Assembly: GCA_964654765.1 (NCBI GenBank)
Contig: CAZZKY010000146.1
Location: forward strand, 14,694 to 78,693
Source of the DNA: an uncultured bacterium
GTDB taxonomy: Bacteria; Hydrothermota; Hydrothermia; UBA1063
Direction of reading: 5' to 3'
Length of the DNA: 64,000 nt
Part shown: piece by piece, positions 1 through 64,000 of the stretch
How positions within the stretch are numbered: position 1 is the stretch's first letter
Layout of the letters: each line of letters opens with the position of its first letter
Notes under the pieces: model-generated
What the model was told of the DNA's origin: nothing
What the model saw: the letters and a program-made list of their open reading frames with translations, nothing else
The model's database searches: none
Translations under genes and position numbers: made by a program

Positions 1-752
1 TGATAGAGGCGAACGAAGAACAGTTTGAAGATGTTATTGGGCCTCGAACAAAATTGGTTGCGGTAGAATGGATTGACTATTTTTCTGGGAGAAAATTTGA
101 TCTTGAGAAACTTTGTAAGTTGAAAAAAAAATTCAATTTTTTTATTCTTGTTGACGCGATCCAAGGGTTGGGGGCTGTTCCCCTCTACCCATATGAGTTT
201 TCAGTAGATTTTTTGGTTGCAGGTGCATCAAAGTGGCTATTAGGGCCTCAGGGAGTCGGAATTTTTTATATCAATCAGGATACCTTTGATAAACTTTCTA
301 AGGGATTTGTCGGATGGCTTTCTTGTCCATGGAGTGGGTTTTCAGATTTTTCTCACTTACCTGAGCCTTATAATGATGCGAGAATTTTTGAAACGGGTAC
401 CAAGAACTATTGGGGGCTTTCCTTTTTAAGTGGAAACTTAGAAATGATATTAGAGATTGGTGTGGAAAGGATTTTTCAACGTTTGAAGGGATTTCTGGAT
501 ATTTTATTTGAGGAGTTGACCTTTGCAGAAATTTTAACTCCAGTTGATCAGGCAAAGCGAGGAGGTATATTTACCTTCAGATTACCAAATGTACCTTCAT
601 CGGAACTCCATCTCGCCCTTACAAGAGAGGACATTAAAACCTCTTTGCGCAATGGGTTTATAAGGGTTTCTCCTCACTTTTATAATACCGAAGAGGAAGT
701 CAGTATCCTTGTGAATTTTTTAAAAAGGGTGAGAGAAAATGGAAAGGGTTAG
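1..752 (+). CDS. Class V (fold type I) PLP-dependent aminotransferase, C-terminal portion; 5' end lies outside the window
   Basis: The ORF runs from the window edge. The C-terminal sequence ('FLVAGASKWLLGPQGVGIFYINQD...IRVSPHFYNTEEEV') matches the class V aminotransferase/cysteine-desulfurase-like fold, and the PLP lysine is in 'ASKW'. It overlaps the next gene by 14 nt. Confidence 0.55.
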   Translation, partial: IEANEEQFEDVIGPRTKLVAVEWIDYFSGRKFDLEKLCKLKKKFNFFILVDAIQGLGAVPLYPYEFSVDFLVAGASKWLLGPQGVGIFYINQDTFDKLSKGFVGWLSCPWSGFSDFSHLPEPYNDARIFETGTKNYWGLSFLSGNLEMILEIGVERIFQRLKGFLDILFEELTFAEILTPVDQAKRGGIFTFRLPNVPSSELHLALTREDIKTSLRNGFIRVSPHFYNTEEEVSILVNFLKRVRENGKG

Positions 753-1914
753 CTTTTATAAAGCTGATATAACAGAACTTGAGAAAAATTTGGTAGAAAA
801 TGTGCTTGAGTCAAAAATTTTGACAGCGGGGCCTTTCATATGGAGGTTTCAGGAAGAGGTGCGTAGATATTTAAATGCTCGTTATTTTCTTGCAACATCC
901 AGTGGCTTTTCGGCTTTGCATATAGCTATTAGAGTTTTAGGATGGGGAACGGGAGACGAGGTGATACTTTCACCGCTTGTTCATATTGGTGTACCTAATA
1001 CCCTTTATTCTGAAGGCATTGGGATTCAGCCCGTGGATATTGAAAAGGACCGACTCACACTTGACCCTGAAAAAGTTAGAGAATTTATTGTAAAAAATTA
1101 TGAGTCAAAGAATGGGAAGTTAAAAAATAAGTTAACGGGCAAAGTTTTAAGGGGTATTGTCCTGTATCACCTTTATGGCATTCCATGCAATCTTAAGGAA
1201 TTTTTAAAGCTTAAGGAAGAGTTTGGATTGGAACTCCTTGAAGTTTGCTGGGAAAGTTTTGGCAGTTCTTATAAGTTTTCAGATGGGGGTGTGTTTACCG
1301 GTCTTGTTGGCGATGCAGGTGTTTTTAGCTTTGCCAGATACGGCGCAATAAATGTAGGAGAGGGTGGTGGTGTTGTTTTTAAAAATGAAAGCCAATACGA
1401 AATGGGCGAGAGTCTTCGCTACTACGGCGTACCTACCGAATATGTTGAATATCAAGCAATTATTAGTGGATATAATTACAATCTCGATGAGGTCTCCAGT
1501 GCCATTGGACTTGGCCAGATGATGAGGATTTCTGAAATTTTAAATAAGAGAAGGAGGATTTACGAGTTTTACAGGAGGGAACTCAGCAGAGTGGAGGGGA
1601 TAAAAATTATTGAGGCGCCGATTGATTCAGAGGTTTCGTGGTACAGTGTTGTGGTTATTCTGCCTGAGAATGTAGATAGGGATGGGATGATTAAGCTTTT
1701 AATGGAGGCGGGCATACCTACCAAAGTGTTTTATCCGTTATTTACCGACCTTATGCTTTACTGTGAAAGCTGTAAAGTTGCACGCCCATCTGAATTGGAT
1801 ACCGCAACGAGTGTTGTTAAACGTTTATTATCCTTGCCTTTTTACGGAGATCTCACGGAGAGTGAAGTTTCTTATGTGGTGGACTCTTTGCGGGAGGCTT
1901 TAATTGCAAGATGA
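739..1914 (+). CDS. DegT/DnrJ/EryC1/StrS family PLP-dependent sugar aminotransferase/dehydratase
   Basis: 391 aa, with the characteristic N-terminal 'ILTAGPFIWRFQEEV...' and central 'ILSPLVHIGVPNT' regions of the DegT family. It sits in a nucleotide-sugar gene neighbourhood and overlaps the downstream mntP by 4 nt. Confidence 0.8.
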   Translation: MERVSFYKADITELEKNLVENVLESKILTAGPFIWRFQEEVRRYLNARYFLATSSGFSALHIAIRVLGWGTGDEVILSPLVHIGVPNTLYSEGIGIQPVDIEKDRLTLDPEKVREFIVKNYESKNGKLKNKLTGKVLRGIVLYHLYGIPCNLKEFLKLKEEFGLELLEVCWESFGSSYKFSDGGVFTGLVGDAGVFSFARYGAINVGEGGGVVFKNESQYEMGESLRYYGVPTEYVEYQAIISGYNYNLDEVSSAIGLGQMMRISEILNKRRRIYEFYRRELSRVEGIKIIEAPIDSEVSWYSVVVILPENVDRDGMIKLLMEAGIPTKVFYPLFTDLMLYCESCKVARPSELDTATSVVKRLLSLPFYGDLTESEVSYVVDSLREALIAR

Positions 1915-2480
1915 AAGACATCCTATACTTTTTGCTACTTATTCTTTCTATTAATCTCGATTGTTTTGCTTCATCGGTAACGGAAGGTTTCCTTATAAAA
2001 TCGAGAAGTTGTAAAAAATTTTTCCAAATTGGCATAGCTTTCGGGCTTGTTCAGGCTCTATTTTTTCTTCTTGGATTTTTGGGTGGAAAACTTTCAGCCA
2101 GTTGGATTGCTTCCTTTGACCACTGGGTTGCTTTTTTTATCCTGCTTGCAATAGGTGTTCATATGATAATTGAAGAATTTCGGCGAGAGAAGGAAAAAGA
2201 GGGGTTTTCCGGTGACCTTAGGACTTTAATTGGGGTAGCAATGGCTGTAAGCGTAGATGCTCTTGCGATTGGACTTGTAACTTCCATTCTGCTTGAAACT
2301 CTTGCCGTTTTTGTTATACTGGTATTTATCCTAACCTTTATCATAAGCTTTACAGGTGTTGCCCTTGGAGCAAGATTTTCAAAGCTCGCAAGTAAAATAA
2401 AGTATTCTCAGGCAATAGGAGGGATTATTTTAATTTTTATCGGCTTAAAAATTCTTCTTGAACACCTTGGTCTCTTTTAA
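1911..2480 (+). CDS. mntP: Manganese efflux pump MntP (DUF204 tandem-repeat membrane protein)
   Basis: 189 aa. 'SINLDCFASSV' and 'DHWVAFFILLAIGVHMIIEEFRREKEKEG' align with E. coli MntP ('SMDAFAASI', '[23 protein letters not shown]'). The protein is hydrophobic with two repeat halves. Confidence 0.8.
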   Translation: MKDILYFLLLILSINLDCFASSVTEGFLIKSRSCKKFFQIGIAFGLVQALFFLLGFLGGKLSASWIASFDHWVAFFILLAIGVHMIIEEFRREKEKEGFSGDLRTLIGVAMAVSVDALAIGLVTSILLETLAVFVILVFILTFIISFTGVALGARFSKLASKIKYSQAIGGIILIFIGLKILLEHLGLF

Positions 2481-2481
2481 T

Positions 2482-3684
2482 CTACATTCTATCGTCAAGA
2501 AATTTTCCGGTGTCAATGTGATCGAATTCAGGAAGGTTTTCTTGAAAAAGGTTTTTAATATCCTCTCTTGTCCAATTTTTAGCCTCTAACAACTTTTTTA
2601 GCCCCTCAATTATTCGAGACGATTTAGTACACGCTTGTTTATCCTCAGGTAGTACGACTATAAGATTTTCAAACCTTTTACTGTCAATCTTTTCAATATC
2701 CGAATAAAGCTCTTCAATTTCTTTCTCTCCTGTTGTATCTGGAGGTGATAGGTATACAGGCCACATGTTCAGTTTTACTAATTCACCAAATCTGGATTTT
2801 GCTTCCTTTTCGTCTTCTGTAAAAAATGGTTCAAATCCGTAGAAGTTTAGGAGATTTTTGGCAATATCGACGAGGGTTACAGGTTTAAGCTTTTCCAGTT
2901 TCATGGTGAAAATTTCGCCAGAGTCTGCGAAAAGCGCTGTGAAAATGCACAGGAAAGCAGATTCTTCAAGGGTAATAAAATATCTCTTTATTTTACGAGG
3001 AACAGAAATGGGCTGTTTTTTCTCCATTCTTCTTAGAAAACTCCACAATAGACTCCCCTCTGAGAAGGCAACGTTCACGAAACGGGCGGAGGAGACGTGG
3101 AGAACATCCTTCTTTGAAATTAGTAAGAGTTCCATTACCCTTTTTGATGCTCCCATAAGACTAACGGGATTTACCGCTTTATCGGTTGAAACGGAAAAAA
3201 ATCGCTTAATCCCTTTCTGAAGCATGAGTTCACTCAAAGACTCCACGTTAAGGATATTAACCCGCATCATTCTCATAAGCGTATAGGGATCCTTTTCGCT
3301 TCTTACATGTTTTAATGCTGAAAGATTTAAAACAAAATCATATCTTGGTCCACTCATAAAGAAGTGGTAGAACTCGGTAGTGCCTACGTCAAGAACGTAG
3401 GTTTTGATCTCACCTTGAAAGGAAATTTTTGAACTCCTTATTTCTCTTATAAGCTCAGTCAAGTTGTTTTCATTGATGTCAACCACGTGCACCCTCATAG
3501 GTTGCAGCTTAATTAATTCTTTCACAACGCTCCTGCCAATACTCCCTCCTCCGCCAATAATGAGAAAAGAAGCTTTTTCTACTTCTTTTGAAATCAAATT
3601 TTTGTATGCAGTTTGCTCTTCTTCAAATAAAAGATTTTCCCTCTCAATGATTCTCAAAGTATCAAAGTCATGAAACATTTCCAA
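2482..3684 (-). CDS. CapD-like NDP-sugar epimerase/dehydratase (polysaccharide biosynthesis)
   Basis: 400 aa with a Rossmann motif 'FLIIGGGGSIGRSVVKEL' and an SDR-extended fold. It is adjacent to rfbD and rfbC. Confidence 0.6.
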   Translation of the reverse strand: MEMFHDFDTLRIIERENLLFEEEQTAYKNLISKEVEKASFLIIGGGGSIGRSVVKELIKLQPMRVHVVDINENNLTELIREIRSSKISFQGEIKTYVLDVGTTEFYHFFMSGPRYDFVLNLSALKHVRSEKDPYTLMRMMRVNILNVESLSELMLQKGIKRFFSVSTDKAVNPVSLMGASKRVMELLLISKKDVLHVSSARFVNVAFSEGSLLWSFLRRMEKKQPISVPRKIKRYFITLEESAFLCIFTALFADSGEIFTMKLEKLKPVTLVDIAKNLLNFYGFEPFFTEDEKEAKSRFGELVKLNMWPVYLSPPDTTGEKEIEELYSDIEKIDSKRFENLIVVLPEDKQACTKSSRIIEGLKKLLEAKNWTREDIKNLFQENLPEFDHIDTGKFLDDRM

Positions 3685-4528
3685 CTTCGCGAAGCTTTTT
3701 TATAAATCTTTTAACTGCGTCTCTCCAGTCAGGCATAATGAAACCGGTTTCCTCAGTAAACTTTGAAGCATCAAGAGCTGTAAAAAGTGGTCTTTTTGCA
3801 AGGGAAGGGAAATCTTCAGTCTTTGCAGGTAGTAGTTCACCTTCCCATCCCCAGTTTTTGAGAATCTCTTCTGCCCATTCGTACCTTGAGCAATAGCCAC
3901 TATTGGCTACATGGTATAATCCGAATTTACCTTTCAGAATTAGTTCTATAATGCCTTTTGCGGAGTCAATGGTGTAGGTAGGAGAATTGATTTGATCAGT
4001 TGCCACCCTTAGGACTTTACTTTGTGACGCCAGTTCAATTAATTTAAGCGGAAAGTTGGTCTTGCCAAATCCGAAAACCCAACTAACCCTTATAAGAAAG
4101 TACCTTTTTGCAATCTCTCGAACAAAGATTTCGCCTTGCAGTTTGCTTTTTCCATAGGTATTTATTGGGTTTGGCAGATCTATTGTAGTATAAGGGGCTC
4201 CTTTCTTGCCATCAAAAACGTAGTCTGTACTGAAATGAACCAGTATTGAAGAGTATTTGTTAGCAAGTTCTGCAAGGTTTTTGACAGCGAAAGCATTTAC
4301 TTGAAAGGCTATTTCAGGTTCTTCTTCAGCCTTATCCACTTTGTTGTAAGCGGTGGCATTGATAATTATATCGGGTTTAATTTCCCTTATGGCTTCTTCA
4401 ACTTTAGGATAGTCAGTGATGTCAACCTCTTCATGAGAGAATCCAACAACTTCAAAGTTCCTTTCCATTAGTTTTTTTATAAGTTCCTTTCCCAGTTGCC
4501 CCTTTGAGCCAAAGACAAGGATTTTCAT
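3668..4528 (-). CDS. rfbD: dTDP-4-dehydrorhamnose reductase
   Basis: 286 aa, N-terminus 'MKILVFGSKGQLGKEL', RmlD-type SDR. It overlaps the neighbouring genes in an operon-like arrangement. Confidence 0.85.
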   Translation of the reverse strand: MKILVFGSKGQLGKELIKKLMERNFEVVGFSHEEVDITDYPKVEEAIREIKPDIIINATAYNKVDKAEEEPEIAFQVNAFAVKNLAELANKYSSILVHFSTDYVFDGKKGAPYTTIDLPNPINTYGKSKLQGEIFVREIAKRYFLIRVSWVFGFGKTNFPLKLIELASQSKVLRVATDQINSPTYTIDSAKGIIELILKGKFGLYHVANSGYCSRYEWAEEILKNWGWEGELLPAKTEDFPSLAKRPLFTALDASKFTEETGFIMPDWRDAVKRFIKKLREVGNVS

Positions 4529-5088
4529 TTTTCGTAATAATAAAAGTCTATATCTGCATTTGCAAGTGTTGGAAGTTTGCTGTCTTTTTCTGACAGAATT
4601 GGGTCTTTAATAGGCCAGTCTATACCTATTTCGGGATCATTCCAAATTATACCCCTTTCGCACTCTCTGTCGTAAAAAGCGGAGGTCTTATATAATACTG
4701 TTGCAGTTTCGCTGAGAACACAAAATCCGTGAGCGAAACCTTCCGGTATGAAAAGCTGTAATCTATTTTTACTTGATAAAATGAGTCCTACCCACCTACC
4801 AAAGGTTGGTGACCCCTTTCTAATGTCCACCGCCACATCAAAGATTTCTCCGTGGACCACCTGAACGAGTTTTGCTTGAGCGGATGGCCTTTTTTGAAAA
4901 TGAAGCCCCCGTAGGACTCCTTTTTTAGAAAAGGAGAGGTTATCTTGTACGAAATGTACACCGAGGTTGTCGTAATATATGTTTTCTTTGAAGATTTCCA
5001 TAAAGAACCCACGGTGGTCTTCGAAAGCTTTTGGTTCAATAAGAACCAATCCAGGCAATTCCAAATTATAGAACTTAAAGTTATCCAT
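4525..5088 (-). CDS. rfbC: dTDP-4-dehydrorhamnose 3,5-epimerase
   Basis: 187 aa, with the cupin-fold motifs 'GLHFQKRPSAQAKLVQVVHGEIFDVAVDIRKGSPTFGRW' typical of RmlC. Confidence 0.9.
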   Translation of the reverse strand: MDNFKFYNLELPGLVLIEPKAFEDHRGFFMEIFKENIYYDNLGVHFVQDNLSFSKKGVLRGLHFQKRPSAQAKLVQVVHGEIFDVAVDIRKGSPTFGRWVGLILSSKNRLQLFIPEGFAHGFCVLSETATVLYKTSAFYDRECERGIIWNDPEIGIDWPIKDPILSEKDSKLPTLANADIDFYYYEK

Positions 5089-5123
5089 GTCCTAAATTAT
5101 AGACCATTTTCTTCGTTATTTAT

Positions 5124-5897
5124 TTAGCTGTTAAGCAAAAGACTTTTTCTTATTTCGAAGAGCAGTTTAAGGGTTGTAATCAGGTCATAAAGGTTATGTC
5201 TCGATATGATTTTGAGATATTTTTCATCTCTCCTATCCTTATAAAGTTTTATTATGAAAGGCAGAAGGCTTGATGGAACATCGAATTCTCTGGAAATTTT
5301 GATAAGGTTATTTTCGAGAACTGAAAGCCTTCTTGAGGCATAGGTATCTTTCCATATATGCCTTGCTAATTGAAGGATGTCAAGGTGAAATTTGGGTTCA
5401 ATGTATTTAAGGTCATGAAGCTCACAACGTCTTTTTACGAAGGGAAGATCAAAAGTAGTTCCGTTAAAGGTTAGAATTTTGTATTTTTTGAAATGGTCTA
5501 CAACCCATTTAAGGAGCATTTTTTCTTTTTTAAGGGTCCTTGCGATAAATTGAACAGCGATTGCCTTTTCCGTCTCGGGAATAAGAAATCCTGCGAGAAA
5601 AATCTGACTATCGGGAGAAAGGCCGCCCGTTTCTATATCAAAGATGGCAAGGTTCTTGTACGATGAATTGTGCAATTCTTCTAACATTTTGAACTTATGT
5701 AAGGCTCTTCCAGGATATTCCAGATCTCGTAAGTCTAAGTCATAATTAACAGAAAAAAGGGGAATATCTACTATGAACTTTATCAAATGAAATCCTTTTC
5801 CCTGCTCCACTTCGGTAACTTCTAAAAATCTCTCACCCTGGATTCTTTCTAAGATTTCTAAGACAAGCGAATCAATTTGACTTTTTGGAATTTTCAT
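5124..5897 (-). CDS. YprB-like RNase H-fold 3'-5' exonuclease (PolB-exonuclease-related)
   Basis: 257 aa. The 'LAIFDIETGGLSPDSQIFLAGF' Exo-I-like motif (DxE) is followed by downstream acidic motifs. The gene overlaps the upstream TPR gene by 26 nt. Confidence 0.55.
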   Translation of the reverse strand: MKIPKSQIDSLVLEILERIQGERFLEVTEVEQGKGFHLIKFIVDIPLFSVNYDLDLRDLEYPGRALHKFKMLEELHNSSYKNLAIFDIETGGLSPDSQIFLAGFLIPETEKAIAVQFIARTLKKEKMLLKWVVDHFKKYKILTFNGTTFDLPFVKRRCELHDLKYIEPKFHLDILQLARHIWKDTYASRRLSVLENNLIKISREFDVPSSLLPFIIKLYKDRRDEKYLKIISRHNLYDLITTLKLLFEIRKSLLLNS

Positions 5898-6711
5898 CAG
5901 GTTTAATTAGTTTTAGGATAGTGTCAGTTTCCCTTTGTGCTTCTTGGTATTTTCCCAGCTTAAAGTAGATATTACTCAATATTGCGTGGTATACTGCATT
6001 TTCGGGCTCTAATTCGATTGCCTTCTTGATTTCTTCCTCAGCATCTTCGTACTTTTCAAGGTCATAATATATTAAACTGAGGTCTGCATGGGCCTTAGAG
6101 AATGTTGGATCTATTTCCGTTGCCTTGTAAAGTTCCTTTAAACACTCTTCAACCTCGCCCTTCTCATAAAGCATCATAGCAAGGTTATCGTAGTATTCGG
6201 CTTCCATAGGGTTTAATTCTATGGCTTTTTTTATCGTTTCTATGGCCAAGTCGATTTGTTCATTTTGGAAGTAACTTAAAGCCAAATTGTTAAGTATAAC
6301 GGAGTCGAAGGGATCAAATTCTAAAGCCTCTTTGTAGAATTCTATCGCTTTTTCGAAATTTTCTTTGTCGTAGTAAAGGTCTCCCAGGTCAGCACTTACG
6401 TTCATTGCCCCTTTAAGGATGTCCTTAACACGAAGCAACTCCTTTTCTGCTTCTTCTAAATTTCCGATCCTGTAAAGGGCAATTCCTCTGTAATAATTGC
6501 AAAAAGGATCTTCCGAGATCCGAATCGCTTGGTCCAAGTATTTGATTGCATTTACATACTCTTCAAGGTCTATGAGTAGAATAGCGAAGTCTCTTAAAAT
6601 CACGGGAGAATGAGGCTCTTCTTCAAGGGCTTTTTGAAAGTAGGTTTTAGCCTCTTCCAGTTTGCCGTGTTGGTGAAGCTCTTTTGCCAGTTCGTAGTTT
6701 ATATTTGCCAT
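5872..6711 (-). CDS. Tetratricopeptide (TPR) repeat protein
   Basis: 279 aa of tandem 34-aa repeats with the W/LG/Y/A/F/A/P pattern ('AIEFYKEALEFDP', 'AIELNPMEAEYYDNLA'). Confidence 0.8.
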   Translation of the reverse strand: MANINYELAKELHQHGKLEEAKTYFQKALEEEPHSPVILRDFAILLIDLEEYVNAIKYLDQAIRISEDPFCNYYRGIALYRIGNLEEAEKELLRVKDILKGAMNVSADLGDLYYDKENFEKAIEFYKEALEFDPFDSVILNNLALSYFQNEQIDLAIETIKKAIELNPMEAEYYDNLAMMLYEKGEVEECLKELYKATEIDPTFSKAHADLSLIYYDLEKYEDAEEEIKKAIELEPENAVYHAILSNIYFKLGKYQEAQRETDTILKLIKPDENSKKSN

Positions 6712-6801
6712 AGCTCAATTGTAGAGTTATGGGCTTGGAAAAACAAAGTTTGAATTTATTTCATTATAGAATTAAAATTAATTCACAACAGGAGGAATGG
6801 G
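6712..6801. promoter_or_regulatory. Divergent promoter region between the TPR operon and ferritin; AT-rich imperfect palindrome as a candidate Fur/PerR-type box upstream of ferritin
   Basis: 'cattatagaattaaaattaattcacaacaggagg' contains the AT-rich dyad-like stretch TTATAGAATTAAAATTAAT immediately before the ferritin RBS (AGGAGG). The call is speculative. Confidence 0.2.
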
Positions 6802-7299
6802 ATGTTAAGCAAAATCATAGAGGATGCACTTAACAAGCAGGTAAACGAAGAACTCTTCTCAGCTTATCTGTACCTTTCCATGGCTATGTATTTTGCTAAT
6901 AAGAATCTGATGGGGTTTTACAACTGGTTATATGTTCAGTTCCATGAGGAATTAGAACATGCGGAAAAGTTCATTCATTATATAATTGAGAGAGGCGGAC
7001 GGGTAAAGTTATCTCAAATAAAAGAACCTCAAATTGAATGGAAAGACCCGTTAGATGCTTTTAAGGCAGTTTTGGAACATGAAAGATACATTACCAGCAG
7101 AATTAATGAATTGGTAGACCTGGCAGAAAAAGAAAAGGATAGGGCAACCTTTTCAATGTTGCAATGGTTTGTAAATGAGCAGGTAGAAGAGGAGGCCAAC
7201 GCATCAGAAATTCTTGCAAAACTGGAAATGGTTGGTGACAGTAAGCATGGATTACTTATGATTGATCGGGAACTGGCTCAAAGGAAACGCACGGAGTAA
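6802..7299 (+). CDS. ftn: Ferritin (non-heme, ferritin-like diiron protein)
   Basis: 165 aa. 'EELFSAYLYLSMAMYF...FHEELEHAEKFIHYIIERGGRV' carries the ferroxidase-centre E/ExxH ligands. Confidence 0.85.
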   Translation: MLSKIIEDALNKQVNEELFSAYLYLSMAMYFANKNLMGFYNWLYVQFHEELEHAEKFIHYIIERGGRVKLSQIKEPQIEWKDPLDAFKAVLEHERYITSRINELVDLAEKEKDRATFSMLQWFVNEQVEEEANASEILAKLEMVGDSKHGLLMIDRELAQRKRTE

Positions 7300-7346
7300 C
7301 GAGAATCAAAAAGAAAGAGTTAATAACTAATTCTTAGGGGCTTTTT

Positions 7347-8264
7347 GTGTTTTCAGTTAGCGTTCAGATTTTTCTTGTAATTACTGCAGGTTTTATTTTT
7401 CGGCATTTAGGCGTTTTTAAAGAGGGAGACGAAAGAGTATTCAATGCATATGTTTACTATGTAGCGCTTCCTGCTTTCCTTTTTCTGGAATTAAGTTATT
7501 TGCCGTTAACAAATGAAACTTTAAAAGTCATAGCTGTAGTAACACTTCCTATAGTTGCGATTTTAATACTTTATTGGTTTTTTGCTAAATTGTTAAAATT
7601 TGATAGACGATTCTTTGTAACCCTTTCCCTTTCAACGGCTTTTGGAAGTACGGCATTTTTTGGCATTCCCTATGTTACCTTCTCTTATCCTCAGAGGGAA
7701 TCCCTTCAACTTGCCGCTCTCATTGCGTCGGTCTCGGGAATTGTTGGACTTACCACGGTAATAACCCTTCTTGAGCTTTACTCGGCAAAAGGTTTGAAGG
7801 CGAAAGCACTACTTAAGATTATGGTAAATAGGTTCAAAAAGAACCCGCTCATTCTTTCAATAGCCTTTGGTTTTCTATCCAATGTTATGAATTTAAGGGT
7901 CAGCGGGGGAATTTATAAAGGGCTTGATATGATTGGTAAGTCAACAGCCGTTATAGCTATTTTTATGCTCGGCCTCTTTCTTTATGGAAGGGAGTATAAA
8001 AAAATCTGGCAAGGTTTTATTTTTTCATTGCCCAGGGCCTTACTCTTGCCTCTTTTGACCTACGTGTTTGCAAGACTTTTCGGACTTACTTCTACCTCTT
8101 TGGCAATAACAGTTTTGCTTTCGGGAATGCCAGTCGCACTGACGATGATTACTATTACACAGAAATATGAGTTCGAGGTCGATTTGTTTGCTAATTTGAT
8201 CCTCGTAAGCACCCTCTTTTCTTTGGTTTATCTCAATCTGCTCAAGTCTTTTGTAGTTAGATGA
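7347..8264 (+). CDS. AEC (auxin efflux carrier) family membrane transporter
   Basis: 305 aa polytopic membrane protein with two halves typical of malate-permease/AEC family members. Confidence 0.65.
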   Translation: MFSVSVQIFLVITAGFIFRHLGVFKEGDERVFNAYVYYVALPAFLFLELSYLPLTNETLKVIAVVTLPIVAILILYWFFAKLLKFDRRFFVTLSLSTAFGSTAFFGIPYVTFSYPQRESLQLAALIASVSGIVGLTTVITLLELYSAKGLKAKALLKIMVNRFKKNPLILSIAFGFLSNVMNLRVSGGIYKGLDMIGKSTAVIAIFMLGLFLYGREYKKIWQGFIFSLPRALLLPLLTYVFARLFGLTSTSLAITVLLSGMPVALTMITITQKYEFEVDLFANLILVSTLFSLVYLNLLKSFVVR

Positions 8265-8322
8265 AAGGACTTGACTATTCAATCAATCCCTTTTATAATT
8301 CATACTAAACAGATAGGAAATT

Positions 8323-8718
8323 ATGGTCAAGATATCGCAGAAGACAAGATACGCAGTGCGGGCGCTGATAAGGCTGAGTACTTATGGGAATGAGGGTACA
8401 ACTTTAAAACAGATCTCTTTTAAAGAAAATATACCTTTAAAATTCTTAGAGCAAATCTTTTCAGCACTTGTAAAAGCTGGAATTCTGGAATCAAAGAGGG
8501 GCGCTGAAGGTGGATACAGACTCAAGAAGGACCTCTCCGAGATCACTCTTTATGAAGTTATGAAAGCTTTAAGGGAAGATGTTAAGCTGGCAAGGTGTTT
8601 TGACTTTGTAAAAAAGGAATGCCCTCTTGCAGAATATTGCTCTGTAGAGAGCTTTTGGAAAGAACTTCAGAACAAAATTACGAAAATTTTTGAGGAAACT
8701 ACATTGGGGAGAAAGTAA
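8323..8718 (+). CDS. Rrf2 family transcriptional regulator (IscR-like)
   Basis: 131 aa. 'MVKISQKTRYAVRALIRLS' is an Rrf2 wHTH N-terminus, and C-terminal cysteines (CFDFVKKECPLAEYC) form a likely Fe-S ligand set. It lies immediately upstream of nifS/nifU. Confidence 0.85.
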   Translation: MVKISQKTRYAVRALIRLSTYGNEGTTLKQISFKENIPLKFLEQIFSALVKAGILESKRGAEGGYRLKKDLSEITLYEVMKALREDVKLARCFDFVKKECPLAEYCSVESFWKELQNKITKIFEETTLGRK

Positions 8719-8719
8719 A

Positions 8720-9886
8720 ATGAATGTTTATCTTGATAATGCGAGTAGTACCCGGGTGGATGAGAGGGTTGTTGATGCAATAATGAAAACTTTCTATGAA
8801 GATATAGCCCTCCCCACGTCAGAATTTGTTCATACCCCTGGTCAAAGAGTAAAGGAGTTGGTTGAAGAATCAAGGAAGAAGATTGCTGATTTCGTAGGTG
8901 CGGAATCATCTGAGATTGTATTCACTTCTGGTGGTACGGAAGCAAATAATTTAGCCATTAAAGGGATCGCTTTCGCACAGGCAAAGAAGGGAAAACATAT
9001 AGTTACTACCGCTGTAGAAGGAAGGTCTATCCTTGATTCCGTCAGAAAATTGGAGAAGTCTGGATTTAGAGTGGAGATTATTCCCGTAGATAGGCATGGC
9101 TTTATCGATTTAGAGGCACTGGAGAAGGCTGTGTCAAGTGATACGATCCTTGTCTCTGTTCAGATGGTTAACGACGAGGTGGGGACTATTCAGCCTCTTA
9201 GAGAAGTGGTGGAAATTGTAAAGTCAAAGAATCCTGAGGCCATTGTTCACACTGACGCCACCTATGGAATTGGTTGGATTCCTTTTAATGTTAAGGAATT
9301 GGGTGTTGATCTTGCAAGTTTTACTGCCCACAAGATTTATGGACCAAAAGGGGTAGGGGCACTTTACGTGAAAAAGGGTGTTACAGTCGAAAAACAGATA
9401 GATGGTGGTTATGCAGAGTTCAATTTGAGAGGAGGTACGCCAAACATTCACGGAATTGTAGGATTTGCCAAGGCGGTTGAAGTGGTTGACTGGAAGGAGG
9501 TTGAAGAAGTTAGAAAACTAAGAGATTACCTTTATGAACAAGCTATCTTAAGGATTCCTGAGGTCATTCTACTTGGTCCTTCTGATTTTTCCAAGAGACA
9601 TCCTGCTAACTTAAATTTATCCTTTAAGTTTGTAGAAGGGGAGTCTGTAGTCCTGTACTTGGATATGAAGGGGATTGCTGTAATTTCTGGTTCTGCCTGT
9701 TTTTCCAGAGGACTTGAACCTTCCTACGTTATAATGGCCATGGGACATAGCCATGAGACTGCCCATGGCTCAATCAGGTTTTCCTTGAGTAAGTATAATA
9801 CTAAGGAGGAGATGGATTACACGGTCTCAGTTTTGGAGGAAGTGGTTAAAAGTTTAAGGGAAATAAGCCCATTGGGAGGAAATTAA
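8720..9886 (+). CDS. iscS: Cysteine desulfurase (NifS/IscS type, class I)
   Basis: The start is taken at the internal ATG 'MNVYLDNASSTRV', which has a GGGGAGAAAG RBS. It has the PLP-lysine motif 'SFTAHKIYGPKGVGALYV' and the active-site loop 'SGSACFS'. The 5' extension in the ORF track overlaps rrf2 and is rejected. Confidence 0.9.
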   Translation: MNVYLDNASSTRVDERVVDAIMKTFYEDIALPTSEFVHTPGQRVKELVEESRKKIADFVGAESSEIVFTSGGTEANNLAIKGIAFAQAKKGKHIVTTAVEGRSILDSVRKLEKSGFRVEIIPVDRHGFIDLEALEKAVSSDTILVSVQMVNDEVGTIQPLREVVEIVKSKNPEAIVHTDATYGIGWIPFNVKELGVDLASFTAHKIYGPKGVGALYVKKGVTVEKQIDGGYAEFNLRGGTPNIHGIVGFAKAVEVVDWKEVEEVRKLRDYLYEQAILRIPEVILLGPSDFSKRHPANLNLSFKFVEGESVVLYLDMKGIAVISGSACFSRGLEPSYVIMAMGHSHETAHGSIRFSLSKYNTKEEMDYTVSVLEEVVKSLREISPLGGN

Positions 9887-9887
9887 T

Positions 9888-10526
9888 ATGAGTTTACCCT
9901 ATTCTAAAAAATTAATTGAGCTTTTTGTTCATCCAAAAAATGTGGGGGAGATTCCTGATGCTGATGCAAAGGCAACAGAAGGATCTCCCGCTTGTGGGGA
10001 CATGGTTCAGCTCTTTTTAAAGGTTGACCCAGAAACTAAAAGAATCGTGGATATTAAGTTTAAGTCTTACGGGTGTGCTTCTAATATTGCGACTGCTTCC
10101 ATAGTTACAGAGCTGGCAAAGGGCAAGACGCTGGAAGAGGCAAAGAAAATTACTTGGAAAGATGCCGATGCGGAACTCGGCGGTTTACCCCCTACGAAGG
10201 TGCACTGTGCGGTATTGGCTGTTGATGCCCTGCATACTGCTATTGAAAATTATGAACATCAACATGGTCTTCTAAAGGAGAAAGTCCCTACAAGTAAGGA
10301 AGTTGTGATAAACCGTCTTAAACATGTTATAGATCCGCGGAAAGGGATTGATGTGGTAAGGGGAAAAACCTTAAAGGATGTTGAGGTTCAGGATGGAGTT
10401 GCCAAAATTTACCTCAATATGAGGGAGGATGAGGAGTTCGCAAATCATTTAAAGGAAGAAATTGTGGAGAGGATATCCCCTTTGTGGGACATCAAAAGGG
10501 TGGAGGTGATCTTTTCCAATGAGTGA
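9888..10526 (+). CDS. NifU-type Fe-S scaffold (N-terminal IscU-like domain) fused to a C-terminal DUF59/MIP18-like domain
   Basis: 212 aa with the scaffold cysteines in 'SPACGDMVQL', 'YGCASNIA' and 'HCAVLAV'. The C-terminal 'KGIDVVRGKTLKDVEVQDGVAKIYLNM' resembles the DUF59 Fe-S assembly domain. Confidence 0.8.
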   Translation: MSLPYSKKLIELFVHPKNVGEIPDADAKATEGSPACGDMVQLFLKVDPETKRIVDIKFKSYGCASNIATASIVTELAKGKTLEEAKKITWKDADAELGGLPPTKVHCAVLAVDALHTAIENYEHQHGLLKEKVPTSKEVVINRLKHVIDPRKGIDVVRGKTLKDVEVQDGVAKIYLNMREDEEFANHLKEEIVERISPLWDIKRVEVIFSNE

Positions 10527-10746
10527 AGCAAGATACAGTTGTATCGGAGAAGGGTGTGTTACGGAACACATTGTGAAATTTCGCAATGCCTATGTTAAAA
10601 CAAAAAGCGGTGAGTCTTTTATTATGGAAGGTGACAATTTTGAAGGGCTTAATGAAATCCTTAAAATTGCTAAATTCATGAATACAAAGATTGAGTATGT
10701 GAAAAACGAGGGAAACCGCTGGGAAGTGAAGTTCAAAAAGGATTGA
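10519..10746 (+). CDS. Small hypothetical protein (75 aa) with a CxxxxC pair, translationally coupled between nifU and nadA
   Basis: Its ends overlap nifU by 8 nt and nadA by 4 nt (ATGA). It contains 'CIGEGC' and no recognisable family. Confidence 0.4.
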   Translation: MSEARYSCIGEGCVTEHIVKFRNAYVKTKSGESFIMEGDNFEGLNEILKIAKFMNTKIEYVKNEGNRWEVKFKKD

Positions 10747-11660
10747 TCATGGATAAAGAACAGTTGCAAAAGGAGATACTTAGGTTAAAAAAGGAGAAAA
10801 AGGCCGTTCTTCTCGTACACAACTATCAGAGGCCCGAAATTCAGGAGATAGCTGACTTTTTAGGTGATTCCCTTGACCTCTCTAAGAAGGCAAAGGAAAC
10901 TGATGCGGATATTATCGTTTTTGCTGGCGTTACCTTTATGGCCGAAACAGCAAAAATTCTCTCTCCACAGAAAAAGGTTTTGACTCCGGAACCGGCTGCC
11001 CGCTGTCCAATGGCAGATATGGTCAACGTAGAAGATTTAATAGAACTAAAGAAAAAACATCCCGATGCAGCAGTCGTTGCTTATGTCAACACCAATGCGG
11101 AGGTTAAAGCTGTCGCAGATGTGTGTGTTACCAGTGCAAACGCGGTTAAAGTTGTGAAGTCTCTTGATGCGAAAAAAGTAATCTTTGTTCCTGACAGAAA
11201 CCTGGCTAATTATGTTTCAATTTTCGTTAAGGATAAAGAGATTATTCCTTGGGATGGATATTGTTATGTTCACGATGCTTTTACAGAGGAGGATGTATTC
11301 AAAGTTAAAGACGAACACCCTCACGCGGTAGTTATTGCCCATCCGGAGTGCAGGGAAGAGGTAATTATGAATTCAGATTATGTTGAGTCTACTCAAGGTA
11401 TGATAAAAGTGGCAAAGCTTTTAAGTGCACCTGAATATGTATTTTTCACCGAGGAGGGTCTCACCGAAAGAGCAGTTCGTGAAATGCCTGATAAGAAGTT
11501 TTTCAAACCACCTCGAACGGCAATATGTCAGCAAATGAAGAAAATTACTTTGGAAAAAGTGTATGAGTCCCTTCTTTATGAGAGGTACGAGGTGGTTCTT
11601 GAACCGGAAGTCATAGAAAGGGCACGAAAAGCATTAGATAAAATGCTTGAACTTTCATAA
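10743..11660 (+). CDS. nadA: Quinolinate synthase NadA ([4Fe-4S] enzyme)
   Basis: 305 aa. 'LLVHNYQRPEIQEIADFLGDSLDLSKKA...IVFAGVTFMAETAKILSP' plus three cluster cysteines (C at 'ARCPMA', 'GYCYVHD' and 'TAICQQM'). Confidence 0.9.
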   Translation: MIMDKEQLQKEILRLKKEKKAVLLVHNYQRPEIQEIADFLGDSLDLSKKAKETDADIIVFAGVTFMAETAKILSPQKKVLTPEPAARCPMADMVNVEDLIELKKKHPDAAVVAYVNTNAEVKAVADVCVTSANAVKVVKSLDAKKVIFVPDRNLANYVSIFVKDKEIIPWDGYCYVHDAFTEEDVFKVKDEHPHAVVIAHPECREEVIMNSDYVESTQGMIKVAKLLSAPEYVFFTEEGLTERAVREMPDKKFFKPPRTAICQQMKKITLEKVYESLLYERYEVVLEPEVIERARKALDKMLELS

Positions 11661-11688
11661 AAAATTTAAAATTTAGGGAGGTAAAACT

Positions 11689-12333
11689 ATGGGGTTTCTC
11701 TCCGAAGCCGACAAAAAGGAAATAAGGGCGATGTTCGCCGAAATGGTCCATCCTGTAAAAATAGTTAATTTCACTCAGACCTTAGAGTGTACCTATTGCC
11801 GCGAAACGAGGCAAATTCTTGAAGAGGTGGCGGAGCTTTCGGACCTTATAACCCTTGAGGTTCTGAACCATATGGAGAACAAAGAAAAAGCTGATAGTTA
11901 CTGCATAGAAGATAAGATACCCGCAATAATTGTAGAGGGTGAGAAGGATTACGGCATTCACTATTACGGTATCCCGTCAGGTTATGAATTCTCAACCCTT
12001 CTTGAGGACATTATAATGGTCTCTAAAAGGGATTCTGGCTTAAAGCCCGAAACGAAGGCAAAACTCGCTACTATTGTAAAACCTGTGCATATTAAGGTTT
12101 TTGTTACTCCGACCTGTCCCTATTGCCCCTCAGCGGCAATTACTGCTCATAAGATGGCTCTGGAAAGTGACATGATAAAAGCTGAGGTTATTGAATCCAT
12201 AGAATTTCCATTTCTCGCGCAAAAATATGGAGTATACGGAGTCCCCAAGGTAGTAATAAATGAAAAAGTCTCCTTTGAAGGCGCTTTGCCCGAAGAAATG
12301 TTCCTTGATTATGTACTCAAGGCAGTAAAGTAA
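11689..12333 (+). CDS. Glutaredoxin-like protein disulfide oxidoreductase (two thioredoxin-fold units, Pyrococcus PDO type)
   Basis: 214 aa with two CxxC motifs ('CTYC' at the N-terminus and 'CPYCP' in the C-terminal unit), an architecture typical of thermophile PDO. Confidence 0.75.
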   Translation: MGFLSEADKKEIRAMFAEMVHPVKIVNFTQTLECTYCRETRQILEEVAELSDLITLEVLNHMENKEKADSYCIEDKIPAIIVEGEKDYGIHYYGIPSGYEFSTLLEDIIMVSKRDSGLKPETKAKLATIVKPVHIKVFVTPTCPYCPSAAITAHKMALESDMIKAEVIESIEFPFLAQKYGVYGVPKVVINEKVSFEGALPEEMFLDYVLKAVK

Positions 12334-12350
12334 AAAAATCAGGATCATCA

Positions 12351-12392
12351 AAAAAACGAAAAGGCCCCCTTTTGGGGGCCTTTTCGTTTTTT
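12351..12392. terminator. Bidirectional rho-independent terminator (perfect 19-nt inverted repeat with a 4-nt loop)
   Basis: AAAAAACGAAAAGGCCCCC-tttt-GGGGGCCTTTTCGTTTTTT. It has a GC-rich stem core and A/T tracts on both sides, and lies between convergent genes (PDO + and T9SS cargo -). Confidence 0.8.
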
Positions 12393-12405
12393 AAAGTTTT
12401 TTTAT

Positions 12406-15400
12406 CTACTTTGTAACTATTATCTTTCTGGTCTCTCTTGATTTTTCTGTAGATATCCTGAGGAAGTAAATACCTCCTGAAAGTTCGTTATTATAGTCTA
12501 TCTTGTGGCTTCCTGGGGTTAATTGACCGGAAAAGATTTTTGCCACTTTTCTTCCGGAAATATCGTAGAGGGTGATTTCAATCTTTTGAGGGCTATTGGT
12601 ATTTACTGTAAAGGAGATTCCACCTTTGAAAATTGTTGGCACAGAAACAAAGAGTGGCCTATTCCAGCCTTCGCTTATTGATGATACGAAGTCGCCGAAG
12701 ATGAAGTCATCAATATACCAGCCTGAACTTACAACGGAACCATCTGAACCAAATCTAAACCTTATTCTGAAGGTATCACCAGCATTAATAGAAGGAAGAT
12801 CGAAGATAGCAATCTCCCATCCTGCGGAGGCGCCGGAGAACCCTGGCTCATTTCCTAATCCGACAACGCTATTTCTTGGATAACCACCTCTCGGTGTGAT
12901 TAGTGTGTAGGGGCCACCATTAATTGATACAGACACGTTACCACCGTCGTAAGCAGTAGTTGAGTATGCTTCCATGTTGTACCAATGGAAGAAGCCAAAG
13001 GTTGGTGCGTTTTGAGTTGCGATAAGGGGTGGTGAATAGAGGCTCCAGTTGGCATTGTCGGAATAACCGCCACTGAGTACAGTAGCCCAGCATTTTTCCC
13101 CGGAGTGAGTGGATGATGGGCCATAAGTTGGTATACCCCATTCCCATTGCGTGCCAGGTTCGGCGACAAAATCACCGTTGTGGTCCTCAAAGTCATAAAA
13201 GGAGTTACAGACTATAAAGTTTTTGCTTAGGGAATTGTTTGTTGGGTCATCGTCGGTAAAGAGGATGTTTAAGTTAGCTGTAAAGTCAAATCCGACCTCA
13301 GGTGGTGTGAAAGGCGCAAAAGTAAGAGTATCCACCTCATCAGGGTTTATTACGGAAACATTAAAGGTGTCAGCATAGATTGTGTCCGAACCATTGACAA
13401 TCAGTAATTCAACATCGACATTCATTTCAGGATTTTGTCCCATATTCCTAACAGTTGCCATAGGTGTGATTTCCTCAATCGTCATAATATCAGGAAGGTT
13501 CAGGAATCCCTCCACGGCAAGGTCATGGGATCTTTCTGGTCTTTTCCAATAGATAGTCAGGTTATCATGAACAACAACAGGGTCACCATTATAAGTATAT
13601 TTAAGATACCAGTCATTTGCTCCTCCATTTCCTTGAATACCGATAGTCGAAGAGTTGAGTGTACCAACCATTGAAAGGTAACTCATTGCGATATCGCCAT
13701 TAGGATAAAGAATTACTTGCATATTATAGGTTCCGGGTTGTGTTGTCCCATAATGTGGTACATTCTCAAAATGTACTACTGCGTAATTTGGGGTGGCAAG
13801 ATACCTGATCTGACCACCTGATGAGGGATCGAGGTCATCCCAGAAGAAAGCAATGAGATAGGAAATGTCTGCATAAGGTAGATCTTGATTGCTAAAAGCA
13901 GTTAAGGTGGTGGTGGATAAAAATCCATTGGAGCAGAGGTATAGCACAGTTACTAAAGTGTCATAAAATGGGAATGCAAAAGGTAGGGTTATAGGTGTGG
14001 TTGCATCATCGTCCAAGGAAATAAGTTCACCTCCTTGAGTATCATACCAAAGAAACTCTGGACCAGTCGGATAGTCAGAGTCTTTAAAGGTATAACCATA
14101 TCCATCTGGGCCACCAGTATGAACGTTGGTAATGACTTCAATGGTTTGTGATGGTTCAGATTCGTGTTGCGGGTCTTCATTGTCGAGTGCGGTTAAGTAA
14201 ACAGATACTCGCCCAGGGACTACCGTAGCAGTGTCGTAAAATGTAGTAGCGGTATCGGTGATGGGATAGAAGTGATGTAAGACATCATTGATATATATAT
14301 TTATTCCTGCTAAGTCATCGAGAGGCGTACCATCCCTTTGGGTACTGGGTGTAATCCCAACAATTTCAATCGTAGATTCATCAATGACGTTTACGGCCGT
14401 AAGGGTAGGAGGTGAGGGCCATGGATCCCCACCAGCATACCAGCTTACTGAGACAGGGACACTTAACGAATCATCGTAAGTCCAGGTTTGAAGGATATAT
14501 GTATATTTTACACCATCGGTGAGGCCATTGTCTTCATATTGTTGAATTCCCTCCCTAACCGTATCGACAAAGGTTGTATCATATGGATTTATCTCTGAGA
14601 CTCTTAAAATTTTAATTCTAAAGGTGTCAAGGGGAGTCCCATCTACGCGTGTTGCTGGGTCTGTCCAGGATAGGCTCATACTGGTTGGCGTTGTGTAATC
14701 CGAATAAGCGGAAAGGTTGATGGGCGGTAGAGGATCACCAGGTTCTCCTGGAAGTTGAACAATTGCCTCTATATTCCAGTTATAATTTAGGTCATAATTT
14801 CTAAGTTCCCCCCATCCAAGACTTGCCGCATAAACGAAATCTCCCTTTTCTGGAACTGCTGGTCCCATATCAATAGAAATGGGATATTCTCCTGCTGCAT
14901 GGGTTATCTCGATAGATACCCAAAGGTCTTTAGTATTGTCGATAATAACCGGGTTAGTTAACTCTATTTCTATCCACCCTGGTGCTGGGGCAGAGTAAGT
15001 TTGTGAAGTGATAAGGTTTCCTGGCGCAGATGTTGTCCCTTGGTCATAGATTTTCACCTGGCCACTGTGACTACCTTCATGATGGTAAAACCTGACTTTT
15101 ATTAGCTTCCAGTTATTGTAAGGCCCCAGTTCCGATGGTGTAAGCCTTATTGCCGCCTCAAAAGTTCCACCATTGGATAATCCAATTGCATTATTGTCCA
15201 CAGAGTTATAATAATATAAGGTGTCTGTAGGTTGTTTACCTGAGAACTCAGCTTGAGGGTGAGGTATAGCATGTCCTCTCCCAGCGGTGCTGAAGAGAAG
15301 GACCTCTTCCTTTTTTACTTCTGCCGGTTTACCCACAGTCAGGGTGCCGGCTACTAACAGCACTGAGAGCAGATAAATCATAAACACCTCCTGTAATATA

Positions 15401-15432
15401 ATAACAATAAAGGAATTTTTTGGTTTAGTCAA
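12406..15432 (-). CDS. Large secreted multidomain protein (1008 aa) with a T9SS/Por C-terminal sorting domain; function unknown
   Basis: N-terminal signal peptide ('MIYLLSVLLVAGTLTV'). The Thr/Ser/Asn/Gly-rich beta-sandwich modules include FN3-like segments and lectin/MAM-like 'FRIRFRFGSDGSVVSSGWYIDDF'. The C-terminal ~80 aa ('ITLYDISGRKVAKIFSGQLTPGSHKIDYNNELSGGIYFLRISTEKSRETRKIIVTK') match the T9SS CTD pattern. Confidence 0.7.
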   Translation of the reverse strand: MTKPKNSFIVIILQEVFMIYLLSVLLVAGTLTVGKPAEVKKEEVLLFSTAGRGHAIPHPQAEFSGKQPTDTLYYYNSVDNNAIGLSNGGTFEAAIRLTPSELGPYNNWKLIKVRFYHHEGSHSGQVKIYDQGTTSAPGNLITSQTYSAPAPGWIEIELTNPVIIDNTKDLWVSIEITHAAGEYPISIDMGPAVPEKGDFVYAASLGWGELRNYDLNYNWNIEAIVQLPGEPGDPLPPINLSAYSDYTTPTSMSLSWTDPATRVDGTPLDTFRIKILRVSEINPYDTTFVDTVREGIQQYEDNGLTDGVKYTYILQTWTYDDSLSVPVSVSWYAGGDPWPSPPTLTAVNVIDESTIEIVGITPSTQRDGTPLDDLAGINIYINDVLHHFYPITDTATTFYDTATVVPGRVSVYLTALDNEDPQHESEPSQTIEVITNVHTGGPDGYGYTFKDSDYPTGPEFLWYDTQGGELISLDDDATTPITLPFAFPFYDTLVTVLYLCSNGFLSTTTLTAFSNQDLPYADISYLIAFFWDDLDPSSGGQIRYLATPNYAVVHFENVPHYGTTQPGTYNMQVILYPNGDIAMSYLSMVGTLNSSTIGIQGNGGANDWYLKYTYNGDPVVVHDNLTIYWKRPERSHDLAVEGFLNLPDIMTIEEITPMATVRNMGQNPEMNVDVELLIVNGSDTIYADTFNVSVINPDEVDTLTFAPFTPPEVGFDFTANLNILFTDDDPTNNSLSKNFIVCNSFYDFEDHNGDFVAEPGTQWEWGIPTYGPSSTHSGEKCWATVLSGGYSDNANWSLYSPPLIATQNAPTFGFFHWYNMEAYSTTAYDGGNVSVSINGGPYTLITPRGGYPRNSVVGLGNEPGFSGASAGWEIAIFDLPSINAGDTFRIRFRFGSDGSVVSSGWYIDDFIFGDFVSSISEGWNRPLFVSVPTIFKGGISFTVNTNSPQKIEITLYDISGRKVAKIFSGQLTPGSHKIDYNNELSGGIYFLRISTEKSRETRKIIVTK

Positions 15433-15454
15433 GTCGAATATAACTTTTTGATAT

Positions 15455-16726
15455 TCAGAAATTTACAGAAAGCAATGTTTGTTTTATCTCCCCGGCAAGA
15501 TAAAAAGATCCAAAAGCAAGAACTTTGTTGCCCTTTTTTCTTGCAATCTCAATAGCTTTCTGGACGTTTTCTGCACTCTTAATTTTTTCTTTTGGCATGC
15601 CGTTTTTCAAAAAAAATTGCAGAAGTTCATCACTACTAAGTGCTCTTGGACTCTGTGAATGGGTGACAATAATGAAACTGGGATTTACTTTTACGATTTC
15701 CTTAATAATTTTCTCATATTCTTTATCCCTGTTTATCCCAAAGACAAAAACACAATCATTTCCGATTATCTTCAATGTAGAGTTGAGGAAGTTTTTTACA
15801 GAGTCGTAATTGTGCGAACCATCTATTATAATGAGTGGATTTTCTGATATAACTTCGAACCTACCTTCAATTTTTATGCCTTCAAAGTTGAAATTTTCAA
15901 AGCCGAGAACTTCAAGAGCTAAAGCAGAGAGTGCCATATTCTTAGCTTGGAAAATTCCGCCCTGGTTTAATAGGAGAAGTTTCTCGCCGGAAAGTCCTTT
16001 GTATTTAATGAGAGTTCTATTTAGCTTTGCTTCGACAAGTTTATACTTTGCATACTCACTTAGCAAATACATTTTAGCCTTTGTTTTTTCACAGGCTTTT
16101 TTTATAACCTGATAGACCGAAGGGTGTTGGCGGGCGACGACAACAGGGTTAAAATTTTTTATTACTGCAGCTTTTTCTCTTGCGATGTCAGTTAACTTAG
16201 GGCCCAAAATGTCCATATGGTCATAACTGATGTTAGTAATAATGGTAAGAATCTGGCTCAAAACATTTGTAGCATCCAGCCTTCCTCCAAGCCCAGCCTC
16301 AAAAACTGCGTAATCCACTTTTTCATCTATGAAGTACAAGAAAGCCATCAAGGTAAGAGTTTCAAATACAGTCTTGAAGCCCCTTTTGCCTTCGATGTGA
16401 GGTTTTATAAGTTCTATATACTTTGTAAAAGCCCTTTCCGGTATTTTTTTGTTGTTTATTTTTATCCTTTCCCTTATGTCTACAAGGTGAGGTGATGTAA
16501 AAAGACCAACTTTGAAGCCAAGGGACTGGAGCCCCCCTGCCACAAGGTGGGCAGTAGATCCCTTGCCTTTTGTTCCTACGATAAGAATAGGGCGTGGAAC
16601 TTTAAGATGCGGATTATCGAATTCTTTAAGAAAATTTAAATAAGGTTCTAAAGATTCAACGTATCCTTTCCTCTTCTCGTAGTCAATTAGGGAATAAAGA
16701 AATTCAACCGCTTCATTAAATTCCAT
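15455..16726 (-). CDS. folC: Folylpolyglutamate synthase / dihydrofolate synthase
   Basis: P-loop 'ILIVGTKGKGSTAHL' and Mur-ligase family features. The start is chosen at 'MEFNEAVEFLYSL', which is a typical FolC N-terminus. The longer ORF (to 16801) would overlap the NUDIX gene by 86 nt. Confidence 0.8.
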   Translation of the reverse strand: MEFNEAVEFLYSLIDYEKRKGYVESLEPYLNFLKEFDNPHLKVPRPILIVGTKGKGSTAHLVAGGLQSLGFKVGLFTSPHLVDIRERIKINNKKIPERAFTKYIELIKPHIEGKRGFKTVFETLTLMAFLYFIDEKVDYAVFEAGLGGRLDATNVLSQILTIITNISYDHMDILGPKLTDIAREKAAVIKNFNPVVVARQHPSVYQVIKKACEKTKAKMYLLSEYAKYKLVEAKLNRTLIKYKGLSGEKLLLLNQGGIFQAKNMALSALALEVLGFENFNFEGIKIEGRFEVISENPLIIIDGSHNYDSVKNFLNSTLKIIGNDCVFVFGINRDKEYEKIIKEIVKVNPSFIIVTHSQSPRALSSDELLQFFLKNGMPKEKIKSAENVQKAIEIARKKGNKVLAFGSFYLAGEIKQTLLSVNF

Positions 16727-17162
16727 GTATTTTTTTGATAAATTCGTGGGCTTCGAGCAAAAGTTCTCTTGCATTCTCAAATTTAAGCTTAATGTATGCA
16801 ACCCTGAGGGGAAACCAACCGTAGTCCGTGTGTTCCTTAGAGAGTTCTATAGGTTCTTTTTTGAAACAGCGCGCAAGAAAGTAGTGGACGTCTTTTGTTA
16901 CTTCTGCCTTATCTTTGATAAAAGTATAGCTTAAAACTTTGTGAAATCCATCAATTATTTCAAAGTTCTCAATTCCAGTCTCTTCCATCATTTCTCTTTT
17001 AGCGGTTGCTAAAAGGTCATTGTTATCTCTGTGTTCTATGTGCCCTTTAGGAAAACTCCAATGAGTCGTGTGTTTTAGAAGCAAGTAAAGGATCCTTTCT
17101 CGGTCTATCGTATAAACTACAAAACCGCTTGAGACTTCCTTTACCTTTTTCAATGGTTTCAT
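16716..17162 (-). CDS. NUDIX hydrolase
   Basis: 148 aa with the Nudix box 'GHIEHRDNNDLLATAKREMMEETGI' (GX5EX7REUXEEXGU). Confidence 0.8.
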   Translation of the reverse strand: MKPLKKVKEVSSGFVVYTIDRERILYLLLKHTTHWSFPKGHIEHRDNNDLLATAKREMMEETGIENFEIIDGFHKVLSYTFIKDKAEVTKDVHYFLARCFKKEPIELSKEHTDYGWFPLRVAYIKLKFENARELLLEAHEFIKKIHGI

Positions 17163-17164
17163 GG

Positions 17165-18589
17165 TTAGAAAAGCCTTTCGATGCCCTTTTTAATTTTCCT
17201 AATGGATATATCTTTTCCGAGTGCTTCCATTAATTCAAATAGACCAGGTCCAATGGTTTTCCCAGTAAGCATTATTCTGATAGGGTGGATAATGGTTCTT
17301 GGTTCAAAATTTTCTTTGTTTGCAAAGCTTCTCAGAGCTGTCTCAATGTTTTCTTTTGAAAATTCTTCCAGGTTGTTAAGTATTTCGCAGAACTTCAGTA
17401 AATATACCTTTATTTCGGGATTTGAGAGATACTTTTTCACGCCTTCTTCTTCGTATTCTATGTCATCTGTGAAGGCAAATCTCAGTGAATCTGGCAGTTC
17501 CGATAAAGTTTTTATTCTTTCCTTGTAAAGTTTGATGAGGTTTTTCAAGAGAGTAGGATCTATTTTGTCAATCTCAAATCCTTTTTCCACAAAAAAGGGC
17601 TTTGACAGTTCGAAAAGCTCTTCCTCCGTTTTTTGTCGAATATAATACGAATTCATCCAATAAAGTTTATTGAAATCAAAAACCGAGCCTCTCTTTCCAA
17701 CCTTTTTAAGGTCAAAAAGCTCAATCATTTCCTCAAGTGAGATAATTTCTCTATTACCTCCCGGTGACCAGCCGAGAAGGGCAAGGAAATTAACGAGGGC
17801 CTCAGGTAAAACCCCCATTTTTCTAAATTCAAGAACCGATGTAGCCCCATGCCTTTTTGAAAGTTTTCCTTTTCCATCAGGGGCAAGAATCACGGGCAGG
17901 TGAGCAAAAACAGGGGGAGTCCACCCAAAAGCCTCGTACATAAATACGTGATATGGAGTGCTTGGTATCCACTCGTCTGCTCTCATTACGTGAGTAATAC
18001 CCATTAGATGGTCATCTACAACATTTGCCAGGTGATAAGTGGGGTATCCATCGGACTTAAGAAGAACAATATCTTCAAGCTCTGAACCTTGTACCTTAAT
18101 GGTGCCACGCAGATAATCTTCGAAAACAATTTCCCTGTCAAGGGGGGTTTTTAGACGGATTACGTATGGCCTTCCTTCCTTCACCATCTTTTCTGATTCT
18201 TCTGGTGTCAGATATCTGCATTTTCTGTCATAACCGGGTTTAAGCCCTTTTTTTATCTGTTCTTCTCTTAGTGTCTGAAGCCTCTCTTCAGAACAGAAGC
18301 ATCGGTATGCATGGCCCTTCTGCAATAGCATTTCTGCGTGTTCCCTATAAATTTCTATTCTTTCGCTCTGGAAGTAAGGTCCCTCGTCCCAATGAAGTCC
18401 AAGCCATTTAAGACTTTCTTGTATGTCCTCGACGGAGCCGGGGACATATCTGGTTCTGTCAGTGTCTTCTATTCGAAGGATAAAGACACCGTTATTTTTC
18501 CTTGCAAAAAGCCAATTATACAAAGCTGTACGAGCTCCACCGACGTGCAAATACCCAGTAGGTGAAGGTGCAAAACGAACCCTTACCAT
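17165..18589 (-). CDS. gltX: Glutamyl-tRNA synthetase
   Basis: 'MVRVRFAPSPTGYLHVGGARTALYNW' (HIGH motif) and 'KLSKRHG' (KMSKS). The start is set at the internal ATG preceded by AAGGAAGG. The 15-aa upstream extension in the ORF track is unlikely. Confidence 0.9.
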   Translation of the reverse strand: MVRVRFAPSPTGYLHVGGARTALYNWLFARKNNGVFILRIEDTDRTRYVPGSVEDIQESLKWLGLHWDEGPYFQSERIEIYREHAEMLLQKGHAYRCFCSEERLQTLREEQIKKGLKPGYDRKCRYLTPEESEKMVKEGRPYVIRLKTPLDREIVFEDYLRGTIKVQGSELEDIVLLKSDGYPTYHLANVVDDHLMGITHVMRADEWIPSTPYHVFMYEAFGWTPPVFAHLPVILAPDGKGKLSKRHGATSVLEFRKMGVLPEALVNFLALLGWSPGGNREIISLEEMIELFDLKKVGKRGSVFDFNKLYWMNSYYIRQKTEEELFELSKPFFVEKGFEIDKIDPTLLKNLIKLYKERIKTLSELPDSLRFAFTDDIEYEEEGVKKYLSNPEIKVYLLKFCEILNNLEEFSKENIETALRSFANKENFEPRTIIHPIRIMLTGKTIGPGLFELMEALGKDISIRKIKKGIERLF

Positions 18590-18681
18590 CAAATCCTTCC
18601 TTTTACTAAATTTTAAGGCAACATCTTGCAACATTCAATAATCCATTTGGTTTTTCGTATTCTGCAAAGTATAATTTAGAC
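18590..18681. promoter_or_regulatory. Divergent promoter region (gltX operon to the left, rbfA-truB-ribF to the right)
   Basis: A 92-nt AT-rich intergenic segment between divergently transcribed gene blocks. No specific element was resolved. Confidence 0.3.
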
Positions 18682-18984
18682 ATGAGGCCTTTTAAAAGAA
18701 GTGAAAGGGTTGCACATGAAATTTTAAAAATATTGCAGGAAGCAATTTTGTTTGAAGTTAAAGACCCGCGTTTAGCAAGGCTCACCATTGTTAGAGTGGA
18801 TGTGTCAGGGGATTTGAGGTATGCTAAAGTTTATTATGAATCGTCGGTTCAGGATGTTGAGAAGGGATTGGAATGTGCTAAAGGTTTTTTGAGAAGTATA
18901 GTAGCAAGGGAACTAAATATTAAATTTACACCAGAACTTGAATTCATTAGGGTTGAAAATGGATGGATTTCTCAATATTTATAA
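18682..18984 (+). CDS. rbfA: Ribosome-binding factor A
   Basis: 100 aa. 'RSERVAHEILKILQEAILFEVKDPRL...VRVDVSGDLRYAKVYY' is the KH-like RbfA signature. Confidence 0.85.
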   Translation: MRPFKRSERVAHEILKILQEAILFEVKDPRLARLTIVRVDVSGDLRYAKVYYESSVQDVEKGLECAKGFLRSIVARELNIKFTPELEFIRVENGWISQYL

Positions 18985-19843
18985 AGAAAAAGGTCCCACT
19001 TCATACGACGTAATAAGGGCACTTAAAAAGATTTTGAAAATAAAGAGAATAGGACATGCCGGGAATCTTGACCCTTTGGGAGAGGGGGTTCTCGTCGTTG
19101 GTGTTGGCAAGGCAACGAGGTTTCTTGAGTTCATAATGAATGAAACCAAAGAATATCGAGTTAAAGTTAAATTTGGTATCTTAACCACTACACTTGATTC
19201 TGAAGGCGAAGTGATTCAGGAAATGCCTGTACCCATCCTTGAGGAAGGCAATATACGAGAAGTCCTTACCCAGTTTCAAGGAGAAATTGAGCAGATTCCT
19301 CCATCTTTTTCCGCAATTAAATTTGAAGGGAAAAGACTTTATGAGTATGCAAGAGAGGGTATATTTCTTGTTCCAAAACCGAGGAGGGTAAAGATTAACA
19401 GAATAGACCTACTCGATGTAGGAAAAGATTATATCATTATTGATGTGGAGTGCTCATCAGGTACCTATATGAGATCCCTTGCGAGGGACATTGCACAAAA
19501 ACTTGGAACTGTGGGTATCGTGCAGGATTTGATTAGGTTGAGAGTAGGGGATTACAGAATAGAGAAGGCCGTGAGGGTAGATGAAGCCACAAAGGTTATA
19601 GAGTCGATCATTCCTATTCATGAAGGACTTCCAATGAAAACTGCGGTATATTTGAATTCTGCGGGGGCATCGATGTTTATGAATGGTAATAGGGTCCCGC
19701 GACGCTTTATATCAAAATTGTCTTCAGAGACAAGGGCTTTCTCTCTTGTGAAGGTTTTTGACCACGAAAGCAACTTTTTAGGAGTCGGATTTTTGACTTG
19801 GGAAGGCGTTGAGCCCAAAAAGGTTTACGTCCCAGAGGAATGA
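18959..19843 (+). CDS. truB: tRNA pseudouridine(55) synthase TruB
   Basis: 'GHAGNLDPLGEGVLVVGVGKATRF' carries the catalytic Asp in 'LDP', and there is a PUA-like C-terminus. The start is taken at the internal ATG (MDGFLNIYKEKGPTSYDV), and it overlaps the rbfA 3' end. Confidence 0.9.
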   Translation: MDGFLNIYKEKGPTSYDVIRALKKILKIKRIGHAGNLDPLGEGVLVVGVGKATRFLEFIMNETKEYRVKVKFGILTTTLDSEGEVIQEMPVPILEEGNIREVLTQFQGEIEQIPPSFSAIKFEGKRLYEYAREGIFLVPKPRRVKINRIDLLDVGKDYIIIDVECSSGTYMRSLARDIAQKLGTVGIVQDLIRLRVGDYRIEKAVRVDEATKVIESIIPIHEGLPMKTAVYLNSAGASMFMNGNRVPRRFISKLSSETRAFSLVKVFDHESNFLGVGFLTWEGVEPKKVYVPEE

Positions 19844-20706
19844 AAAATACCTGCATAACCGTTGGTACCTTCGATGGCGTCCATATAGCGCATAGAGAGA
19901 TAATTGTAACTACGCTCAAAATTTCAGCTGCATTTAACTTCGAGCCCTTAGTTCTGGTTCTCAATTACCCACCTAAATTTAATCTTTTGAACTCAGATAG
20001 ATTTCTTATAACTACGGATGAAGAAAAAATGTCTTTATTGAGAGAGCTTTCCAATGGGAGGGTGGAAGTCCTTGATTTTACTAAAGAAATAGAATTACTG
20101 GAGCCGGAAGAATTTTTAAGCTTCTTAAAGGAGCGATATTATGCCAGACATTTAGTTGTGGGGTTTAATCACACTTTCGGTAAGGGAAGAAAGGGGGATG
20201 TTTCTTATCTTTCTAAAACAATTGAAAATTTCGATCTTTTTGTTACAGTGGTTCCACCTATTAAGGTTGAGAATAACATTGTAAGTTCTTCTTTCATAAG
20301 GAGTTTGCTATATTCAGGAAACGTTAAATTGGCCGCAAAGTGCCTTAGCAGGTTTTATTCTGTTTCTGGGATTGTGGTAAAAGGCGCTGGTATTGCGAGA
20401 GAACTTGGGTTCAGGACAATAAACTTAGAAATACCCGATAAAAAGATTGTTCCCAAAAAGGGGGTTTACGCTGTTATTGTATCTTTGGGAGGTAAAAATT
20501 TCCCTGGTGCTTGTTATATAGGAGAAAGTCCAACTCTCGGACTTTCCAGATTTAGCGTCGAGGTACACCTCATCAACTTCGAAGGCGAAGTATATGGCGA
20601 ATTAGCAACGGTTCAGTTTGTTGATTTTCTGAGAGAAGACATTAAATTTCCTTCCGTTGAAGACCTTAAGAATCAGATTTCAAAAGATATAGCTGCTTCT
20701 AACAAG

Positions 20707-20727
<21 letters not shown>
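19840..20727 (+). CDS. ribF: Bifunctional riboflavin kinase / FMN adenylyltransferase
   Basis: 295 aa. 'ITVGTFDGVHIAHREII' is the FAD-synthetase nucleotidyltransferase motif, and the C-terminal riboflavin-kinase domain has 'GxxPTLG'. There is an ATGA overlap with truB. Confidence 0.9.
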
Positions 20728-24069
<3,342 letters not shown>

Positions 24070-24156
24070 AAAAAATACCTCCCTTTGTTGATAAGTATAA
24101 AAAGAGAATTGCGCTTAATCAAGAAAGAATTTGTTTTTTAACAGTTTTGTCCGACT

Positions 24157-25308
24157 TTATTTAAGTAATTCTTGTGCACCGAAATCCCTGTCGGGAGAAA
24201 ACTCCTTTAAAATTGTTTCCAATTCTTCGCTTGTTTTTCCTTCCAGGTATTCGCTGATATAGTATCCAAGTCCAGGGCCGAGCATAAAACCTTGACCACA
24301 CATTCCCACGAGATGCAGAAAATTTTTGTAGCCTTTAAAACCCACAATTGGGTTTCCGTCTGGAGTCATTGGGTAAACACCTCTCCATGTTCTCCTAACT
24401 CTTATGTACTTTAACTTTGGCATAACTTTTATCATTCGCTTCGCCACCATCGGGAGAAAAGTTGATGTTTCTCTCAGATCTGTACCCCAGATGGGTGGGT
24501 CAGGGGTTAAGCAAAAAATGATTTGTCCTGTTTTGTGTTGATAAAAGTAGAAATTTTTACTTCCTTTTTCTGGTTTGATATCCACAATCATTGGGTTCAC
24601 AAATCTTTCTACTGGTTCTGTAACACCTCCCTCGTGGGAATCAGGAATAACGGGTAATTCTACTCCTGCCAGTTTTCCGATATCCGATGCTTCTCCTCCT
24701 GCGCAATTTATAACGATGTCAGCCCTATAGCTTCCGCTTAAGGTTTTTACAGCTGTTATTTTCTCTTTTTCAGTTTCCAACGAAATTACTTTTTCACAAA
24801 ATTTGAAGATTGCACCATGTTTTTTTGCATGTTTGTAAAAACTCTCTATTGCGAGAAGGGGAGAAGCACTCCCATCTCGCGGAGAATAGGTTCCGCCCAA
24901 TAAACCCTCAGGATTTATGCCAGGAATGATTTTAAGGATTTCTTCCTTTTCGTAAAAGTCTATTTCGAGCCCGAATTGTTTCTGATATTTAACAAGTTCT
25001 TTAAGCGAGTTTCTATCTTCTTCTCTATAAGTTACGAAGGCATACCCCCCTTCATAATATTCGATGTCATCACCAGTCTCCTTTTCCCAATTTCTGAATA
25101 TTTCAAGGCTTTTAAGTCCAACCAGTATCTTACCGGGTGAAGAGTGGGTGGCTCTAATACCTCCTATTGCAGCCTTATTTGAACCTTGTCCAGGGGATGA
25201 CTTTTCATCAATTACCAAGGTTTTAAATCCTTTCCTGGCCAAAAAATAAGAAAGGGGGACACCAACGCTTCCCGCACCGATAATAATTACGTCGAATTTA
25301 TCGTTCAT
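24157..25308 (-). CDS. FAD-dependent oxidoreductase, beta-type subunit (sarcosine/opine oxidase beta or proline dehydrogenase beta-like, DAO family)
   Basis: 383 aa with an N-terminal FAD dinucleotide fold 'FDVIIIGAGSVGVPLSYFLARKG'. It overlaps the alpha-like subunit gene by 11 nt. Confidence 0.75.
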   Translation of the reverse strand: MNDKFDVIIIGAGSVGVPLSYFLARKGFKTLVIDEKSSPGQGSNKAAIGGIRATHSSPGKILVGLKSLEIFRNWEKETGDDIEYYEGGYAFVTYREEDRNSLKELVKYQKQFGLEIDFYEKEEILKIIPGINPEGLLGGTYSPRDGSASPLLAIESFYKHAKKHGAIFKFCEKVISLETEKEKITAVKTLSGSYRADIVINCAGGEASDIGKLAGVELPVIPDSHEGGVTEPVERFVNPMIVDIKPEKGSKNFYFYQHKTGQIIFCLTPDPPIWGTDLRETSTFLPMVAKRMIKVMPKLKYIRVRRTWRGVYPMTPDGNPIVGFKGYKNFLHLVGMCGQGFMLGPGLGYYISEYLEGKTSEELETILKEFSPDRDFGAQELLK

Positions 25309-27388
25309 TTTTCTTCTCCTTTAAACCAGCTAATGTTCCGAGGGTAACTTCCATAAACAAAGGCCTCTTTTCCCACTCTGTAAATTCGCCTTCTTTTATT
25401 CCTTCTTCTTTAAAAAGCCGTTTTATTAGACTGGTACAGGTTTTTCCCTGGCAGGCTCCCATGCCAGCTCTTGTTAAAGCTTTAATTTCATTCATATCTC
25501 TAACCCCTTCTCTGATTAGCTTCCTTATTTCACCTGCAGTGACCCTTTCGCATCTGCAAACAATGGCCTCATCAGGAATAGCTGACATTCCACCTTCTAC
25601 ATAGGGCGAAGGTTCGACTATTCTGATTCCACTTACTTTCTCGGCAATTTCTCTCGGCACTTTTACCTTTATCAGTTTCGTTTTCACGGGGATAGTTCGC
25701 ACCTTTTCAACAAATCGAAAACCAATTACCTCTCCCTTACCAACGACATTACCTAATCTGTCTGTCAGTTCCACGATGTCTCCAACTTTTATTTTATCGT
25801 CACCAAATTCGAATGGTAATGTAACTATAGGGTCTTCGCCTTTTCTGAAGTCCACAAGGGAGATAGCAAGGCCGGGGCATATTGCCACGCACATTTCGCA
25901 TCCAATGCATCCACCCTTGTAAATTGGTGGATTCAAGATATTGCCTTCAATTACTATACTATTTTTGGGGCATATTGTACTGCAAGGGTTGCAGGGGATT
26001 TCCTGCACGCAATTTAAAATAGGGTATACTCCTTCTTTGATTTCAGGGTATCTCATTTGGTAAATTTTTCCCGGTCTTGATTTAAGAATCTTTTGTGTTT
26101 CGTATAGTTCCTGTGGAATTTCCCCTTCGTACAAACCGAGCTCTCTCAGTATTTCATACCCCTTTATTTTGCCAGAGAAAATTGCTGATGACGCTTCGGC
26201 AATCTCTTCCGCATCACCTGCTGAGTAGGCTTTTAGACCAAATTTGATGGCCTTTTCATAAAATTCGTTGACAGGGTCTAACCCAACGGCAACAAGGACG
26301 GTATCGCAATTGAATGTCTTCTCGGTTCCAGGGATAATTTCAAATTTTTCATCAACCTCAGCTATGGTGATTGCTTCAACTTTTTCCGTTCCATGGACTT
26401 TTACAACCGTATGAGAGGTAAAGACGGGCACTCCCAGTTTCAGCAGTTTTTCCTTATGAACGCTGTATCCCCCAACCTCTGGCATTATCTCGCAGAGTCC
26501 AACCACATCAATTCCAGCCTGAAGGGCATGGTAGGCAGCGATTAGGCCTACATTGCCTCCTCCAATTACAAATAGTTTTTCAGCCGCCTTAACAAGGTCT
26601 CTGTTTACTAATGTTTGAAAGGCACCCGCACCGTAGACTCCCGGAAGAGTATTTCCAGGGAACAATATAGATTTTTCTCGTGCACCTGAAGCGACAAGTA
26701 GAATTTTGGGCTTTACCAGGACGTATTCCCTTTGTTCTTTAAGTATCCCTACTTTTTTATCAGAAAATACCCATATTGCAACGGAGTTCAACCAGATTTC
26801 AATTGAGGGAAAGCTTCTTACCTCGTCTTCCAATTTTCTTGCAATGTCAATTCCTCTCATACCTGCATAGCATGCCTCTACTGAACCGAAAAATTTGTGG
26901 GTCTGCAAAACCAATTTCCCGCCGAGTTGATTTTTATCATCCACGATGAGGGTCTTTACGTTCTTCTCCCCTAAGACTGTGGCAGCCCTTAATCCTGCGG
27001 GGCCTCCTCCAATGATTAGCACATCGTATTCGTATTCCGGAATATCTTCGAACTCGACTTTGGCGTCGAAGTCCCAGTCGGGTAACTTTGGTAATCTTTC
27101 TAACGGATATACTTCCATCCCCTCTTTTACTAAAGTCATACAGGCTTTAACCGTAATTCCATCGGCGATAACTTTGCATTGGTCACATTGTCCGTTGGCG
27201 CAAAAAATTCCGAGCGGTGCCCCATCCTTTTGATGTTTTCCAAAGATTCTAATTCCATTAGCGTATAGCGCTGAAGCAATGGTTTCTCCTTCCCTCGCTT
27301 CAAGAAGTTTTCCGTTAAATTTGAACGTAATAGTTTTTGCAGGAGTTACTTTTAAGATTGGATGAGAAGTTATTCTATAATTTTTCAT
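25298..27388 (-). CDS. Multidomain alpha-type subunit: N-terminal [2Fe-2S] domain, FAD/NAD(P) pyridine-nucleotide-disulfide oxidoreductase domain, 2x[4Fe-4S] ferredoxin domain and C-terminal BFD-like [2Fe-2S] domain
   Basis: 696 aa with 'CANGQCDQCKV' ([2Fe-2S]-like), two GxGxxG folds ('VLIIGGGPAGL', 'LFVIGGGNVGL'), 'CNPCSTICPKN...CIGCEMCVAICPG' (two CxxCxxCxxxCP) and 'CRCERVTAGEI' (BFD-like). The architecture matches the alpha subunits of opine/sarcosine oxidase, HCN synthase and archaeal proline dehydrogenase complexes. Confidence 0.7.
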   Translation of the reverse strand: MKNYRITSHPILKVTPAKTITFKFNGKLLEAREGETIASALYANGIRIFGKHQKDGAPLGIFCANGQCDQCKVIADGITVKACMTLVKEGMEVYPLERLPKLPDWDFDAKVEFEDIPEYEYDVLIIGGGPAGLRAATVLGEKNVKTLIVDDKNQLGGKLVLQTHKFFGSVEACYAGMRGIDIARKLEDEVRSFPSIEIWLNSVAIWVFSDKKVGILKEQREYVLVKPKILLVASGAREKSILFPGNTLPGVYGAGAFQTLVNRDLVKAAEKLFVIGGGNVGLIAAYHALQAGIDVVGLCEIMPEVGGYSVHKEKLLKLGVPVFTSHTVVKVHGTEKVEAITIAEVDEKFEIIPGTEKTFNCDTVLVAVGLDPVNEFYEKAIKFGLKAYSAGDAEEIAEASSAIFSGKIKGYEILRELGLYEGEIPQELYETQKILKSRPGKIYQMRYPEIKEGVYPILNCVQEIPCNPCSTICPKNSIVIEGNILNPPIYKGGCIGCEMCVAICPGLAISLVDFRKGEDPIVTLPFEFGDDKIKVGDIVELTDRLGNVVGKGEVIGFRFVEKVRTIPVKTKLIKVKVPREIAEKVSGIRIVEPSPYVEGGMSAIPDEAIVCRCERVTAGEIRKLIREGVRDMNEIKALTRAGMGACQGKTCTSLIKRLFKEEGIKEGEFTEWEKRPLFMEVTLGTLAGLKEKKNER

Positions 27389-27403
27389 TATCTACCTTCC
27401 TTT

Positions 27404-28186
27404 TTAATAAGCCAGGTAGGTTACCCTTGAGCTTTTTGTTCTACCCGGTGAAAGGGTAAAATGGTCGTAGCAATGAACCTTTGAAAAACCTGCTTGTTTC
27501 AAGTATTTCTTTACCTCATCTGGACTGTATCCCCTTTCCCGAAATACTGTATTAATTTTTCTATAAAGGTCACCTTTGTCTATCCTAACAAAAAGGGTAA
27601 AGTAGAGGTAAACGATTCCATTTATGTACCTTGATTTCCAGATGGAAATGGTGTTGGCCGTTTCTTCAACTCGGGTCAAGTTGTACCACTCGGTTTTAAA
27701 AGACCAACTGGTATTGAGATCGAAGATGAAGGGACCCCCGTTTCGTAGAACTCCCCTAATTTGTTTGAAAGTGTCGATCATTTCTGCGGGATCGAGAATG
27801 TTGTTAAGGCTGTCAAAGGTTGAGATAACGGCGTCAAACAAGCTTGGTTTAAAAGGAATATGGCGAAAGTCAGCTGATACCAGAGGTATTGCTAAGGGTT
27901 TGTCGGATAGTTTTTTCTTGGCTACTTTCAACATCCCGAGTGAATAGTCAAGGCCAAAGACTTCGTATCCGTAGTTTTTAAGTCTAATGGAAAGATTTCC
28001 AGTACCAGATGCAAGGTCAAGAATCCTCCTTATAGGCTTAAGGGGAGCCATGGAAAGGAGTGTCTTCACATAGCGGGCCCATTCTTCGTAATCAACCTTT
28101 TCCATTACTTCGTCGTAATATTCAGCAATAAGACTAAATGGGTCATTCATTTTTAAAAGTTTAATGGGGTTGCTAAGTATCTTCAA
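27404..28186 (-). CDS. Class I SAM-dependent methyltransferase
   Basis: 260 aa. 'ILDLASGTGNLSIRLKNYGYEVFGLDYSLGML' is SAM-binding motif I. Confidence 0.75.
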   Translation of the reverse strand: MKILSNPIKLLKMNDPFSLIAEYYDEVMEKVDYEEWARYVKTLLSMAPLKPIRRILDLASGTGNLSIRLKNYGYEVFGLDYSLGMLKVAKKKLSDKPLAIPLVSADFRHIPFKPSLFDAVISTFDSLNNILDPAEMIDTFKQIRGVLRNGGPFIFDLNTSWSFKTEWYNLTRVEETANTISIWKSRYINGIVYLYFTLFVRIDKGDLYRKINTVFRERGYSPDEVKKYLKQAGFSKVHCYDHFTLSPGRTKSSRVTYLAY

Positions 28187-28255
28187 ACTTTTTGCAATTT
28201 GTTCTGCAATTGCTATTAGTTTTTAAATCCAGGAATTCAATTTTATAATTGAACA

Positions 28256-29488
28256 ATGAAGTCGACCATAAATGTAAGTGAGATAAGAAAGGATTTTCCA
28301 ATTTTACAGCGAAAAATTGGGGATAACCCCTTAGTATATTTAGATAATGCTGCTACTTCACAAAGGCCTATACAAGTAATAAAAGCTCTTGAGGAATTTT
28401 ATACTCTTCATAATGCCAATATTCACCGTGCTATCCATACGCTGTCAAGAGAGTCTACTGAGCTCTACGAAGAGGCCCACGAAAAGACAAGAAAATTTAT
28501 AAATGCAAGGTTTTTTGAGGAAATTATTTTTACTCGGAACACCACGGAGGCTATCAACCTTGTTGCATATTCGCTCTCTTTTAATTTAAGGCCTGGAGAT
28601 GAGATAGTTACCACGGTTATGGAACATCATTCCAATATGGTTCCGTGGCAGATGCTGAGAGACCATTTTGGAATTAAGTTAAAATTTGCGAAGCTTGATG
28701 AAAAGGGTTATCTCGATTTAGACCATTTAAATTCACTGATAACCGATAAGACCAAGCTGGTTGCGGTTACCCATGTTTCTAATGTGCTGGGAGTAGTAAA
28801 TCCTGTTGAGGAAATCGCAAGAATGGCTCATTCGAAGGGAGCGTTATGCCTCGTGGATGGGGCACAAAGCGTCCCCCACATGCCAGTAGATGTCCAGAAA
28901 ATGGATGTTGATTTCCTCGCCTTTTCTTCCCACAAAATGCTTGGCCCCACCGGGATTGGCGTTCTTTACGCAAGGAAAGAATTGCTTGAAAAGATGGAAC
29001 CTTTTTTGAGAGGTGGAGATATGATATCCACTGTTACCGTTGAGAAACCTGAGTGGAACAGGTTACCCTGGAGGTTTGAAGCAGGTACTTCAAATTTCGC
29101 TGATGGTTATGCCTTTGGTGTTGCAATAGATTACCTTGAAAAAATCGGGATGGAGGCTATTTTTGAGCACGAGAAGGAAATCGCCAAACATACCATTGAC
29201 AGGCTTGTAAGCGAAATTGATGGGGTAAGAATACTTGGGCCCACGGAGAATCGTATTGGTGTTATATCCTTTTACTTTGAGGATATCCCACCGGATTTGG
29301 TTGGTCTTGCCCTTGATGAAGAGGGAATTGCCATAAGGACAGGTTGCCATTGTGCTCAGCCTTTACACGAACATTTTGGCATTTCTGGAACTGCGAGAGC
29401 AAGCTTTTACCTTTACAATACTTTTGAAGAGGCGGATTATTTTGTAGATAAGCTTAAAGAAATTGTAGCGAGATACAGGAATAATTGA
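28256..29488 (+). CDS. sufS: Cysteine desulfurase, SufS/CsdA type (class II)
   Basis: 410 aa with 'LDNAATSQRPIQVIKALEEFY...HRAIHTLS', the PLP lysine in 'FSSHKMLGPTGIGVLY' and the active-site 'RTGCHCAQP'. Confidence 0.85.
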   Translation: MKSTINVSEIRKDFPILQRKIGDNPLVYLDNAATSQRPIQVIKALEEFYTLHNANIHRAIHTLSRESTELYEEAHEKTRKFINARFFEEIIFTRNTTEAINLVAYSLSFNLRPGDEIVTTVMEHHSNMVPWQMLRDHFGIKLKFAKLDEKGYLDLDHLNSLITDKTKLVAVTHVSNVLGVVNPVEEIARMAHSKGALCLVDGAQSVPHMPVDVQKMDVDFLAFSSHKMLGPTGIGVLYARKELLEKMEPFLRGGDMISTVTVEKPEWNRLPWRFEAGTSNFADGYAFGVAIDYLEKIGMEAIFEHEKEIAKHTIDRLVSEIDGVRILGPTENRIGVISFYFEDIPPDLVGLALDEEGIAIRTGCHCAQPLHEHFGISGTARASFYLYNTFEEADYFVDKLKEIVARYRNN

Positions 29489-29497
29489 GGTAAGAAT

Positions 29498-30499
29498 ATG
29501 CTTTACCGAGACTCAGGGGTTGATATCGGAAGAGGAGACAGTATAGTAGATTTTTTGAAAAGTATAATTAATTTAAAACCCGAAAATATTGGGCCTTTTG
29601 CTGCCATTATCGAACTTAACATTTTGAGAGAGTATAGAGAGCCTGTTTTACTTGCCTCTACTGACGGTATCGGGACAAAAATAGATCTTGCGCTCAAGTG
29701 GAAAAAGTTAGATGGACTTGGTTATGATCTCTTTGCCATGTGTGCCAATGATATTGCGGTTTATGGTGCAAAACCTCTCTTTTTTCTTGATTACTATGCC
29801 GCTGGTTATTTAGATCTCAATGATTCTAAAGTGGTTCTTAAATCCCTTGTGGAAGCCTGTGAGAAGTACAATTGTGCTCTGGTAGGAGGAGAAACGGCTG
29901 AACTTCCGGATGTTTTAGAAAAGGGAAAATTTGATATTGCGGGATTTATTGTTGGGGTTCAGGAAAAGTCAAGACTCCCCAATCCCAACAAAGTTAAGCC
30001 CAGTGACATTCTCGTTGGGTTACCGTCGTCAGGTATTCACAGCAATGGTTATTCTCTTGTTAGGGCGATTGTGCAAAAGGCACATCTTGAAGCCGAATTC
30101 AGACTGGGTGAAAAGACCTTGCGAGATATTCTGCTGGAGCCAACAAGAGTATACGTGGGATTAACGGAGGAGGTTTTCAAAAGGTTTGATATAAAAGGAG
30201 CTGCCCACATAACAGGTGGAGGTATTCCGGGTAATCTTTCAAGGGTGATACCCCCGAATTGTGATGCGGTCGTTGACAAGAATTCTTGGGAGATTCCACA
30301 AATCTTCAGATTTTTGCAAACGAAAGGCGAAGTTCCTGAGGACGAGATGTGGCGAGTGTTTAATATGGGTATAGGTTTTGTTTTCATAGTATCAAAAGAA
30401 GAACTTGAAAGTTTTGTTCAGTTTCTAAAAATAAAGGGCGAAAGTTTTCATATAATCGGTGAAATTACCAAAGGCTCAGGAAAAGTAGTATTAAAATAG
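29498..30499 (+). CDS. purM: Phosphoribosylformylglycinamidine cyclo-ligase (AIR synthetase)
   Basis: 333 aa. 'LLASTDGIGTKIDLA' and 'LVGGETAELPDV' are PurM motifs. Confidence 0.9.
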   Translation: MLYRDSGVDIGRGDSIVDFLKSIINLKPENIGPFAAIIELNILREYREPVLLASTDGIGTKIDLALKWKKLDGLGYDLFAMCANDIAVYGAKPLFFLDYYAAGYLDLNDSKVVLKSLVEACEKYNCALVGGETAELPDVLEKGKFDIAGFIVGVQEKSRLPNPNKVKPSDILVGLPSSGIHSNGYSLVRAIVQKAHLEAEFRLGEKTLRDILLEPTRVYVGLTEEVFKRFDIKGAAHITGGGIPGNLSRVIPPNCDAVVDKNSWEIPQIFRFLQTKGEVPEDEMWRVFNMGIGFVFIVSKEELESFVQFLKIKGESFHIIGEITKGSGKVVLK

Positions 30500-30566
30500 C
30501 CATCCTTTTAAGTCTGCAACTTAAGAATTTTGGGATTTTTGGACTTTTAGCGCAGTAAGTTAAAAT

Positions 30567-31544
30567 TCAGATCCATCCATTTTCTTTATACCATACTAAA
30601 GTTTCGTAAAGTCCTTCCATTAGTGTGTAATCAGGTTTGAAACCTGTTTCCGTGTAAAGTGGAGTAGGGTCCCCAATCCAGTACTTCTGAGCAAGTTCGT
30701 TAGCTTTATCGCTGTTGGCTATAGTGGGATTATTGGTAATTCTGGCAAAGGTTTCACTAAGTTTTAATATTGGTCGAAAGATCCATTCAGGTATGGTGAT
30801 TTTAAGTACTCTTTTTTTTCCATACAGCGATTTTATGTGTTCTACTATTTGCGTCAAAGTCGTGTATTCTGGATTTGAAACAAAATATACTCGGTTAATG
30901 CCGGAGTTTTCGTTTCCAATTAACATCAATATCAGTTTTACAACATCTTTAACGTAGATAATGCTGAGGTATTTCTCACCATTAGGCATGGGGAAAATAC
31001 CACACTTTACATACTGGAAAAACCGCAGAGTTTCTCTGTCGTAAGGCCCGTAAACGGTAGAAAGTCTTAGGATGGTGTAGGGGTACTGCAAATAGTTTAT
31101 TATGTAGTTCTCGGCCATTAGCTTAGATTTTCCATACCAGCTAACGGGTTCAGGTGTATGTTCCACTTTTTTCGGGATTAGTTCATTTGAGGGACCTTGT
31201 GCACTTTGGCTTGAAAGAAATATGAATCTTCTGAGGTTTCCGGGTTTCGCGGTGTTTATCGCATCAATGAGGTTTTTTGTAGTAGTGTAATTTCCTAAAA
31301 TGAAATCTTCCTTTTTCAATGCCTTTATAACTCCTGCACAATGAATGATTACATCAAGGTCTTTCACGAAGTCTACGAGGGACTCTGGATTTTTAAAGTC
31401 GCCGTAAAAAGGCTCTACCTCTGGCCAGAGTATCTCTTGATTCTTAGAACGCATCAGTACTCTAACGGTATGACCATTTTTTATCAGCTCTGGGACTAAA
31501 TTTCGTCCAATAAAACCGGAGGTACCTGTAACACCTATTTGCAT
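30567..31544 (-). CDS. NAD-dependent epimerase/dehydratase family protein (extended SDR)
   Basis: 325 aa with the N-terminal Rossmann fold 'MQIGVTGTSGFIGRNLVPELIKNGHTVRV'. Confidence 0.8.
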   Translation of the reverse strand: MQIGVTGTSGFIGRNLVPELIKNGHTVRVLMRSKNQEILWPEVEPFYGDFKNPESLVDFVKDLDVIIHCAGVIKALKKEDFILGNYTTTKNLIDAINTAKPGNLRRFIFLSSQSAQGPSNELIPKKVEHTPEPVSWYGKSKLMAENYIINYLQYPYTILRLSTVYGPYDRETLRFFQYVKCGIFPMPNGEKYLSIIYVKDVVKLILMLIGNENSGINRVYFVSNPEYTTLTQIVEHIKSLYGKKRVLKITIPEWIFRPILKLSETFARITNNPTIANSDKANELAQKYWIGDPTPLYTETGFKPDYTLMEGLYETLVWYKENGWI

Positions 31545-31587
31545 TGGAGTTTACTCATTATATTGGATTGACCTTATAATTCAAAAT

Positions 31588-32475
31588 ATGCATGGTTTTA
31601 TCTTTGATACCAAGGAATGGAAAGTTGTAGGAATTGATGAGAATGGGTATGGGCCACTTATAGGTCCATTGGTGGTTACTGGTGTCAAAATCAGGATAAA
31701 AGGTACGGATCCACTATCTGCCTCTGAGGCAGAAGGATACCAGTTTCCTATACCTGTAAAGGATAGTAAAGATCTGTTTAAAAGAAGCAAAGGTAGTTAC
31801 CGCGTAGGTGAATCGGTAGTCTTGAGCTTTGTTAAAATGTTGGGTGAAGAAGTGAGAAGTTTGAGTGAACTGATTGAAAAATTTGGGATTCAGAGGATTA
31901 ATTTAAATTCTTATGGACTTTCCGACATGAAAATCCCCCTTTTTGGCGGTTTTGTAAATGAGAGGCTTCTTAACTATTTTGAAAATTGTGGAATTGGCTT
32001 GGAAGAATTGAAATTTTCAATCCTTATGGCTGATAAATTTAATGAACTTATTTCATCCCTTGACAATAAGGCACTTCTTGATTTCCGAATTTTCACCGAA
32101 CTTATGAAAAAGTTTGACTCCTCCCATTTCTTGATGGGTAAAATAGGAGGGACTTCAAAATACGGCAGATTTTTTGAAACTTTTGGTTACAAGTATAAAG
32201 TTTTAGAAGAAAAATTTAATTATTCCGCATATGAGCTTGAAGGTGGGAATTTCCTCTATTTTATAATGGATGGTGATAAAAAGTTTTTGCCCATTATGTT
32301 CGCGGGAATCGTTGGAAAGTACGTGAGGGAATCGGTAATGTTGGCATTATCCAAGGCTCTTGGTTACGAGAATGAAATTCCTTATGCATCTGGCTATTTT
32401 CACGATGCCAAAACCTACGAACTAATCTCGAAGTTGCCAGCTGAACTTAAAAATAAATGGATAAGAGTGCGTTAA
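31588..32475 (+). CDS. Divergent RNase HII-like protein (295 aa) with large insertions
   Basis: 'VVGIDENGYGPLIGPLVV' parallels RNase HII 'GIDEAGRGPLxGPLV', and 'PVKDSKDLFKRSKG' parallels the DSK motif. 'ILMADK' and 'IMDGDKKFLPIMFAGIVGKYVRE' parallel the VDG and KGD-x-AASIxAK-R regions. The conserved GRG arginine is replaced, and there are about 95 extra residues. Confidence 0.45.
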   Translation: MHGFIFDTKEWKVVGIDENGYGPLIGPLVVTGVKIRIKGTDPLSASEAEGYQFPIPVKDSKDLFKRSKGSYRVGESVVLSFVKMLGEEVRSLSELIEKFGIQRINLNSYGLSDMKIPLFGGFVNERLLNYFENCGIGLEELKFSILMADKFNELISSLDNKALLDFRIFTELMKKFDSSHFLMGKIGGTSKYGRFFETFGYKYKVLEEKFNYSAYELEGGNFLYFIMDGDKKFLPIMFAGIVGKYVRESVMLALSKALGYENEIPYASGYFHDAKTYELISKLPAELKNKWIRVR

Positions 32476-33662
32476 TTTTTAATCAGCCCATCAGATCTAT
32501 GCTTTTCTCCTATCGCCTTTGCCAGTTTTTCGAGAGATTCATAGGCATTTTGGTCTGGTAACCCCTTAAAGGAGATTACATCAATAATTTCACCTTTGAA
32601 GTTGGAAAAAATGTTCTTAAGGTCATCAACTGTTTTTCCTCCCCATCCGTAAGAGTTAATTATAGCTAAATATTTTGTTTTTGGCCTTAATGCGTTGGCG
32701 AGGTACGTATAGTAAACAGTAAGGGGATGGGCACTGGCGAGCACTGTGGGTGTGGCTATGATTAGAGTGGCAATGTCAATCAGAGCCATTGCAATTTCTC
32801 CGGTATCTGCGACGGTCAGGTTGAAAACTTTCACATTCACACCTTCGTCAATGAGTTTTTGCTCTAAAAATCTTACAGCTCTTTCTACGCTATGGTGCAT
32901 AGAAACGTAAAGAATGGCTACCAAGTTTTCCACCTTATTGGATGACCAGTCCTTATATGCGTTGATAATAAATTGTGGATTTGTGTAGATTGGACCGTGG
33001 CTTGGGCAGATCATATCAGGAGAAAAATTCTCTATTTTCTCGATGTTTTTGGGTATCATATTTCTGAATGGTGCCATTATTTCTGCGTAGTATCTTTTTG
33101 CTGCGGTGTAAAGTTCTGGTGTTCCGTCACTCGTAAACTCTGTGGTAGGCAGGTGTGAACCAAAGAAGTCGCAAGTAAAAGCGATTTTATCTTCTAAAAG
33201 TAGGGTTGTTTGAGTCTCTGGCCAATGTACCCAAGGTGTCATGATAAATTTGAGGGTTTTTCCTCCGAGGTCAATGGTGTCTCCTTCTCCTATCACCATG
33301 AATTTATCTTGAGGGATTTGGAGGTGGGTTTTCAGGAGTTCGGCACACTTTTCATTCGTAACGACAATTGATTCAGGAAACAGGTTTAGAACTGCCGGAA
33401 TCGCGCCTGAGTGGTCTTGCTCAGCATGGTTGGAAATGATGTAGTCTATTCTGTTTATCCCAATGGATTTTAAGTCGCTGAGGAATTCTTCAACTTTTAA
33501 GGTATCGGTAGTGTCAATAAGGGCAGTTTTGCTTTTTCCTTTAATAAGGTATGCATTGTAAGTGGTTCCTTCGGGTAAGGGAATCAGCTCGTCAAAAAGT
33601 CTCCTTTCCCAGTGTAAAGTGTTTATTAGATACAAATCTTCTTTGATTTTTTTAACAGCCAT
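32472..33662 (-). CDS. Flavodiiron protein (A-type flavoprotein; rubredoxin:oxygen oxidoreductase / NO reductase)
   Basis: 396 aa. The metallo-beta-lactamase-like diiron motif 'ISNHAEQDHSGAIP' (H-x-E-x-D-H) is followed by a flavodoxin-like C-terminal domain. It sits in an operon with perR, flavodoxin and flavin reductase. Confidence 0.9.
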   Translation of the reverse strand: MAVKKIKEDLYLINTLHWERRLFDELIPLPEGTTYNAYLIKGKSKTALIDTTDTLKVEEFLSDLKSIGINRIDYIISNHAEQDHSGAIPAVLNLFPESIVVTNEKCAELLKTHLQIPQDKFMVIGEGDTIDLGGKTLKFIMTPWVHWPETQTTLLLEDKIAFTCDFFGSHLPTTEFTSDGTPELYTAAKRYYAEIMAPFRNMIPKNIEKIENFSPDMICPSHGPIYTNPQFIINAYKDWSSNKVENLVAILYVSMHHSVERAVRFLEQKLIDEGVNVKVFNLTVADTGEIAMALIDIATLIIATPTVLASAHPLTVYYTYLANALRPKTKYLAIINSYGWGGKTVDDLKNIFSNFKGEIIDVISFKGLPDQNAYESLEKLAKAIGEKHRSDGLIKN

Positions 33663-33665
33663 ATT

Positions 33666-34181
33666 TTACTCCTTTTCTTCCTTTAGGTAAGTAGAGGCAG
33701 TTTTAGGTGTTTTTCCCTTGACTTCTTTGTGGTAGTACTCGTAGGTCATCGGTGTTTTTTCGGATAATATGTCAGCGTCAAGAATTTCCCCCACAAAAAT
33801 GGTGTGGGTTCCCGCATCAAGGCTGTTGACGACCTTACATTCAATGTATGCACAGGTATAATCAATTATTACGGGTAAATCATTAACAGTGATTTTATAG
33901 TTTACATTTTCAAATTTGTTAATATCTCTTCCACTCTTGAATCCAAATTTGCCTATGAAGGTGAAGGGGGTTTCTTGAGTAAGAACCGAAACCGAAAATT
34001 TCCCACTTTTTGAGACCATTTCGTGCGTTAAGTTCAATTTGTTAAGGGCAACGGCTACCTTAATAGGTTCTGATGTGACCTGAAAGACTGTGTTGGCAAC
34101 TTGCCCGTTAATTTTTTCACCATCTTTAGTTGCCACAATGTAAAGGCCGTAACTTAATTTTGTTAATGCAGATAGATTCAT
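33666..34181 (-). CDS. Flavin reductase-like (FMN-binding split-barrel) protein
   Basis: The start is set at 'MNLSALTKLSYGLYIVATKDGEKINGQ', which abuts the flavodoxin stop. The flavin_reduct-type beta-barrel motifs are present. Confidence 0.75.
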   Translation of the reverse strand: MNLSALTKLSYGLYIVATKDGEKINGQVANTVFQVTSEPIKVAVALNKLNLTHEMVSKSGKFSVSVLTQETPFTFIGKFGFKSGRDINKFENVNYKITVNDLPVIIDYTCAYIECKVVNSLDAGTHTIFVGEILDADILSEKTPMTYEYYHKEVKGKTPKTASTYLKEEKE

Positions 34182-34182
34182 C

Positions 34183-34686
34183 TTAAATTTTCTCCTTTTG
34201 CAAAAAATTTTCGAGTTTTTGGGCGTATTCACCTGACTTGAGTTCTGAATCTCTCAGGAATAAGCTGGCTTTTGGCTTTGTGCCAGCTATTTTATAAATC
34301 TGCTCGACGATTTTTGCATTCTTTTCACCAAATCCCGATACTGATATCAGTGTAATTTCAGATTTTTTTAGGTTTTCAGAGAATTTTCTCAAAAAACTTG
34401 CCACTGGGGCAGGAAGATGCCCCGCCCATACTGGAGTGACCAGATAAATGTGGGTGAATTCTTCTCCGATTTCTCGTGACAATGTAAAAGGTACGTTCTT
34501 TTTAGTAAGTGCGTAGAAGGAGTCTTTAAAAAAGTTTCTTTTTGAGTTGTCTTCAATCTTCGAGATGTATATGCCTTTTAGCCTTGAAATCTCAATGGCA
34601 ATTTTCTGATTGTTCCCAGTTCCTGAAAAGTAAACTATAATCTCGCTCAATTTTTCTCTTCCTTCTCCATTAAACACCTTCTGCAT
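34183..34686 (-). CDS. Flavodoxin-like protein
   Basis: 'IIVYFSGTGNNQKIA' is the flavodoxin phosphate-binding loop. The true start is probably the TTG at 34650 ('LSEIIVYF...'), which overlaps the perR stop in a TTGA arrangement and is preceded by GAAGGAAG. The ATG at 34686 would overlap perR by 40 nt. Confidence 0.7.
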   Translation of the reverse strand: MQKVFNGEGREKLSEIIVYFSGTGNNQKIAIEISRLKGIYISKIEDNSKRNFFKDSFYALTKKNVPFTLSREIGEEFTHIYLVTPVWAGHLPAPVASFLRKFSENLKKSEITLISVSGFGEKNAKIVEQIYKIAGTKPKASLFLRDSELKSGEYAQKLENFLQKEKI

Positions 34687-35084
34687 ACGCCTTCTAAATA
34701 TAGATCTTGAGTTTTTACAAGGTGTCCATCTCCAACTTTTTTGGAAGTAAAATCGGGGATTTCAACTTCTATGTCGTATATTCGGCCACATTCAATGCAG
34801 TGGAAATGGGCATGGGGTTCGATGAATGCGTCTACCCTGAGCTCCTTAGAGTCTATCATCACCAGTTTAATAACCCCTTTCTTCACCAACGCTTCTATTG
34901 TATTGTAGACAGTAGTTTTTGAAAGGGTTGGCAATTCAGCACTTATGTGTTTGTATATTTCATCGGCGGACGGGTGGGTTCTATTTTTAAGCAGGAACTC
35001 AAGAATTTTTATTCTTTGAACAGATGGTTGGATGTTGTGTCTTTTTAAAATATTTTTTGCCTTTTCCGTAATTTCATTTTTCAT
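34647..35084 (-). CDS. perR: Fur family peroxide-responsive repressor (PerR-like)
   Basis: 145 aa with 'HPSADEIYKHI', the regulatory-site histidines 'HAHFHCIECGRIYDIE' and the structural Zn site 'CxxC...CRRC'. It heads an O2/peroxide-detoxification operon. Confidence 0.8.
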   Translation of the reverse strand: MKNEITEKAKNILKRHNIQPSVQRIKILEFLLKNRTHPSADEIYKHISAELPTLSKTTVYNTIEALVKKGVIKLVMIDSKELRVDAFIEPHAHFHCIECGRIYDIEVEIPDFTSKKVGDGHLVKTQDLYLEGVCRRCLMEKEEKN

Positions 35085-35716
35085 TTAAAAACCTCCCCGG
35101 TTTCCTTTGCCCATAGAAGCATATCGAGGTGGGCAAAGGGAATACCTATTTGATTTGAAAATTTTCTCATTTTTTCCTCTATTAGCAAGTAATTTTTTGC
35201 GGTAAAAGTTCCTGGTAGGCTACTAATAACTCCCAGCTTTAGAAGGTTACGAAGGATGTGCCTGTCGAGGATTGCAAGGTCAAAATGCCCTGTGTTTCTC
35301 AAAAAGTGACTGGCCTCTTTCATACCAATACCTTTAAAATTTTTCACAAGGAATGTTCTTTTTTCATTAGAAGGTATCGAGCCTTTTACAAATTCTTTGA
35401 GATTAAAACTCATTTCCTCTATTTTTTGCAGATTTTGGACAACAAATTTGGCTTTATTATTGGGAAATCTAACACCTTTTAAAAACTTTTTGATTTCCTC
35501 TTCTGATGGATTTAGATACGCCTTGCTGTCGAATATATTTTCTACAGCTTTCCAGCAAACTTTTGCCTTTGATTGGGGTGTCAGGGTACAAAAAATGAAC
35601 TCCTTCAAAATCTCAGTTTCACAATCATCTTTCTTTGTCTTAAATTCTTCAAGCCTCTGTTCTATCTGAGCCTTCAGATTCTCGTAAAGCTTTGTAAGTT
35701 TTTCTATTTCATTCAT
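35081..35716 (-). CDS. ogg: 8-oxoguanine DNA glycosylase / AP lyase, Ogg2 (archaeal/Thermotoga type, HhH-GPD)
   Basis: 211 aa. 'GIGMKEASHFLRNTGHFDLAILDRHILRNL' is nearly identical in pattern to Thermotoga/Methanocaldococcus Ogg ('GIGWKEASHFLRNTG..DLAILDKHVLR'), and the catalytic Lys is in 'GMKEAS'. Confidence 0.8.
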   Translation of the reverse strand: MNEIEKLTKLYENLKAQIEQRLEEFKTKKDDCETEILKEFIFCTLTPQSKAKVCWKAVENIFDSKAYLNPSEEEIKKFLKGVRFPNNKAKFVVQNLQKIEEMSFNLKEFVKGSIPSNEKRTFLVKNFKGIGMKEASHFLRNTGHFDLAILDRHILRNLLKLGVISSLPGTFTAKNYLLIEEKMRKFSNQIGIPFAHLDMLLWAKETGEVFK

Positions 35717-35742
35717 TTTTCAAATTTGAATAGATTTTAATG

Positions 35743-36558
35743 TCAAAAGCATGATTGTTCAAATTCAATCTCAACTTTATGCCTTAAAGGGCCGTGACCA
35801 TGTCCGATGGGAGGCGCATATTTTATGGCCTTTTGAATGTATCTTCTCGCTATGCAAACCGCGTCTTGAACTGAATAATTCATAGAGAGGAGTGCAGCTA
35901 TTGCAGAGGATAAAGTACATCCCGTGCCATGGGTAGAGGTCGTTATTATCTTTTCACCTTTAAATTTCCAGAGACCTTCTTTCCCAATTAGAATATCAAT
36001 TATTTCTTTGGATTCTAAGTGGCCGCCTTTGATCAGTACCCATTTTGTGCCTCTCTCAAGGATTTTCTCTCCTGCCTTGATCATATCTTCTTCTGTAAAA
36101 ATTTTCATTTCTGCAATAATTTCTGCCTCGGGAATGTTTGGAGTCACAACAAAGGCAGTAGGTAAAAGAGTATTAAGGAGGGCATCTATTGCATCGTCTC
36201 TTAGTAACTTAGCTCCACTTTTTGCGACCATTACTGGATCTACCACCAATTTGTCTACCTTGAATTTGGCCATACACTCAGCAACCACTTCTATGATTTC
36301 TTTGGTAAATAGCATCCCAGTTTTCACAGCTCCTGGTGTTATGTCTTCAAAGATGGTTTCTATTTGTAATTTTACAAAATCCGGAGTGACAGGGTAGATG
36401 CCGGTCACGGAGTAGGTGTTTTGAGCGGTTAAAGCTGTTATCACACTCATTCCGTAGACATCAAAAGCTTCAAAGGTTTTTAGATCTGCTTGAATTCCAG
36501 CTCCACCACCTGAATCGCTACCTGCAATGGTCAGTGCTGTACCCTTGTAGGGTTTCAT
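35743..36558 (-). CDS. thiD: Hydroxymethylpyrimidine/phosphomethylpyrimidine kinase
   Basis: 271 aa. 'ALTIAGSDSGGGAGIQADLKTF' is the ribokinase-fold ThiD signature, and 'GTGCTLSSAIAA' is also present. Confidence 0.9.
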   Translation of the reverse strand: MKPYKGTALTIAGSDSGGGAGIQADLKTFEAFDVYGMSVITALTAQNTYSVTGIYPVTPDFVKLQIETIFEDITPGAVKTGMLFTKEIIEVVAECMAKFKVDKLVVDPVMVAKSGAKLLRDDAIDALLNTLLPTAFVVTPNIPEAEIIAEMKIFTEEDMIKAGEKILERGTKWVLIKGGHLESKEIIDILIGKEGLWKFKGEKIITTSTHGTGCTLSSAIAALLSMNYSVQDAVCIARRYIQKAIKYAPPIGHGHGPLRHKVEIEFEQSCF

Positions 36559-36573
36559 CCACTCCTCCTTATT

Positions 36574-38766
36574 CTAAGAGTTTGAAGTTCTGGCAAATTG
36601 AAGCAAATAAAGATGGTAATACATACCTTGTTTCTCAATAAGGGACTCATGAGTTCCCTCTTCTACAATCTTGCCGTCATATATAACGATAATCTTGTCA
36701 GCATCTTTAATTGTTGAAAGTCTGTGGGCTATTACAATGGAGGTCCTGCCTTTTAAAATCTTTTTGACTGCCTGTTGAATTAATTTTTCCGTGTACGAAT
36801 CAACATTGGCAGTAGCTTCATCCAGAACGAGGATTTTAGGATTAAAAGCCAGTGCTCTTGCAAAGGAAAGAAGTTGCCTTTCTCCAACAGAAAGAGATGC
36901 ACCTCTTTCACCCAGTAACGTTGAGTAACCGTTTTCCAACCTTTCTATGAAGGTATGGGCATAGACATTTTTGGCGGCTTCAATCACCCGTTCTTCGTCA
37001 ATCTGTGCGTTGTAGAGAGTGATATTTTTCTTTAGTTCTCCTGAGAAGATGAATACGTCTTGAAGTACGAGCCCCATCTGAGATCTTAAGTGATCAAGAT
37101 CGTACTCTTCAAGTGGTATATCATCAATCAGTATTTGTCCTTTTTGGTATGGGTAGAAGCCGAAGATTGCTGATATTAGGGAGGTTTTACCAGCTCCTGT
37201 AGGACCAACAATGGCTAAGGTTTCTCCGGGATTTACAACAAAGCTTATGTCTTTTAATACCCAGTTTTCTGAGTCATAAGCTAACCACACATTTTTAAAT
37301 TCAACCTTCCCGACAATTTCCTTTCTAAGCCCTTTCCCCTTAGGTTCTATAGGTTCGTCTAAGAGTTCAAAGATCCGATCACCAGCGGCCATAGCTGATT
37401 GCATAATGTTGTATTTTTCTGAAAATTCCATAATCGGCTGAAACAACATGTCTATGTATGATAGAAAAGCTACCAAGGACCCGAAAGTCAACATATTTCT
37501 AATTACTTCGCCGCCGCCTATCCAGATGATTAAAGCAACCGTTATCGCCCTCAGAAAATCAATAATTGGCCTAAAAGTCGCAAAAACGTAAAGTTGTTCA
37601 ATGTTGGCATCAAATAATTCTTTGTTGTAACCGCGGAATTTATTTTTTACTACATTTTCAAGGTTGAAAATTTGAATTATACGAATTCCGGAAATGCTTT
37701 CCTGTAGAAAGGCGTTAAGTTGTGCCAATTTTGCCCTTACTTTTCGGAAGGCATTTCGGACCTTTACTCTAAAGATAATTGTTACAACAAGAAGGATTGG
37801 CGCAACCGTGAGGACTAAAAGGGTGAGTTTCAAGTTCATTTTAGTCATTATGATTACTACACCTATGATGACGATGAAGTCTTTTATTAAGTGGATTAAC
37901 ACGGAACTTAGCATTTCAGCAATAGCAGAAACGTCGTTGGTAGCCCTTGTTACAAGACGGCCTGTGGGGTTTTTGTCAAAGTATGAAAGAGGTAAGTTCA
38001 GCAGGTGTTTTGTAATTACCATCCTCATATCGTACATTACCTTTTGAGTTACGTACTGAAGAGTGTAGCCTTGGAGGAAGGAAAAGAGGAAGGATAGGAA
38101 TAGTAGTATTACAAGCAGTGTTGCCAACTTGTACACTTCCCTGATATCTTCCCTTCGAATTTGAATTATCTGGGGTTTTGATAGAATGTTGATTTTATTT
38201 TGTTCAACAGCAAAGAGGCCGTTTGAAGCTCTTATAAAAAAGTCTTCTTTTCCAGGTATAACATCTTTTGTCAAAATGTATTTGGCTGTGCCAAAGGCTT
38301 TCTCTCTTTCAAGTTCGGCGGAGATTTCCCTCGAAAGGGCTGGCCTTCTTATTAAAACCTTTCCATTTTCCAGTCTTACTATGTAGGTTTCTAAGCTATA
38401 TTTTTCAATGTAAGAGGTGTTAGTAAGTTCAACATAGGATGGCATTATGTGGAAATCAATTGCCCTTCTATTTATGGCTGGAATGGCAATTTGAATAACA
38501 CTTGTTATAATCAGGAATGTAAAGGCTAAAACTATGCTCTTTTTGTAAGGCTCTGCAAATTTAAGCGTTCTCCTAAGCACTTTTCTATCGAAGAATTTTC
38601 CAGTTACTTCAGCATATGAACCGTGACCGGGACTACCGAACAAGTCCTTCCTCCATTTTTTGCAATTCAAAGATATGTTTGTAAAAGCCTTCCCGCGATA
38701 TAAGCTCTTCGTGAGTTCCCCTATCCAATATTTTTCCGTCATCCAGCACGAGAATTTCGTCTGCAT
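36574..38766 (-). CDS. ABC exporter, fused TMD-NBD half-transporter with a consensus ATPase site and a ~115-aa extracytoplasmic insertion between TM1 and TM2
   Basis: Walker A 'GPTGAGKTS', Walker B 'ILVLDEATANVD' with the catalytic E, a non-canonical signature 'LSVGERQ' and the H-loop 'IAHRLS'. The true start is probably downstream of the annotated ATG, since the ORF overlaps the upstream ABC gene by 134 nt. 'VLRRTLKFAEPYKK' resembles a typical exporter N-terminus. Confidence 0.85.
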   Translation of the reverse strand: MQTKFSCWMTEKYWIGELTKSLYRGKAFTNISLNCKKWRKDLFGSPGHGSYAEVTGKFFDRKVLRRTLKFAEPYKKSIVLAFTFLIITSVIQIAIPAINRRAIDFHIMPSYVELTNTSYIEKYSLETYIVRLENGKVLIRRPALSREISAELEREKAFGTAKYILTKDVIPGKEDFFIRASNGLFAVEQNKINILSKPQIIQIRREDIREVYKLATLLVILLFLSFLFSFLQGYTLQYVTQKVMYDMRMVITKHLLNLPLSYFDKNPTGRLVTRATNDVSAIAEMLSSVLIHLIKDFIVIIGVVIIMTKMNLKLTLLVLTVAPILLVVTIIFRVKVRNAFRKVRAKLAQLNAFLQESISGIRIIQIFNLENVVKNKFRGYNKELFDANIEQLYVFATFRPIIDFLRAITVALIIWIGGGEVIRNMLTFGSLVAFLSYIDMLFQPIMEFSEKYNIMQSAMAAGDRIFELLDEPIEPKGKGLRKEIVGKVEFKNVWLAYDSENWVLKDISFVVNPGETLAIVGPTGAGKTSLISAIFGFYPYQKGQILIDDIPLEEYDLDHLRSQMGLVLQDVFIFSGELKKNITLYNAQIDEERVIEAAKNVYAHTFIERLENGYSTLLGERGASLSVGERQLLSFARALAFNPKILVLDEATANVDSYTEKLIQQAVKKILKGRTSIVIAHRLSTIKDADKIIVIYDGKIVEEGTHESLIEKQGMYYHLYLLQFARTSNS

Positions 38767-40360
38767 TCATGATTGCGGAAACCCTGTGTGAAACGATAAT
38801 TGTTGTTTTGTCTGCCAGAAAATCTTCTAAGTTGCGAAGAATTTTGTTTTCAGTCTCAGTGTCAACAGCCGATAGTGCGTCATCTATAATGAAAATAGGT
38901 GCATTTTTCACAATGGCCCTTGCTATGGCTATTCTCTGCTTCTGCCCACCGGAAAGGGTAATTCCTCTTTCTCCGACGAGAGTATCAAGTCCATCGGGCA
39001 TTTTCATAACCTCATCGTATATCTCTGCAAGCTTTAATGCTTTTATTATTTCTTCTTCCGTCGCTTCAACCTTTCCGTAAGCTACATTCTCTCTTATAGT
39101 AGCCGAGAACAAAAGACTTTCTTGTGGAACGAAGCTTATTGCATTTCTCAAGTTTGTCAGGTCATGGTGGGTTACATCCACGTCATCGATGTAAATTGAA
39201 CCCTCGGGTGGGTCAAAAATCCTTGGTATAAGGTAACATAGCGTACTTTTCCCTGCCCCTGTTCTTCCAATAATTCCGAGTTTTTTACCCTTTTCAAGCT
39301 TGAAATTGATATCTATAAGAACAGGACGTCCACTGGTGTATGAGAAAGTGAGGTTTTTTACCTCAATATTTCCTTCTATTTTTATCTTTCTCGGACATTG
39401 TGGATTTTTTATTTCGGGTTCTACTTTGAGAATCCTTTCAATTCTATCCATTGAAGCAGAACCGCGTTGTAAAATGTTTACAAGGAAACCAACTGCAATC
39501 ATTGGCCATACCATCATACCCAGGTAGCTCGAAAAGGCTACAAAATCTCCAAGAGATATTTCGTTTAGTATCACCTTTCTTCCGCCGAAAAATAGGAGTA
39601 TTGCAAAAGATAGAGTAGCACCCAGTTGTATACCGGGTTCAAATAAGCTTGAAACCTTTGCAAGTTTCATATTTTTCTTGAAGTACAGTTCATTAGTGAC
39701 CCTAATATCTCCTATTTGGCCTTCTACCTGCGAGAAACCCTTTAAAACTCTGATTCCGACTATGGACTCTCTGATTTTTTCAGTAAGTTTGGAAAAGGTT
39801 TCTTGTACCTCCTTGAAGTATCGGTAGTTGAGTCTCCCAGAAAAAGATATGAGCAGGCTAATCAAAGGAAGCGGCAAAAGAGCGTAAATCGTTAGCATGG
39901 GCGAAATTTTAAACATTATAGCGAGAGAAAAAGTTGAATATACCAATATATCAGTGATTTGGACTAATCCCATTCCCGTTGCCATTCTTACAGCGTCAGT
40001 GTCGTTGGTTATCAAGGCCATCAATTCTCCTGTTCGCTCTCTGTTGAAAAAGCTTGCAGAAAGTTTTACAAGGTGGAAATATATTTCCTCTCTAATATCC
40101 CTTTCTACTTTTCTCGCAGTCCCCATTATGAAGTATCGCCAGAAAAATCTCAGGATTGCAATAATGAGGGTTAGACCAAGGATATAGAGGGCATATTTGC
40201 CGAGAATCTTAAATGTAGCCTGTCCAGATTGTAAAAGGTTAATACTTTTTCTTATTATGAGCGGTATTATCAGCTGTGCTCCATCAACAATAAGGAGGCT
40301 GAGAATGCCAAGAAAAACAAAAAGTTTGTATTTCCAAAGCCTTCTCAGTATGCCTTTCAT
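38633..40360 (-). CDS. ABC exporter, fused TMD-NBD half-transporter with a degenerate Walker B (partner of the preceding gene; heterodimeric TM287/288-like)
   Basis: Walker A 'GRTGAGKST' and a canonical signature 'LSGGQKQRIAIARA', but Walker B is 'IFIIDDALSAVD', so the catalytic Glu is replaced by Asp. Confidence 0.85.
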   Translation of the reverse strand: MKGILRRLWKYKLFVFLGILSLLIVDGAQLIIPLIIRKSINLLQSGQATFKILGKYALYILGLTLIIAILRFFWRYFIMGTARKVERDIREEIYFHLVKLSASFFNRERTGELMALITNDTDAVRMATGMGLVQITDILVYSTFSLAIMFKISPMLTIYALLPLPLISLLISFSGRLNYRYFKEVQETFSKLTEKIRESIVGIRVLKGFSQVEGQIGDIRVTNELYFKKNMKLAKVSSLFEPGIQLGATLSFAILLFFGGRKVILNEISLGDFVAFSSYLGMMVWPMIAVGFLVNILQRGSASMDRIERILKVEPEIKNPQCPRKIKIEGNIEVKNLTFSYTSGRPVLIDINFKLEKGKKLGIIGRTGAGKSTLCYLIPRIFDPPEGSIYIDDVDVTHHDLTNLRNAISFVPQESLLFSATIRENVAYGKVEATEEEIIKALKLAEIYDEVMKMPDGLDTLVGERGITLSGGQKQRIAIARAIVKNAPIFIIDDALSAVDTETENKILRNLEDFLADKTTIIVSHRVSAIMNADEILVLDDGKILDRGTHEELISREGFYKHIFELQKMEEGLVR

Positions 40361-41496
40361 AGAAGTGCTCTAATTATCGCAACCCCCTGAATTAGAAAAA
40401 CTGGTAATAAAACAGTTGAGTAAACATCTTTAAAGGAAATTTTGTAGTATTCTTTCGTAGTAATCAGGCAGAGATGGAAAGGTGAGATGAGCACACCGCT
40501 AATTGCGGAAATATACGCTAAATATGGGAATGCAGAATTTTGTATAAACAATATAGATAAGATGGGTGCAGTAGAGCCAATCCCTGCGGAAGTGATACCA
40601 GTTAGAAAAGCCATAGTCATTGGAAAAATGATTACCGGAACAATTTTGGGGACATTGTGCCTTTCTAAAAGGTTTGCAAAGCTGGTGAGGATATTGGTGT
40701 TTTCTACCACTCCTTTGAAAATCAAAACTACGAACACGATAAGGGTAATTTCTGAAAAAATTGAATTTTTAATGGTTGTAGTGATTTCTTTAATTTTCCC
40801 TTTCTCGAGGAGAAATAGTAATATCAAGACAGTGAGAAGGATGACTTTCAAATCAACTTTTAAAAGCGTTAATAGGATTATCAAGATAACAGGCCAGAGT
40901 GCTGAAAGTAGGTACTTAACTATCTCAAAGCTGTTGGCTTTTACTTTTTGACCGTTGCCATTCCCTTTTACCTTCGTGAATAGAAGGAATAGACCGATGA
41001 TAAAGGCAAAGCCAGTGTATGGGAGAGTAGAAATAATAAAATCTTTTACGGGTATATTGGCAAGTCCTGCTGCAATAATTAAGGCGCCGTAAAGGGGCCA
41101 AGAGAATTCACAAACGTGTCTAAACCAATAGTTGAAGAAAAATATCCATTTTTTTCGTGCATTTAACTCTTTTCCTGCTTTATTGCTCAGCTCCGCTGTT
41201 AACATTGCTCCAGCTGGCATTGGTAAGAGTCCAAAAATTAAAGGTGGGACAACCAATGAATATCTGATGTCTCCTGATAAGGATGAAATTAATTTTAAAA
41301 CTTTTAGATTGTAATTTTTTATTTTGAAGGTAGTGGTAATCGCCTGAACTAAAATGACGAGAATAAGAAGATTGAAAAAGGTATAGTTAAAAATCTTATG
41401 GAAATCCGAAATTTTGAAGTGGCCTAATATTAGAAATAGAATCGCTAATGCAAAAATGAAGAAGGTAGTGGAAAGAAGTCTGCTGTTTTTTAGCAT
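40357..41496 (-). CDS. Polytopic integral membrane protein of unknown function (about 10-12 TM helices, internal two-fold repeat; possible transporter)
   Basis: 379 aa and highly hydrophobic. Two halves each carry a Gly/Ala-rich re-entrant-like motif ('LPMPAGAMLTAELS' and 'LTGITSAGIGSTAPILS'). There is a 4-nt overlap with the ABC gene downstream, and it lies just downstream of marR. Confidence 0.45.
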   Translation of the reverse strand: MLKNSRLLSTTFFIFALAILFLILGHFKISDFHKIFNYTFFNLLILVILVQAITTTFKIKNYNLKVLKLISSLSGDIRYSLVVPPLIFGLLPMPAGAMLTAELSNKAGKELNARKKWIFFFNYWFRHVCEFSWPLYGALIIAAGLANIPVKDFIISTLPYTGFAFIIGLFLLFTKVKGNGNGQKVKANSFEIVKYLLSALWPVILIILLTLLKVDLKVILLTVLILLFLLEKGKIKEITTTIKNSIFSEITLIVFVVLIFKGVVENTNILTSFANLLERHNVPKIVPVIIFPMTMAFLTGITSAGIGSTAPILSILFIQNSAFPYLAYISAISGVLISPFHLCLITTKEYYKISFKDVYSTVLLPVFLIQGVAIIRALL

Positions 41497-41930
41497 CTTT
41501 TAGAGGATGAGTATTCCTGTAATTTATCCTTCATTTTATTAAGGAGTTCGAGAAATTTTTCCTTTTCTTCTTCTGTGAAGTCCAGCATTAACTTTCTTAA
41601 AAATTCAACTCTTTTATCAACAACCCTTTGGATCACTTCTTCACCCTGGGGGGTCAACACCACAATTTCGCTTCTTCTATCTGCTTCAACCTTTGCTCTC
41701 TTGACGAATCTCCTTTTTTCCAATCTTTCAACGATTCCCGAGATGGTGCTTTTTGCAAGGTATAGGTCTTTTGCTAAGTTAGTCTGGTTAAGAGGTCCGC
41801 AGAAATAAAGGTGTACCATTAGGTTGAACTGGGGAGGAGTGAGATTGATCTCCTTTAAGGCTGTTCTCCCTTCCTTCGTTACCTGGGAGTATACCTCCCT
41901 CATTACCCTTTCAACTTCTCTTTCTATCAT
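41490..41930 (-). CDS. MarR family transcriptional regulator
   Basis: 146 aa. The wHTH 'LTPPQFNLMVHLYFCGPLNQTNLAKDLYLAKSTISGIVERLEKRRFVKR' is the MarR signature. Confidence 0.8.
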   Translation of the reverse strand: MIEREVERVMREVYSQVTKEGRTALKEINLTPPQFNLMVHLYFCGPLNQTNLAKDLYLAKSTISGIVERLEKRRFVKRAKVEADRRSEIVVLTPQGEEVIQRVVDKRVEFLRKLMLDFTEEEKEKFLELLNKMKDKLQEYSSSKRC

Positions 41931-42068
41931 AAATAAACCTCCTGTTCGTATTGCTAACTATTTTATGTGAAAAATGGTGGTCAGTCAAAATTTGTTCATA
42001 TTCCAATGTTTTTTTCATGGATTTTTAACTTTCTATTTCGCGCCGTGAGTTTTATAATTTCAAACTAA
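41931..42068. promoter_or_regulatory. Divergent promoter region (marR/membrane/ABC operon leftwards; sdaA operon rightwards)
   Basis: A 138-nt AT-rich intergenic region with 'tataat' about 20 nt upstream of sdaA. Candidate MarR operator sites were not resolved. Confidence 0.3.
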
Positions 42069-43274
42069 ATGGAGTCTATTAAGCTCATATTTAAAATAGG
42101 TTATGGGCCTTCTTCATCCCACACAATGGGTCCTGTTGAAGCTCTCAGAGGGTTTTTGAAAAAGTTTCCTGAGGTGGTTTCTTTGAAGATTACACTTTTT
42201 GGAAGTCTTGCTGCCACAGGTAAAGGTCATCTTACTGAGGAGGCTTTGCGAAAGTCTTTTAATGGTAAATTGGAAATTTTGGAAAAACCTGATGAGTATT
42301 TCCCGCTACATCCCAACGCGTTAAAATTTGAGGGCTTTGATAGTTCAGGGAATCTTATCGCCGAAAAGGTTTTTTATAGCATTGGGGGAGGTGTAGTAAA
42401 GACGGAAGATGATTTTTTTAAAAAAGAAGATGTCTATCCGTTAAATACGATGGAGGAGATTCTGGATTGGTGTGACTCAGAGGGAAGAAGCTTGTGGGAG
42501 TTTGTTGAAATTTACGAGGGAAAAGAAATCTGGGGTTATTTAAAAGAAGTGTGGAAGGTAATGGAGGATTCAATAGCTCGGGGTTTGAATAATGAAGGTG
42601 TTCTTCCTGGGGAGTTACACCTTCCCAGAAAGGCATGGTCATACTATATTAAAGCGGTTAATTCTAAAAATATTACACACAATAAGGGTAAGGTCTTTTC
42701 TTATGCCCTTGCGGTGGCTGAGGAGAACGCTGCAGGAGGACTTATTGTGACAGCGCCTACCTGTGGCTCATGTGGAGTTGTCCCCGCTGTGCTTCACTTT
42801 TTAAAAGAAGAGTATAACCTTTCTGAAGATAAGATTCTGAGAGCCCTCGCTACCGCAGGTCTTATGGGGGCGCTTGTTAGAGAGAATGCTTCCATTTCCG
42901 GGGCAGAAGTAGGTTGTCAGGGAGAAATTGGAGTTGCCTGTGCTATGGCTGCTGCAGCAGCTACTCAAATTCTTGGAGGAACAATCTTTCAGGTTGAATA
43001 TGCCGCCGAAATGGGGATTGAGCACCACCTCGGACTAACCTGTGACCCAGTTCTTGGATACGTACAAATCCCCTGTATTGAAAGGAATGCAGTTGCAGCC
43101 GGCAGGGCTTTAGAGTGTGCAGTTTATGCCCTTCATTCCGACGGGAGACATATGATTTCTTTTGATTCAGTTCTTAAGACAATGATGGAAACGGGAAGGG
43201 ATCTCCCTTCGGCCTATAAAGAGACTGCAAAAGGGGGACTTGCCCTTCATTGGAGAGATAGAAAAAAGAGATGA
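42069..43274 (+). CDS. sdaA: L-serine dehydratase ([4Fe-4S]-dependent), single-chain short form
   Basis: 401 aa. The N-terminal 'IGYGPSSSHTMGP' matches the SdaA 'GPSSSHTxGP' motif, and the cluster cysteines sit in 'CGSCGVVPAV', 'GCQGEIGVACAMA' and 'CDPVLGYVQIPCIERNA'. Confidence 0.8.
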   Translation: MESIKLIFKIGYGPSSSHTMGPVEALRGFLKKFPEVVSLKITLFGSLAATGKGHLTEEALRKSFNGKLEILEKPDEYFPLHPNALKFEGFDSSGNLIAEKVFYSIGGGVVKTEDDFFKKEDVYPLNTMEEILDWCDSEGRSLWEFVEIYEGKEIWGYLKEVWKVMEDSIARGLNNEGVLPGELHLPRKAWSYYIKAVNSKNITHNKGKVFSYALAVAEENAAGGLIVTAPTCGSCGVVPAVLHFLKEEYNLSEDKILRALATAGLMGALVRENASISGAEVGCQGEIGVACAMAAAAATQILGGTIFQVEYAAEMGIEHHLGLTCDPVLGYVQIPCIERNAVAAGRALECAVYALHSDGRHMISFDSVLKTMMETGRDLPSAYKETAKGGLALHWRDRKKR

Positions 43275-44497
43275 CATTTCTCTTAAAAATTGTTGTTAGC
43301 TATTACATATTTATCCCAATGGATAATACACAATTTGACCACCTCAGGGCTTATGGGGTGGTCTATAACTCTTTAAGAGCTGGAGTGAAAGCAGAATGGA
43401 TTCTTAATTTTAGAGGCGGTTCTTTTCTCCTGGATGATACAAAGGTTGTGCGCGAACTCCTTTCCATTACAGGAGTATCCTATGAAGTGATTCCCGAAGA
43501 AAACGTGGTAGAACTTCAAGAACGTTCTAAAAGTGAAAATTTTGAGTTCGTTATTCTTGAAAATGCACCAAGGGTGGGTGTTTATGCACCTCCTTATTAT
43601 GAGCCGTGGGATGATCCAGTTATTATGGTTCTTGAATATGCCCAAATCCCTTTTGAACAGATATACGACGAAGAGGTCTTAAATGGGCGTCTTAAGGATT
43701 TTGACTGGGTACACTTGCACCATGAAGATTTTACAGGACAATTTGGCAAGTTTTATGCTTCTTATGGAAACACGGATTGGTACAAAAATCAGGTGGAATT
43801 TAAAAAGTCGCTTGCCATAAAGCTTGGGTTTAAAAACGTGGCTGAATTGAAAAGGACTATTGCTAAGACTTTTTATAACTATGTCAGTGAAGGTAAATAC
43901 TTATTTGCCATGTGCTCTGCCCCCATAACCTTAGATATTGCTCTCGCATCAGAAGGCGTTGATATTCTGGATATTCCTTTTGATGGAACACCCTTTGATC
44001 CTAATTGTAATTCTAAACTCGACTATTCAAAAACTGTTGCTTTCAGGGACTTTAAGCTTTTTCCACAATTTTATATATATGAACATTCAGATGTGGATAT
44101 GACTCAGGACGTAGTACAGTTGGGAGAGGAAAATGCATACTTCGTCCTGCACCAATTTTCGCCTAAGACCGACCTCATACCCTGTATTCTTACCCAGAAT
44201 CATAAAACGGTCATAAAAGATTTTCTGGGACAGGATACTGGCTTCAGAAGAAGTAAATTGAAAAAAAATACGGTGGTTCTTGGTGATGTCCCAGGAACTG
44301 AATATGTCAAGTATGTTTATGGTGAGCTGGGAAAGGGTTTTTTTGCCTTTCTTGGAGGCCATGACCCCGAAGATTTTCAGCATTTTGTGGGCGATCCACC
44401 TACGGATGTCGCAAAATATAAGAATTCCCCAGGGTACAGGCTGATTTTGAACAACATTTTTTTGCCTTCAGCCCAGAAGAAAAGGTTAAAAACTTAA
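43271..44497 (+). CDS. Hypothetical protein (408 aa), translationally coupled to sdaA; possible class-I glutamine-amidotransferase-like (ThuA/Glyco_hydro_42M-like) fold
   Basis: ATGA overlap with the sdaA stop. No signal peptide and no canonical family motifs were recognised. A weak nucleophile-elbow-like 'LFAMCSAPITLD' and 'FDWVHLHHEDFTG' suggest an amidotransferase-like fold. Confidence 0.4.
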   Translation: MTFLLKIVVSYYIFIPMDNTQFDHLRAYGVVYNSLRAGVKAEWILNFRGGSFLLDDTKVVRELLSITGVSYEVIPEENVVELQERSKSENFEFVILENAPRVGVYAPPYYEPWDDPVIMVLEYAQIPFEQIYDEEVLNGRLKDFDWVHLHHEDFTGQFGKFYASYGNTDWYKNQVEFKKSLAIKLGFKNVAELKRTIAKTFYNYVSEGKYLFAMCSAPITLDIALASEGVDILDIPFDGTPFDPNCNSKLDYSKTVAFRDFKLFPQFYIYEHSDVDMTQDVVQLGEENAYFVLHQFSPKTDLIPCILTQNHKTVIKDFLGQDTGFRRSKLKKNTVVLGDVPGTEYVKYVYGELGKGFFAFLGGHDPEDFQHFVGDPPTDVAKYKNSPGYRLILNNIFLPSAQKKRLKT

Positions 44498-45121
44498 TTA
44501 ATCCCAGATGAGGATTTGATTTTGGGGAACTATTTTCCTCAATTTTTTCGTTGGGTTTACTGCAAAAAAAATTCCCGAAGCTTCAAGAAAGTGAATGTCT
44601 TTATGGTGATCTGCGTAAGTGATCGAATTTTTAAGTTCAATTCCCTCCCTTCTTGCAATCTCTTTAAGAATGAATTCCTTATTTTTTCCAAAGGGAATTT
44701 TCCCCTTTATTTTTCCGGTGTATTTACCATTTCTTATTTCAAGAAATGATGCATAAAATCCCTCCAATTTTAAATAATCACTAACTACCTGAGCAATGAA
44801 ATCGGGTGCCCCAGTAATGAGAAAAAGTCTATAACCTTCCTTTCTTTTTTGTTCTATATGGTCTATTGCTTTCTGGGAGATGGCCTTGATGATTTTATTT
44901 TGGCTTGATTTAAGTACTTTATAAATGTGTTCCGCCTTCAACCCGTGATAGTAAGCCTTTGAATTTTTAAAATTTTTGTATTTGAAGAGTGATTCGAGAA
45001 ACCATATCACTACACCCGATGGTGAAATTTGAAGTTTCTTGAATAGAATTTTCAGGAATCTTACTTCTGAGGAAGGATTTGGTATCAGTGTCCCATCCAA
45101 GTCAAAGAAGCAGGCTTTGCT
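44498..45121 (-). CDS. HAD-superfamily phosphatase (subfamily IB, phosphoserine-phosphatase-like)
   Basis: The start is at 'MSKACFFDLDGTLI' (motif I, DxDGT). Motif II is 'ITGAP' and motif IV is 'YADHHKD'. The start codon shares one nucleotide with the stop of the upstream CDP-alcohol transferase gene. Confidence 0.75.
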   Translation of the reverse strand, partial: SKACFFDLDGTLIPNPSSEVRFLKILFKKLQISPSGVVIWFLESLFKYKNFKNSKAYYHGLKAEHIYKVLKSSQNKIIKAISQKAIDHIEQKRKEGYRLFLITGAPDFIAQVVSDYLKLEGFYASFLEIRNGKYTGKIKGKIPFGKNKEFILKEIARREGIELKNSITYADHHKDIHFLEASGIFFAVNPTKKLRKIVPQNQILIWD

Positions 45122-45717
45122 CATTTGTTTTTGAGATAAGGCCAAGCATCTAAGATTACAGGGAGTCCTCTTGCTATGCAAATAATAAGAGATATCCAGG
45201 CGAAGGCAAGGGCAACTCCATGAATGTTGAAAGACAGTTTTCCATGGATGGTTAGGAGGTCAATCCCAAGAAGAGTAAAAGCGATGGCCTTTGAGAGAGC
45301 GTAACCGGTTCTGAAATAGCCTGAGGTTACAATAAATCTGGCGATCTTGTTATTGTGCATCTCGTAAGGTTTTACACCTTTCTTGAAAGCCGAACTCCTT
45401 ATTGTATCTACTACAACATCCCTGGTTATTACAATTACTGGAAACCAAAAGGAGATCCGTCCCTTTACTGCGAAAAAGATCCAGAATATGAATTCAACAA
45501 TGCGGTCGCCCGTAATATCAAGTATGGCACCAATCTCCGATTCTGCATTGAGGGTTCTTGCAAGGAAGCCATCAAGGAAGTCTGTAAATATTATTATTAC
45601 GATTAAAATGCAGGCTGCAAAGGTAGTTCCATACCTACCAAGGTCAAGAAGATAGAGGGTTAAAAAGCTGAGTAGAATTCTCAGGATACTAATTATATTT
45701 GGTAGGTTCCTTCTCAT
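45121..45717 (-). CDS. CDP-alcohol phosphatidyltransferase family protein
   Basis: 198 aa. 'DFLDGFLARTLNAESEIGAILDITGDRIVE' matches the D-G-x2-A-R-x8-G-x3-D-x3-D signature. Confidence 0.8.
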   Translation of the reverse strand: MRRNLPNIISILRILLSFLTLYLLDLGRYGTTFAACILIVIIIFTDFLDGFLARTLNAESEIGAILDITGDRIVEFIFWIFFAVKGRISFWFPVIVITRDVVVDTIRSSAFKKGVKPYEMHNNKIARFIVTSGYFRTGYALSKAIAFTLLGIDLLTIHGKLSFNIHGVALAFAWISLIICIARGLPVILDAWPYLKNK

Positions 45718-48700
45718 TTTACCACTACTACTTTTTGGATTGTTTTAATGTTTTCGGCTTCTACTTTTATAAAGTATACTCCAGGGGTTGCGTTTTCAAA
45801 AGGAATTTGGATAATAGAGTAGTTTGTGTCTGCTTGGATTTCTGTTTTAGTAAACAGACTGCCATAAATATTGTAAATGGATACTATAAAGGGCCCAGAA
45901 ATTCCCGAATAGATTTTTAATTTGAGAGGTGATCCCACTTTAATAATGTTATTGATAACGAGCTTCTTAAGGTTTAAACTGTCTCTGACGACTGATGAGT
46001 CAATTATATAAGCGAAATATTCTCCTCCCTCGATATTTCCGTTCTGTGTTAAAGGCCTTGGCACTTGCCACTGCAAAGTGCCGCCGTCTTCTGTTGAGTA
46101 GGAACCCACAGCGATGTAAATAACATTTAAATTTCCATAAAGTGAGAGATCAATGACTCCTTCTAAATAACCAAGGTCGCTGAAATAGGAAGCGCATTTA
46201 AAATGGATTGTGTCTGTTATTAAGGTACCTGTTGAATCAAACCACCCTACAAAATCATTGTTGTCTTCATCAGCTAAGAAGAACTGATATCTTCCAACTT
46301 GTCCCAGCTTTGCCCATGGCGCATTTACCATGGTAGAAGGTTCAAAAGATATGAATATGAAATGATCGTTAAAAAAGTATCCTGACTGATTCGCTGAGGC
46401 ATTACCTGCGGATTCAGTAGCAACATAAAGCCTCTTTGTATTTCGATCGTAGTACCCGTAAAGATGCATATTTTCGTTTTGGGCTAATAGGACAGCAACT
46501 CTATCAACGACGCCGTCCATGACAAAATCTTGGAACCCGACGGTGTATGAATAATTCTGGCCATTATTATTGTCCCAGTTCTCATTTTGATAGGGTGAGT
46601 TGTCTTTCGCACGAATAGCAAAATATACCCTTGTACCGGTAGGTTGGGGAGGTAGGTAAACACCGTAAAGTGCAGAATCTGGTTCGTGATTTCCATTATA
46701 ATCCCGACTTTGGCCATCATCGGGAAACATTTGAATATCAGTGTAAGATTGCCAGTTGTTGTTTGTATATCTTACCCAAGCGCCCAATATCCCAGACGGA
46801 TCGAGAATATTACTGGTCACAAGTACACTATCCATTTCGAGTATATTATAATTCGGGCTAAAAGTTGTATTCCAGATTCTTGGACCTTCCCTGTCTCCAG
46901 GACCCGGGACATCTACGTCTGGATCATCTTTTCCAGCGTAAAAGTAAATTGTGTAAGTTCCATTTCTTCCTCCAACTTCTATAAGCTCTGCTCCCGAGGA
47001 CATTTTGCCAAGGAAATTAAAGGTTAATCCAGTCCCTGAAGGATAAAGGAATACGGCTTTAATAGAATCGTAAAGGCTTTCGTATCCACCATAGGTCCAG
47101 CCGTTTTCACTGATCCCGTAGAGAGGCCTCATATTGTATCTGCGAAGAAGCTGTTTATAGAGTGAAGGAGTTACACCAGCCTTTGTCCAGTTGGAGTAGG
47201 TAGAGGAGTAGGTTATTGATACATAATTTTTACCAGTGGTCAGTTTTATTGTTTTAGTCAAGTCGTTCTGAGGAGTTCCGTTCCATGCATAACGCTCTGT
47301 GAAAGTAATAACTGCGGTGTCACCGAAGTAAGACACATTCACGTCAAACCATGAATTTTCACCTTGCGAATCGTTAAAAAGACCAGGGTGTCCCCCATCG
47401 TTATAATCACCTTCACCGTTCCAGTTGCTCATAAGATTTCCCACCACACAAGAAGGATCGGAAGTAAATACTGCAAGGGCTCGACCTCCCCTCCGATCAA
47501 AAATTAAGCACAATTTATCATTGTAAATTGTGTATTCTTTAACTCCATCTGCATCCAAGTCAAGGCTGTCAATTTTTGGGATTTCTTGAAATCTGAGAGA
47601 GTCAAGCCAAATTGCACCGTAACCGAAAATTGCTCCGTATCTTGTGTGGTTCCACAAATTTTTCCCCCAGTAAACGAGTTCTCCGCCAGGGCCAGTATGC
47701 CAAGCGGTTTCATAAAGCATAGAAGACAATGTGAGCCACCCCAATTTTGAAAATTCGTTATCTGGAGTATTCATAAGGTAGTTGTATGCAAATTTCCACA
47801 GATCTTCATAATCACCGTTAATTCCATTTCCATTCAAGTCAGGTCCATTCTCGCATCCCCATCCTACCGCTGATTTGAAATTGTTGTACCAGTTGTCATA
47901 AGTACCACCAGTCCAATCGTGGAGTTCCTGGTAGGTTGCATAATCTATATTTATGATTGGTGGGTCGTTATAGGGATCACTGTCGTAAATTTTATCAACC
48001 CCCCACCATTTTACTGCCTCGGCAATGTGAATGGGTTGTATCCAGTTTTGCTCTTTTATGAACCTTATATTCCAGTCATAACTAGAAGCGGGTGCCCCTG
48101 GCTGACCGAAATCCCAGCCCGCAACCCCTGCTGCCTTTTCCCAGTCGTCGCCATAAATTACTATCTGTTCTTGATCCGGGTCGTTTGCAAGGGAAGATAG
48201 GAGTTGATGTAAAGGATTTGAAGGGTTAGATACGTCATTCCAGACCATCTGATCCCTGGCAACTTTTTGAATAAATACAACAAAGACATAATTGCCTTCA
48301 CTATCAAACATTCTATGAACTTTCCGTGAATTGTTGCAGATGCTACCATCAGGGTAAGTATGAGAATACCACTCGTGGACATTATCATCTAAAACAATAC
48401 AGGGTGCAAGGTATCTACCCTGCGAATCATATTTACCGTATTCTTCGTTTAAGACCTTAATTAAAGAGTAGGGCATAAGGAGTTGTGACTTGAAAACTCG
48501 TTCTGGAACCCATATTACATTCGGATATTCAGGCCATCCAACTCCTTTAATTGAATTCTGATATAATGTTTTTGCGTACCAGAGTGAAAACTTATTTATG
48601 TTTCTATCAACATAAGGCATAATATGTTCTGCATAAGTACCGCCGACGAGGTAAACCAAATCTCCTCGGAGCCTATTAAGTAAACCACGATCGTTTTGCA

Positions 48701-48929
48701 TCCACGTATAAGATTGAGTTAGTGTTCCTGAAATATGTATGTCAATAGGGCAGTTGTAATATTCATGGGTATCGAGGGTGCGGTGGAAAGAGTTACCATT
48801 GTATCCATAGTCCCCAGGTCTCAATGCATAGTAGCCGTTGTCTGAGAAATGCTGGTTTCCATGATGTAAAAAAGCGATTTTTGCAGTTCCACCTAAAAGT
48901 ATAAGTTTAATTATTATTGCAAATAGCAT
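45714..48929 (-). CDS. Large secreted protein (1071 aa) with GH57-like glycoside hydrolase motifs and a T9SS/Por C-terminal sorting domain
   Basis: Signal peptide 'MLFAIIIKLILLGGTAKIAF'. The candidate GH57 conserved regions are 'FLHHGNQHF' (CSR1-like), 'LVGGTYAEHIMPYV' (CSR2-like HPILP), 'VIWVPERVF' (CSR3 with the nucleophile Glu), 'YGDDWEKAAG' (CSR4-like) and 'AEAVKWWG' (CSR5-like). The C-terminal 'FIVSIYNIYGSLF...PGVYFIKVEAENIKTIQKVVVVK' is a T9SS CTD. Confidence 0.55.
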   Translation of the reverse strand: MLFAIIIKLILLGGTAKIAFLHHGNQHFSDNGYYALRPGDYGYNGNSFHRTLDTHEYYNCPIDIHISGTLTQSYTWMQNDRGLLNRLRGDLVYLVGGTYAEHIMPYVDRNINKFSLWYAKTLYQNSIKGVGWPEYPNVIWVPERVFKSQLLMPYSLIKVLNEEYGKYDSQGRYLAPCIVLDDNVHEWYSHTYPDGSICNNSRKVHRMFDSEGNYVFVVFIQKVARDQMVWNDVSNPSNPLHQLLSSLANDPDQEQIVIYGDDWEKAAGVAGWDFGQPGAPASSYDWNIRFIKEQNWIQPIHIAEAVKWWGVDKIYDSDPYNDPPIINIDYATYQELHDWTGGTYDNWYNNFKSAVGWGCENGPDLNGNGINGDYEDLWKFAYNYLMNTPDNEFSKLGWLTLSSMLYETAWHTGPGGELVYWGKNLWNHTRYGAIFGYGAIWLDSLRFQEIPKIDSLDLDADGVKEYTIYNDKLCLIFDRRGGRALAVFTSDPSCVVGNLMSNWNGEGDYNDGGHPGLFNDSQGENSWFDVNVSYFGDTAVITFTERYAWNGTPQNDLTKTIKLTTGKNYVSITYSSTYSNWTKAGVTPSLYKQLLRRYNMRPLYGISENGWTYGGYESLYDSIKAVFLYPSGTGLTFNFLGKMSSGAELIEVGGRNGTYTIYFYAGKDDPDVDVPGPGDREGPRIWNTTFSPNYNILEMDSVLVTSNILDPSGILGAWVRYTNNNWQSYTDIQMFPDDGQSRDYNGNHEPDSALYGVYLPPQPTGTRVYFAIRAKDNSPYQNENWDNNNGQNYSYTVGFQDFVMDGVVDRVAVLLAQNENMHLYGYYDRNTKRLYVATESAGNASANQSGYFFNDHFIFISFEPSTMVNAPWAKLGQVGRYQFFLADEDNNDFVGWFDSTGTLITDTIHFKCASYFSDLGYLEGVIDLSLYGNLNVIYIAVGSYSTEDGGTLQWQVPRPLTQNGNIEGGEYFAYIIDSSVVRDSLNLKKLVINNIIKVGSPLKLKIYSGISGPFIVSIYNIYGSLFTKTEIQADTNYSIIQIPFENATPGVYFIKVEAENIKTIQKVVVVK

Positions 48930-49081
48930 GGAGTTATTATGCTATACCCATTGTAGAAATTCAACCCTTACTGCTTTTTTGAAGTCGTGTGGTATAGGAT
49001 TTCCTTTTTGATCTTCTTTAAAGGAGCTTGCGCTTTTTGATTTTTTAGTTTTATGTTGTAAAATTTTAAACAGGAGGACCT
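48930..49081. promoter_or_regulatory. Promoter/leader region of the V-type ATPase operon
   Basis: A 152-nt intergenic region upstream of the first atp gene with an AGGAGG RBS at its 3' end. The exact -35/-10 positions were not confidently assigned. Confidence 0.3.
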
Positions 49082-49387
49082 ATGGAGGATATCATTAGGA
49101 AGATTAAAGAAGCTGAGAAGGAAGCTGAGAAATTGATTAAAAAGACTGAAGAAGAAGCAAATCTAATAATAAGCGAAGCTCAGAAACTCGCGTCCCAGAA
49201 AATTGAAGAAGCTTTAAACAGGCGGAAAGAGATTCTTCAAACTGTTGATGATGAAGCTCAAAAACTGGCGCAGGAGAAGGTTAAAGAATTAGAAAAAGCG
49301 TTTTCAGCTAAAATTGAGGAACTGAAAAGCAGGGCGGAGAAGAAAGAAAAAACAGCCTTTGAGTTTTTAATAAGTAAACTAATATAA
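49082..49387 (+). CDS. V/A-type ATPase small coiled-coil peripheral-stalk subunit (subunit G/H type)
   Basis: 101 aa, almost entirely a charged Glu/Lys/Ala-rich helix ('KEAEKEAEKLIKKTEEEANLIISEAQKLA'). It is the first gene of the atp operon. Confidence 0.6.
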   Translation: MEDIIRKIKEAEKEAEKLIKKTEEEANLIISEAQKLASQKIEEALNRRKEILQTVDDEAQKLAQEKVKELEKAFSAKIEELKSRAEKKEKTAFEFLISKLI

Positions 49388-49391
49388 ATTT

Positions 49392-51362
49392 ATGGCAAAG
49401 GTAGCTTTAAAGAAAGTAGTTTTTTATGTACATTATTTAGAGAGAGAAAGATTGCTGGAGCGACTTCAGGACGAGGGACTCGTCCATTTCACCGAAATTA
49501 GGCGGGATTTAAAAGATGAATTCGAAGTTACTCATCTTTCTGAGGTTGAATTTGAATCCCATCTCGAGTCTGTATTAACACGGCTTTCTAATGCTATAAA
49601 GTTTCTTGAGAGTTATACCCGTAAAAAATCTTTTATAGAGAGCTTATATGAAGCAAAAAAGCCTGTTGAGAAGAAAGAATTTTTCAGGATAGCGCGCTGT
49701 GTTGAACCTGGTACAATTCTCGTTCAGGTTGAGACCCTTGAGCAAGAGTTGGCTCAGTTAGCCCAAGAAGAGTCCAACCTTTTGGCTCAGAAGAATTTCA
49801 TTTTACCTTGGGTTAATCTGGAATACAATCTTGAAGATATAAAGAGTACCGATGAATTGGTAATGGCGCCGGGTTCACTGCCCAGCGGTAAAATAGCTGA
49901 CCTTGAGGAACTCCCTTTGGCATGTCAACTTGTATATGATGATGGCAAAAGGGCCTATGTTGTTCTAATTTACCACAAAAAGGACGAGGATTTAATTCGA
50001 CCAATTCTACAGGAAAAAGAGTTTGAACCTGTTGAGTTCCACGGTTACCATGGTCGCCCTGCTGAAATTCTAAGAGAATTGGATGAAAAACTTAACATCC
50101 TTGAAGAGGAAAAGAAAAATTTAAAGCAGGCAATTGAAAAAGTTTCCAGGCATTATGATGTACTTACCATATTATACGATTATTATCAATCAGTTTACAA
50201 TAGAGAGTTGATAGACAACCGTGGGCTAAAGACTGCCAGTATCTCGGTTTACCAAGGTTATGTGAGGGAAAGAGAGCTCGCAAGGCTTGAAAAAGTCTTT
50301 TCCGAATTTGAAACTGCCTACTATGAAGTAGTTGAACCAGAAGATGGAGAGGAAGTTCCCGTTGAATTGGAAAACAGGAAGATTTTTAAACCGTTTGAAG
50401 GTCTGGTGAAGATGTATGGGCTTCCCTCTCCCATTGACCCTGACCCTACTGCGATCATAACGCCCTTTTTTATTCTATTTTTTGGGATTTGCTATGGAGA
50501 TGCCGCCTACGGATTACTACTTTCATTACTATCTATCTGGTTTATGAGGAAGCTGAAAATTTCAGCACCCCTTTTATGGATTCTTTTTGCTGGTGGAATC
50601 GCCTCCATGATTTTCGGTGCTATTACAGGCGGGTGGTTCGGGGATTTCTTTGAAAGGGCAAATATAGGTTTTCTCAATGCGTTTCGAAGGAAGATGATGG
50701 TTTTTGACCCAATGAATGATGTGATGACCTTTTTTGCTTTAACGATTGCCCTTGGTTTCATTCAAGTAAATGTGGGACTTGCAGTAAATGCCTACAAGAG
50801 GATTAGAGAGGGAGATACCATTGGGGCCATTTCTCAGCCTATTGCCTGGATAGTTATTTTATCTTCCCTTGTTTATCTTGGTCTTTTTGCAGGTAAGATT
50901 TCAAATCCACTGCTTAATAACACGGTGAAAGCACTGGCACTATTTTTCGTCCTATTAATGGTTTTGTTCAGTTCAAGGCATAGCAGGAATTTTGTTATTC
51001 GTATTGTGAAAGGTGCCTATAATGTTTACAATGGTGTTGGCTTCATAGGGGATCTTCTTTCCTACGTGCGTTTGATGGCTCTTGGCCTAACTTCCTCTGG
51101 AATTGCAATGGCTATCAATATCTTAACTCTGCTCGTTTGGCAAATTCCCATTGCTGGTTATATTCTTGGACCTTTGGTCTTTATTTTTGGGCATTTGTTC
51201 AGCCTTGCGATAAATATTCTCGGTTCAATTGTGCATCCGTTACGTTTGCAATATGTTGAGTTTTTCAAGCAGTTTTATGACGATGGTGGGACACCGTTCC
51301 TTCCTTTGAAGTGGGAGGGAAAATACACTGAAATTGTTGAAATTAAAAAACAGGAGGTGTAA
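49392..51362 (+). CDS. atpI: V-type ATPase subunit I (membrane a-subunit)
   Basis: 656 aa with an N-terminal ~330-aa soluble coiled-coil domain and C-terminal multi-TM domain. The essential Arg lies in 'LSYVRLMALGL'. Confidence 0.9.
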   Translation: MAKVALKKVVFYVHYLERERLLERLQDEGLVHFTEIRRDLKDEFEVTHLSEVEFESHLESVLTRLSNAIKFLESYTRKKSFIESLYEAKKPVEKKEFFRIARCVEPGTILVQVETLEQELAQLAQEESNLLAQKNFILPWVNLEYNLEDIKSTDELVMAPGSLPSGKIADLEELPLACQLVYDDGKRAYVVLIYHKKDEDLIRPILQEKEFEPVEFHGYHGRPAEILRELDEKLNILEEEKKNLKQAIEKVSRHYDVLTILYDYYQSVYNRELIDNRGLKTASISVYQGYVRERELARLEKVFSEFETAYYEVVEPEDGEEVPVELENRKIFKPFEGLVKMYGLPSPIDPDPTAIITPFFILFFGICYGDAAYGLLLSLLSIWFMRKLKISAPLLWILFAGGIASMIFGAITGGWFGDFFERANIGFLNAFRRKMMVFDPMNDVMTFFALTIALGFIQVNVGLAVNAYKRIREGDTIGAISQPIAWIVILSSLVYLGLFAGKISNPLLNNTVKALALFFVLLMVLFSSRHSRNFVIRIVKGAYNVYNGVGFIGDLLSYVRLMALGLTSSGIAMAINILTLLVWQIPIAGYILGPLVFIFGHLFSLAINILGSIVHPLRLQYVEFFKQFYDDGGTPFLPLKWEGKYTEIVEIKKQEV

Positions 51363-51363
51363 A

Positions 51364-51834
51364 TTGACTGCAGGACTTTGGTTATCAATACTTGGTGCTG
51401 GACTGGCGACCTTTTTGCCGGGTCTTGGTTCAGCAATAGGGGTTGGCACGACAGCAAGGGCTGCTGCAGGTGTTCTTTCTGAAGATCCAAGTAAGTTTGG
51501 AAGGTTGTTTCTCCTGGTAGCCCTTCCAGGTACTCAGGGTTTTTACGGATTTATTGCGGCTCTCCTTGTCATAATTAAAGTTGGTCTTTTGGGTGAGGTT
51601 AAGCCTCTTGATTTCATGCAGGGGCTTCAGATTTTCCTTGCCACTATTCCGATAACTTTTCTTGGGTACTTTTCAGCCATACATCAGGGTAAAGTGTGTA
51701 CTGCTGGTGTTGAGATGGCTGCTAAAAAGCCCGAATCTTCCATGCAACCAGTTATTTATGCAGGTTTAGTTGAAACTTACGCTGTTCTTGGCCTTCTTGC
51801 TACTATATTTATTCTACTTGGCATTAAGGTTTAA
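51364..51834 (+). CDS. atpK: V-type ATPase subunit K (proteolipid c-subunit)
   Basis: A TTG start after the AGGAGG RBS ('LTAGLWLSILGAGLATFLPGLGSAIGVG'). It has four TM helices and the ion-binding Glu in 'GLVETYAVLGLL'. The upstream ATG at 51334 overlaps atpI and is less likely. Confidence 0.85.
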   Translation: MTAGLWLSILGAGLATFLPGLGSAIGVGTTARAAAGVLSEDPSKFGRLFLLVALPGTQGFYGFIAALLVIIKVGLLGEVKPLDFMQGLQIFLATIPITFLGYFSAIHQGKVCTAGVEMAAKKPESSMQPVIYAGLVETYAVLGLLATIFILLGIKV

Positions 51835-51845
51835 GGAGGTCGATA

Positions 51846-52421
51846 TTGGGCCTTCAAGAGATACTGAATAAAATTAAAGAAGAGACTGAACTTAAAAGGC
51901 GAGGAATCCTCGATAGAGCAATAGCTGAAAGAGAAAGAATCCTGAAAGAAGCGGATGCTCGAGTGGAGGAAATTCTTCATAAAGCCCAGCAGGAAAAGGA
52001 GAAGCTGGTAATTCAAAAGCTTAATGCACTAATTGCAGATTACGAAATAAAGTCAAATGTTGAAATTGCTAAAATAAAAAGGGAAATTTTGAAAAGGGTT
52101 TACGAAAAGGTCCAGAGGTACATAATCGAAAATAAGCAGATTTACAGCGAGATTGTAAGAAAGCTGTTTGAACTGGTTGAATTGAATGGAGATGAGGAAA
52201 TATTTGTTCAAGAGGGTGAGTCGGTAATCAACAGGGATTTCATAGACCAGATAAACAGGGAAAAGGGTTGGAAATTGAAGCTATCAGAGAATCCTGTCAG
52301 GATCAGTGGTGGATTCATTGCGAAGGGTCCAAATTCGGTTATAGACGCTTCCATAGAGAAACTCATCGAAATTTTACAGGAGGAGACTGAAGTTCATGTG
52401 TCAAACATTTTGTTTTTCTAA
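51846..52421 (+). CDS. atpE: V-type ATPase subunit E (peripheral stalk)
   Basis: 191 aa. It has an N-terminal long charged helix and a C-terminal globular domain, occupies the position after K, and has a TTG start with an AAGGAGG RBS. Confidence 0.8.
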   Translation: MGLQEILNKIKEETELKRRGILDRAIAERERILKEADARVEEILHKAQQEKEKLVIQKLNALIADYEIKSNVEIAKIKREILKRVYEKVQRYIIENKQIYSEIVRKLFELVELNGDEEIFVQEGESVINRDFIDQINREKGWKLKLSENPVRISGGFIAKGPNSVIDASIEKLIEILQEETEVHVSNILFF

Positions 52422-52430
52422 GTAACAGTT

Positions 52431-53450
52431 ATGTTAAAATTACCGTTTAATAGGTATCCTTCTTTTGGAAAAGATGACCCTGAATATGCCTATGCGTGTG
52501 GAAGGATAAAGGCTCTTGAGACAAAACTGCTGGATCGTGTAAGGTTTGAACGCCTTGCAACTTCAAAAGATATAGAGGAACTCTTCAAGATGCTTCAGGA
52601 TACGGAATATTCAAGGTACTTAAACGAAATACACAAGCCTTCAGACTTTGAGATTTTGCTGAAAAAAGAGCTTGAAAGGCTTTTCTCCTTAGTTTCTGAA
52701 TTGTCAGTAGAGCCAGCCCTTGAAAGGGATCTAAGGCTGCCATACGATTTTTTAAATTTGAAAATACTTGTGAAGTCCCTTATTTTCGAAAAGGACTTTT
52801 CGCACGCCTTTTCTAAGTACTCTTATTATCCTGCGACTTTGCTTAAACACGAACTTGAAACTGGCAAAGGTGATATGCTTATGAAAGAAATTTATGATGC
52901 TTATGAGTATGCAATTTCCTCCTATTATGAAACCAGGGAAGTCTTCAGAATTGATTCAGCGGTCGATAATGTGATGTATGGATATTTCGCTAACTCTTCA
53001 TTTTTTGAGTTTTTAAGAATCTACTACAATTTAAATGCAGACCTCAAGAATTTAATATCCTTTTTAAGACTTGAAAGGATGGGAAAACTGCAAGCCCTAA
53101 AACATGTTTTACTGGCTGCAGGATATTTGCCTCAGGAACTCTTCTATAAGGTCCCAGATTTTAACACTTTACTATATGAGATAAGGCATACAGTTTATTA
53201 TCAAGTTCTTCAACCGGGGTACGCACAATATCAGAAGACTGGAAGTTTCGTTAAGATGGAAAAGGATGTTGCCAATTACTTGAACGGCCTTGTTAAAGAG
53301 GCCTCCAAAAAGGATCTTTCGGTGGAAGTATTAATATCCTACTTTTTCAGAAAGAAATACGAGGTCTCCTTACTCAGGATGATTATGGTATCAAAACTTA
53401 ACCAACTCCCCAAAGAAATTGTTATTGAAAGAATTCCGGAGGTATTATGA
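52431..53450 (+). CDS. atpC: V-type ATPase subunit C (archaeal-type C / eukaryotic d)
   Basis: 339 aa, an all-helical protein in the conserved position between E and F. Confidence 0.8.
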   Translation: MLKLPFNRYPSFGKDDPEYAYACGRIKALETKLLDRVRFERLATSKDIEELFKMLQDTEYSRYLNEIHKPSDFEILLKKELERLFSLVSELSVEPALERDLRLPYDFLNLKILVKSLIFEKDFSHAFSKYSYYPATLLKHELETGKGDMLMKEIYDAYEYAISSYYETREVFRIDSAVDNVMYGYFANSSFFEFLRIYYNLNADLKNLISFLRLERMGKLQALKHVLLAAGYLPQELFYKVPDFNTLLYEIRHTVYYQVLQPGYAQYQKTGSFVKMEKDVANYLNGLVKEASKKDLSVEVLISYFFRKKYEVSLLRMIMVSKLNQLPKEIVIERIPEVL

Positions 53451-53755
53451 AAAGGGTGATTTGCCTTGGAAAGTATGAAACGGTATTTCCTCTGAAAGCC
53501 ATAGGAATGGAGTATAGGGTTTGTAACACTGGCGAAGAAGCAAGAGAAGCCCTCAAGAGTCTTATTTCTCAGAATTACGGCTTGATTTTTATAGAGGAGG
53601 ATTATTTTCAAAGTGTTAAGGATATCGTTGATAGTTTGAAAGAGCAGGCATACCCTGCCGTAACTTTCATTCCTGGTGCGGGTGGAAGTACCGGCCAGGC
53701 AAGGGAAAAGTTGAGAGCAATTTTGCTTAGAGCCATTGGAATTGACATCTTTTAG
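53447..53755 (+). CDS. atpF: V-type ATPase subunit F
   Basis: 102 aa. '[20 protein letters not shown]...[11 protein letters not shown]' shows the flavodoxin-like fold typical of F. There is an ATGA overlap with atpC. Confidence 0.8.
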
Positions 53756-53765
53756 GAGGTTGAAA

Positions 53766-55523
53766 ATGAAATCAGGGCGAATCGTTAAAGTTTCAGGTCC
53801 TCTCGTTGTGGCCGAAGGTATGCTTGGTACTAAGATGTACGACGTTGTCTACGTTGGAGAGATGAGACTTTTGGGGGAAGTTATCGAATTGAAAGGCGAT
53901 AGGGCTTATATACAGGTTTATGAAGATACCCACGGGATAGGCCCCGGAGACCCAGTCTACGAAAGCGGTTATCCTCTTATGGTTGAACTTGGTCCTGGAC
54001 TTATAGAGTCTTTCTTTGACGGTATTCAAAGGCCCCTTGATAGAATAAAAGTTTTATCAGGCGATTTTATTTCCCGTGGTCTTCATGTACCTGGATTGCC
54101 CAGAGACAAGAAGTGGTTCTTTGTTCCAAAGGTGAAAAAGGGTGATGTTGTAGAAGAAGGCGATATCATAGGCGAGGTCGATGAGACTACTCTGGTAAAG
54201 CACAAAATAATGGTCCCGCCAGGTATTAACGGTGTTATCGATGATATTAAAGAGGGCGTTTTCACGGTGGAAGATGTGGTTGCGGTAGTTAAGGATAAGA
54301 ATGGAAAACTGCACGAGATTAAGATGATGCAGAAGTGGCCCGTAAGAATCCCAAGGCCCTATAAAGAAAAACATCTACCTGATACTCCCATGTTCACAGG
54401 GCAAAGAGTAATCGACACCTTTTTCCCTATTGCCAAAGGTGGTACTGCATGTGTTCCCGGACCTTTCGGATCAGGTAAAACTGTTATACAGCATCAGCTT
54501 GCCAAGTGGTCTGATGCTAACATTGTCGTTTACATAGGTTGTGGTGAGCGCGGTAATGAGATGACTGATGTATTAATAGAATTCCCAGAGTTGAAAGACC
54601 CTTATTCCGGACAGCCCTTAATGAAAAGGACTGTTTTGATCGCTAACACTTCGAATATGCCTGTAGCGGCGAGAGAGGCTTCCATTTACACCGGGATCAC
54701 TATTGCAGAGTATTTCAGGGATATGGGGTACTCCGTTGCTCTTATGGCCGATTCAACATCAAGATGGGCTGAAGCGATGAGAGAGATTTCAGGGCGTCTT
54801 GAAGAAATGCCAGGAGAAGAAGGTTATCCCGCGTATCTTGCAGCAAGGGTTGCCAGTTTTTACGAAAGGGCTGGGAAAGTCACTTGCCTTGGAAAGGATA
54901 ACAGGGAGGGAACCCTTACTGTGATTGGAGCAGTTTCCCCTCCCGGTGGTGACCTTTCAGATCCAGTGGTTCAGTCCACTCTTAGAGTTGTTAAGGTATT
55001 CTGGAGCCTTGAAGACAAACTCGCCTACAGAAGGCATTTCCCTGCCATCAACTGGCTGACCAGTTATTCACTTTACAGAGAAAGCTTAAGGCCCTATTAT
55101 GAGAAGAATGTGGCTCCAGACTTTTACGATATGGTTCTTGAAGCAATGAAAATTCTTGAGAAGGAAGCGGAACTGGAGGAGATTGTAAGGCTTGTTGGCG
55201 CAGAGGCATTGTCTCAAGATGACCAATTGCTTCTGGAAATAGCAAGAAGTATAAGAGAGGATTTTTTGCATCAAAACGCTTTTCATGAGGTAGACACTTT
55301 CGCATCTATAAGAAAACAGTACCTAATGCTCAAAGTTATATTAAAACTTTACGAAATATGTAAAGACATCATTGCAAAAGGTGAGACAACGGTGAAGGAT
55401 TTAAAGAAGAAACCCGTTTGGGAAAAAGTGGCGAGGATGAAATATTTTTCAGAGGATGAATTGGGTGAAATTGAGAAATTGTTAAAGGAGATTGATCATG
55501 AAGTTAGACAGCCAGTTGGTTAA
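53766..55523 (+). CDS. atpA: V-type ATPase catalytic subunit A
   Basis: The start is '[19 protein letters not shown]' after AGGAGG. Walker A is 'GPFGSGKTV', and the A-subunit non-homologous region is present. The length of 585 aa rules out an intein. Confidence 0.95.
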
Positions 55524-56907
55524 AAAGAGACTATCAAAATTTAACGCTGTTACCAATATTTCAGGTCCTCTAATGCTCGTTGAGGGCATCGGTGGTGTTA
55601 AATACGGTGAGCTTGTAGAAATTGAATTACCTTCTGGTGAGATTAGGAGGGGCGAAGTTTTACAGGTAGAAGAAGATAAGGTTTTATTGCAGGTTTTTGA
55701 GGGTACCTCGGGAATTGACATTCCAAAAACCTCAGTAAGATTTCTTGCAAAAGGTCTTGAAATTAACCTTTCCATTGATATGCTTGGGAGAGTTTTTAAT
55801 GGTCTCGGTCGCCCGATTGATGGTGGTCCCGAAGTAGTTCCTGAAGAGAGAGCAGATATTAATGGGGCACCAATAAACCCTTATGCCAGGGATTATCCAA
55901 ATGAATTTATTCAAACGGGTATTTCTGCAATTGATGGTTTGAACACCCTCGTTAGGGGGCAGAAACTTCCTATCTTCTCCGGCTCTGGTTTACCACATAA
56001 CAGGCTTGCTACGCAGATTGCCAGACAGGCAAAAGTTCGGGGAGAGGGTGAAAGTTTTGCAGTAGTTTTCGCTGCAATGGGTATTACCTTTGAAGAAGCA
56101 GAGTTCTTTATTAAAAGCTTCAGGGATACAGGTGCTATTGGTAGATCAGTCCTTTTTATAAATCTTGCCGATGACCCTGCAATAGAGAGAATAGCAACTC
56201 CAAGAGTTGCTCTAACTACCGCTGAGTACCTTGCATTTAAGAAAGATATGCATGTCCTTGTTATTCTTACCGATATGACAAATTACTGTGAAGCACTGCG
56301 CGAGATTTCTGCGGCGAGAAAGGAAGTTCCGGGAAGAAGAGGATACCCTGGATACCTTTATACTGATCTTGCCACTATTTATGAAAGAGCCGGGCGAATA
56401 AAAGGCAAAAAGGGCTCCATTACCTTAATTCCCATTCTTACTATGCCTGAAGACGATAAGACCCATCCCATACCTGACCTAACGGGCTATATAACGGAAG
56501 GCCAAATCATCCTTTCCAGGGCACTGCACAGGAAAAAGATTTACCCACCCATAGATGTCCTTCCTTCCCTTTCGAGGTTGAAGGATAAGGGAATTGGTAA
56601 AGGTAAAACGAGAGAGGACCATTCCGACGTTTTTAACCAGCTCTTTGCGTGTTATGCAAGGGGTAAAGAAGTTCAGGAATTAGCAGTAATTCTCGGTGAG
56701 GGTGCGTTATCAGAAATTGATAAAATTTATTCTAAATTTGCAGATCTCTTTGAAGAAAAATATGTGGGTCAGGGGGAATTTGAAGACAGGAGCATCGAGG
56801 AGACTCTTGATCTCGGTTGGGAATTACTTTCTATGTTTCCGACTTCTGAGCTTAAAAGAATTAGGCCTCAGTTTATTGAGAAGTATTTGAAGAAAGCAGA
56901 GAGTTGA
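55492..56907 (+). CDS. atpB: V-type ATPase subunit B
   Basis: 471 aa with '[10 protein letters not shown]...[27 protein letters not shown]' and the degenerate P-loop region 'SGSGLPHN'. Confidence 0.95.
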
Positions 56908-56947
56908 AACATATTCTCTGCTCACTAAACTCTGTGAGGATTTTCTA

Positions 56948-58846
56948 ATGCTAAAAATAATCATAACTTTTTTAGTTTTTGGAAAATTTGCGTATATTGT
57001 CGAGCTTGATTCTACTTATGAAGCATACTACGAAAGCGGAATTAGTGAGAGGATTGAATATAGGCGTGTTAAAGTTTTAGAGAATGAGATTCCAGAAGAA
57101 TTGAGGGCTTTAGAGGTCACCTATACTCCCTACTACAATACAGCGGATTTTGAGTTTGTGAGAGTTATAAGAGGTAGGGACACATTATATCTTGATACTG
57201 AGGATATTGTTGACGTTCTTGCCCCACCTGACCTTGGAGGTACTATTTTTTGGGGAGAGAGAAAGAAAATTCTTGAGATCAAGGATTTGAGAAAAGGAGA
57301 TATCCTTGAGAGTAAGGTCAAAAAGTATGGAGGAAACTGGCTTGGCCCCACAGGAGTAGACAAATACAAAACACCTTATCCTGGATATTTTAATCAGATA
57401 GTCCTTTTTGGGGAAGAGGTTCCGGTAAAGAAAAAAGTGTACTTGTTAGAAGAATTACCAGAAAAACCCATTAAATTTGGAATTTTCAATGGGAAAATCA
57501 GACATCGCATCATAACAAAGGATGGAAAAAAGATTCACGTGTTTTATTCTAAAAATATAAGGCCTTACAAGGTGGAATCTCTCTCTCCTTCAATATACGA
57601 TTTTGTGCCCAAGCTCATCGTCACCAACATTCCTTCTTGGAATGAAATGTCTCGCATTGAATTCCACAGAGCTGAGCCCAATGTTACACCTAATGAAACG
57701 ATAAAAATCTTTGCAGATAGTCTTTGTAAGGGCATTATGGATGAGGATGAAAAAATAAGAAGACTATTTTATTTTGTGGCAGATGAAATTCGATACCTTG
57801 GACTCATTGAATCTGAAATGGAGGGCTACGAGCCTCACCCTGCCTGGTTAACTTTGCAGAAAAGATCGGGAGTTTGTAAAGATAAAGCAGCGTTGTTGGT
57901 TGCTCTTCTAAGGGCACAGGGCTTTAAAGCTTATTATGCAACCACTGCCGTGGGGATGAGGGTGGAAAACATTCCTGCGGACCAAACAAATCACGCTATC
58001 GTTGCTATAGAGAGAGGTGAGAATTATGAATTTCTTGATCCTACCATAGGTGCTGGTGGAAGAGACCTTTTGCCTGCATCGGAAGGCGGTCAATCGGTTT
58101 TGGTGTCGAGAGAAGATGGAGACACTTTGAGAACCATTCCTGTTTCGCCGGCTGAAAAGAATAAAGTTTCAATTTATATCTATACAAATTTATCAGGTGA
58201 TACTATTCATTTTGTCTATTTGATGAACTTCGACGGCGCTTTTGATCAGAGATTTCGCAGAGTTGCCCAGAGTGGAAGGCAGAGAATGAAAAACTTTCTT
58301 CATAACATCTTAAGTGAGGTCTATTCAGGCGTTGTTGTTATAGATTCCATAAGATTTACAGACCCCAAAGACTATTCTGACTACTTCAAGGTCTGGATTT
58401 CAGGTAGAGCTTTTAATTCTGTTATCAATACTTCAGATTTCAAACTTTATAGGCCGGTTTGTTCTAAACTTACTTCAAGTTTTGTTTATTTTCTGAGACA
58501 TTTGAATTCCAAAAGAGAGCTGGATTTAGTTATTTCGTCGCCTCAGACCTATGAGGTAAAGGAGTTCGTTCCACTTGCTAAGGTAGTGGAACCTTTAAAA
58601 AAGCACGTTAGTTTTGGTAAAGAACAAGCTTACCTTTTTAACTTTGAAACAGGTTATTTCGTTGACCAAGTTGAGGGGGCAAGGTACTTTTTAAACACAG
58701 AAGAAAGCGGCGGTTGGTATAGTCTTACGACTTCATTCGTATTCAGTAAGAAGAAATATTCTCCCGTTGAAGTTAAATCGATGTTTAAAGATTATCAAAA
58801 TTTGCAGGAAAGTGAGAATATTTGGCTAATTTTTAAAGGAGAATAG
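56948..58846 (+). CDS. Secreted transglutaminase-like cysteine protease-fold protein with a DUF3857-like N-terminal region
   Basis: 632 aa with a hydrophobic N-terminus (signal or anchor). The catalytic triad is intact: Cys in 'SGVCKDKAALLVALLRAQGFKAYYA', His in 'NHAIVAIE' and Asp in 'FLDPT'. Confidence 0.75.
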   Translation: MLKIIITFLVFGKFAYIVELDSTYEAYYESGISERIEYRRVKVLENEIPEELRALEVTYTPYYNTADFEFVRVIRGRDTLYLDTEDIVDVLAPPDLGGTIFWGERKKILEIKDLRKGDILESKVKKYGGNWLGPTGVDKYKTPYPGYFNQIVLFGEEVPVKKKVYLLEELPEKPIKFGIFNGKIRHRIITKDGKKIHVFYSKNIRPYKVESLSPSIYDFVPKLIVTNIPSWNEMSRIEFHRAEPNVTPNETIKIFADSLCKGIMDEDEKIRRLFYFVADEIRYLGLIESEMEGYEPHPAWLTLQKRSGVCKDKAALLVALLRAQGFKAYYATTAVGMRVENIPADQTNHAIVAIERGENYEFLDPTIGAGGRDLLPASEGGQSVLVSREDGDTLRTIPVSPAEKNKVSIYIYTNLSGDTIHFVYLMNFDGAFDQRFRRVAQSGRQRMKNFLHNILSEVYSGVVVIDSIRFTDPKDYSDYFKVWISGRAFNSVINTSDFKLYRPVCSKLTSSFVYFLRHLNSKRELDLVISSPQTYEVKEFVPLAKVVEPLKKHVSFGKEQAYLFNFETGYFVDQVEGARYFLNTEESGGWYSLTTSFVFSKKKYSPVEVKSMFKDYQNLQESENIWLIFKGE

Positions 58847-58849
58847 GAA

Positions 58850-60589
58850 ATGTTGTTCCTTTCCATATTGCTGTTCGGTCAATATATCATAAGTAAAGGT
58901 GACACAGTAAAAGTGAGTTATAAGGAGTACAGACTTGATGATAGCTTGATAATTGCCAAGGAGGAGCGAAAAATACTTATAAGGACTGAAGAGGCAAGAG
59001 AGTATTTTGGCACGATAATATTCCCTTATGACGATTCAACAGAAACTATTGAAGTTCTTTATGCCCGTACCATAACCCCTGAAGGTGACACCATAAATGT
59101 AACAGAGAATGCGATAAACAGGGTAGCAGCCCCCTTAGTTGACTCTTACCCTTTTTTAAAAAATAGAAAAGAACTCCACATTTCATTCCTTTCTATAAAG
59201 CCGGGTTCAACTATTGAATATTGCGTGGAAAGGAAGATAAAGAACTTCGATTATGTGGATGGAATTGAATATTTTAGAAGCATTATTCCTGTTGAATATG
59301 GCAGACTGGTTTTTCATTTTCCTCAAAAGTTAGGCCTAAGGTTTTATAAAGGTAACACCGAAATTTGCAACTTTTCTGAAAACTTAAGGGATTCTGCAGA
59401 TTACAGAGTTTACGAAATTGAATTTAAAAATGTTCCTGAAATTGTTAAAAACGAATGGGGTGGATTTCCTCCTACTCATTTAATCTCGCCTTACGTAATG
59501 TTTACCACGTTTCCTTCTTGGGATTCCCTGATAAGCTATATTTCATTTCATTATAGAAAGCTTGAAGCAATAAAGCCTCAAAAAATGGAACTTAGTAAAC
59601 TTAAGGAGTTAAGTAAGAAGATAAATTCCCCTGAGTGGGAAAATTTTAAGATTCAGGGTTATGTTCCCATAGATAGAAATCGTTCTGCTTCTTTCTATAC
59701 TATGACTTATCCAGAGAAGATTTTGAGAATCTTTTCTTCCTTTGAAGGGCTCTCCTTAGCTTTGGTTCTCCGATACGGATATGATACACTTAATTTAATT
59801 CCTTCCTTGTCTGCCATAGAAAATATAGTTCTCTATGATGGCATCAGATTTCTATTTCCCATTCAGAGTGAAGAGAAGGTACTGAGTACCCCTTACGAAG
59901 GCCATATTGCACTTGTGCTTTCTTCCGATTTGAATAGTTATTCCGTTGAGCAAATAGGGTTCAGGGATGTACTTTCAGAGACGCTTTTTATCGATATACC
60001 GAGAAAGTTAATCTCATTTTCAAGTTGGGTCCCGTCAAGTAGGTTGCTCAGATCCTATTCGTGGTCAAGGAGAAGCAGGGTGGATTTTGAAAATGTGGAG
60101 AAATTCATTCCGCGGTCAAAGTTTTCCATTTATGGGGTAATTAAAGATTTTGCGGCATCTTTGAAATATGAGAATGTTCCTGATAAACCCTATTTTATAT
60201 CAGGGAGGGTCAAGTATAAGTCTATCGGGTCACAAATAGGTAAATATTTGATTCTTTATATTCCTGAAATGCCAAAAATTGAGCCGGAGCTATTTAAAAA
60301 TGGATACTATCTGAATCGTTGGGATGTGTCTAAGAGGAATGTTTGCTTCATAGTAAAAGTGCCTAAGGGCTATAGGGTGAAATATGCACCCCAACCAGTA
60401 TCTTATGAGGACGATAAGGTCTCTTTGATAAGGGATGTGGAGTATAATCGTGGCTTAGTGATAATAAAACAGAGTATGGCTTTTTTGAAAAGATATTTTG
60501 AATACGAAGATTTAGTGAAAATGACTCGTAGTCCCGAATTTGTTAATTTAACGTCGCCTCAAGTGATTATTTTTGAGCGTAAACGTTGA
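58850..60589 (+). CDS. Paralog of the preceding protein lacking the transglutaminase catalytic Cys/His/Asp (probable pseudo-enzyme partner)
   Basis: 579 aa, starting 4 nt after the previous stop, with a hydrophobic N-terminus. Its N-terminal ~150 aa align with the DUF3857-like region of the upstream protein ('TIIFPYDDSTETIEVLYARTITPEGDTINV...RVAAPLVD' versus 'LEVTYTPYYNTADFEFVRVIRGRDTLYLD...DVLAPPD'). It has no GxCxD/NHA/DPT core. Confidence 0.5.
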   Translation: MLFLSILLFGQYIISKGDTVKVSYKEYRLDDSLIIAKEERKILIRTEEAREYFGTIIFPYDDSTETIEVLYARTITPEGDTINVTENAINRVAAPLVDSYPFLKNRKELHISFLSIKPGSTIEYCVERKIKNFDYVDGIEYFRSIIPVEYGRLVFHFPQKLGLRFYKGNTEICNFSENLRDSADYRVYEIEFKNVPEIVKNEWGGFPPTHLISPYVMFTTFPSWDSLISYISFHYRKLEAIKPQKMELSKLKELSKKINSPEWENFKIQGYVPIDRNRSASFYTMTYPEKILRIFSSFEGLSLALVLRYGYDTLNLIPSLSAIENIVLYDGIRFLFPIQSEEKVLSTPYEGHIALVLSSDLNSYSVEQIGFRDVLSETLFIDIPRKLISFSSWVPSSRLLRSYSWSRRSRVDFENVEKFIPRSKFSIYGVIKDFAASLKYENVPDKPYFISGRVKYKSIGSQIGKYLILYIPEMPKIEPELFKNGYYLNRWDVSKRNVCFIVKVPKGYRVKYAPQPVSYEDDKVSLIRDVEYNRGLVIIKQSMAFLKRYFEYEDLVKMTRSPEFVNLTSPQVIIFERKR

Positions 60590-60640
60590 ATTTGAGAAGA
60601 TTTAGCATTACAATCTATTTTGCTATCAAAGGAGTAGGAA

Positions 60641-60961
60641 ATGAATAGTATGCCGATAGAAAAAATCATAGAAGAGTTCAATAAAAAAAATGGTCTGAAG
60701 TTGAAGGTAGAGTTTTTTAAAATTGAAAGTTATCGCTTAATGGTGACTTTTTGCAGTAAAGGTAATCACAACGAAAATAACTTTGATGAGGAGATTGTTG
60801 AATTTGGGAATTTTCTGAGTATTAACGCAGGAACAGACTACGACCTTATTAGACTTTACAGATTGGGAGGTGGTCGTTTTGTTGGAGTTTTTGTTCCCGA
60901 TAGTGATAGAATGAAAGAGGTTATCGATTTTGGGTTTGAGCCCTTTGATATGCTTTTATGA
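60641..60961 (+). CDS. Small cytoplasmic hypothetical protein (106 aa), translationally coupled to the downstream beta-barrel gene
   Basis: No signal peptide. There is an ATGA overlap with the next gene. The weak roadblock/LC7-like pattern 'YDLIRLYRLGGGRFVGVFVPDSD' is speculative. Confidence 0.35.
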   Translation: MNSMPIEKIIEEFNKKNGLKLKVEFFKIESYRLMVTFCSKGNHNENNFDEEIVEFGNFLSINAGTDYDLIRLYRLGGGRFVGVFVPDSDRMKEVIDFGFEPFDMLL

Positions 60962-62298
60962 ATTCAGGTTTAATACTTGCTTTATTTTTAAGTTTTTCGC
61001 TCTATGACCCTGTCTTTCTAAAAGATTATTCCATAGAGTTTCTGGAATTACGGAAAAGCTTTATAAATTTAGGTTCAGACACTTATGTCTGGACTTTTGC
61101 TGATACTTCTGAGGAGAGGCCTTTTATAAAATTTAGCCCGAGTCTAAAGTTAATTAACATAACAAAGGATAGGGTAAATTATACCAATAGTTACATTGAT
61201 CTTGCCTTCGACGCAGGTGTTCGTTTTGACCATTTCCAAGTATATGCGAAAGTTAACTTTTTCAATTTTTTGGCGCCTTACAAGTTTAAGTTTTATGAAC
61301 CTTTGGCTGATAACAGATACAACCTTTATAGTTTTGATGAACAACCTATTGTCGGTGGAACCAGTCTTTTTGATATAAATGTTGAAAAGGCGTACATTCA
61401 GTATTCTAAACATAATTTTGAAATTCTCGTGGGTAGAAACAATGTGATGATAGGAGAGGCACTTCTCTTTAGTGGACTTTGCTATCCGTTAGACCACGTG
61501 TATCGTTTAAGTTTCAGTTTCAGCAATTTCAAAGTTGTCTCTGCTTTCGCAGTTACACAGGATACGTTTCCTGAGAAAACTGTCTCATATCAGACATTAG
61601 AGTGGAAGCCTTTTGACAATTTAACGGTAACCTTTTACGAAGCGGTATCCCATACGGGTAAAGATTATTTCAAATACTTTAATCCTATCTCCCTCTATTA
61701 CGAAAGGCAAAGAAGGGGAACTTCCAATTCGGACAACCTCTTAGGTGGCCTCGCTGTGAGGTTTGATGTTAAGAATAGAATGAGTCTATTTTTTGATTTT
61801 TTAAATGATGACTTTATTGTTTTTAAAGGGGGAACAAGCAAATATGGGGTTTGTGCCGGTTTAGAAACGTCACTTGATACCTATTCTTTTTTAAGATTTT
61901 CTTTTGTGGCAATTCCTCGCTTTACTTACACCCACGTATCTGATACTAACGCATGGCAGATTATGGGCCTACCTCTTGGTTACCCAAGGGGAAATGACCT
62001 TCTGGATTTGTATTTGAGTTATTTAAGAAAGTTGAGAAATGGAGGTTACTTTATTTTCAGGGTTGCCCAGCTCAATAAAGGTGAGGGAACTCTGAAAGAG
62101 CACTGGGAAAATAGTGGATATCCGAAAAATATGCCTTTTCCAACTGGACAGGTCGAGAGGGAGTTGTTTGCAATGCTTGGCTACCAAAAAAGGAGTATAT
62201 ATGTTGGTCTTTTTACAGAGTGGAAATACAGTGAGTCTTCTAATGCCTTTGGAGCGTTCATTTACTTCAAAAATAATGTGTTCAAGCTTGTCTTTTAG
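60958..62298 (+). CDS. Predicted outer-membrane beta-barrel protein (446 aa)
   Basis: N-terminal signal-like 'LILALFLSFSLY'. It has abundant alternating hydrophobic/polar beta-strand patterns ('RLSFSFSNFKVVSAFAV', 'FLRFSFVAIPRFTYTHV') and ends in '...NNVFKLVF', the aromatic C-terminus typical of BAM-dependent OMPs. Confidence 0.45.
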   Translation: MNSGLILALFLSFSLYDPVFLKDYSIEFLELRKSFINLGSDTYVWTFADTSEERPFIKFSPSLKLINITKDRVNYTNSYIDLAFDAGVRFDHFQVYAKVNFFNFLAPYKFKFYEPLADNRYNLYSFDEQPIVGGTSLFDINVEKAYIQYSKHNFEILVGRNNVMIGEALLFSGLCYPLDHVYRLSFSFSNFKVVSAFAVTQDTFPEKTVSYQTLEWKPFDNLTVTFYEAVSHTGKDYFKYFNPISLYYERQRRGTSNSDNLLGGLAVRFDVKNRMSLFFDFLNDDFIVFKGGTSKYGVCAGLETSLDTYSFLRFSFVAIPRFTYTHVSDTNAWQIMGLPLGYPRGNDLLDLYLSYLRKLRNGGYFIFRVAQLNKGEGTLKEHWENSGYPKNMPFPTGQVERELFAMLGYQKRSIYVGLFTEWKYSESSNAFGAFIYFKNNVFKLVF

Positions 62299-62301
62299 TT
62301 A

Positions 62302-63615
62302 ATGGACCCTGTTCTCCTCGAAAAATTTATTAGAGCGGTGAAGAAATATAATATGATTGTGAAAGGAGATAGGTTGCTGGTTGGCTTTTCTGGCGGTCCT
62401 GACTCGGTTTTTCTTGTTGAAATACTAAAGGATGTGGAGAGTTATTTAGGAATAAGCTTCAGTTGTTTGCATATTAATCACATGCTTAGGGGTGAGGAAT
62501 CTTTTCGAGATGAAGTTTTTTGTAAAAGGTTTTGCGAAGAGAGAAAAATAGAATTGTTCGTCGAGAGGGTTGATGTAAAGAATTTAAGAAAGGAGGGAGA
62601 ATCCATTGAAGAGGTTGCCAGAAGGGTAAGATATGAAAAGTATGAGGATTATTTGCAAAGGTATGGTTTTAATAGAATTGTTCTTGCTCACACTGCCTCC
62701 GATTCGGTTGAAACTTTTCTTATCAATCTGTTGAGAGGTACGGGGGTTATTGGACTTAAGGGCATCCCACCGGTGCGGGGAAACATCATACGGCCACTAA
62801 TATATATTACGCGGAAAGAAATAGAGGATTATCTTGATGCGAAAGGGGTTTCTTATGTGATAGATTCCTCTAATCTTGATACTAAATTTTTGCGTAATCG
62901 TATAAGATTGGATCTTTTGCCATATTTGGAGGATATAAGACCGGGTGCCTTTGAGAAAATAAGAGAAACCAGTGAAATTATGGTGGATTTTGCCGATTTT
63001 CTTGAAAGAGAACTGGAAAGGATGGAAAAGGATGTTCTTAAAAACACTTACTCTTGGGCGATTTTAATTGATTATTCGAAGTTTAGAAATTATCATTGTT
63101 TATTGCAAAAACTTTTCATTCAGCGGAGGTTAAATTTGACCTATCAAGATGTTGAAAACATTGAGGGTTTAATTGTTTTAGGAAAGTCCGGGAAAGTTAA
63201 AGGATTTCAAGTGTTTAGTAGCGGAGGTGAGATCTTCATAGCTCCTGAGGATAAGGCTTTTCCGGAAGTACAAATTAATTTAGAAAGTTTGCCTTTGATG
63301 GTAGAAGAATTTAATTTCATGGTAAAACCTTCTGCAGAATTTTCTGAAAACCTCTTTGTGATGGGGTTTAATGAAAATGATTTCCCGGTTAAAATCAGAG
63401 CTTGGAGACCGGGGGATATTTACATGGGTAAAAAACTTTCTGATCTTTTTGGTTCCAGAAGGATTAACATCTGGAGAAGGAGATATTACCCGGTTTTTGA
63501 GAGTAAAGGGCAAATTGTTTGGGTTCCTGGATTTAGGATGGATAAAGTAAGAGGTAGAATCTTCTTGGAGGTAAGAAAAATTGATGAGGGAAAGTACTGG
63601 ATTTTTGATAACTGA
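62302..63615 (+). CDS. tilS: tRNA(Ile)-lysidine synthetase
   Basis: 437 aa with the PP-loop 'LLVGFSGGPDSVFL', and it lies immediately upstream of hpt in the conserved tilS-hpt arrangement. Confidence 0.9.
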   Translation: MDPVLLEKFIRAVKKYNMIVKGDRLLVGFSGGPDSVFLVEILKDVESYLGISFSCLHINHMLRGEESFRDEVFCKRFCEERKIELFVERVDVKNLRKEGESIEEVARRVRYEKYEDYLQRYGFNRIVLAHTASDSVETFLINLLRGTGVIGLKGIPPVRGNIIRPLIYITRKEIEDYLDAKGVSYVIDSSNLDTKFLRNRIRLDLLPYLEDIRPGAFEKIRETSEIMVDFADFLERELERMEKDVLKNTYSWAILIDYSKFRNYHCLLQKLFIQRRLNLTYQDVENIEGLIVLGKSGKVKGFQVFSSGGEIFIAPEDKAFPEVQINLESLPLMVEEFNFMVKPSAEFSENLFVMGFNENDFPVKIRAWRPGDIYMGKKLSDLFGSRRINIWRRRYYPVFESKGQIVWVPGFRMDKVRGRIFLEVRKIDEGKYWIFDN

Positions 63616-64000
63616 AGAGCAGATAAAAGGCAGGGTGAGGGAGATTGCCTCGCAAATAAAAAAGGACTACCAAGATACTGTTCCAGTTCTCGTTGGGGTT
63701 TTGAAAGGGTCCTTTATTTTCCTTGCAGATTTAGTAAGAGAATTGAGCGACATTGACGTGGAAGTCGATTTTCTTTCCGTTTCAAGCTATGGAAGATCTA
63801 CAAAGACTTCAGGAATTGTGAAGATTTTGAAAGATTTATCCATTTCAATAGAGGGAAGGGATGTGATCTTAGTTGAGGATATTTGTGACAGCGGGTTAAC
63901 TTTAAAGTATCTGGTTGAACTGCTTAAGGGCAGAAAGCCGAGGAGCCTGAGAGTTTGCGTTTTGTTGGATAAAAAAGAGAGAAGGCTGGTAGATATAGAT
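63584..64000 (+). CDS. hpt: Hypoxanthine-guanine phosphoribosyltransferase; 3' end outside the window
   Basis: 'TEEQIKGRVREIASQIKKDYQDTVPVLVGVLKGSFIFLADLVREL...VEDICDSGLTL' carries the PRPP-binding motif. The start is assigned to the ATG at 63584, which overlaps the tilS 3' end by 32 nt. The ORF continues beyond the window end. Confidence 0.85.
   Translation, partial: MRESTGFLITEEQIKGRVREIASQIKKDYQDTVPVLVGVLKGSFIFLADLVRELSDIDVEVDFLSVSSYGRSTKTSGIVKILKDLSISIEGRDVILVEDICDSGLTLKYLVELLKGRKPRSLRVCVLLDKKERRLVDID

Follow-up and report, generated by a model that had tools for sequence, protein, structure and literature searches.

What does a large protein bearing the tail of a type IX secretion system (T9SS) cargo do for a bacterium outside Bacteroidota, and by which route would it reach the cell surface? 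The question is raised by one gene in the 64-kb stretch of DNA analysed here (the window). The preliminary description of this DNA had reported a 1008-aa secreted protein built of beta-sandwich modules at 12406-15432, with a signal peptide and a T9SS C-terminal sorting domain (CTD), and had suspected a host other than Bacteroidetes. The host is indeed a hot-spring bacterium of candidate phylum WOR-3, outside Bacteroidota, as every collinear relative comes from candidate division WOR-3, Ca. Hydrothermota or Ca. Hydrothermia MAGs. In NCBI taxonomy, the phylum of WOR-3 is now Caldifarciminota and is placed outside the 'FCB group' clade.

The gene and its locus

The minus strand contains an unbroken ORF at 12406..15432, whose 1008-aa translation carries FRIRFRFGSDGSVVSSGWYIDDF and GIYFLRISTEKS...K. 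The ORF described earlier is therefore real, though its strand had gone unstated and its product is shorter: judged from the sequence, translation almost certainly begins at the ATG at 15381, so that the product has 991 rather than 1008 aa. This start is preferred because a Shine-Dalgarno sequence, GGAGGTG, lies just ahead of it (15385-15391), because 991 aa is the length called for P0001, a homolog with 99% identity, and because its Met aligns with Met1 of 14/14 orthologs. Translation probably does not begin at the TTG at 15432, which supplies the opening bases of a -35-like hexamer, TTGACT. The corresponding promoter-like element (TTGACT-17-TATTGT, 15432-15404) is a consensus match alone, no commoner than in shuffled sequence. 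At the other end, a bidirectional intrinsic terminator separates the gene from a convergent thioredoxin-fold gene. The features, in coordinates of the window, are as follows.

15382..15432, minus strand: the 17 extra codons of the 1008-aa ORF, probably 5' UTR, holding the GGAGGTG ribosome-binding site and the promoter-like element
12406..15381, minus strand: most likely CDS, 991 aa plus stop codon (12408-12406)
15322..15381, minus strand: putative signal peptide, aa 1-~20, MIYLLSVLLVAGTLTV↓GKP, from ortholog leader alignment; AF2 pLDDT <35
15235..15321, minus strand: N-terminal linker, predicted disordered, aa 21-49 (pLDDT <50 over residues 1-50)
14743..15234, minus strand: lectin-like jelly roll of the DUF4082 / Cwp84 'Lectin_like' type, aa 50-213
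14428..14742, minus strand: FN3 domain 1, aa 214-318
14128..14427, minus strand: FN3-like domain 2, aa 319-418
13534..14127, minus strand: NIDO-like domain, aa 419-616, opening with an invariant GGPDGYGY-F-DSD motif
13198..13533, minus strand: CARDB Ig-like domain, aa 617-728
12682..13197, minus strand: MAM domain of InhA-like type, aa 729-900, including FRIRFRFGSDGSVVSSGWYIDDF
12658..12681, minus strand: linker SSISEGWN, predicted disordered, aa 901-908 (pLDDT <50)
12409..12657, minus strand: T9SS type A CTD, aa 909-991 (83 residues), from TIGR04183, PF18962 and the AF2 beta-sandwich
12351..12392, no strand assigned: bidirectional intrinsic terminator, 19-bp stem with T-runs on both sides

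Orthologs, 47-99% identical and with conserved synteny, were confined to MAGs of candidate division WOR-3 / Ca. Hydrothermia. In four WOR-3 genomes the ortholog adjoins a thioredoxin-fold/nadA/nifU/nifS block. One homolog, P0005, already bears the NCBI name 'T9SS type A sorting domain-containing protein [candidate division WOR-3 bacterium]'. The same window also contains a V-type ATPase operon, in agreement with the V-ATPase earlier noted for this genome.

The C-terminal tail and the search for its machinery

By its sequence, the tail is a genuine T9SS type A CTD. Against CTD models, the check suggested in the preliminary description, the C-terminal region scores above the cutoffs of both TIGR04183 (39.3 bits vs 23) and PF18962 (34.4 vs 27 for the full-length sequence, 39.5 with the CTD scanned alone), and the match stops 2 residues short of the stop codon. 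Further, a family CTD profile matches solved CTDs (8glk_D at 1.3e-5, 8glj_D at 6e-5 and the RgpB CTD 5hfs at 6e-4, as well as 8qb1 and the 6za2 CTD). These matches include the mirolase and PorU CTDs and CTDs solved within F. johnsoniae translocon complexes. The tail is not alone in its lineage: the same window encodes another CTD protein, unrelated to this one, and WOR-3 genomes hold several C25+CTD and BNR+CTD proteins. Because of this further cargo, the tail points to a lineage-wide sorting tag. PorU processing in P. gingivalis suggests, by analogy, the linker at aa 901-908 as a candidate site of CTD removal.

Genes for the machinery that would read such a tag were sought in the window and in related sequence. 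SprA/Sov, PorV, PorU and PorK/L/M/N were all absent from the secreted, membrane and unknown ORFs of the window searched with Pfam and NCBIfam, and no T9SS core gene occurred in the flanks of orthologs and module-sharing relatives (loci L002-L014, ~120 kb of related loci). On a near-identical ENA contig (L009), the 9 kb preceding the window hold type IV pilus genes only, with no T9SS core gene, and exact searches with the last genes of the window retrieved nothing. This absence means little, because the sequence covered amounts to only ~10% of a genome.

The C25 peptidases of the lineage were considered as candidates for the PorU sortase. A 1123-aa C25+CTD protein encoded 6 kb from the ortholog in one Hydrothermia genome scores 45.6 against a PorU cutoff of 420 and aligns end to end with RgpB and Kgp instead. 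With its three paralogs included, the four WOR-3 C25+CTD proteins reach 40-62 bits vs the equivalog cutoff of 420 for the PorU sortase (NF033707). In PDB phmmer searches these paralogs retrieved RgpB and Kgp at 1e-10 to 1e-19, and PorU 6za2 was absent at E<=1. By sequence, the C25 peptidases of WOR-3 are gingipain-like and not demonstrably PorU.

Could the tail, then, be a homologous Ig-like fold and nothing more, unused by T9SS because WOR-3 is without the canonical machinery, with the protein crossing the outer membrane through some other or highly divergent system, or not at all? The missing core genes in the window and related loci, the low PorU scores of the paralogs with their gingipain rather than PorU matches, and the position of WOR-3 outside NCBI's FCB clade are all in line with this idea, as is the FlgD Ig-like domain, a detectable relative of the CTD fold. 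We nevertheless consider it improbable. The search for core genes saw a small part of a genome, the T9SS CTD models outscore FlgD_ig, and on many unrelated proteins of the lineage that have signal peptides the CTD invariably forms the very C-terminus. Such a constant place on unrelated secreted proteins is the signature of a sorting signal and not of a structural repeat. A related proposal, to which we give a similarly small chance, is that WOR-3 is without a canonical PorU, may be missing further core components as well, and reads the tag with a divergent or reduced system for outer-membrane export and attachment; one of the four conserved gingipain-like C25+CTD paralogs, encoded beside poly-gamma-glutamate synthesis genes, might then be the sortase, and a non-LPS polymer the anchor.

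A T9SS beyond Bacteroidota is no novelty: the possible holders already listed include Chlorobiota, Ignavibacteriota, Gemmatimonadota, Cloacimonadota and Fibrobacterota (PMC11285876). WOR-3 is missing from these published lists of T9SS-bearing phyla, our literature search found no paper linking WOR-3 with T9SS or type IX secretion, and the WOR-3 genome papers searched, supplements included, make no mention of T9SS.

The passenger and its probable role

The HMM domains and an all-beta AlphaFold (AF2) model agree on a secreted multi-domain beta-sandwich protein, as first described. The order is signal peptide, lectin-like jelly roll, two FN3, NIDO-like, CARDB, InhA-type MAM, disordered linker and CTD, and the AF2 model (pLDDT 82) shows seven domains with the disordered linker ahead of the CTD. 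The signal peptide was called by inspection of the sequence and by ortholog alignment, and here too the earlier reading stood. The leader MIYLLSVLLVAGTLTV↓GKP is hydrophobic, has no lipobox Cys and aligns with the classical M(K/R)-h-region-A↓GKP leaders of 14 orthologs, so that it would be a Sec signal peptide of the SPase I type. The absence of a basic n-region in the 991-aa protein and the Val at -1 count against the explanation favoured below, as do the failure to find a core gene in the sequence covered, the silence of the literature searched on T9SS in WOR-3, and the sub-threshold matches of fn3, NIDO and DUF4082/Lectin_like.

The passenger domains differ in how firmly they are recognised. 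MAM InhA-like (PF20773) and CARDB (PF07705) score above their gathering thresholds and show the MAM jelly-roll and CARDB Ig-like folds, respectively. The FN3 match (PF00041) lies below the Pfam threshold, the NIDO match (PF06119) is partial and below its gathering threshold, and DUF4082 (PF13313) and Lectin_like (PF18560) both fall short of theirs. The NIDO-like domain contains the strings FPFY..., SNGFL and FWDDL, which we take to resemble NIDO signature motifs. Of the lectin/MAM-like or 'choice-of-anchor'-like module proposed earlier, the MAM part agrees with the PF20773 domain, which holds FRIRFRFGSDGSVVSSGWYIDDF, and the choice-of-anchor part is not supported, since no choice-of-anchor NCBIfam model matched at E<=1. 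Conservation across orthologs reaches 65-68% in the lectin-like, NIDO and MAM domains vs 40-43% in CARDB and the CTD, and the N-terminal linker (aa 21-49) is poorly conserved (38% mean identity).

The passenger has no recognisable catalytic domain: no catalytic family was matched in Pfam, NCBIfam or PDB, and a PDB sequence search with the full-length protein gave no match. HEGSH (aa 101-105) was considered as an HExxH zincin motif and rejected; neither its spacing nor its residues are constant among orthologs, and the string sits in a beta-hairpin loop. An unrecognised enzyme, for example glycan-active or a peptidase, might still be concealed in the lectin-like or NIDO-like domain, and the invariance of His100 and His105 in the N-terminal domain would suit it. 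Given the family searches, the variation around HEGSH and the occurrence of the same modules beside true catalytic domains elsewhere, we regard this as very improbable.

Thousands of other large surface proteins contain single modules of this protein, in some cases joined to subtilisin or C25 proteases. The FN3-FN3-NIDO cassette follows a subtilisin (Peptidase_S8) domain in P0036 and P0039, other matches have NIDO-like or lectin-like modules joined to domains of C25, M14 and sialidase type, and the lectin-like module is found again in dozens of other CTD proteins. This sharing marks the cassette and the lectin-like module as accessory binding modules.

These observations are most readily accommodated, we think with somewhat better than even prospects, by a non-enzymatic, Sec- and T9SS-exported cell-surface protein of a WOR-3 (Ca. 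Hydrothermia-type) bacterium that serves in binding or adhesion. We infer its export route, CTD cleavage, anchoring and ligand as follows. The N-terminal signal peptide would direct the protein through Sec to the periplasm, where it would fold, and the type A CTD would be recognised by a T9SS-type translocon in the outer membrane. The CTD may then be clipped within the disordered linker (aa ~901-908), after which the passenger would be joined to a surface glycolipid or released. In this string of six beta-sandwich modules, the lectin-like jelly roll (distal), the NIDO-like and the MAM domains, the most conserved, would bind a ligand, for which a glycan or proteinaceous polymer is the most plausible choice, and the FN3 pair and CARDB would serve as spacers.

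The joining of the cassette to Peptidase_S8 in P0036 and P0039, and of NIDO-like or lectin-like modules to C25, M14 and sialidase domains elsewhere, could also be read as the mark of a released or surface-held partner that captures substrate for secreted proteases (gingipain-like C25, subtilisin), with the binding modules acting in trans rather than in cis. In one Hydrothermia genome the ortholog does adjoin a C25 cluster, but this adjacency is not conserved, folC occupying that place in the window, and we think such a partnership doubtful.

Alternatively, the protein could be a structural envelope or coat component, S-layer-like, exported in the same way and self-assembling on the outer membrane, and no ligand-binding adhesin. 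S-layer proteins with a CTD and exported by T9SS exist, for example TfsA/TfsB of Tannerella. A single-copy ortholog at a conserved locus throughout the lineage, and a gene with a strong ribosome-binding site and a strong terminator, would be compatible with a coat protein, and the envelope of strain sy37 is thick (PMC12285271). However, an 'S-layer' is not reported for sy37 in the same paper, the protein is without similarity to known S-layer families, and its modules serve proteases and giant adhesin-like proteins as accessory binding domains. A coat protein is thus unlikely, if less so than the other alternatives, and a binding or adhesion protein remains the preferred reading.

Significance and comparison with known systems

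Taken alone, the protein carries little weight: it is a routine T9SS-type cargo that the NCBI annotation pipeline had already labelled. Its interest lies in the conserved repertoire of CTD-tagged surface proteins in WOR-3 / Hydrothermia, thermophiles with one cultured strain whose secretion systems are undiscussed in the literature searched. Should complete WOR-3 genomes prove to encode a T9SS core, type IX secretion would be known from one more deep phylum; should they lack it, the CTD would have another reader.

Among the closest parallels is the T9SS type A cargo of Bacteroidota (RgpB, mirolase, F. johnsoniae NucA/RemA), which shares the signal peptide, beta-sandwich passenger, flexible linker and ~80-aa Ig-like CTD with ..YD..GR.V.. 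and G.YF.+....K motifs. The present protein differs in its host, WOR-3 (Caldifarciminota), in a passenger without a catalytic domain, and in that its export machinery, CTD cleavage and anchoring are putative. In addition, InhA/M6 and M36 metallopeptidases have the MAM-type jelly roll in common with it, as aa 729-900 match PF20773 and, in the NCBIfam models of rhombosortase-, myxosortase- and T9SS-dependent M36 peptidases, the non-catalytic region at the C-terminus. In contrast to M36 peptidases, only this accessory region is present (40.8 bits vs an equivalog cutoff of 1700), and the metallopeptidase domain is absent. The N-terminal domain resembles, with a sub-threshold score, the lectin-like domain of C. 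difficile Cwp84 (PF18560; PDB 4ci7); unlike the 991-aa protein, which has no adjoining protease, Cwp84 belongs to a Gram-positive host with another mode of anchoring. Finally, animal matrix and adhesion proteins also combine NIDO (nidogen, mucin-4, tectorin), FN3 and MAM (receptor phosphatases, meprin, scavenger receptor SR-C) modules on one chain, whereas here the NIDO HMM is matched only in part and scores under its threshold, and the setting is bacterial outer-membrane export; the likeness is one of modules.

Gene borders and domain anatomy

The 1008-aa open reading frame of the preliminary description is present on the minus strand (12406..15432) with the translation given there, but the gene is better read as 991 aa from an ATG at 15381 on the same strand. 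The longer frame opens with TTG at 15432, which is probably not the start codon, because the in-frame ATG is preceded by a ribosome-binding site (GGAGGTG, 15385-15391), gives the gene-caller length of P0001, a 99%-identical metagenomic homolog, and encodes the Met that aligns with Met1 in every ortholog of a 15-sequence alignment. The TTG forms the start of a -35-like hexamer, TTGACT (15427..15432, minus strand), which belongs to a promoter-like site, TTGACT-17-TATTGT, lying 5' of the real ribosome-binding site and ATG; both are consensus matches only. The 1008-aa form is an example of over-extension of an ORF into the 5' UTR. A bidirectional terminator with a 19-bp stem (12351..12392) separates the gene from a convergent thioredoxin-fold gene.

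Parts of the protein (12406..15381, minus strand; residues of the 991-aa form)
aa 1-~20: putative signal peptide, aligned with ortholog leaders
aa 21-49: disordered linker (pLDDT <50, no HMM match)
aa 319-418: second FN3 unit (no HMM match; FN3 tandem matches in structure search)
aa 419-616: NIDO-like domain (partial match, NIDO HMM 20.5 against a threshold of 25)
aa 901-908: disordered linker SSISEGWN (pLDDT <50, no HMM match)
aa 909-991: C-terminal sorting domain (CTD; TIGR04183 and PF18962 scores, beta-sandwich in the structural model)

The motif FRIRFRFGSDGSVVSSGWYIDDF, quoted previously, corresponds to the final strand pair in the MAM domain, and the choice-of-anchor module once proposed gained no support from an NCBIfam search of the protein. 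No catalytic family was detected against Pfam, NCBIfam or PDB sequences.

Sorting tail, module reuse and proposed function

The type IX secretion (T9SS) sorting domain predicted earlier is borne out by scores above the cutoffs of both TIGR04183 (39.3 bits, cutoff 23) and PF18962 (34.4 bits, gathering threshold 27), and the match ends at most two residues before the stop codon. A profile built from 22 CTDs of this family and of module-sharing relatives detects the CTDs bound in F. johnsoniae translocon complexes (8glk_D, E 1.3e-5; 8glj_D, 6e-5) and the RgpB CTD (5hfs, E 6e-4) and, more weakly, those of mirolase and PorU. The C-terminal region therefore scores with CTD models and matches solved CTDs, and on this sequence evidence the domain is real. 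The protein is already auto-annotated in public databases as a T9SS type A CTD protein.

An exhaustive HMMER search over 1.84 billion representatives returned 10,736 proteins at E<=1e-3, of which 913 reach E<=1e-30. Full-length collinearity is seen in just two representatives; the remainder share single modules, often within proteins of 2,000-5,500 aa. Copies of the lectin-like module, 46-60% identical, occur in unrelated CTD proteins from Cloacimonadota-like and other lineages, and in two homologs (P0036 and P0039) subtilisin domains precede a fused FN3-FN3-NIDO cassette.

The most economical reading, which we hold to be moderately probable, is a non-enzymatic binding protein that would be exported via Sec and T9SS and then displayed on the surface. 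By analogy with P. gingivalis, we infer that a PorU-type sortase would cut in the disordered SSISEGWN linker. Among 13 orthologs, mean identity is 65-68% in the lectin-like, NIDO-like and MAM domains and 40-43% in the CARDB domain and CTD; this contrast matches the expectation for, and supports, a putative division of labour into ligand binding (the first three), spacer (CARDB) and signal (CTD). A glycan or other polymer is the candidate ligand, as suggested by the jelly-roll lectin-like and MAM modules and by the NIDO-like fold, which weakly resembles sugar-binding supersandwiches.

Relatives and neighbouring genes

About 35 collinear relatives (44-99% identity) were found among 5.8 billion clustered proteins, the sole named one being a 'T9SS type A sorting domain-containing protein [candidate division WOR-3 bacterium]'. 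Among GTDB species genomes, relatives occur in WOR-3, Ca. Hydrothermota and Ca. Hydrothermia MAGs (49-62% identity), and a Zixibacteria protein shares modules. NCBI taxonomy places WOR-3 as phylum Caldifarciminota, directly under Pseudomonadati and outside the 'FCB group' clade, in agreement with the non-Bacteroidetes host suggested before. Because the best species-representative match is only 62% identical, the lineage may have no close representative genome, or the peptide-pattern search could have missed one. In four loci (L002, L004, L006, L008) the ortholog lies tail-to-tail with a thioredoxin-fold/nadA/nifU/nifS block, as in the window, and its other flank differs from genome to genome; the conserved synteny indicates vertical inheritance.

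Other features in and beside the window
43271..44497, plus: 408-aa ORF, no Pfam or NCBIfam match at E<=1
45714..48929, minus: second CTD-tagged protein, 1071 aa (TIGR04183 28.5 bits, cutoff 23)
49392..56907, plus: V/A-type ATPase operon (subunit I 379 bits; position and sequence indicate K, E, C, A and B)
56948..60589, plus: two adjacent paralogous secreted DUF3857 proteins, the first also with a transglutaminase-like core
60958..62298, after the DUF3857 pair: 446-aa signal-peptide protein ending ...FKLVF, no family match; may be an outer-membrane barrel
L009 1..4898 (ENA ERZ27289263 k141_54169), just upstream of the window start: type IV pilus/T2SS-like genes (MshEN+T2SSE ATPase, T2SSF, two N_methyl pilins)

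The second CTD protein carries at aa 718-794 a CBM21-like starch-/glycogen-binding module that falls below the Pfam threshold (24.0 vs 28.9) and matches the PDB CBM21 of PPP1R3C (E 2.5e-4). Nothing in Pfam, NCBIfam or PDB matches the first ~650 aa of this protein, which may therefore be a glycan-active enzyme not yet characterised. The ATPase operon confirms the V-ATPase noted initially and fits the accompanying remark on archaeal-like bioenergetics, and the pilus genes are consistent with observations on strain sy37, a cultured WOR-3 bacterium that bears pili (PMC12285271). The window (1..64000) holds no tRNA genes and no Rfam match at gathering thresholds.

CTD cargo and the search for T9SS machinery in WOR-3

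No T9SS core gene was found in the 64-kb window, in the 9 kb upstream of it (on a near-identical contig) or in the examined flanks of the protein's relatives; Por-type secretion in WOR-3 is putative. On a 1.05-Mb Hydrothermia contig, a 1123-aa C25 peptidase with a CTD lies 6 kb from the ortholog. It matches RgpB end to end (1e-19) and its family is near-universal in WOR-3. As a candidate PorU it was rejected, being gingipain-like and scoring 45.6 against a PorU cutoff of 420; nor do its three C25+CTD paralogs qualify, all four being gingipain-like and below the cutoff.

Conserved C25 cluster of WOR-3 (outside the window)
L006 1..9846
L013 4517..23441 (CP070686.1)
L014 4485..23456

The cluster runs pgsB, pgsC, a poly-gamma-glutamate system protein, two ORFs of unknown function, an LVIVD-repeat protein, a ~1150-aa C25 peptidase with CTD, a BNR/Ycf48-like protein with CTD and the three C25+CTD paralogs; one of the two unknown ORFs, of ~330 aa, looks like an outer-membrane beta-barrel. 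In this cluster, four CTD-tagged cysteine peptidases invariably come after the capsule-type poly-gamma-glutamate synthesis genes. Across the phylum the CTD serves widely as a tag, as shown by the C25 and BNR proteins and by the window's second CTD protein.

Among the papers covered by a literature search, none links WOR-3 with T9SS, and secretion systems are unmentioned in the description of the first WOR-3 isolate (PMC12285271) and in a 181-MAG survey (PMC12542636). One paper describes T9SS as widespread in Bacteroidota, possible in Chlorobiota, Ignavibacteriota, Rhodothermota, Gemmatimonadota, Cloacimonadota and Fibrobacterota, and absent from other phyla (PMC11285876). The residual novelty is a possibility of low probability, namely that WOR-3 may lack a canonical PorU or T9SS core and yet handle CTD cargo.

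Follow-up and report, generated by a model that had tools for sequence, protein, structure and literature searches.

A gene overlapping that of an iron-sulfur serine dehydratase encodes a 408-aa member of a large, uncharacterised FCB-superphylum family with a predicted amidotransferase-like fold and a candidate Cys-His site

The gene of an iron-sulfur L-serine dehydratase, sdaA, and the gene of a 408-aa protein share an ATGA start/stop overlap. This raises the question of whether the 408-aa protein serves the dehydratase or, if it does not, where it acts and what it may do. The locus was analysed within a 64-kb window, the whole stretch of DNA under study, which has a coding density of ~94%. 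A first-pass annotation had described a single-chain Fe-S L-serine dehydratase gene coupled by ATGA to a gene of no recognisable family, the 3' end of which abuts a convergent HAD gene with zero spacing. Direct reading of 43271..43274 confirmed the overlap, in which the ATG of the 408-aa ORF (43271-43273) overlaps the TGA of sdaA (43272-43274). Owing to an in-frame TAG at 43259-43261, the N-terminus of the 408-aa ORF cannot extend upstream. The TAATTA junction at 44495-44500 was also as described, the stop codon TAA (44495-44497) directly abutting TTA (44498-44500), which is the stop of the HAD-IB gene, with a spacer of 0. The sdaA product scored 430 bits with TIGR00720 (sda_mono, single-chain L-serine ammonia-lyase; cutoff 345) and matched SDH_alpha (276 bits) and SDH_beta (98 bits) in Pfam, confirming its identity. 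The features of the locus are as follows.

42069..43274, + strand: sdaA, single-chain iron-sulfur L-serine dehydratase, 401 aa, beta domain shortened
43271..43274, + strand: ATGA start/stop overlap of sdaA and the 408-aa gene, read directly
43271..44497, + strand: 408-aa gene, predicted GATase1/ThuA-like fold, FCB-superphylum family, database label 'asparagine synthetase B'
43271..43306, + strand: 12-residue hydrophobic leader MTFLLKIVVSYY, possible short signal peptide
43712..43732, + strand: His-rich loop H148-L-H-H-E-D-F154, at the predicted GATase1 oxyanion-loop position, after the 'DWVHL' strand
43913..43915, + strand: Cys215, candidate catalytic nucleophile in the elbow 'YLFAMCSAP', from conservation and strand-helix position
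44360..44374, + strand: H364-D-P-E-D368 ('GGHDPED'), candidate counterpart of the GATase1 'HPE' His/Glu pair, matched to 'FHPE' by eye only
44471..44494, + strand: basic C-terminal tail AQKKRLKT, 'LKT' near-universal in the family
44498..45124, − strand: convergent HAD-IB family hydrolase, 208 aa from ATG; the mechanical ORF extends to a TTG at 45181

The HAD-IB hydrolase scored 75.6 bits with Pfam HAD and 93.8 bits with TIGR01490, slightly under the cutoff, and is called at 208-214 aa in relatives. It was considered as a link to serine metabolism (SerB-like, with 60 bits where the cutoff is 144) and rejected, because its gene is convergent, is paired with a CDP-alcohol phosphatidyltransferase gene and lies outside the conserved context of the 408-aa protein's family elsewhere. 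Scanning 41400-45300 for promoter and terminator signals gave a result no richer than shuffled sequence. Across the whole window, neither the Rfam nor the tRNA scan gave a match, so no riboswitch or other RNA element is placed at the locus.

A large family with a predicted GATase1-like core and a candidate Cys-His site

The 408-aa protein matched no Pfam or NCBIfam family at E ≤ 1, which bears out the first-pass view of it as lacking a recognisable family; no significant match was obtained with the class I GATase, peptidase C26, DJ-1/PfpI or ThuA models. When 40 family members were compared with Pfam at E ≤ 10, only stray matches appeared, to DUF4159 in 2/40 and to BPL_N in 1/40, and PDB sequence searches, whether started from the 408-aa protein alone or from the family profile, returned zero matches at E ≤ 10. 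The family itself is very large: all 8000 of the 8000 scored candidates passed E ≤ 0.001, giving at least 8000 clusters, and 1749 representatives at 50% clustering matched the family profile. Its members come from WOR-3, Hydrothermota, Bacteroidota, Ignavibacteria, Cloacimonadota, Latescibacterota, Zixibacteria and other lineages of the FCB superphylum. Members from different phyla still share 50-57% identity, an unusual level for exported proteins, and ~90 positions are invariant in an alignment of 40 sequences. All family-invariant residues are intact in the window copy, which thus gives no sign of a new function. Judged by its sequence, the 408-aa protein is a typical representative of a very large FCB-superphylum family that is strongly conserved and uncharacterised. 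Over GTDB genomes the family gave more than 600 matches. Cultivable Bacteroidota such as Pedobacter also carry members, and a Bacteroides/Odoribacter homolog is encoded beside dnaB.

The AlphaFold model of the 408-aa protein (pLDDT 89.9, pTM 0.90) shows an alpha/beta core that is class I glutamine-amidotransferase-like (ThuA/DUF4159-like) and is interrupted by large insertions. This modelled core is flavodoxin-like, with a central parallel sheet, and is superposable on GATase1, ThuA and DJ-1 domains; Foldseek matched the model to STM3548, lin1909 and SpuA. A hint of a GATase-like or ThuA-like fold had been drawn from the motifs LFAMCSAPITLD and FDWVHLHHEDFTG. Both are present, they are the most conserved regions of the family, and the model and its structural matches agree with the hint. 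The invariant Met17 was considered as the true start and rejected, because the residues preceding it ('I/L-L/F-I/V-P') are conserved in the protein sequence and make up strand 1 in the model.

Three conserved elements outline a candidate active site. Cys215 is invariant (40/40), is kept in 24/27 divergent representatives and lies in the model between strand E210-214 and helix H217-226, as in a nucleophile elbow. Alignment of the family with DUF4159 by hhalign placed 'GGFLFAMC' opposite 'GGFLHADD', together with the helix and strand preceding Cys215, at a probability of just 22% over 17 columns. In the His-rich loop, next to a strand present in the model (E146-150), H148, H150, H151, D153 and F154 are invariant in 40 sequences and occur in 23/27, 22/27, 26/27, 26/27 and 27/27 divergent sequences, respectively. 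The segment H364-D-P-E-D368 is likewise invariant (40/40), divergent representatives keeping H364 in 22/27 and P366 in 24/27, and follows a modelled hairpin (E345-353/E356-361) ahead of the C-terminal helix (H387-396). It occupies a secondary-structure position equivalent to 'HPE' with a different spacing, and a candidate triad is assigned by position and motif resemblance only. Cys215, His151, Asp153, His364 and Pro366 persist down to 24-46% identity. When the GATase domain of CTP synthase (loci L028 and L056) was compared by hhalign, neither local nor global mode produced an alignment; the profile was built from one or two GATases, which is too few. At the C-terminus, K407 and T408 are invariant in 40 sequences, and the tail is listed for 120 homologs.

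The 408-aa protein is most likely an envelope cysteine hydrolase. Cys215 would act as the nucleophile, with His364 and Glu367 (or Asp365) completing a GATase1-type triad. The loop with His148, His150, His151 and Asp153 would shape the active site, contributing an oxyanion, substrate or possibly metal site. The bond cleaved may be of the amide or gamma-glutamyl type, in an envelope substrate that is possibly peptidoglycan-derived. We consider the whole explanation, an envelope GATase1-like family of Cys215-dependent hydrolases beside which the sdaA overlap is incidental, to be somewhat better than an even bet.

A possible though rather doubtful alternative is that the protein is not a Cys-His-Glu thiol hydrolase and is instead a non-catalytic scaffold, as are ThuA-like, GIFT (GldG/IFT52/OST48) and GH42 middle domains, or an envelope protein that binds Zn, Fe or Cu. 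In the metal version, Cys215, His148/150/151/364 and Asp/Glu ligands would support metal-dependent hydrolysis, redox chemistry or metal handling, and the clustered invariant His, Asp and Cys residues would suit a metal site just as well. Consistent with this, the invariant residues are unusually many (H24, H148, H150, H151, D153, C215, H311, H364, D365, E367, D368, H371), the spacing of 'HDPE' is unlike that of 'HPE', feoAB lies immediately downstream of the family gene in one lineage, and none of the nearest structural neighbours (ThuA-like proteins, STM3548, the GH42 middle domain, 3rht) is known as a Cys hydrolase. However, an invariant Cys at the strand-helix nucleophile site and an invariant His after a hairpin reproduce the catalytic arrangement of GATase1, C26 and MetA proteins. 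In addition, the family closest to this one, DUF4159, which is not known to have any activity, carries Asp where the Cys stands, and such strict conservation is commoner in enzymes than in scaffolds.

Export and the usual gene neighbours

About half of 120 listed homologs carry canonical Sec signal peptides, many with a terminal Q, and a Q-rule for signal-peptide ends has been described in Bacteroidetes (PMC5837995). The signal peptides are 16-30 residues long and stand at the position of the 12-residue hydrophobic leader of the window copy. The protein had been taken to lack a signal peptide; this holds for the window copy to the extent that its leader is short, and does not hold for the family. 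Other putative exported proteins of the window have similarly short, uncharged leaders. Divergent ~500-aa members, and only these, bear a T9SS sorting domain: P0122, P0124, P0128 and P0138 scored 33-56 bits with Por_Secre_tail (cutoff 27), and P0128 is named 'T9SS type A sorting domain-containing protein' at NCBI. Some WOR-3 members are fused at the C-terminus to an OmpA/NspA-like outer-membrane barrel, and in the ~600-aa variants the basic tail forms a linker ahead of the barrel. The window copy, with its 12-residue leader, ends in '...KKRLKT' with neither a T9SS sorting domain nor a barrel. Collectively, the sequence features (Sec signal peptides, T9SS sorting domains or barrel) show that the family is exported to the cell envelope; for the window copy export is putative.

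In 35/69 assessable loci a gene of a TPR family precedes the 408-aa family's gene on the same strand, and in 27 the two are adjacent. The TPR partner scored 96.5 bits with TIGR02795 YbgF (cutoff 90.1). The order DUF4159, DUF4175, TPR and then the gene of the 408-aa family was found at 9 loci labelled with several different candidate phyla. The commonest genomic partner of the family is thus a periplasmic YbgF/CpoB-like TPR protein, often after DUF4175 and DUF4159 genes. The only mention of DUF4175 in the literature found concerns AdvA of Acinetobacter (PMC7481262). A tblastn search of the 64-kb window for the family's conserved partners, namely the TPR protein, DUF4175, DUF4159, UPF0047, FAA hydrolase, HslU and DnaB found none of them; the gene upstream of the window copy is sdaA, and this copy stands outside the DUF4159-DUF4175-TPR operon. 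Where the TPR partner is present, it may dock the envelope substrate for the hydrolase. We put forward only tentatively, as the less probable end of our reading, that the family is a core and possibly essential FCB-wide envelope enzyme with a new GATase1 active-site variant (Cys215, HxHH loop and HDPE), which together with the CpoB/YbgF-like TPR protein, DUF4175 and DUF4159 would form a system, so far undescribed, for modifying or recycling some component of the cell wall or outer membrane.

The sdaA overlap and the database name

The overlap had been read as implying a functional link, the 408-aa protein either processing what the dehydratase makes from serine or shielding its Fe-S cluster, and the link had been made to depend on the gene recurring beside sdaA in other genomes. 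Overlaps of exactly 4 nt are routine here, occurring in 6/39 co-directional neighbour pairs of the window (any overlap, 16/39). Among 80 genomes spread over the FCB superphylum, none (0/80) had an SdaA homolog within ±10 kb of the family gene. In relatives at ≥73% identity (73-89% examined), sdaA adjoins the family gene and the two reading frames overlap or touch in all cases examined; synteny extends over the whole locus, which makes the adjacency an inherited one. At 65% identity the MarR/DUF401/ABC flank is retained and a TPR-GGDEF gene occupies the sdaA slot, again with a 4-nt overlap. At 58% a PASTA-domain gene overlaps the start of the family gene, and in relatives at 57-59% the family gene stands alone. 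The adjacency is therefore confined to one WOR-3 sublineage and reflects chance gene order at this locus rather than a partnership in function. Because the pair is stably kept in relatives at ≥73%, co-expression is real in that lineage, although a shared function is unlikely. The sdaA gene may have replaced an ancestral upstream TPR gene, and genome compaction may then have produced the ATGA overlap.

Fe-S serine dehydratase works in the cytoplasm. A partner that works there with SdaA and handles 2-aminoacrylate, pyruvate or ammonia, or that protects or repairs the oxygen-labile 4Fe-4S cluster, would account for the overlap, for its retention at 73-89% identity, for the window copy having no canonical signal peptide, and for Cys- and His-rich sites able to bind Fe or S species. 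We regard this as very unlikely, given the absence of SdaA near the gene across the superphylum, the turnover of genes in the sdaA slot, the generic nature of 4-nt overlaps in this genome, and the export or outer-membrane anchoring of the family, other WOR-3 bacteria included. By the condition first set for it, the idea of an accessory factor for the Fe-S serine dehydratase is largely refuted, and the picture of serine metabolism is accordingly unchanged.

AsnB has a class II (Ntn) amidotransferase domain with Cys2 at the N-terminus, and a C-terminal PP-loop synthetase domain. The possibility that the family is asparagine synthetase B or another glutamine-dependent amidotransferase subunit of central metabolism, as its name at NCBI and in UniRef ('asparagine synthetase B') and its GATase-like fold would have it, is close to nil: none of 40 members matched Asn_synthase or a class II (Ntn) or class I GATase model at E ≤ 10, the ~410-aa protein begins with a hydrophobic leader instead of the Cys2 N-terminus and lacks the SGGxDS PP-loop motif, export signals occur in the family, and no synthase is fused or adjacent in the contexts examined. 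On these sequence grounds the label is wrong. A literature search found no paper on the family; the Bizionia MliR regulon contains an 'asparagine synthetase B' that is not mappable to a sequence (PMC9478572). The mislabelling and the lack of a Pfam model may explain why the family has gone unnoticed so far.

The remaining interest of the locus lies in this 'known unknown' family, FCB-wide and with thousands of members, which neither Pfam nor NCBIfam models, of which no structure has been solved, and whose wrong name propagates through NCBI and UniRef. A corrected label, a family definition and a clear verdict on the predicted Cys-His site would close a gap in the envelope biology of Bacteroidota and their relatives. 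With the name corrected, metabolic reconstructions of WOR-3 and other uncultivated lineages would also no longer include a false 'asparagine synthetase'.

Comparison with known systems

With AsnB the 408-aa protein shares only the name and a 'glutamine amidotransferase' flavour. NlpI-Prc of E. coli and LbcA-CtpA of Pseudomonas (PMC6050968), in which an envelope hydrolase works with a TPR scaffold that selects cell-wall-related substrates, offer an analogy only: the predicted hydrolase fold and catalytic type of the 408-aa family are unrelated to theirs, and the TPR gene is absent from the 64-kb window. Closer in structure are the ThuA-like and GATase1-like proteins (PDB 1t0b, 4jqs, 4e5v, 3rht, 2gk3; ThuA, PF06283), whose function is non-amidotransferase or unassigned and which are fold-level neighbours of the 408-aa protein. 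Compared with these, the 408-aa protein is ~160 residues longer, with large insertions and no Pfam match at E ≤ 10, and its family has the invariant elbow Cys, the HxHHEDF loop, GGHDPED, the basic C-terminal tail, export signals and outer-membrane anchors.

DUF4159 (PF13709), a GATase1-like domain of envelope operons, is likewise exported and is co-operonic with the family gene in 9 loci. The sequence link is weak, with 2/40 members matching at E about 0.05 and hhalign aligning 'yVxxGGFLFA' at 22% probability. In contrast to the 408-aa family, DUF4159 is ~220 aa long, has Asp at the Cys215 position and has neither HxHHEDF nor GGHDPED. From the catalytic class I GATases and peptidase C26 proteins (HisH, PabA, Pdx2, gamma-glutamyl hydrolase, SpuA/PuuD, lin1909) the family differs in showing no sequence homology detectable by Pfam or hhalign, in having 'HDPE' for 'HPE' and 'HHEDF' for the 'PGG' oxyanion loop, and in being extracytoplasmic with no synthase partner. 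Nevertheless, by eye, 'YLFAMCSA', 'FFAFLGGHDPE' and 'GYRLILNNIFL' resemble 'PFFGICLG', 'FVASQFHPE' and 'PLFVGFLKA' of CTP synthase. As in these enzymes, the model places the Cys between a strand and a helix, and the invariant His after a hairpin and before the C-terminal helix.

Predicted fold and candidate active site

X, the 408-aa product of the ORF that follows the serine dehydratase gene sdaA, matched nothing in Pfam or NCBIfam at E<=1, in keeping with the first-pass annotation, which had seen no recognisable catalytic family motif; a sequence search of the PDB also returned no match. An AlphaFold2 model built from the family alignment reached a mean pLDDT of 89.9 and a pTM of 0.90, and its Foldseek matches include 2gk3, lin1909 and SpuA. 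The earlier hint of a class-I glutamine-amidotransferase-like or ThuA-like fold was thus borne out. Because the Foldseek alignments run over ~330 columns, the model indicates a single GATase1-like core with large insertions. A 40-sequence alignment of the family has ~90 invariant positions, including the following motifs.

Invariant motifs in the 40-sequence alignment
N-terminal half: 'IPMD' (16-18), 'PWDD' (112-115), 'HLHHEDF' (148-154)
Cys215 in 'FAMCSAP'
C-terminal: 'GGHDPED' (362-368), 'SPGYRLILNN' (386-395), terminal 'LKT'

Among 27 divergent sequences (identity down to 24-46%), Phe154 was present in 27/27, His151 and Asp153 each in 26/27, Cys215 in 24/27 and His364 in 22/27. In the model, Cys215 lies directly after strand 210-214 and before helix 217-226, at the nucleophile-elbow position. 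The only profile-profile signal was to DUF4159, an exported GATase1-like domain, in which 'IREYVxxGGFLFAMC' aligned with 'LRxYLxxGGFLHADD' over 17 columns at 22% probability. 'GGHDPED' sits after the 345-361 hairpin and before the C-terminal helix, an arrangement that, judged by eye, parallels the 'QFHPE ... helix' of CTP synthase; hhalign of the family against the CTP synthase GATase domain gave no alignment. As that comparison was empty and the placement was made by eye from predicted secondary structure, Cys215, His364 and Glu367 or Asp365 count as a candidate triad. Collectively, these results establish a GATase1-like fold with an invariant Cys at a strand-helix junction and invariant His/Asp/Glu motifs.

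We tentatively give slightly less than an even chance to X being a GATase1/C26-type thiol hydrolase. In such an enzyme His364, together with Glu367 or Asp365, would activate Cys215, and the usual 'PGG' oxyanion loop would be replaced by the 'HHEDF' loop. The main rival, that X binds metal or is non-catalytic, seems to us rather unlikely; it is favoured by the large number of His, Asp and Cys positions that never vary and by the closest structural neighbours of X, which are not Cys hydrolases.

Export and envelope location

About half of 120 listed homologs carry a canonical Sec signal peptide directly preceding the invariant 'ILIPMD', often terminating in '...A/S/G-Q'; a Q after the signal peptide is the expectation of the Bacteroidetes Q-rule (PMC5837995). 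Four divergent homologs of ~500 aa (P0122, P0124, P0128 and P0138) have a C-terminal T9SS sorting domain (33-56 bits, cutoff 27), and P0128 is named 'T9SS type A sorting domain-containing protein' in NCBI. Because of such features, the family is placed by its sequences outside the cytoplasm. The window copy has no more than a 12-residue hydrophobic leader, MTFLLKIVVSYY. Its export is plausible because presumed exported proteins of the window have similar leaders.

Leaders of presumed exported proteins in the window
45714-48929 (-): T9SS cargo, MLFAIIIKLILLGGTAKIA; short, uncharged, hydrophobic
56948-58846 (+): DUF3857 protein, MLKIIITFLVFGKFA; short, uncharged, hydrophobic
58850-60589 (+): second DUF3857 protein, MLFLSILLFGQY; short, uncharged, hydrophobic
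60958-62298 (+): putative exported protein, MNSGLILALFLSFS; very short, uncharged, hydrophobic

Perhaps signal peptides are atypically short in this lineage; if so, standard predictors would be misled. The cargo at 45714-48929 (-) is a 1071-aa protein with a CBM21-like starch-binding stretch and a C-terminal T9SS sorting domain that scores just under the cutoff (26.9 against 27 bits) and is stronger in relatives. It is probably a secreted, glycan-active protein, and its presence shows type IX secretion in the WOR-3 organism of the window.

Gene neighbourhood in the window and across genomes

Features of the window
32472-34686 (-): ODP/metallo-beta-lactamase-fold protein (395 aa), flavin reductase (187 aa) and flavodoxin-like ORF in a row
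36574-41930 (-): MarR-DUF401-ABC-ABC operon, divergent from sdaA
42069..43274 (+): sdaA, single-chain iron-sulfur L-serine dehydratase, 401 aa (TIGR00720, Pfam SDH_alpha and SDH_beta)
43271..44497 (+): X, 408 aa, co-directional with sdaA
44498-45717 (-): HAD-IB hydrolase and CDP-alcohol phosphatidyltransferase pair, 4-nt overlap between them
49392-56907 (+): V/A-type ATPase operon (subunit I, proteolipid c, unassigned 191-aa ORF, C/AC39 (d-type), catalytic A, B)
56948-60589 (+): two paralogous DUF3857/transglutaminase-like genes, next after the ATPase operon

Direct reading of the sequence confirmed the junction as first described: the ATG of X overlaps the sdaA TGA (ATGA, 43271-43274), and its TAA stop (44495-44497) abuts that of the convergent HAD-IB gene, giving TAATTA. 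An in-frame TAG at 43259-43261 means that the N-terminus of X cannot be longer. The sdaA product reaches 430 bits against TIGR00720 (cutoff 345), and both Pfam domains match. It is a shortened enzyme, since it lacks a stretch of the beta domain, positions ~68-113 of the 450-position model; in close relatives it is likewise 400-407 aa. The overlap with X is not special because 4-nt overlaps are frequent in the window (6/39 co-directional neighbour pairs; any overlap, 16/39), which is 94% coding with a GC content of 39%.

The HAD gene most likely starts at the ATG at 45124 (208 aa, matching relatives), not at the TTG at 45181; its product and the 198-aa transferase appear to form a phosphatase/synthase pair that acts in making lipid head groups. 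For the mechanical ORF 36574-38766, the true start probably lies farther downstream, since 134 nt of it are shared with the gene upstream; its counterparts in relatives are annotated with 688-689 aa. The row of genes at 32472-34686 is reminiscent of a flavodiiron-type O2/NO detoxification system in split form. tRNA and Rfam scans (gathering threshold) of positions 1-64000 found none.

Relatives at 73-89% identity (P0003, P0004, P0009, P0011) keep the full layout.

Gene orders around X in other genomes
73-89% relatives: ABC-ABC-DUF401-MarR, sdaA-X, HAD-CDP-OH-transferase-T9SS cargo
L005 3975-11194; also L012, L015, L021, L023, L026, L041, L044, L065: DUF4159-DUF4175-TPR-X operon

At 65% identity, P0012 (Hydrothermota) retains the MarR/DUF401/ABC flank and lacks sdaA; a 977-aa TPR-GGDEF gene fills its slot, again with a 4-nt overlap with X, and a vWA gene comes next. 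At 58% (L092 4669-6880), a 111-aa PASTA-domain gene overlaps the start of X by 4 nt and a 221-aa metallo-beta-lactamase-fold gene its end by 4 nt, which may hint at a peptidoglycan-related context. Relatives at 57-59% have a solitary X with feoAB downstream. X overlaps whatever gene stands before it. Because sdaA adjacency is shared at 73-89% identity only, and other genes precede X at 65% and 58%, this arrangement has a single origin, within a narrow WOR-3 sublineage; the simplest route would be replacement of the ancestral TPR gene by sdaA.

Across 80 genome loci surveyed to <=10 kb per side, no SdaA, HAD, MarR, DUF401 or CDP-alcohol transferase homolog lay near X. The functional coupling to SdaA proposed from the junction is therefore not supported, and a role of X as SdaA partner is very improbable. 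What recurs beside X is a gene for a ~620-aa TPR protein, co-directional and upstream in 35/69 assessable loci and directly adjacent in 27. The protein carries YbgF/CpoB-type repeats (TIGR02795, 96.5 bits for the L005 copy; cutoff 90.1); BamD-like similarity is below cutoff. The nine DUF4159-DUF4175-TPR-X loci are labelled with several different candidate phyla, and a literature search found no description of this conserved envelope operon of four genes. Its DUF4175 protein (~1100 aa) is membrane-anchored and has much charged low-complexity sequence. In Ignavibacteria the order is TPR-HslU-X; DnaB-X is frequent in Bacteroidota. Envelope targeting of the family and its association with an envelope TPR gene are established. 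If X is a thiol hydrolase, its substrate would be an envelope component, attacked at an amide or gamma-glutamyl-type bond, and the TPR protein would serve as adaptor; a link to peptidoglycan is hinted at by the CpoB-like and PASTA neighbours.

Extent, naming and place of the family

A word-indexed search scored at least 8000 homologs, every one significant, and an exhaustive profile search gave 1749 representatives (50% clustering). Phylum-named homologs come from WOR-3, Hydrothermota, TA06, Calditrichae and Cloacimonadota, and loci also from Bacteroidota (including cultured Pedobacter), Ignavibacteria, Latescibacterota, Zixibacteria, Eisenbacteria, Marinimicrobia and others, at 46-57% identity to X. 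The identical protein is deposited as 'asparagine synthetase B' (NCBI MDI6850666.1; UniRef A0A7V4E547, candidate division WOR-3). We rejected this name as unfounded, and its function as almost certainly wrong, because 0/40 members matched asparagine synthase or amidotransferase models even at E<=10. In NCBI and UniRef the name has spread over the ~410-aa family (X, P0011, P0012, P0085, P0096, P0274, P0299, P0300 and others). Metabolic reconstructions of MAGs from WOR-3, Bacteroidota and their relatives could wrongly assign Asn biosynthesis because of it.

The envelope protein family to which X belongs as an ordinary member is widespread, mislabelled and uncharacterised; a literature search on it found nothing, and the significance lies with this family rather than with the sdaA junction. 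The predicted fold places X in the class I glutamine-amidotransferase-like superfamily; by sequence, it falls outside every described family there (GATase, C26, DJ-1/PfpI, ThuA and DUF4159). It is set apart from the descriptions of GATase1-like families by its combination of an elbow Cys, HxHH loop, HDPE, basic 'LKT' tail and alternative envelope anchors.

Follow-up and report, generated by a model that had tools for sequence, protein, structure and literature searches.

Described enzymes of similar architecture

TLGT, the 4-alpha-glucanotransferase of Thermococcus litoralis (1K1W/1K1X), is a cytoplasmic GH57 enzyme of about 659 amino acids that consists of a barrel, a helical subdomain, and a C-terminal beta-sandwich. 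This layout is shared by the GH57-like protein described here, which is encoded in a 64-kb stretch of DNA (hereafter the window) from an uncultured, thermophilic WOR-3/Hydrothermota bacterium. The two proteins also resemble each other in the conserved regions CSR-3 (WLTERV in TLGT and WVPERV here) and CSR-4 (DDGEK and DDWEK, respectively). However, they differ in CSR-1 (HNHQP in TLGT and HHGNQ here), their amino acid sequence identity is only about 12–15%, and the comparisons made showed neither a signal peptide nor a CBM or sorting domain in TLGT.

Thermococcus amylopullulanases of GH57 are secreted and attached to the cell surface. They belong to the multidomain GH57 enzymes described with CBM and SLH domains, the latter implying cell-surface localization (PMC12106739). 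Such enzymes combine a catalytic domain with added binding and surface modules, as does the protein in the window, but they carry SLH domains rather than a T9SS C-terminal domain (CTD), have other binding modules, and represent another GH57 subgroup. The amylopullulanase AaApu of Aquifex aeolicus (9JLR) has different CSR fingerprints (WPPEAS and DGENCW; PMC12106739) and is a single catalytic domain, unlike the multidomain protein here. Neither AaApu nor SmApu of Staphylothermus marinus (7E1Y) was matched by our family profile at E ≤ 1.

For type IX secretion, the alpha-amylases of Flavobacterium johnsoniae, which we take to be GH13 enzymes, belong to Bacteroidota, whereas the protein in the window is GH57-type and from WOR-3/Hydrothermota. 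Their secretion by the T9SS is established, and they serve extracellular starch digestion (PMC11885536). The sequence-only reading had called a surface-anchored GH57 enzyme with a T9SS domain an unusual arrangement. This was overstated, since multidomain GH57 enzymes with CBM and SLH domains (PMC12106739) and T9SS-secreted amylases (PMC11885536) are already known, and the finding is of modest interest for the same reason. The titles and abstracts found in the literature report no combination of GH57 with a T9SS CTD, and no literature on GH57 in WOR-3 was found. Papers on a pullulan enrichment and on a WOR-3 isolate contained nothing of relevance. The domain combination would work in an ordinary way and leaves the understanding of GH57 enzymes or T9SS export unchanged.

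Gene and domain organization

The gene encodes a protein with, from N- to C-terminus, a putative signal peptide, a GH57 barrel with helical subdomain, a mutarotase-like beta-sandwich, a CBM21/53-like module, a CBM9/DOMON-like module, and a T9SS type A CTD. The AlphaFold model of this protein has a pLDDT of 92.3. The features are as follows:

45714..48929, minus strand: complete open reading frame (1071 amino acids plus stop, ATG start) for the predicted secreted multidomain GH57-like enzyme
48882..48929, minus strand: putative Sec signal peptide, aa 1–16 (MLFAIIIKLILLGGTA|K), by inspection, with small residues at -3/-1
47595..48881, minus strand: GH57-type catalytic domain, aa 17–445, (beta/alpha)7 barrel plus helical subdomain
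48501..48503, minus strand: codon of Glu143, predicted nucleophile (CSR-3, WVPERV), aligned to TLGT WLTERVW
48147..48149, minus strand: codon of Asp261, predicted general acid/base (CSR-4, DDWEK), aligned to TLGT HDDGEKF
47697..47717, minus strand: LYETAWH, aa 405–411, probable CSR-5
46914..47594, minus strand: C-terminal beta-sandwich of the GH57 core, aa 446–672, galactose-mutarotase-like, as in TLGT
46530..46892, minus strand: CBM21/CBM53-like starch-binding-type module, aa 680–800, containing NWDNNNGQNY
45975..46529, minus strand: CBM9/DOMON-like beta-sandwich, candidate sugar-binding module, aa 801–985
45717..45923, minus strand: T9SS type A C-terminal sorting domain, aa 1003–1071 (TIGR04183, PF18962, and model)
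45121..45717, minus strand: downstream gene for a PgsA-like CDP-alcohol phosphatidyltransferase, its start overlapping the stop of the 1071-aa ORF by 4 bp (ATGA)

The strand of the 1071-aa ORF had not been given before and is established here as minus. The PgsA-like gene is part of the same putative transcription unit. A promoter-like site that precedes the ATG by 6 nt was discarded because such a match does not exceed chance expectation for that region.

GH57 membership

The 1071-aa protein has no match, even at E ≤ 10, to the Pfam GH57 family (PF03065), which served as a stand-in for the dbCAN GH57 model. No GH57 match came up in Pfam or NCBIfam either, whether the complete protein or aa 1–451 was scanned. 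Given this miss, dbCAN might fail to detect the protein as well. Orthologs with 54 and 41% identity pass PF03065 (25.0 and 24.8 bits, respectively; GA 21.2), and archaeal relatives score 47–60 bits against the same cutoff (60.5 for P0047 and 47.1 for P0062). In addition, a phmmer search with aa 1–669 retrieved proteins that pass PF03065, at E-values of 1e-66 to 1e-20. A direct phmmer search of PDB matched the protein only in its CBM21 region. When a family profile of 63 homologous sequences was used, the sole PDB match was the GH57 4-alpha-glucanotransferase 1K1W (E 7e-9), and the best Foldseek match of the AlphaFold model was 1k1x (E 4.8e-21). These two values place the likeness to GH57 far beyond chance. 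Furthermore, the predicted fold contains the (beta/alpha)7 barrel expected of a GH57 catalytic domain. Profile and predicted fold thus support assignment to GH57 and point to no other family. Together with the invariant Glu/Asp dyad described below, they bear out the GH57-type catalytic domain that had been proposed from sequence motifs. One gain from this assignment is better CAZyme annotation of WOR-3 MAGs.

Predicted catalytic residues and conserved regions

With the family profile, CSR-1 to CSR-4 were aligned to TLGT by HMMER. Glu143 and Asp261 align with the CSR-3 nucleophile and the CSR-4 acid/base of TLGT, presumably Glu123 and Asp214, respectively. In the AlphaFold model, Glu143 lies just after strand beta4 and Asp261 at the end of strand beta7; GH57 requires a Glu nucleophile at strand beta4 and an Asp proton donor at strand beta7 (PMC6037648). 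Both residues are invariant in all 63 homologs, which span bacteria and archaea, as are H23, N25, Q26, H65, D181, E264, and E407. The glutamate that the sequence-only reading had named as nucleophile is therefore conserved.

All five motif strings quoted in that reading are present in the translation, namely HHGNQH (aa 22–27), GGTYAEHIMPYV (aa 96–107), WVPERVF (aa 140–146), GDDWEK (aa 260–265), and AEAVKWWG (aa 303–310). The alignment to TLGT upholds the assignments to CSR-1, CSR-3, and CSR-4. The CSR-2 assignment is slightly off: aa 89–95 (GDLVYLV) align with the canonical CSR-2 (GQLEIV in TLGT), and GGTYAEHIMPYV is the segment directly downstream. The CSR-5 assignment is displaced by about 100 residues, as AEAVKWWG corresponds to TLGT positions of about 250–257, whereas CSR-5 is located at 350–358. 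This placement came from the alignment of P0068 with 1K1W, which ended before CSR-5, and the string is variable in distant homologs. The true CSR-5 is probably LYETAWH, judging from its invariance (E407 and W410 in all homologs and H411 in 59 of 63) and its likeness in pattern to AQCNDAYWH of TLGT.

Putative sugar-binding modules

The AlphaFold model is all-beta from about aa 450 to the end, consistent with the earlier view that beta-sandwich modules follow the catalytic part. For the module at aa 680–800, the PF03370 (CBM_21) score is 28.9 bits on the isolated domain, equal to the GA of 28.9, and 24.0 in the full protein. Among 13 family members, this module was matched by CBM53 in seven, CBM_21 in four, and CBM_25 in four, and the module profile matched the CBM21 domains of PPP1R3C/3A/3B in PDB (E 8e-5 to 0.1). 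The exact CBM family is borderline in view of this split, and a starch-binding-type module (CBM21/53/25 matches) is kept throughout the clade. For the next module, the profile of aa 801–1000 had no match in PDB sequences or Pfam, and the only lead, suggesting a CBM9/DOMON-like sandwich, came from the fold search. A homolog search with aa ~675–985 gave a single, uninformative match of 416 aa.

Predicted export by a type IX secretion system

The Sec signal peptide expected of T9SS cargo is putatively present, judged by eye, and is short (16 aa). The close homologs listed have a hydrophobic N-terminus of about 10–35 aa, which mostly ends in (S/G)GTA and is directly followed by K(I/V)AF, where the barrel has its first strand. 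At the other end of the protein, TIGR04183 matches aa 1011–1069 with 28.5 bits (trusted cutoff 23), in agreement with the Por-type CTD claimed previously. In the AlphaFold model, this domain forms a beta-sandwich of six to seven strands over residues 1001–1069.

It is conceivable, though unlikely, that the CTD is a generic Ig-like or surface-attachment domain and the organism lacks a working T9SS, in which case the protein would remain in the periplasm or be brought to the surface in some other way. The PF18962 score of 26.9 bits, just below the gathering cutoff of 27, is in line with this explanation. Moreover, no match to T9SS machinery (SprA/Sov, PorV, PorU, or GldKLMN) was found among about 40 ORFs scanned in the window, and reviews often limit the T9SS to Bacteroidota (PMC11885536, PMC11611037). 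However, the TIGR04183 score is above the trusted cutoff, each of the 38 close homologs likewise has the domain at its very C-terminal end, and a second protein encoded in the window (12406..15432) has a stronger CTD match of 34.4 bits. Several WOR-3/Hydrothermia homologs are also annotated by NCBI as T9SS type A cargo. Standard annotation misses the catalytic domain of the bacterial members, and where these are named at all, the name given is just "T9SS type A sorting domain-containing protein."

Homologs and gene context

The 1071-aa protein adds to a rare, uncharacterized GH57 clade, for which no characterized member was found. Only 167 clusters (50% identity) match at E ≤ 1e-3 among 1.84 billion representatives. 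The clade includes thermophilic WOR-3/Hydrothermota, Gemmatimonadota, Bathyarchaeia, Desulfurococcaceae, Thermoplasmata, and DHVE2, and its fingerprint is HHGNQ, WxPERxW, DDWEK, and YETAWH. Within it, 38 close full-length homologs of about 1005–1093 aa were found in WOR-3/Hydrothermia MAGs, with 52–100% identity to aa 1–669.

Several relatives are located in alpha-glucan gene clusters. In one (L004), the gene lies directly between a GH13 pullulanase-like gene upstream and a glucan phosphorylase gene downstream, and the surroundings also encode CBM48 proteins and MalK. Two others (L002 and L005) are near a CUT1-type ABC transporter and a CBM48 protein, and relatives in Gemmatimonadota, an unclassified bacterium, Thermoplasmata, and DHVE2 adjoin MalK or a solute-binding protein. 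These are paralogous or more distant lineages rather than the ortholog group of the gene in the window, which has no carbohydrate genes in its own neighborhood. Its neighbors encode the PgsA-like transferase, a HAD-IB phosphatase, a serine dehydratase, and a V/A-ATPase operon.

This neighborhood fits an alternative in which the protein has a GH57-like fold and dyad but would remodel or turn over an alpha-linked glycan or glycolipid of the envelope or the cell exterior, or have a non-glucan substrate such as alpha-galactosides, rather than harvest starch. The PgsA-like transferase and the HAD-IB phosphatase follow the gene throughout the ortholog clade, in eight related loci and with transferase identity down to 44–46%; the 4-bp overlap in the window and the DAGK/YegS-like lipid kinase that follows the gene in another paralog clade add to this pattern. 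In addition, GH57 contains alpha-galactosidases (PMC6037648), so the fold alone leaves the substrate unfixed. Nevertheless, gene order among related MAGs may be inherited without a functional link, and both the starch-binding-type module kept in the whole clade and the clear alpha-glucan and maltodextrin-uptake clusters of the sister lineages argue against this alternative, which we regard as improbable.

Proposed function

The protein is best explained as an enzyme that belongs to a divergent GH57 lineage and is predicted to act outside the cell on alpha-glucans by a retaining mechanism, and we consider this quite likely to be correct. The earlier suggestion of probable extracellular alpha-glucan degradation is upheld, as are the T9SS-type CTD and the beta-sandwich modules that follow the catalytic part. 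The short N-terminal signal peptide would direct passage across the inner membrane by Sec and be cleaved, after which the C-terminal type A domain would be recognized by the type IX secretion system for delivery to the cell surface or medium. There, binding of starch or glycogen by the CBM21/53-like module, perhaps joined by the CBM9-like one, may keep the enzyme in place. Catalysis would occur in the (beta/alpha)7 barrel, where Glu143 would attack the anomeric carbon, giving a glycosyl-enzyme intermediate, with Asp261 as the general acid/base. The acceptor of the chain may then be water, as in amylase-type hydrolysis, or another glucan, as in transfer of the 4-alpha-glucanotransferase type, in a balance that could lie on either side. 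In practical terms, the protein is a candidate for a secreted, thermostable amylolytic enzyme that brings its own starch-binding-type module.

A further alternative, to which we give little weight, combines two possibilities. With TLGT as its closest sequence relative, the protein may be an extracellular GH57 4-alpha-glucanotransferase that converts external starch to transfer or cyclic products for uptake. It would then play, within GH57, the part that secreted cyclodextrin glucanotransferases play within GH13. Otherwise, it may have the envelope glycan or glycolipid role, together with the PgsA-like and HAD proteins. Either way, a working T9SS in WOR-3 would be involved, and the protein would count as evidence that the export of T9SS cargo extends beyond Bacteroidota to thermophilic WOR-3/Hydrothermota. 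Finally, although several GH57 "-like" groups lack catalytic residues (PMC6037648) and the protein has two putative binding modules, a catalytically dead, glucan-binding surface protein is very hard to reconcile with catalytic residues and surrounding motifs that are invariant in 63 of 63 bacterial and archaeal sequences.

Family assignment

The gene at window 45714..48929 (-) is an open reading frame of 1071 codons. Its product (the query) had been put forward as a candidate GH57 enzyme by a sequence-only reading that quoted five motifs, and all of these strings are present in the translation.

Motifs quoted for the GH57-like protein (minus strand)
aa 22-27, HHGNQH
aa 96-107, GGTYAEHIMPYV
aa 140-146, WVPERVF
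aa 260-265, GDDWEK
aa 303-310, AEAVKWWG

For Pfam, no match to PF03065 (GH57) was found in the query, even when the isolated N-terminal 451 aa were scanned at E<=10. The sole PDB sequences matched by phmmer with the query were CBM21 domains of glycogen-targeting PP1 subunits (aa 712-794). A homolog search with aa 1-669 returned 290 matches. The full-length relatives (n = 38; 52-100% identity, ~1005-1093 aa) are from MAGs of candidate division WOR-3/Hydrothermia; the only name given to any of them is "T9SS type A sorting domain-containing protein". The distant matches (23-32% identity, E 1e-66 to 1e-20) are from Bathyarchaeia, Desulfurococcaceae ("glycoside hydrolase"), Thermoplasmata, and Sumerlaeaceae, and include GH57-starch-synthase fusions from Geodermatophilaceae; many of them carry PF03065. 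Upon rescanning, the PF03065 gathering score (GA; 21.2 bits) was exceeded by the homologs P0031 (54% identical; 25.0 bits), P0040 (24.8 bits), P0047 (60.5 bits), P0054 (57.1 bits), and P0062 (47.1 bits). Because these homologs pass and the query fails, the clade straddles the Pfam threshold, with the query just outside. Among all PDB sequences, the profile of a 63-sequence family alignment matched one protein (E 7e-9), the Thermococcus litoralis 4-alpha-glucanotransferase (TLGT; 1K1W), which is one of the founding GH57 structures.

Catalytic residues

In the profile alignment to 1K1W, four of the GH57 conserved sequence regions (CSRs) could be paired with TLGT, namely HGNQ with HNHQP (CSR-1), "glveiv" (query aa 89-95) with GQLEIV (CSR-2), WiPERvw with WLTERVW (CSR-3, nucleophile motif), and YgDDWEK with FHDDGEKF (CSR-4, acid/base motif). 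Furthermore, DlDgDGidE is paired with DVDFDGRAE, where the C-terminal beta-sandwich of TLGT starts. The TLGT nucleophile in CSR-3 is Glu123 and the acid/base in CSR-4 is Asp214. Residues H23, N25, Q26, H55, H65, S67, G68, Y106, E143, R144, D181, D261, D262, W263, E264, E407, and W410 are invariant in all 63 aligned sequences; numbering in the alignment and in the structural model is the protein number minus one, as both lack Met1. Conservation of the nucleophile Glu had been named beforehand as the second of two points on which the assignment could fail, and with E143 in 63/63 sequences it is not refuted on this one.

The original motif assignment holds for CSR-1, CSR-3, and CSR-4 and needs correction for the other two. 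GGTYAEHIMPYV is the segment directly after CSR-2, rather than CSR-2 itself. AEAVKWWG was rejected as CSR-5; it varies in distant homologs and maps, via homolog P0068, to TLGT residues ~250-257, ~100 residues ahead of CSR-5. From its sequence pattern (cf. AQCNDAYWH), we infer that the invariant LYETAWH (aa 405-411) is the real CSR-5.

Predicted structure and domain architecture

The AlphaFold2 model built with the family alignment (pLDDT 92.3, pTM 0.74) has TLGT as the top Foldseek match in the PDB (E 4.8e-21); GH38 mannosidases, members of the same fold superfamily, rank next. The predicted barrel has seven parallel strands, with Glu143 after strand 4 and Asp261 at the end of strand 7. Both predicted catalytic residues are thus placed as described for GH57 enzymes, in which the nucleophile follows strand 4 and the acid/base is at strand 7 (PMC6037648, PMC12106739).

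Domain map of the query
aa 1-16, putative hydrophobic signal; in most listed homologs ends (S/G)GTA ahead of K(I/V)AF
aa 17-445, GH57 barrel and helical subdomain
aa 446-672, mutarotase-like beta-sandwich as in TLGT; found in 118/120 homologs
aa 680-800, predicted starch-binding-type module; contains NWDNNNGQNY
aa 801-~985, CBM9-resembling module, by fold likeness only with no sequence match
aa 1003-1071, T9SS type A C-terminal sorting domain (CTD), from Pfam and NCBIfam scans

For the CTD, Por_Secre_tail scored 26.9 bits (GA 27) and TIGR04183 ("T9SS type A sorting domain") 28.5 bits (cutoff 23). CBM_21 scored 24 bits in the full-length query (GA 28.9) and 28.9 bits, equal to GA, when aa 680-800 were scanned alone. 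Across clade members, this module was matched by CBM53 (7/13), CBM_21 (4/13), and CBM_25 (4/13), and its profile matches the CBM21 domains of PPP1R3C/3A/3B. The starch-binding-type module, CBM9-like module, and CTD are kept as a set in P0001-P0038. In another group of relatives, an N-terminal extension is combined with the catalytic core and a CTD.

Distribution

Among species-representative genomes, 57 family loci were found, mostly in WOR-3/Hydrothermota and often as two paralogs per MAG. Other hosts are Gemmatimonadota, Mcinerneyibacteriota, and Zixiibacteriota among bacteria, and Bathyarchaeia, Desulfurococcaceae (including complete Thermogladius genomes), Thermoplasmata, and DHVE2 among archaea. 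The lineage is rare, since a phmmer search of 1.84 billion cluster representatives with the catalytic domain gave only 167 matches at E<=1e-3 (7 at E<=1e-30).

Relatives also occur in cultured or near-cultured Desulfurococcaceae/Thermofilaceae (loci L048 and L049 in complete Thermogladius genomes; L044, L045, L050). These are ~27-30% identical, share the fingerprint HHGNQ / PER / DDWEK / YETAWH with the query, have an additional ~250-aa N-terminal domain, and would provide tractable sources for characterizing the clade.

Genomic context

The immediate neighbors of the gene in the window include no carbohydrate-related genes.

Neighboring genes
44498..45717 (-), downstream PgsA-like CDP-alcohol phosphatidyltransferase (4-bp ATGA overlap), then HAD-IB phosphatase
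49082..56907 (+), divergent upstream V/A-type ATPase operon (subunit I, proteolipid c, A and B subunits)

The trio of GH57-like, PgsA-like, and HAD-IB genes is kept throughout the ortholog clade, in eight related loci (L001, L006-L008, L010, L011, L014, L029), even where the transferases are only 44-46% identical. In another paralog clade, a DAGK_cat/YegS-like lipid kinase lies directly downstream (L017, 9165..10043 (+); same in L022), a second instance of a lipid-metabolism gene beside a family member. A promoter-like site (TTGAAT-17-CATAAT; window 48936..48964 (-)) ends 6 nt ahead of the ATG, and the intervening nucleotides contain no Shine-Dalgarno sequence, which suggests a leaderless or near-leaderless mRNA; promoter-like sites in this region are not enriched relative to shuffled sequence.

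Family members of other lineages lie within clusters of alpha-glucan or sugar-uptake genes. In L004/L013, the family member has a CBM48+X25+Alpha-amylase (GH13 pullulanase-like) gene directly upstream and a glucan phosphorylase directly downstream, with two CBM48 proteins and MalK nearby. L002/L005/L032 have a CUT1-type ABC transporter and a CBM48 protein, and L002 has a CBM48+GH57 protein 7 kb away. MalK or a solute-binding protein adjoins relatives in Gemmatimonadota (L023), an unclassified bacterium (L031), an uncultured archaeon (L054), Thermoplasmata (L058), and DHVE2 (L059, L060). This context supports an alpha-glucan-related role of the family, and bears on the query's ortholog group only indirectly. 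The WOR-3 paralog loci (L004, 2643..12787; flanks in L002 and L005) also encode CBM48 proteins of 540, 131, and 579 aa, and unannotated proteins of 347, 442, and 661 aa recur from one of these alpha-glucan loci to another.

Proposed mechanism and relation to known systems

In the best-supported model, the protein would be exported by Sec and translocated by the T9SS upon CTD recognition. The CBM21/53-like module would then dock the enzyme on starch or glycogen, where retaining double displacement would use Glu143 as nucleophile and Asp261 as acid/base.

Precedents exist for multidomain GH57 enzymes that carry CBM and SLH modules (PMC12106739), and T9SS-secreted amylases are textbook examples in Flavobacterium (PMC11885536). 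Among candidate papers judged by title and abstract, no report of a GH57 enzyme with a T9SS CTD was found, nor was any paper found that treats GH57 in WOR-3. In databases, this combination is common inside the query's clade (CTD in 51/120 homologs). Given these precedents, the query is a member of an uncharacterized GH57 sub-lineage, with a domain combination for which no report was found and without a new principle.

Other features of the window

12406..15432 (-), second large secreted protein (1008 aa) with T9SS CTD (PF18962, 34.4 bits, above GA) and InhA-like MAM domain; probably protease-like
56948..58846 and 58850..60589 (+), tandem paralogs with DUF3857, the first also with a transglutaminase-like core
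8690..9886 (+) and 28256..29488 (+), two cysteine desulfurases, one NifS/IscS-like and one SufS-type (the latter 563.7 bits, above cutoff)
32472..33662, flavorubredoxin-like gene
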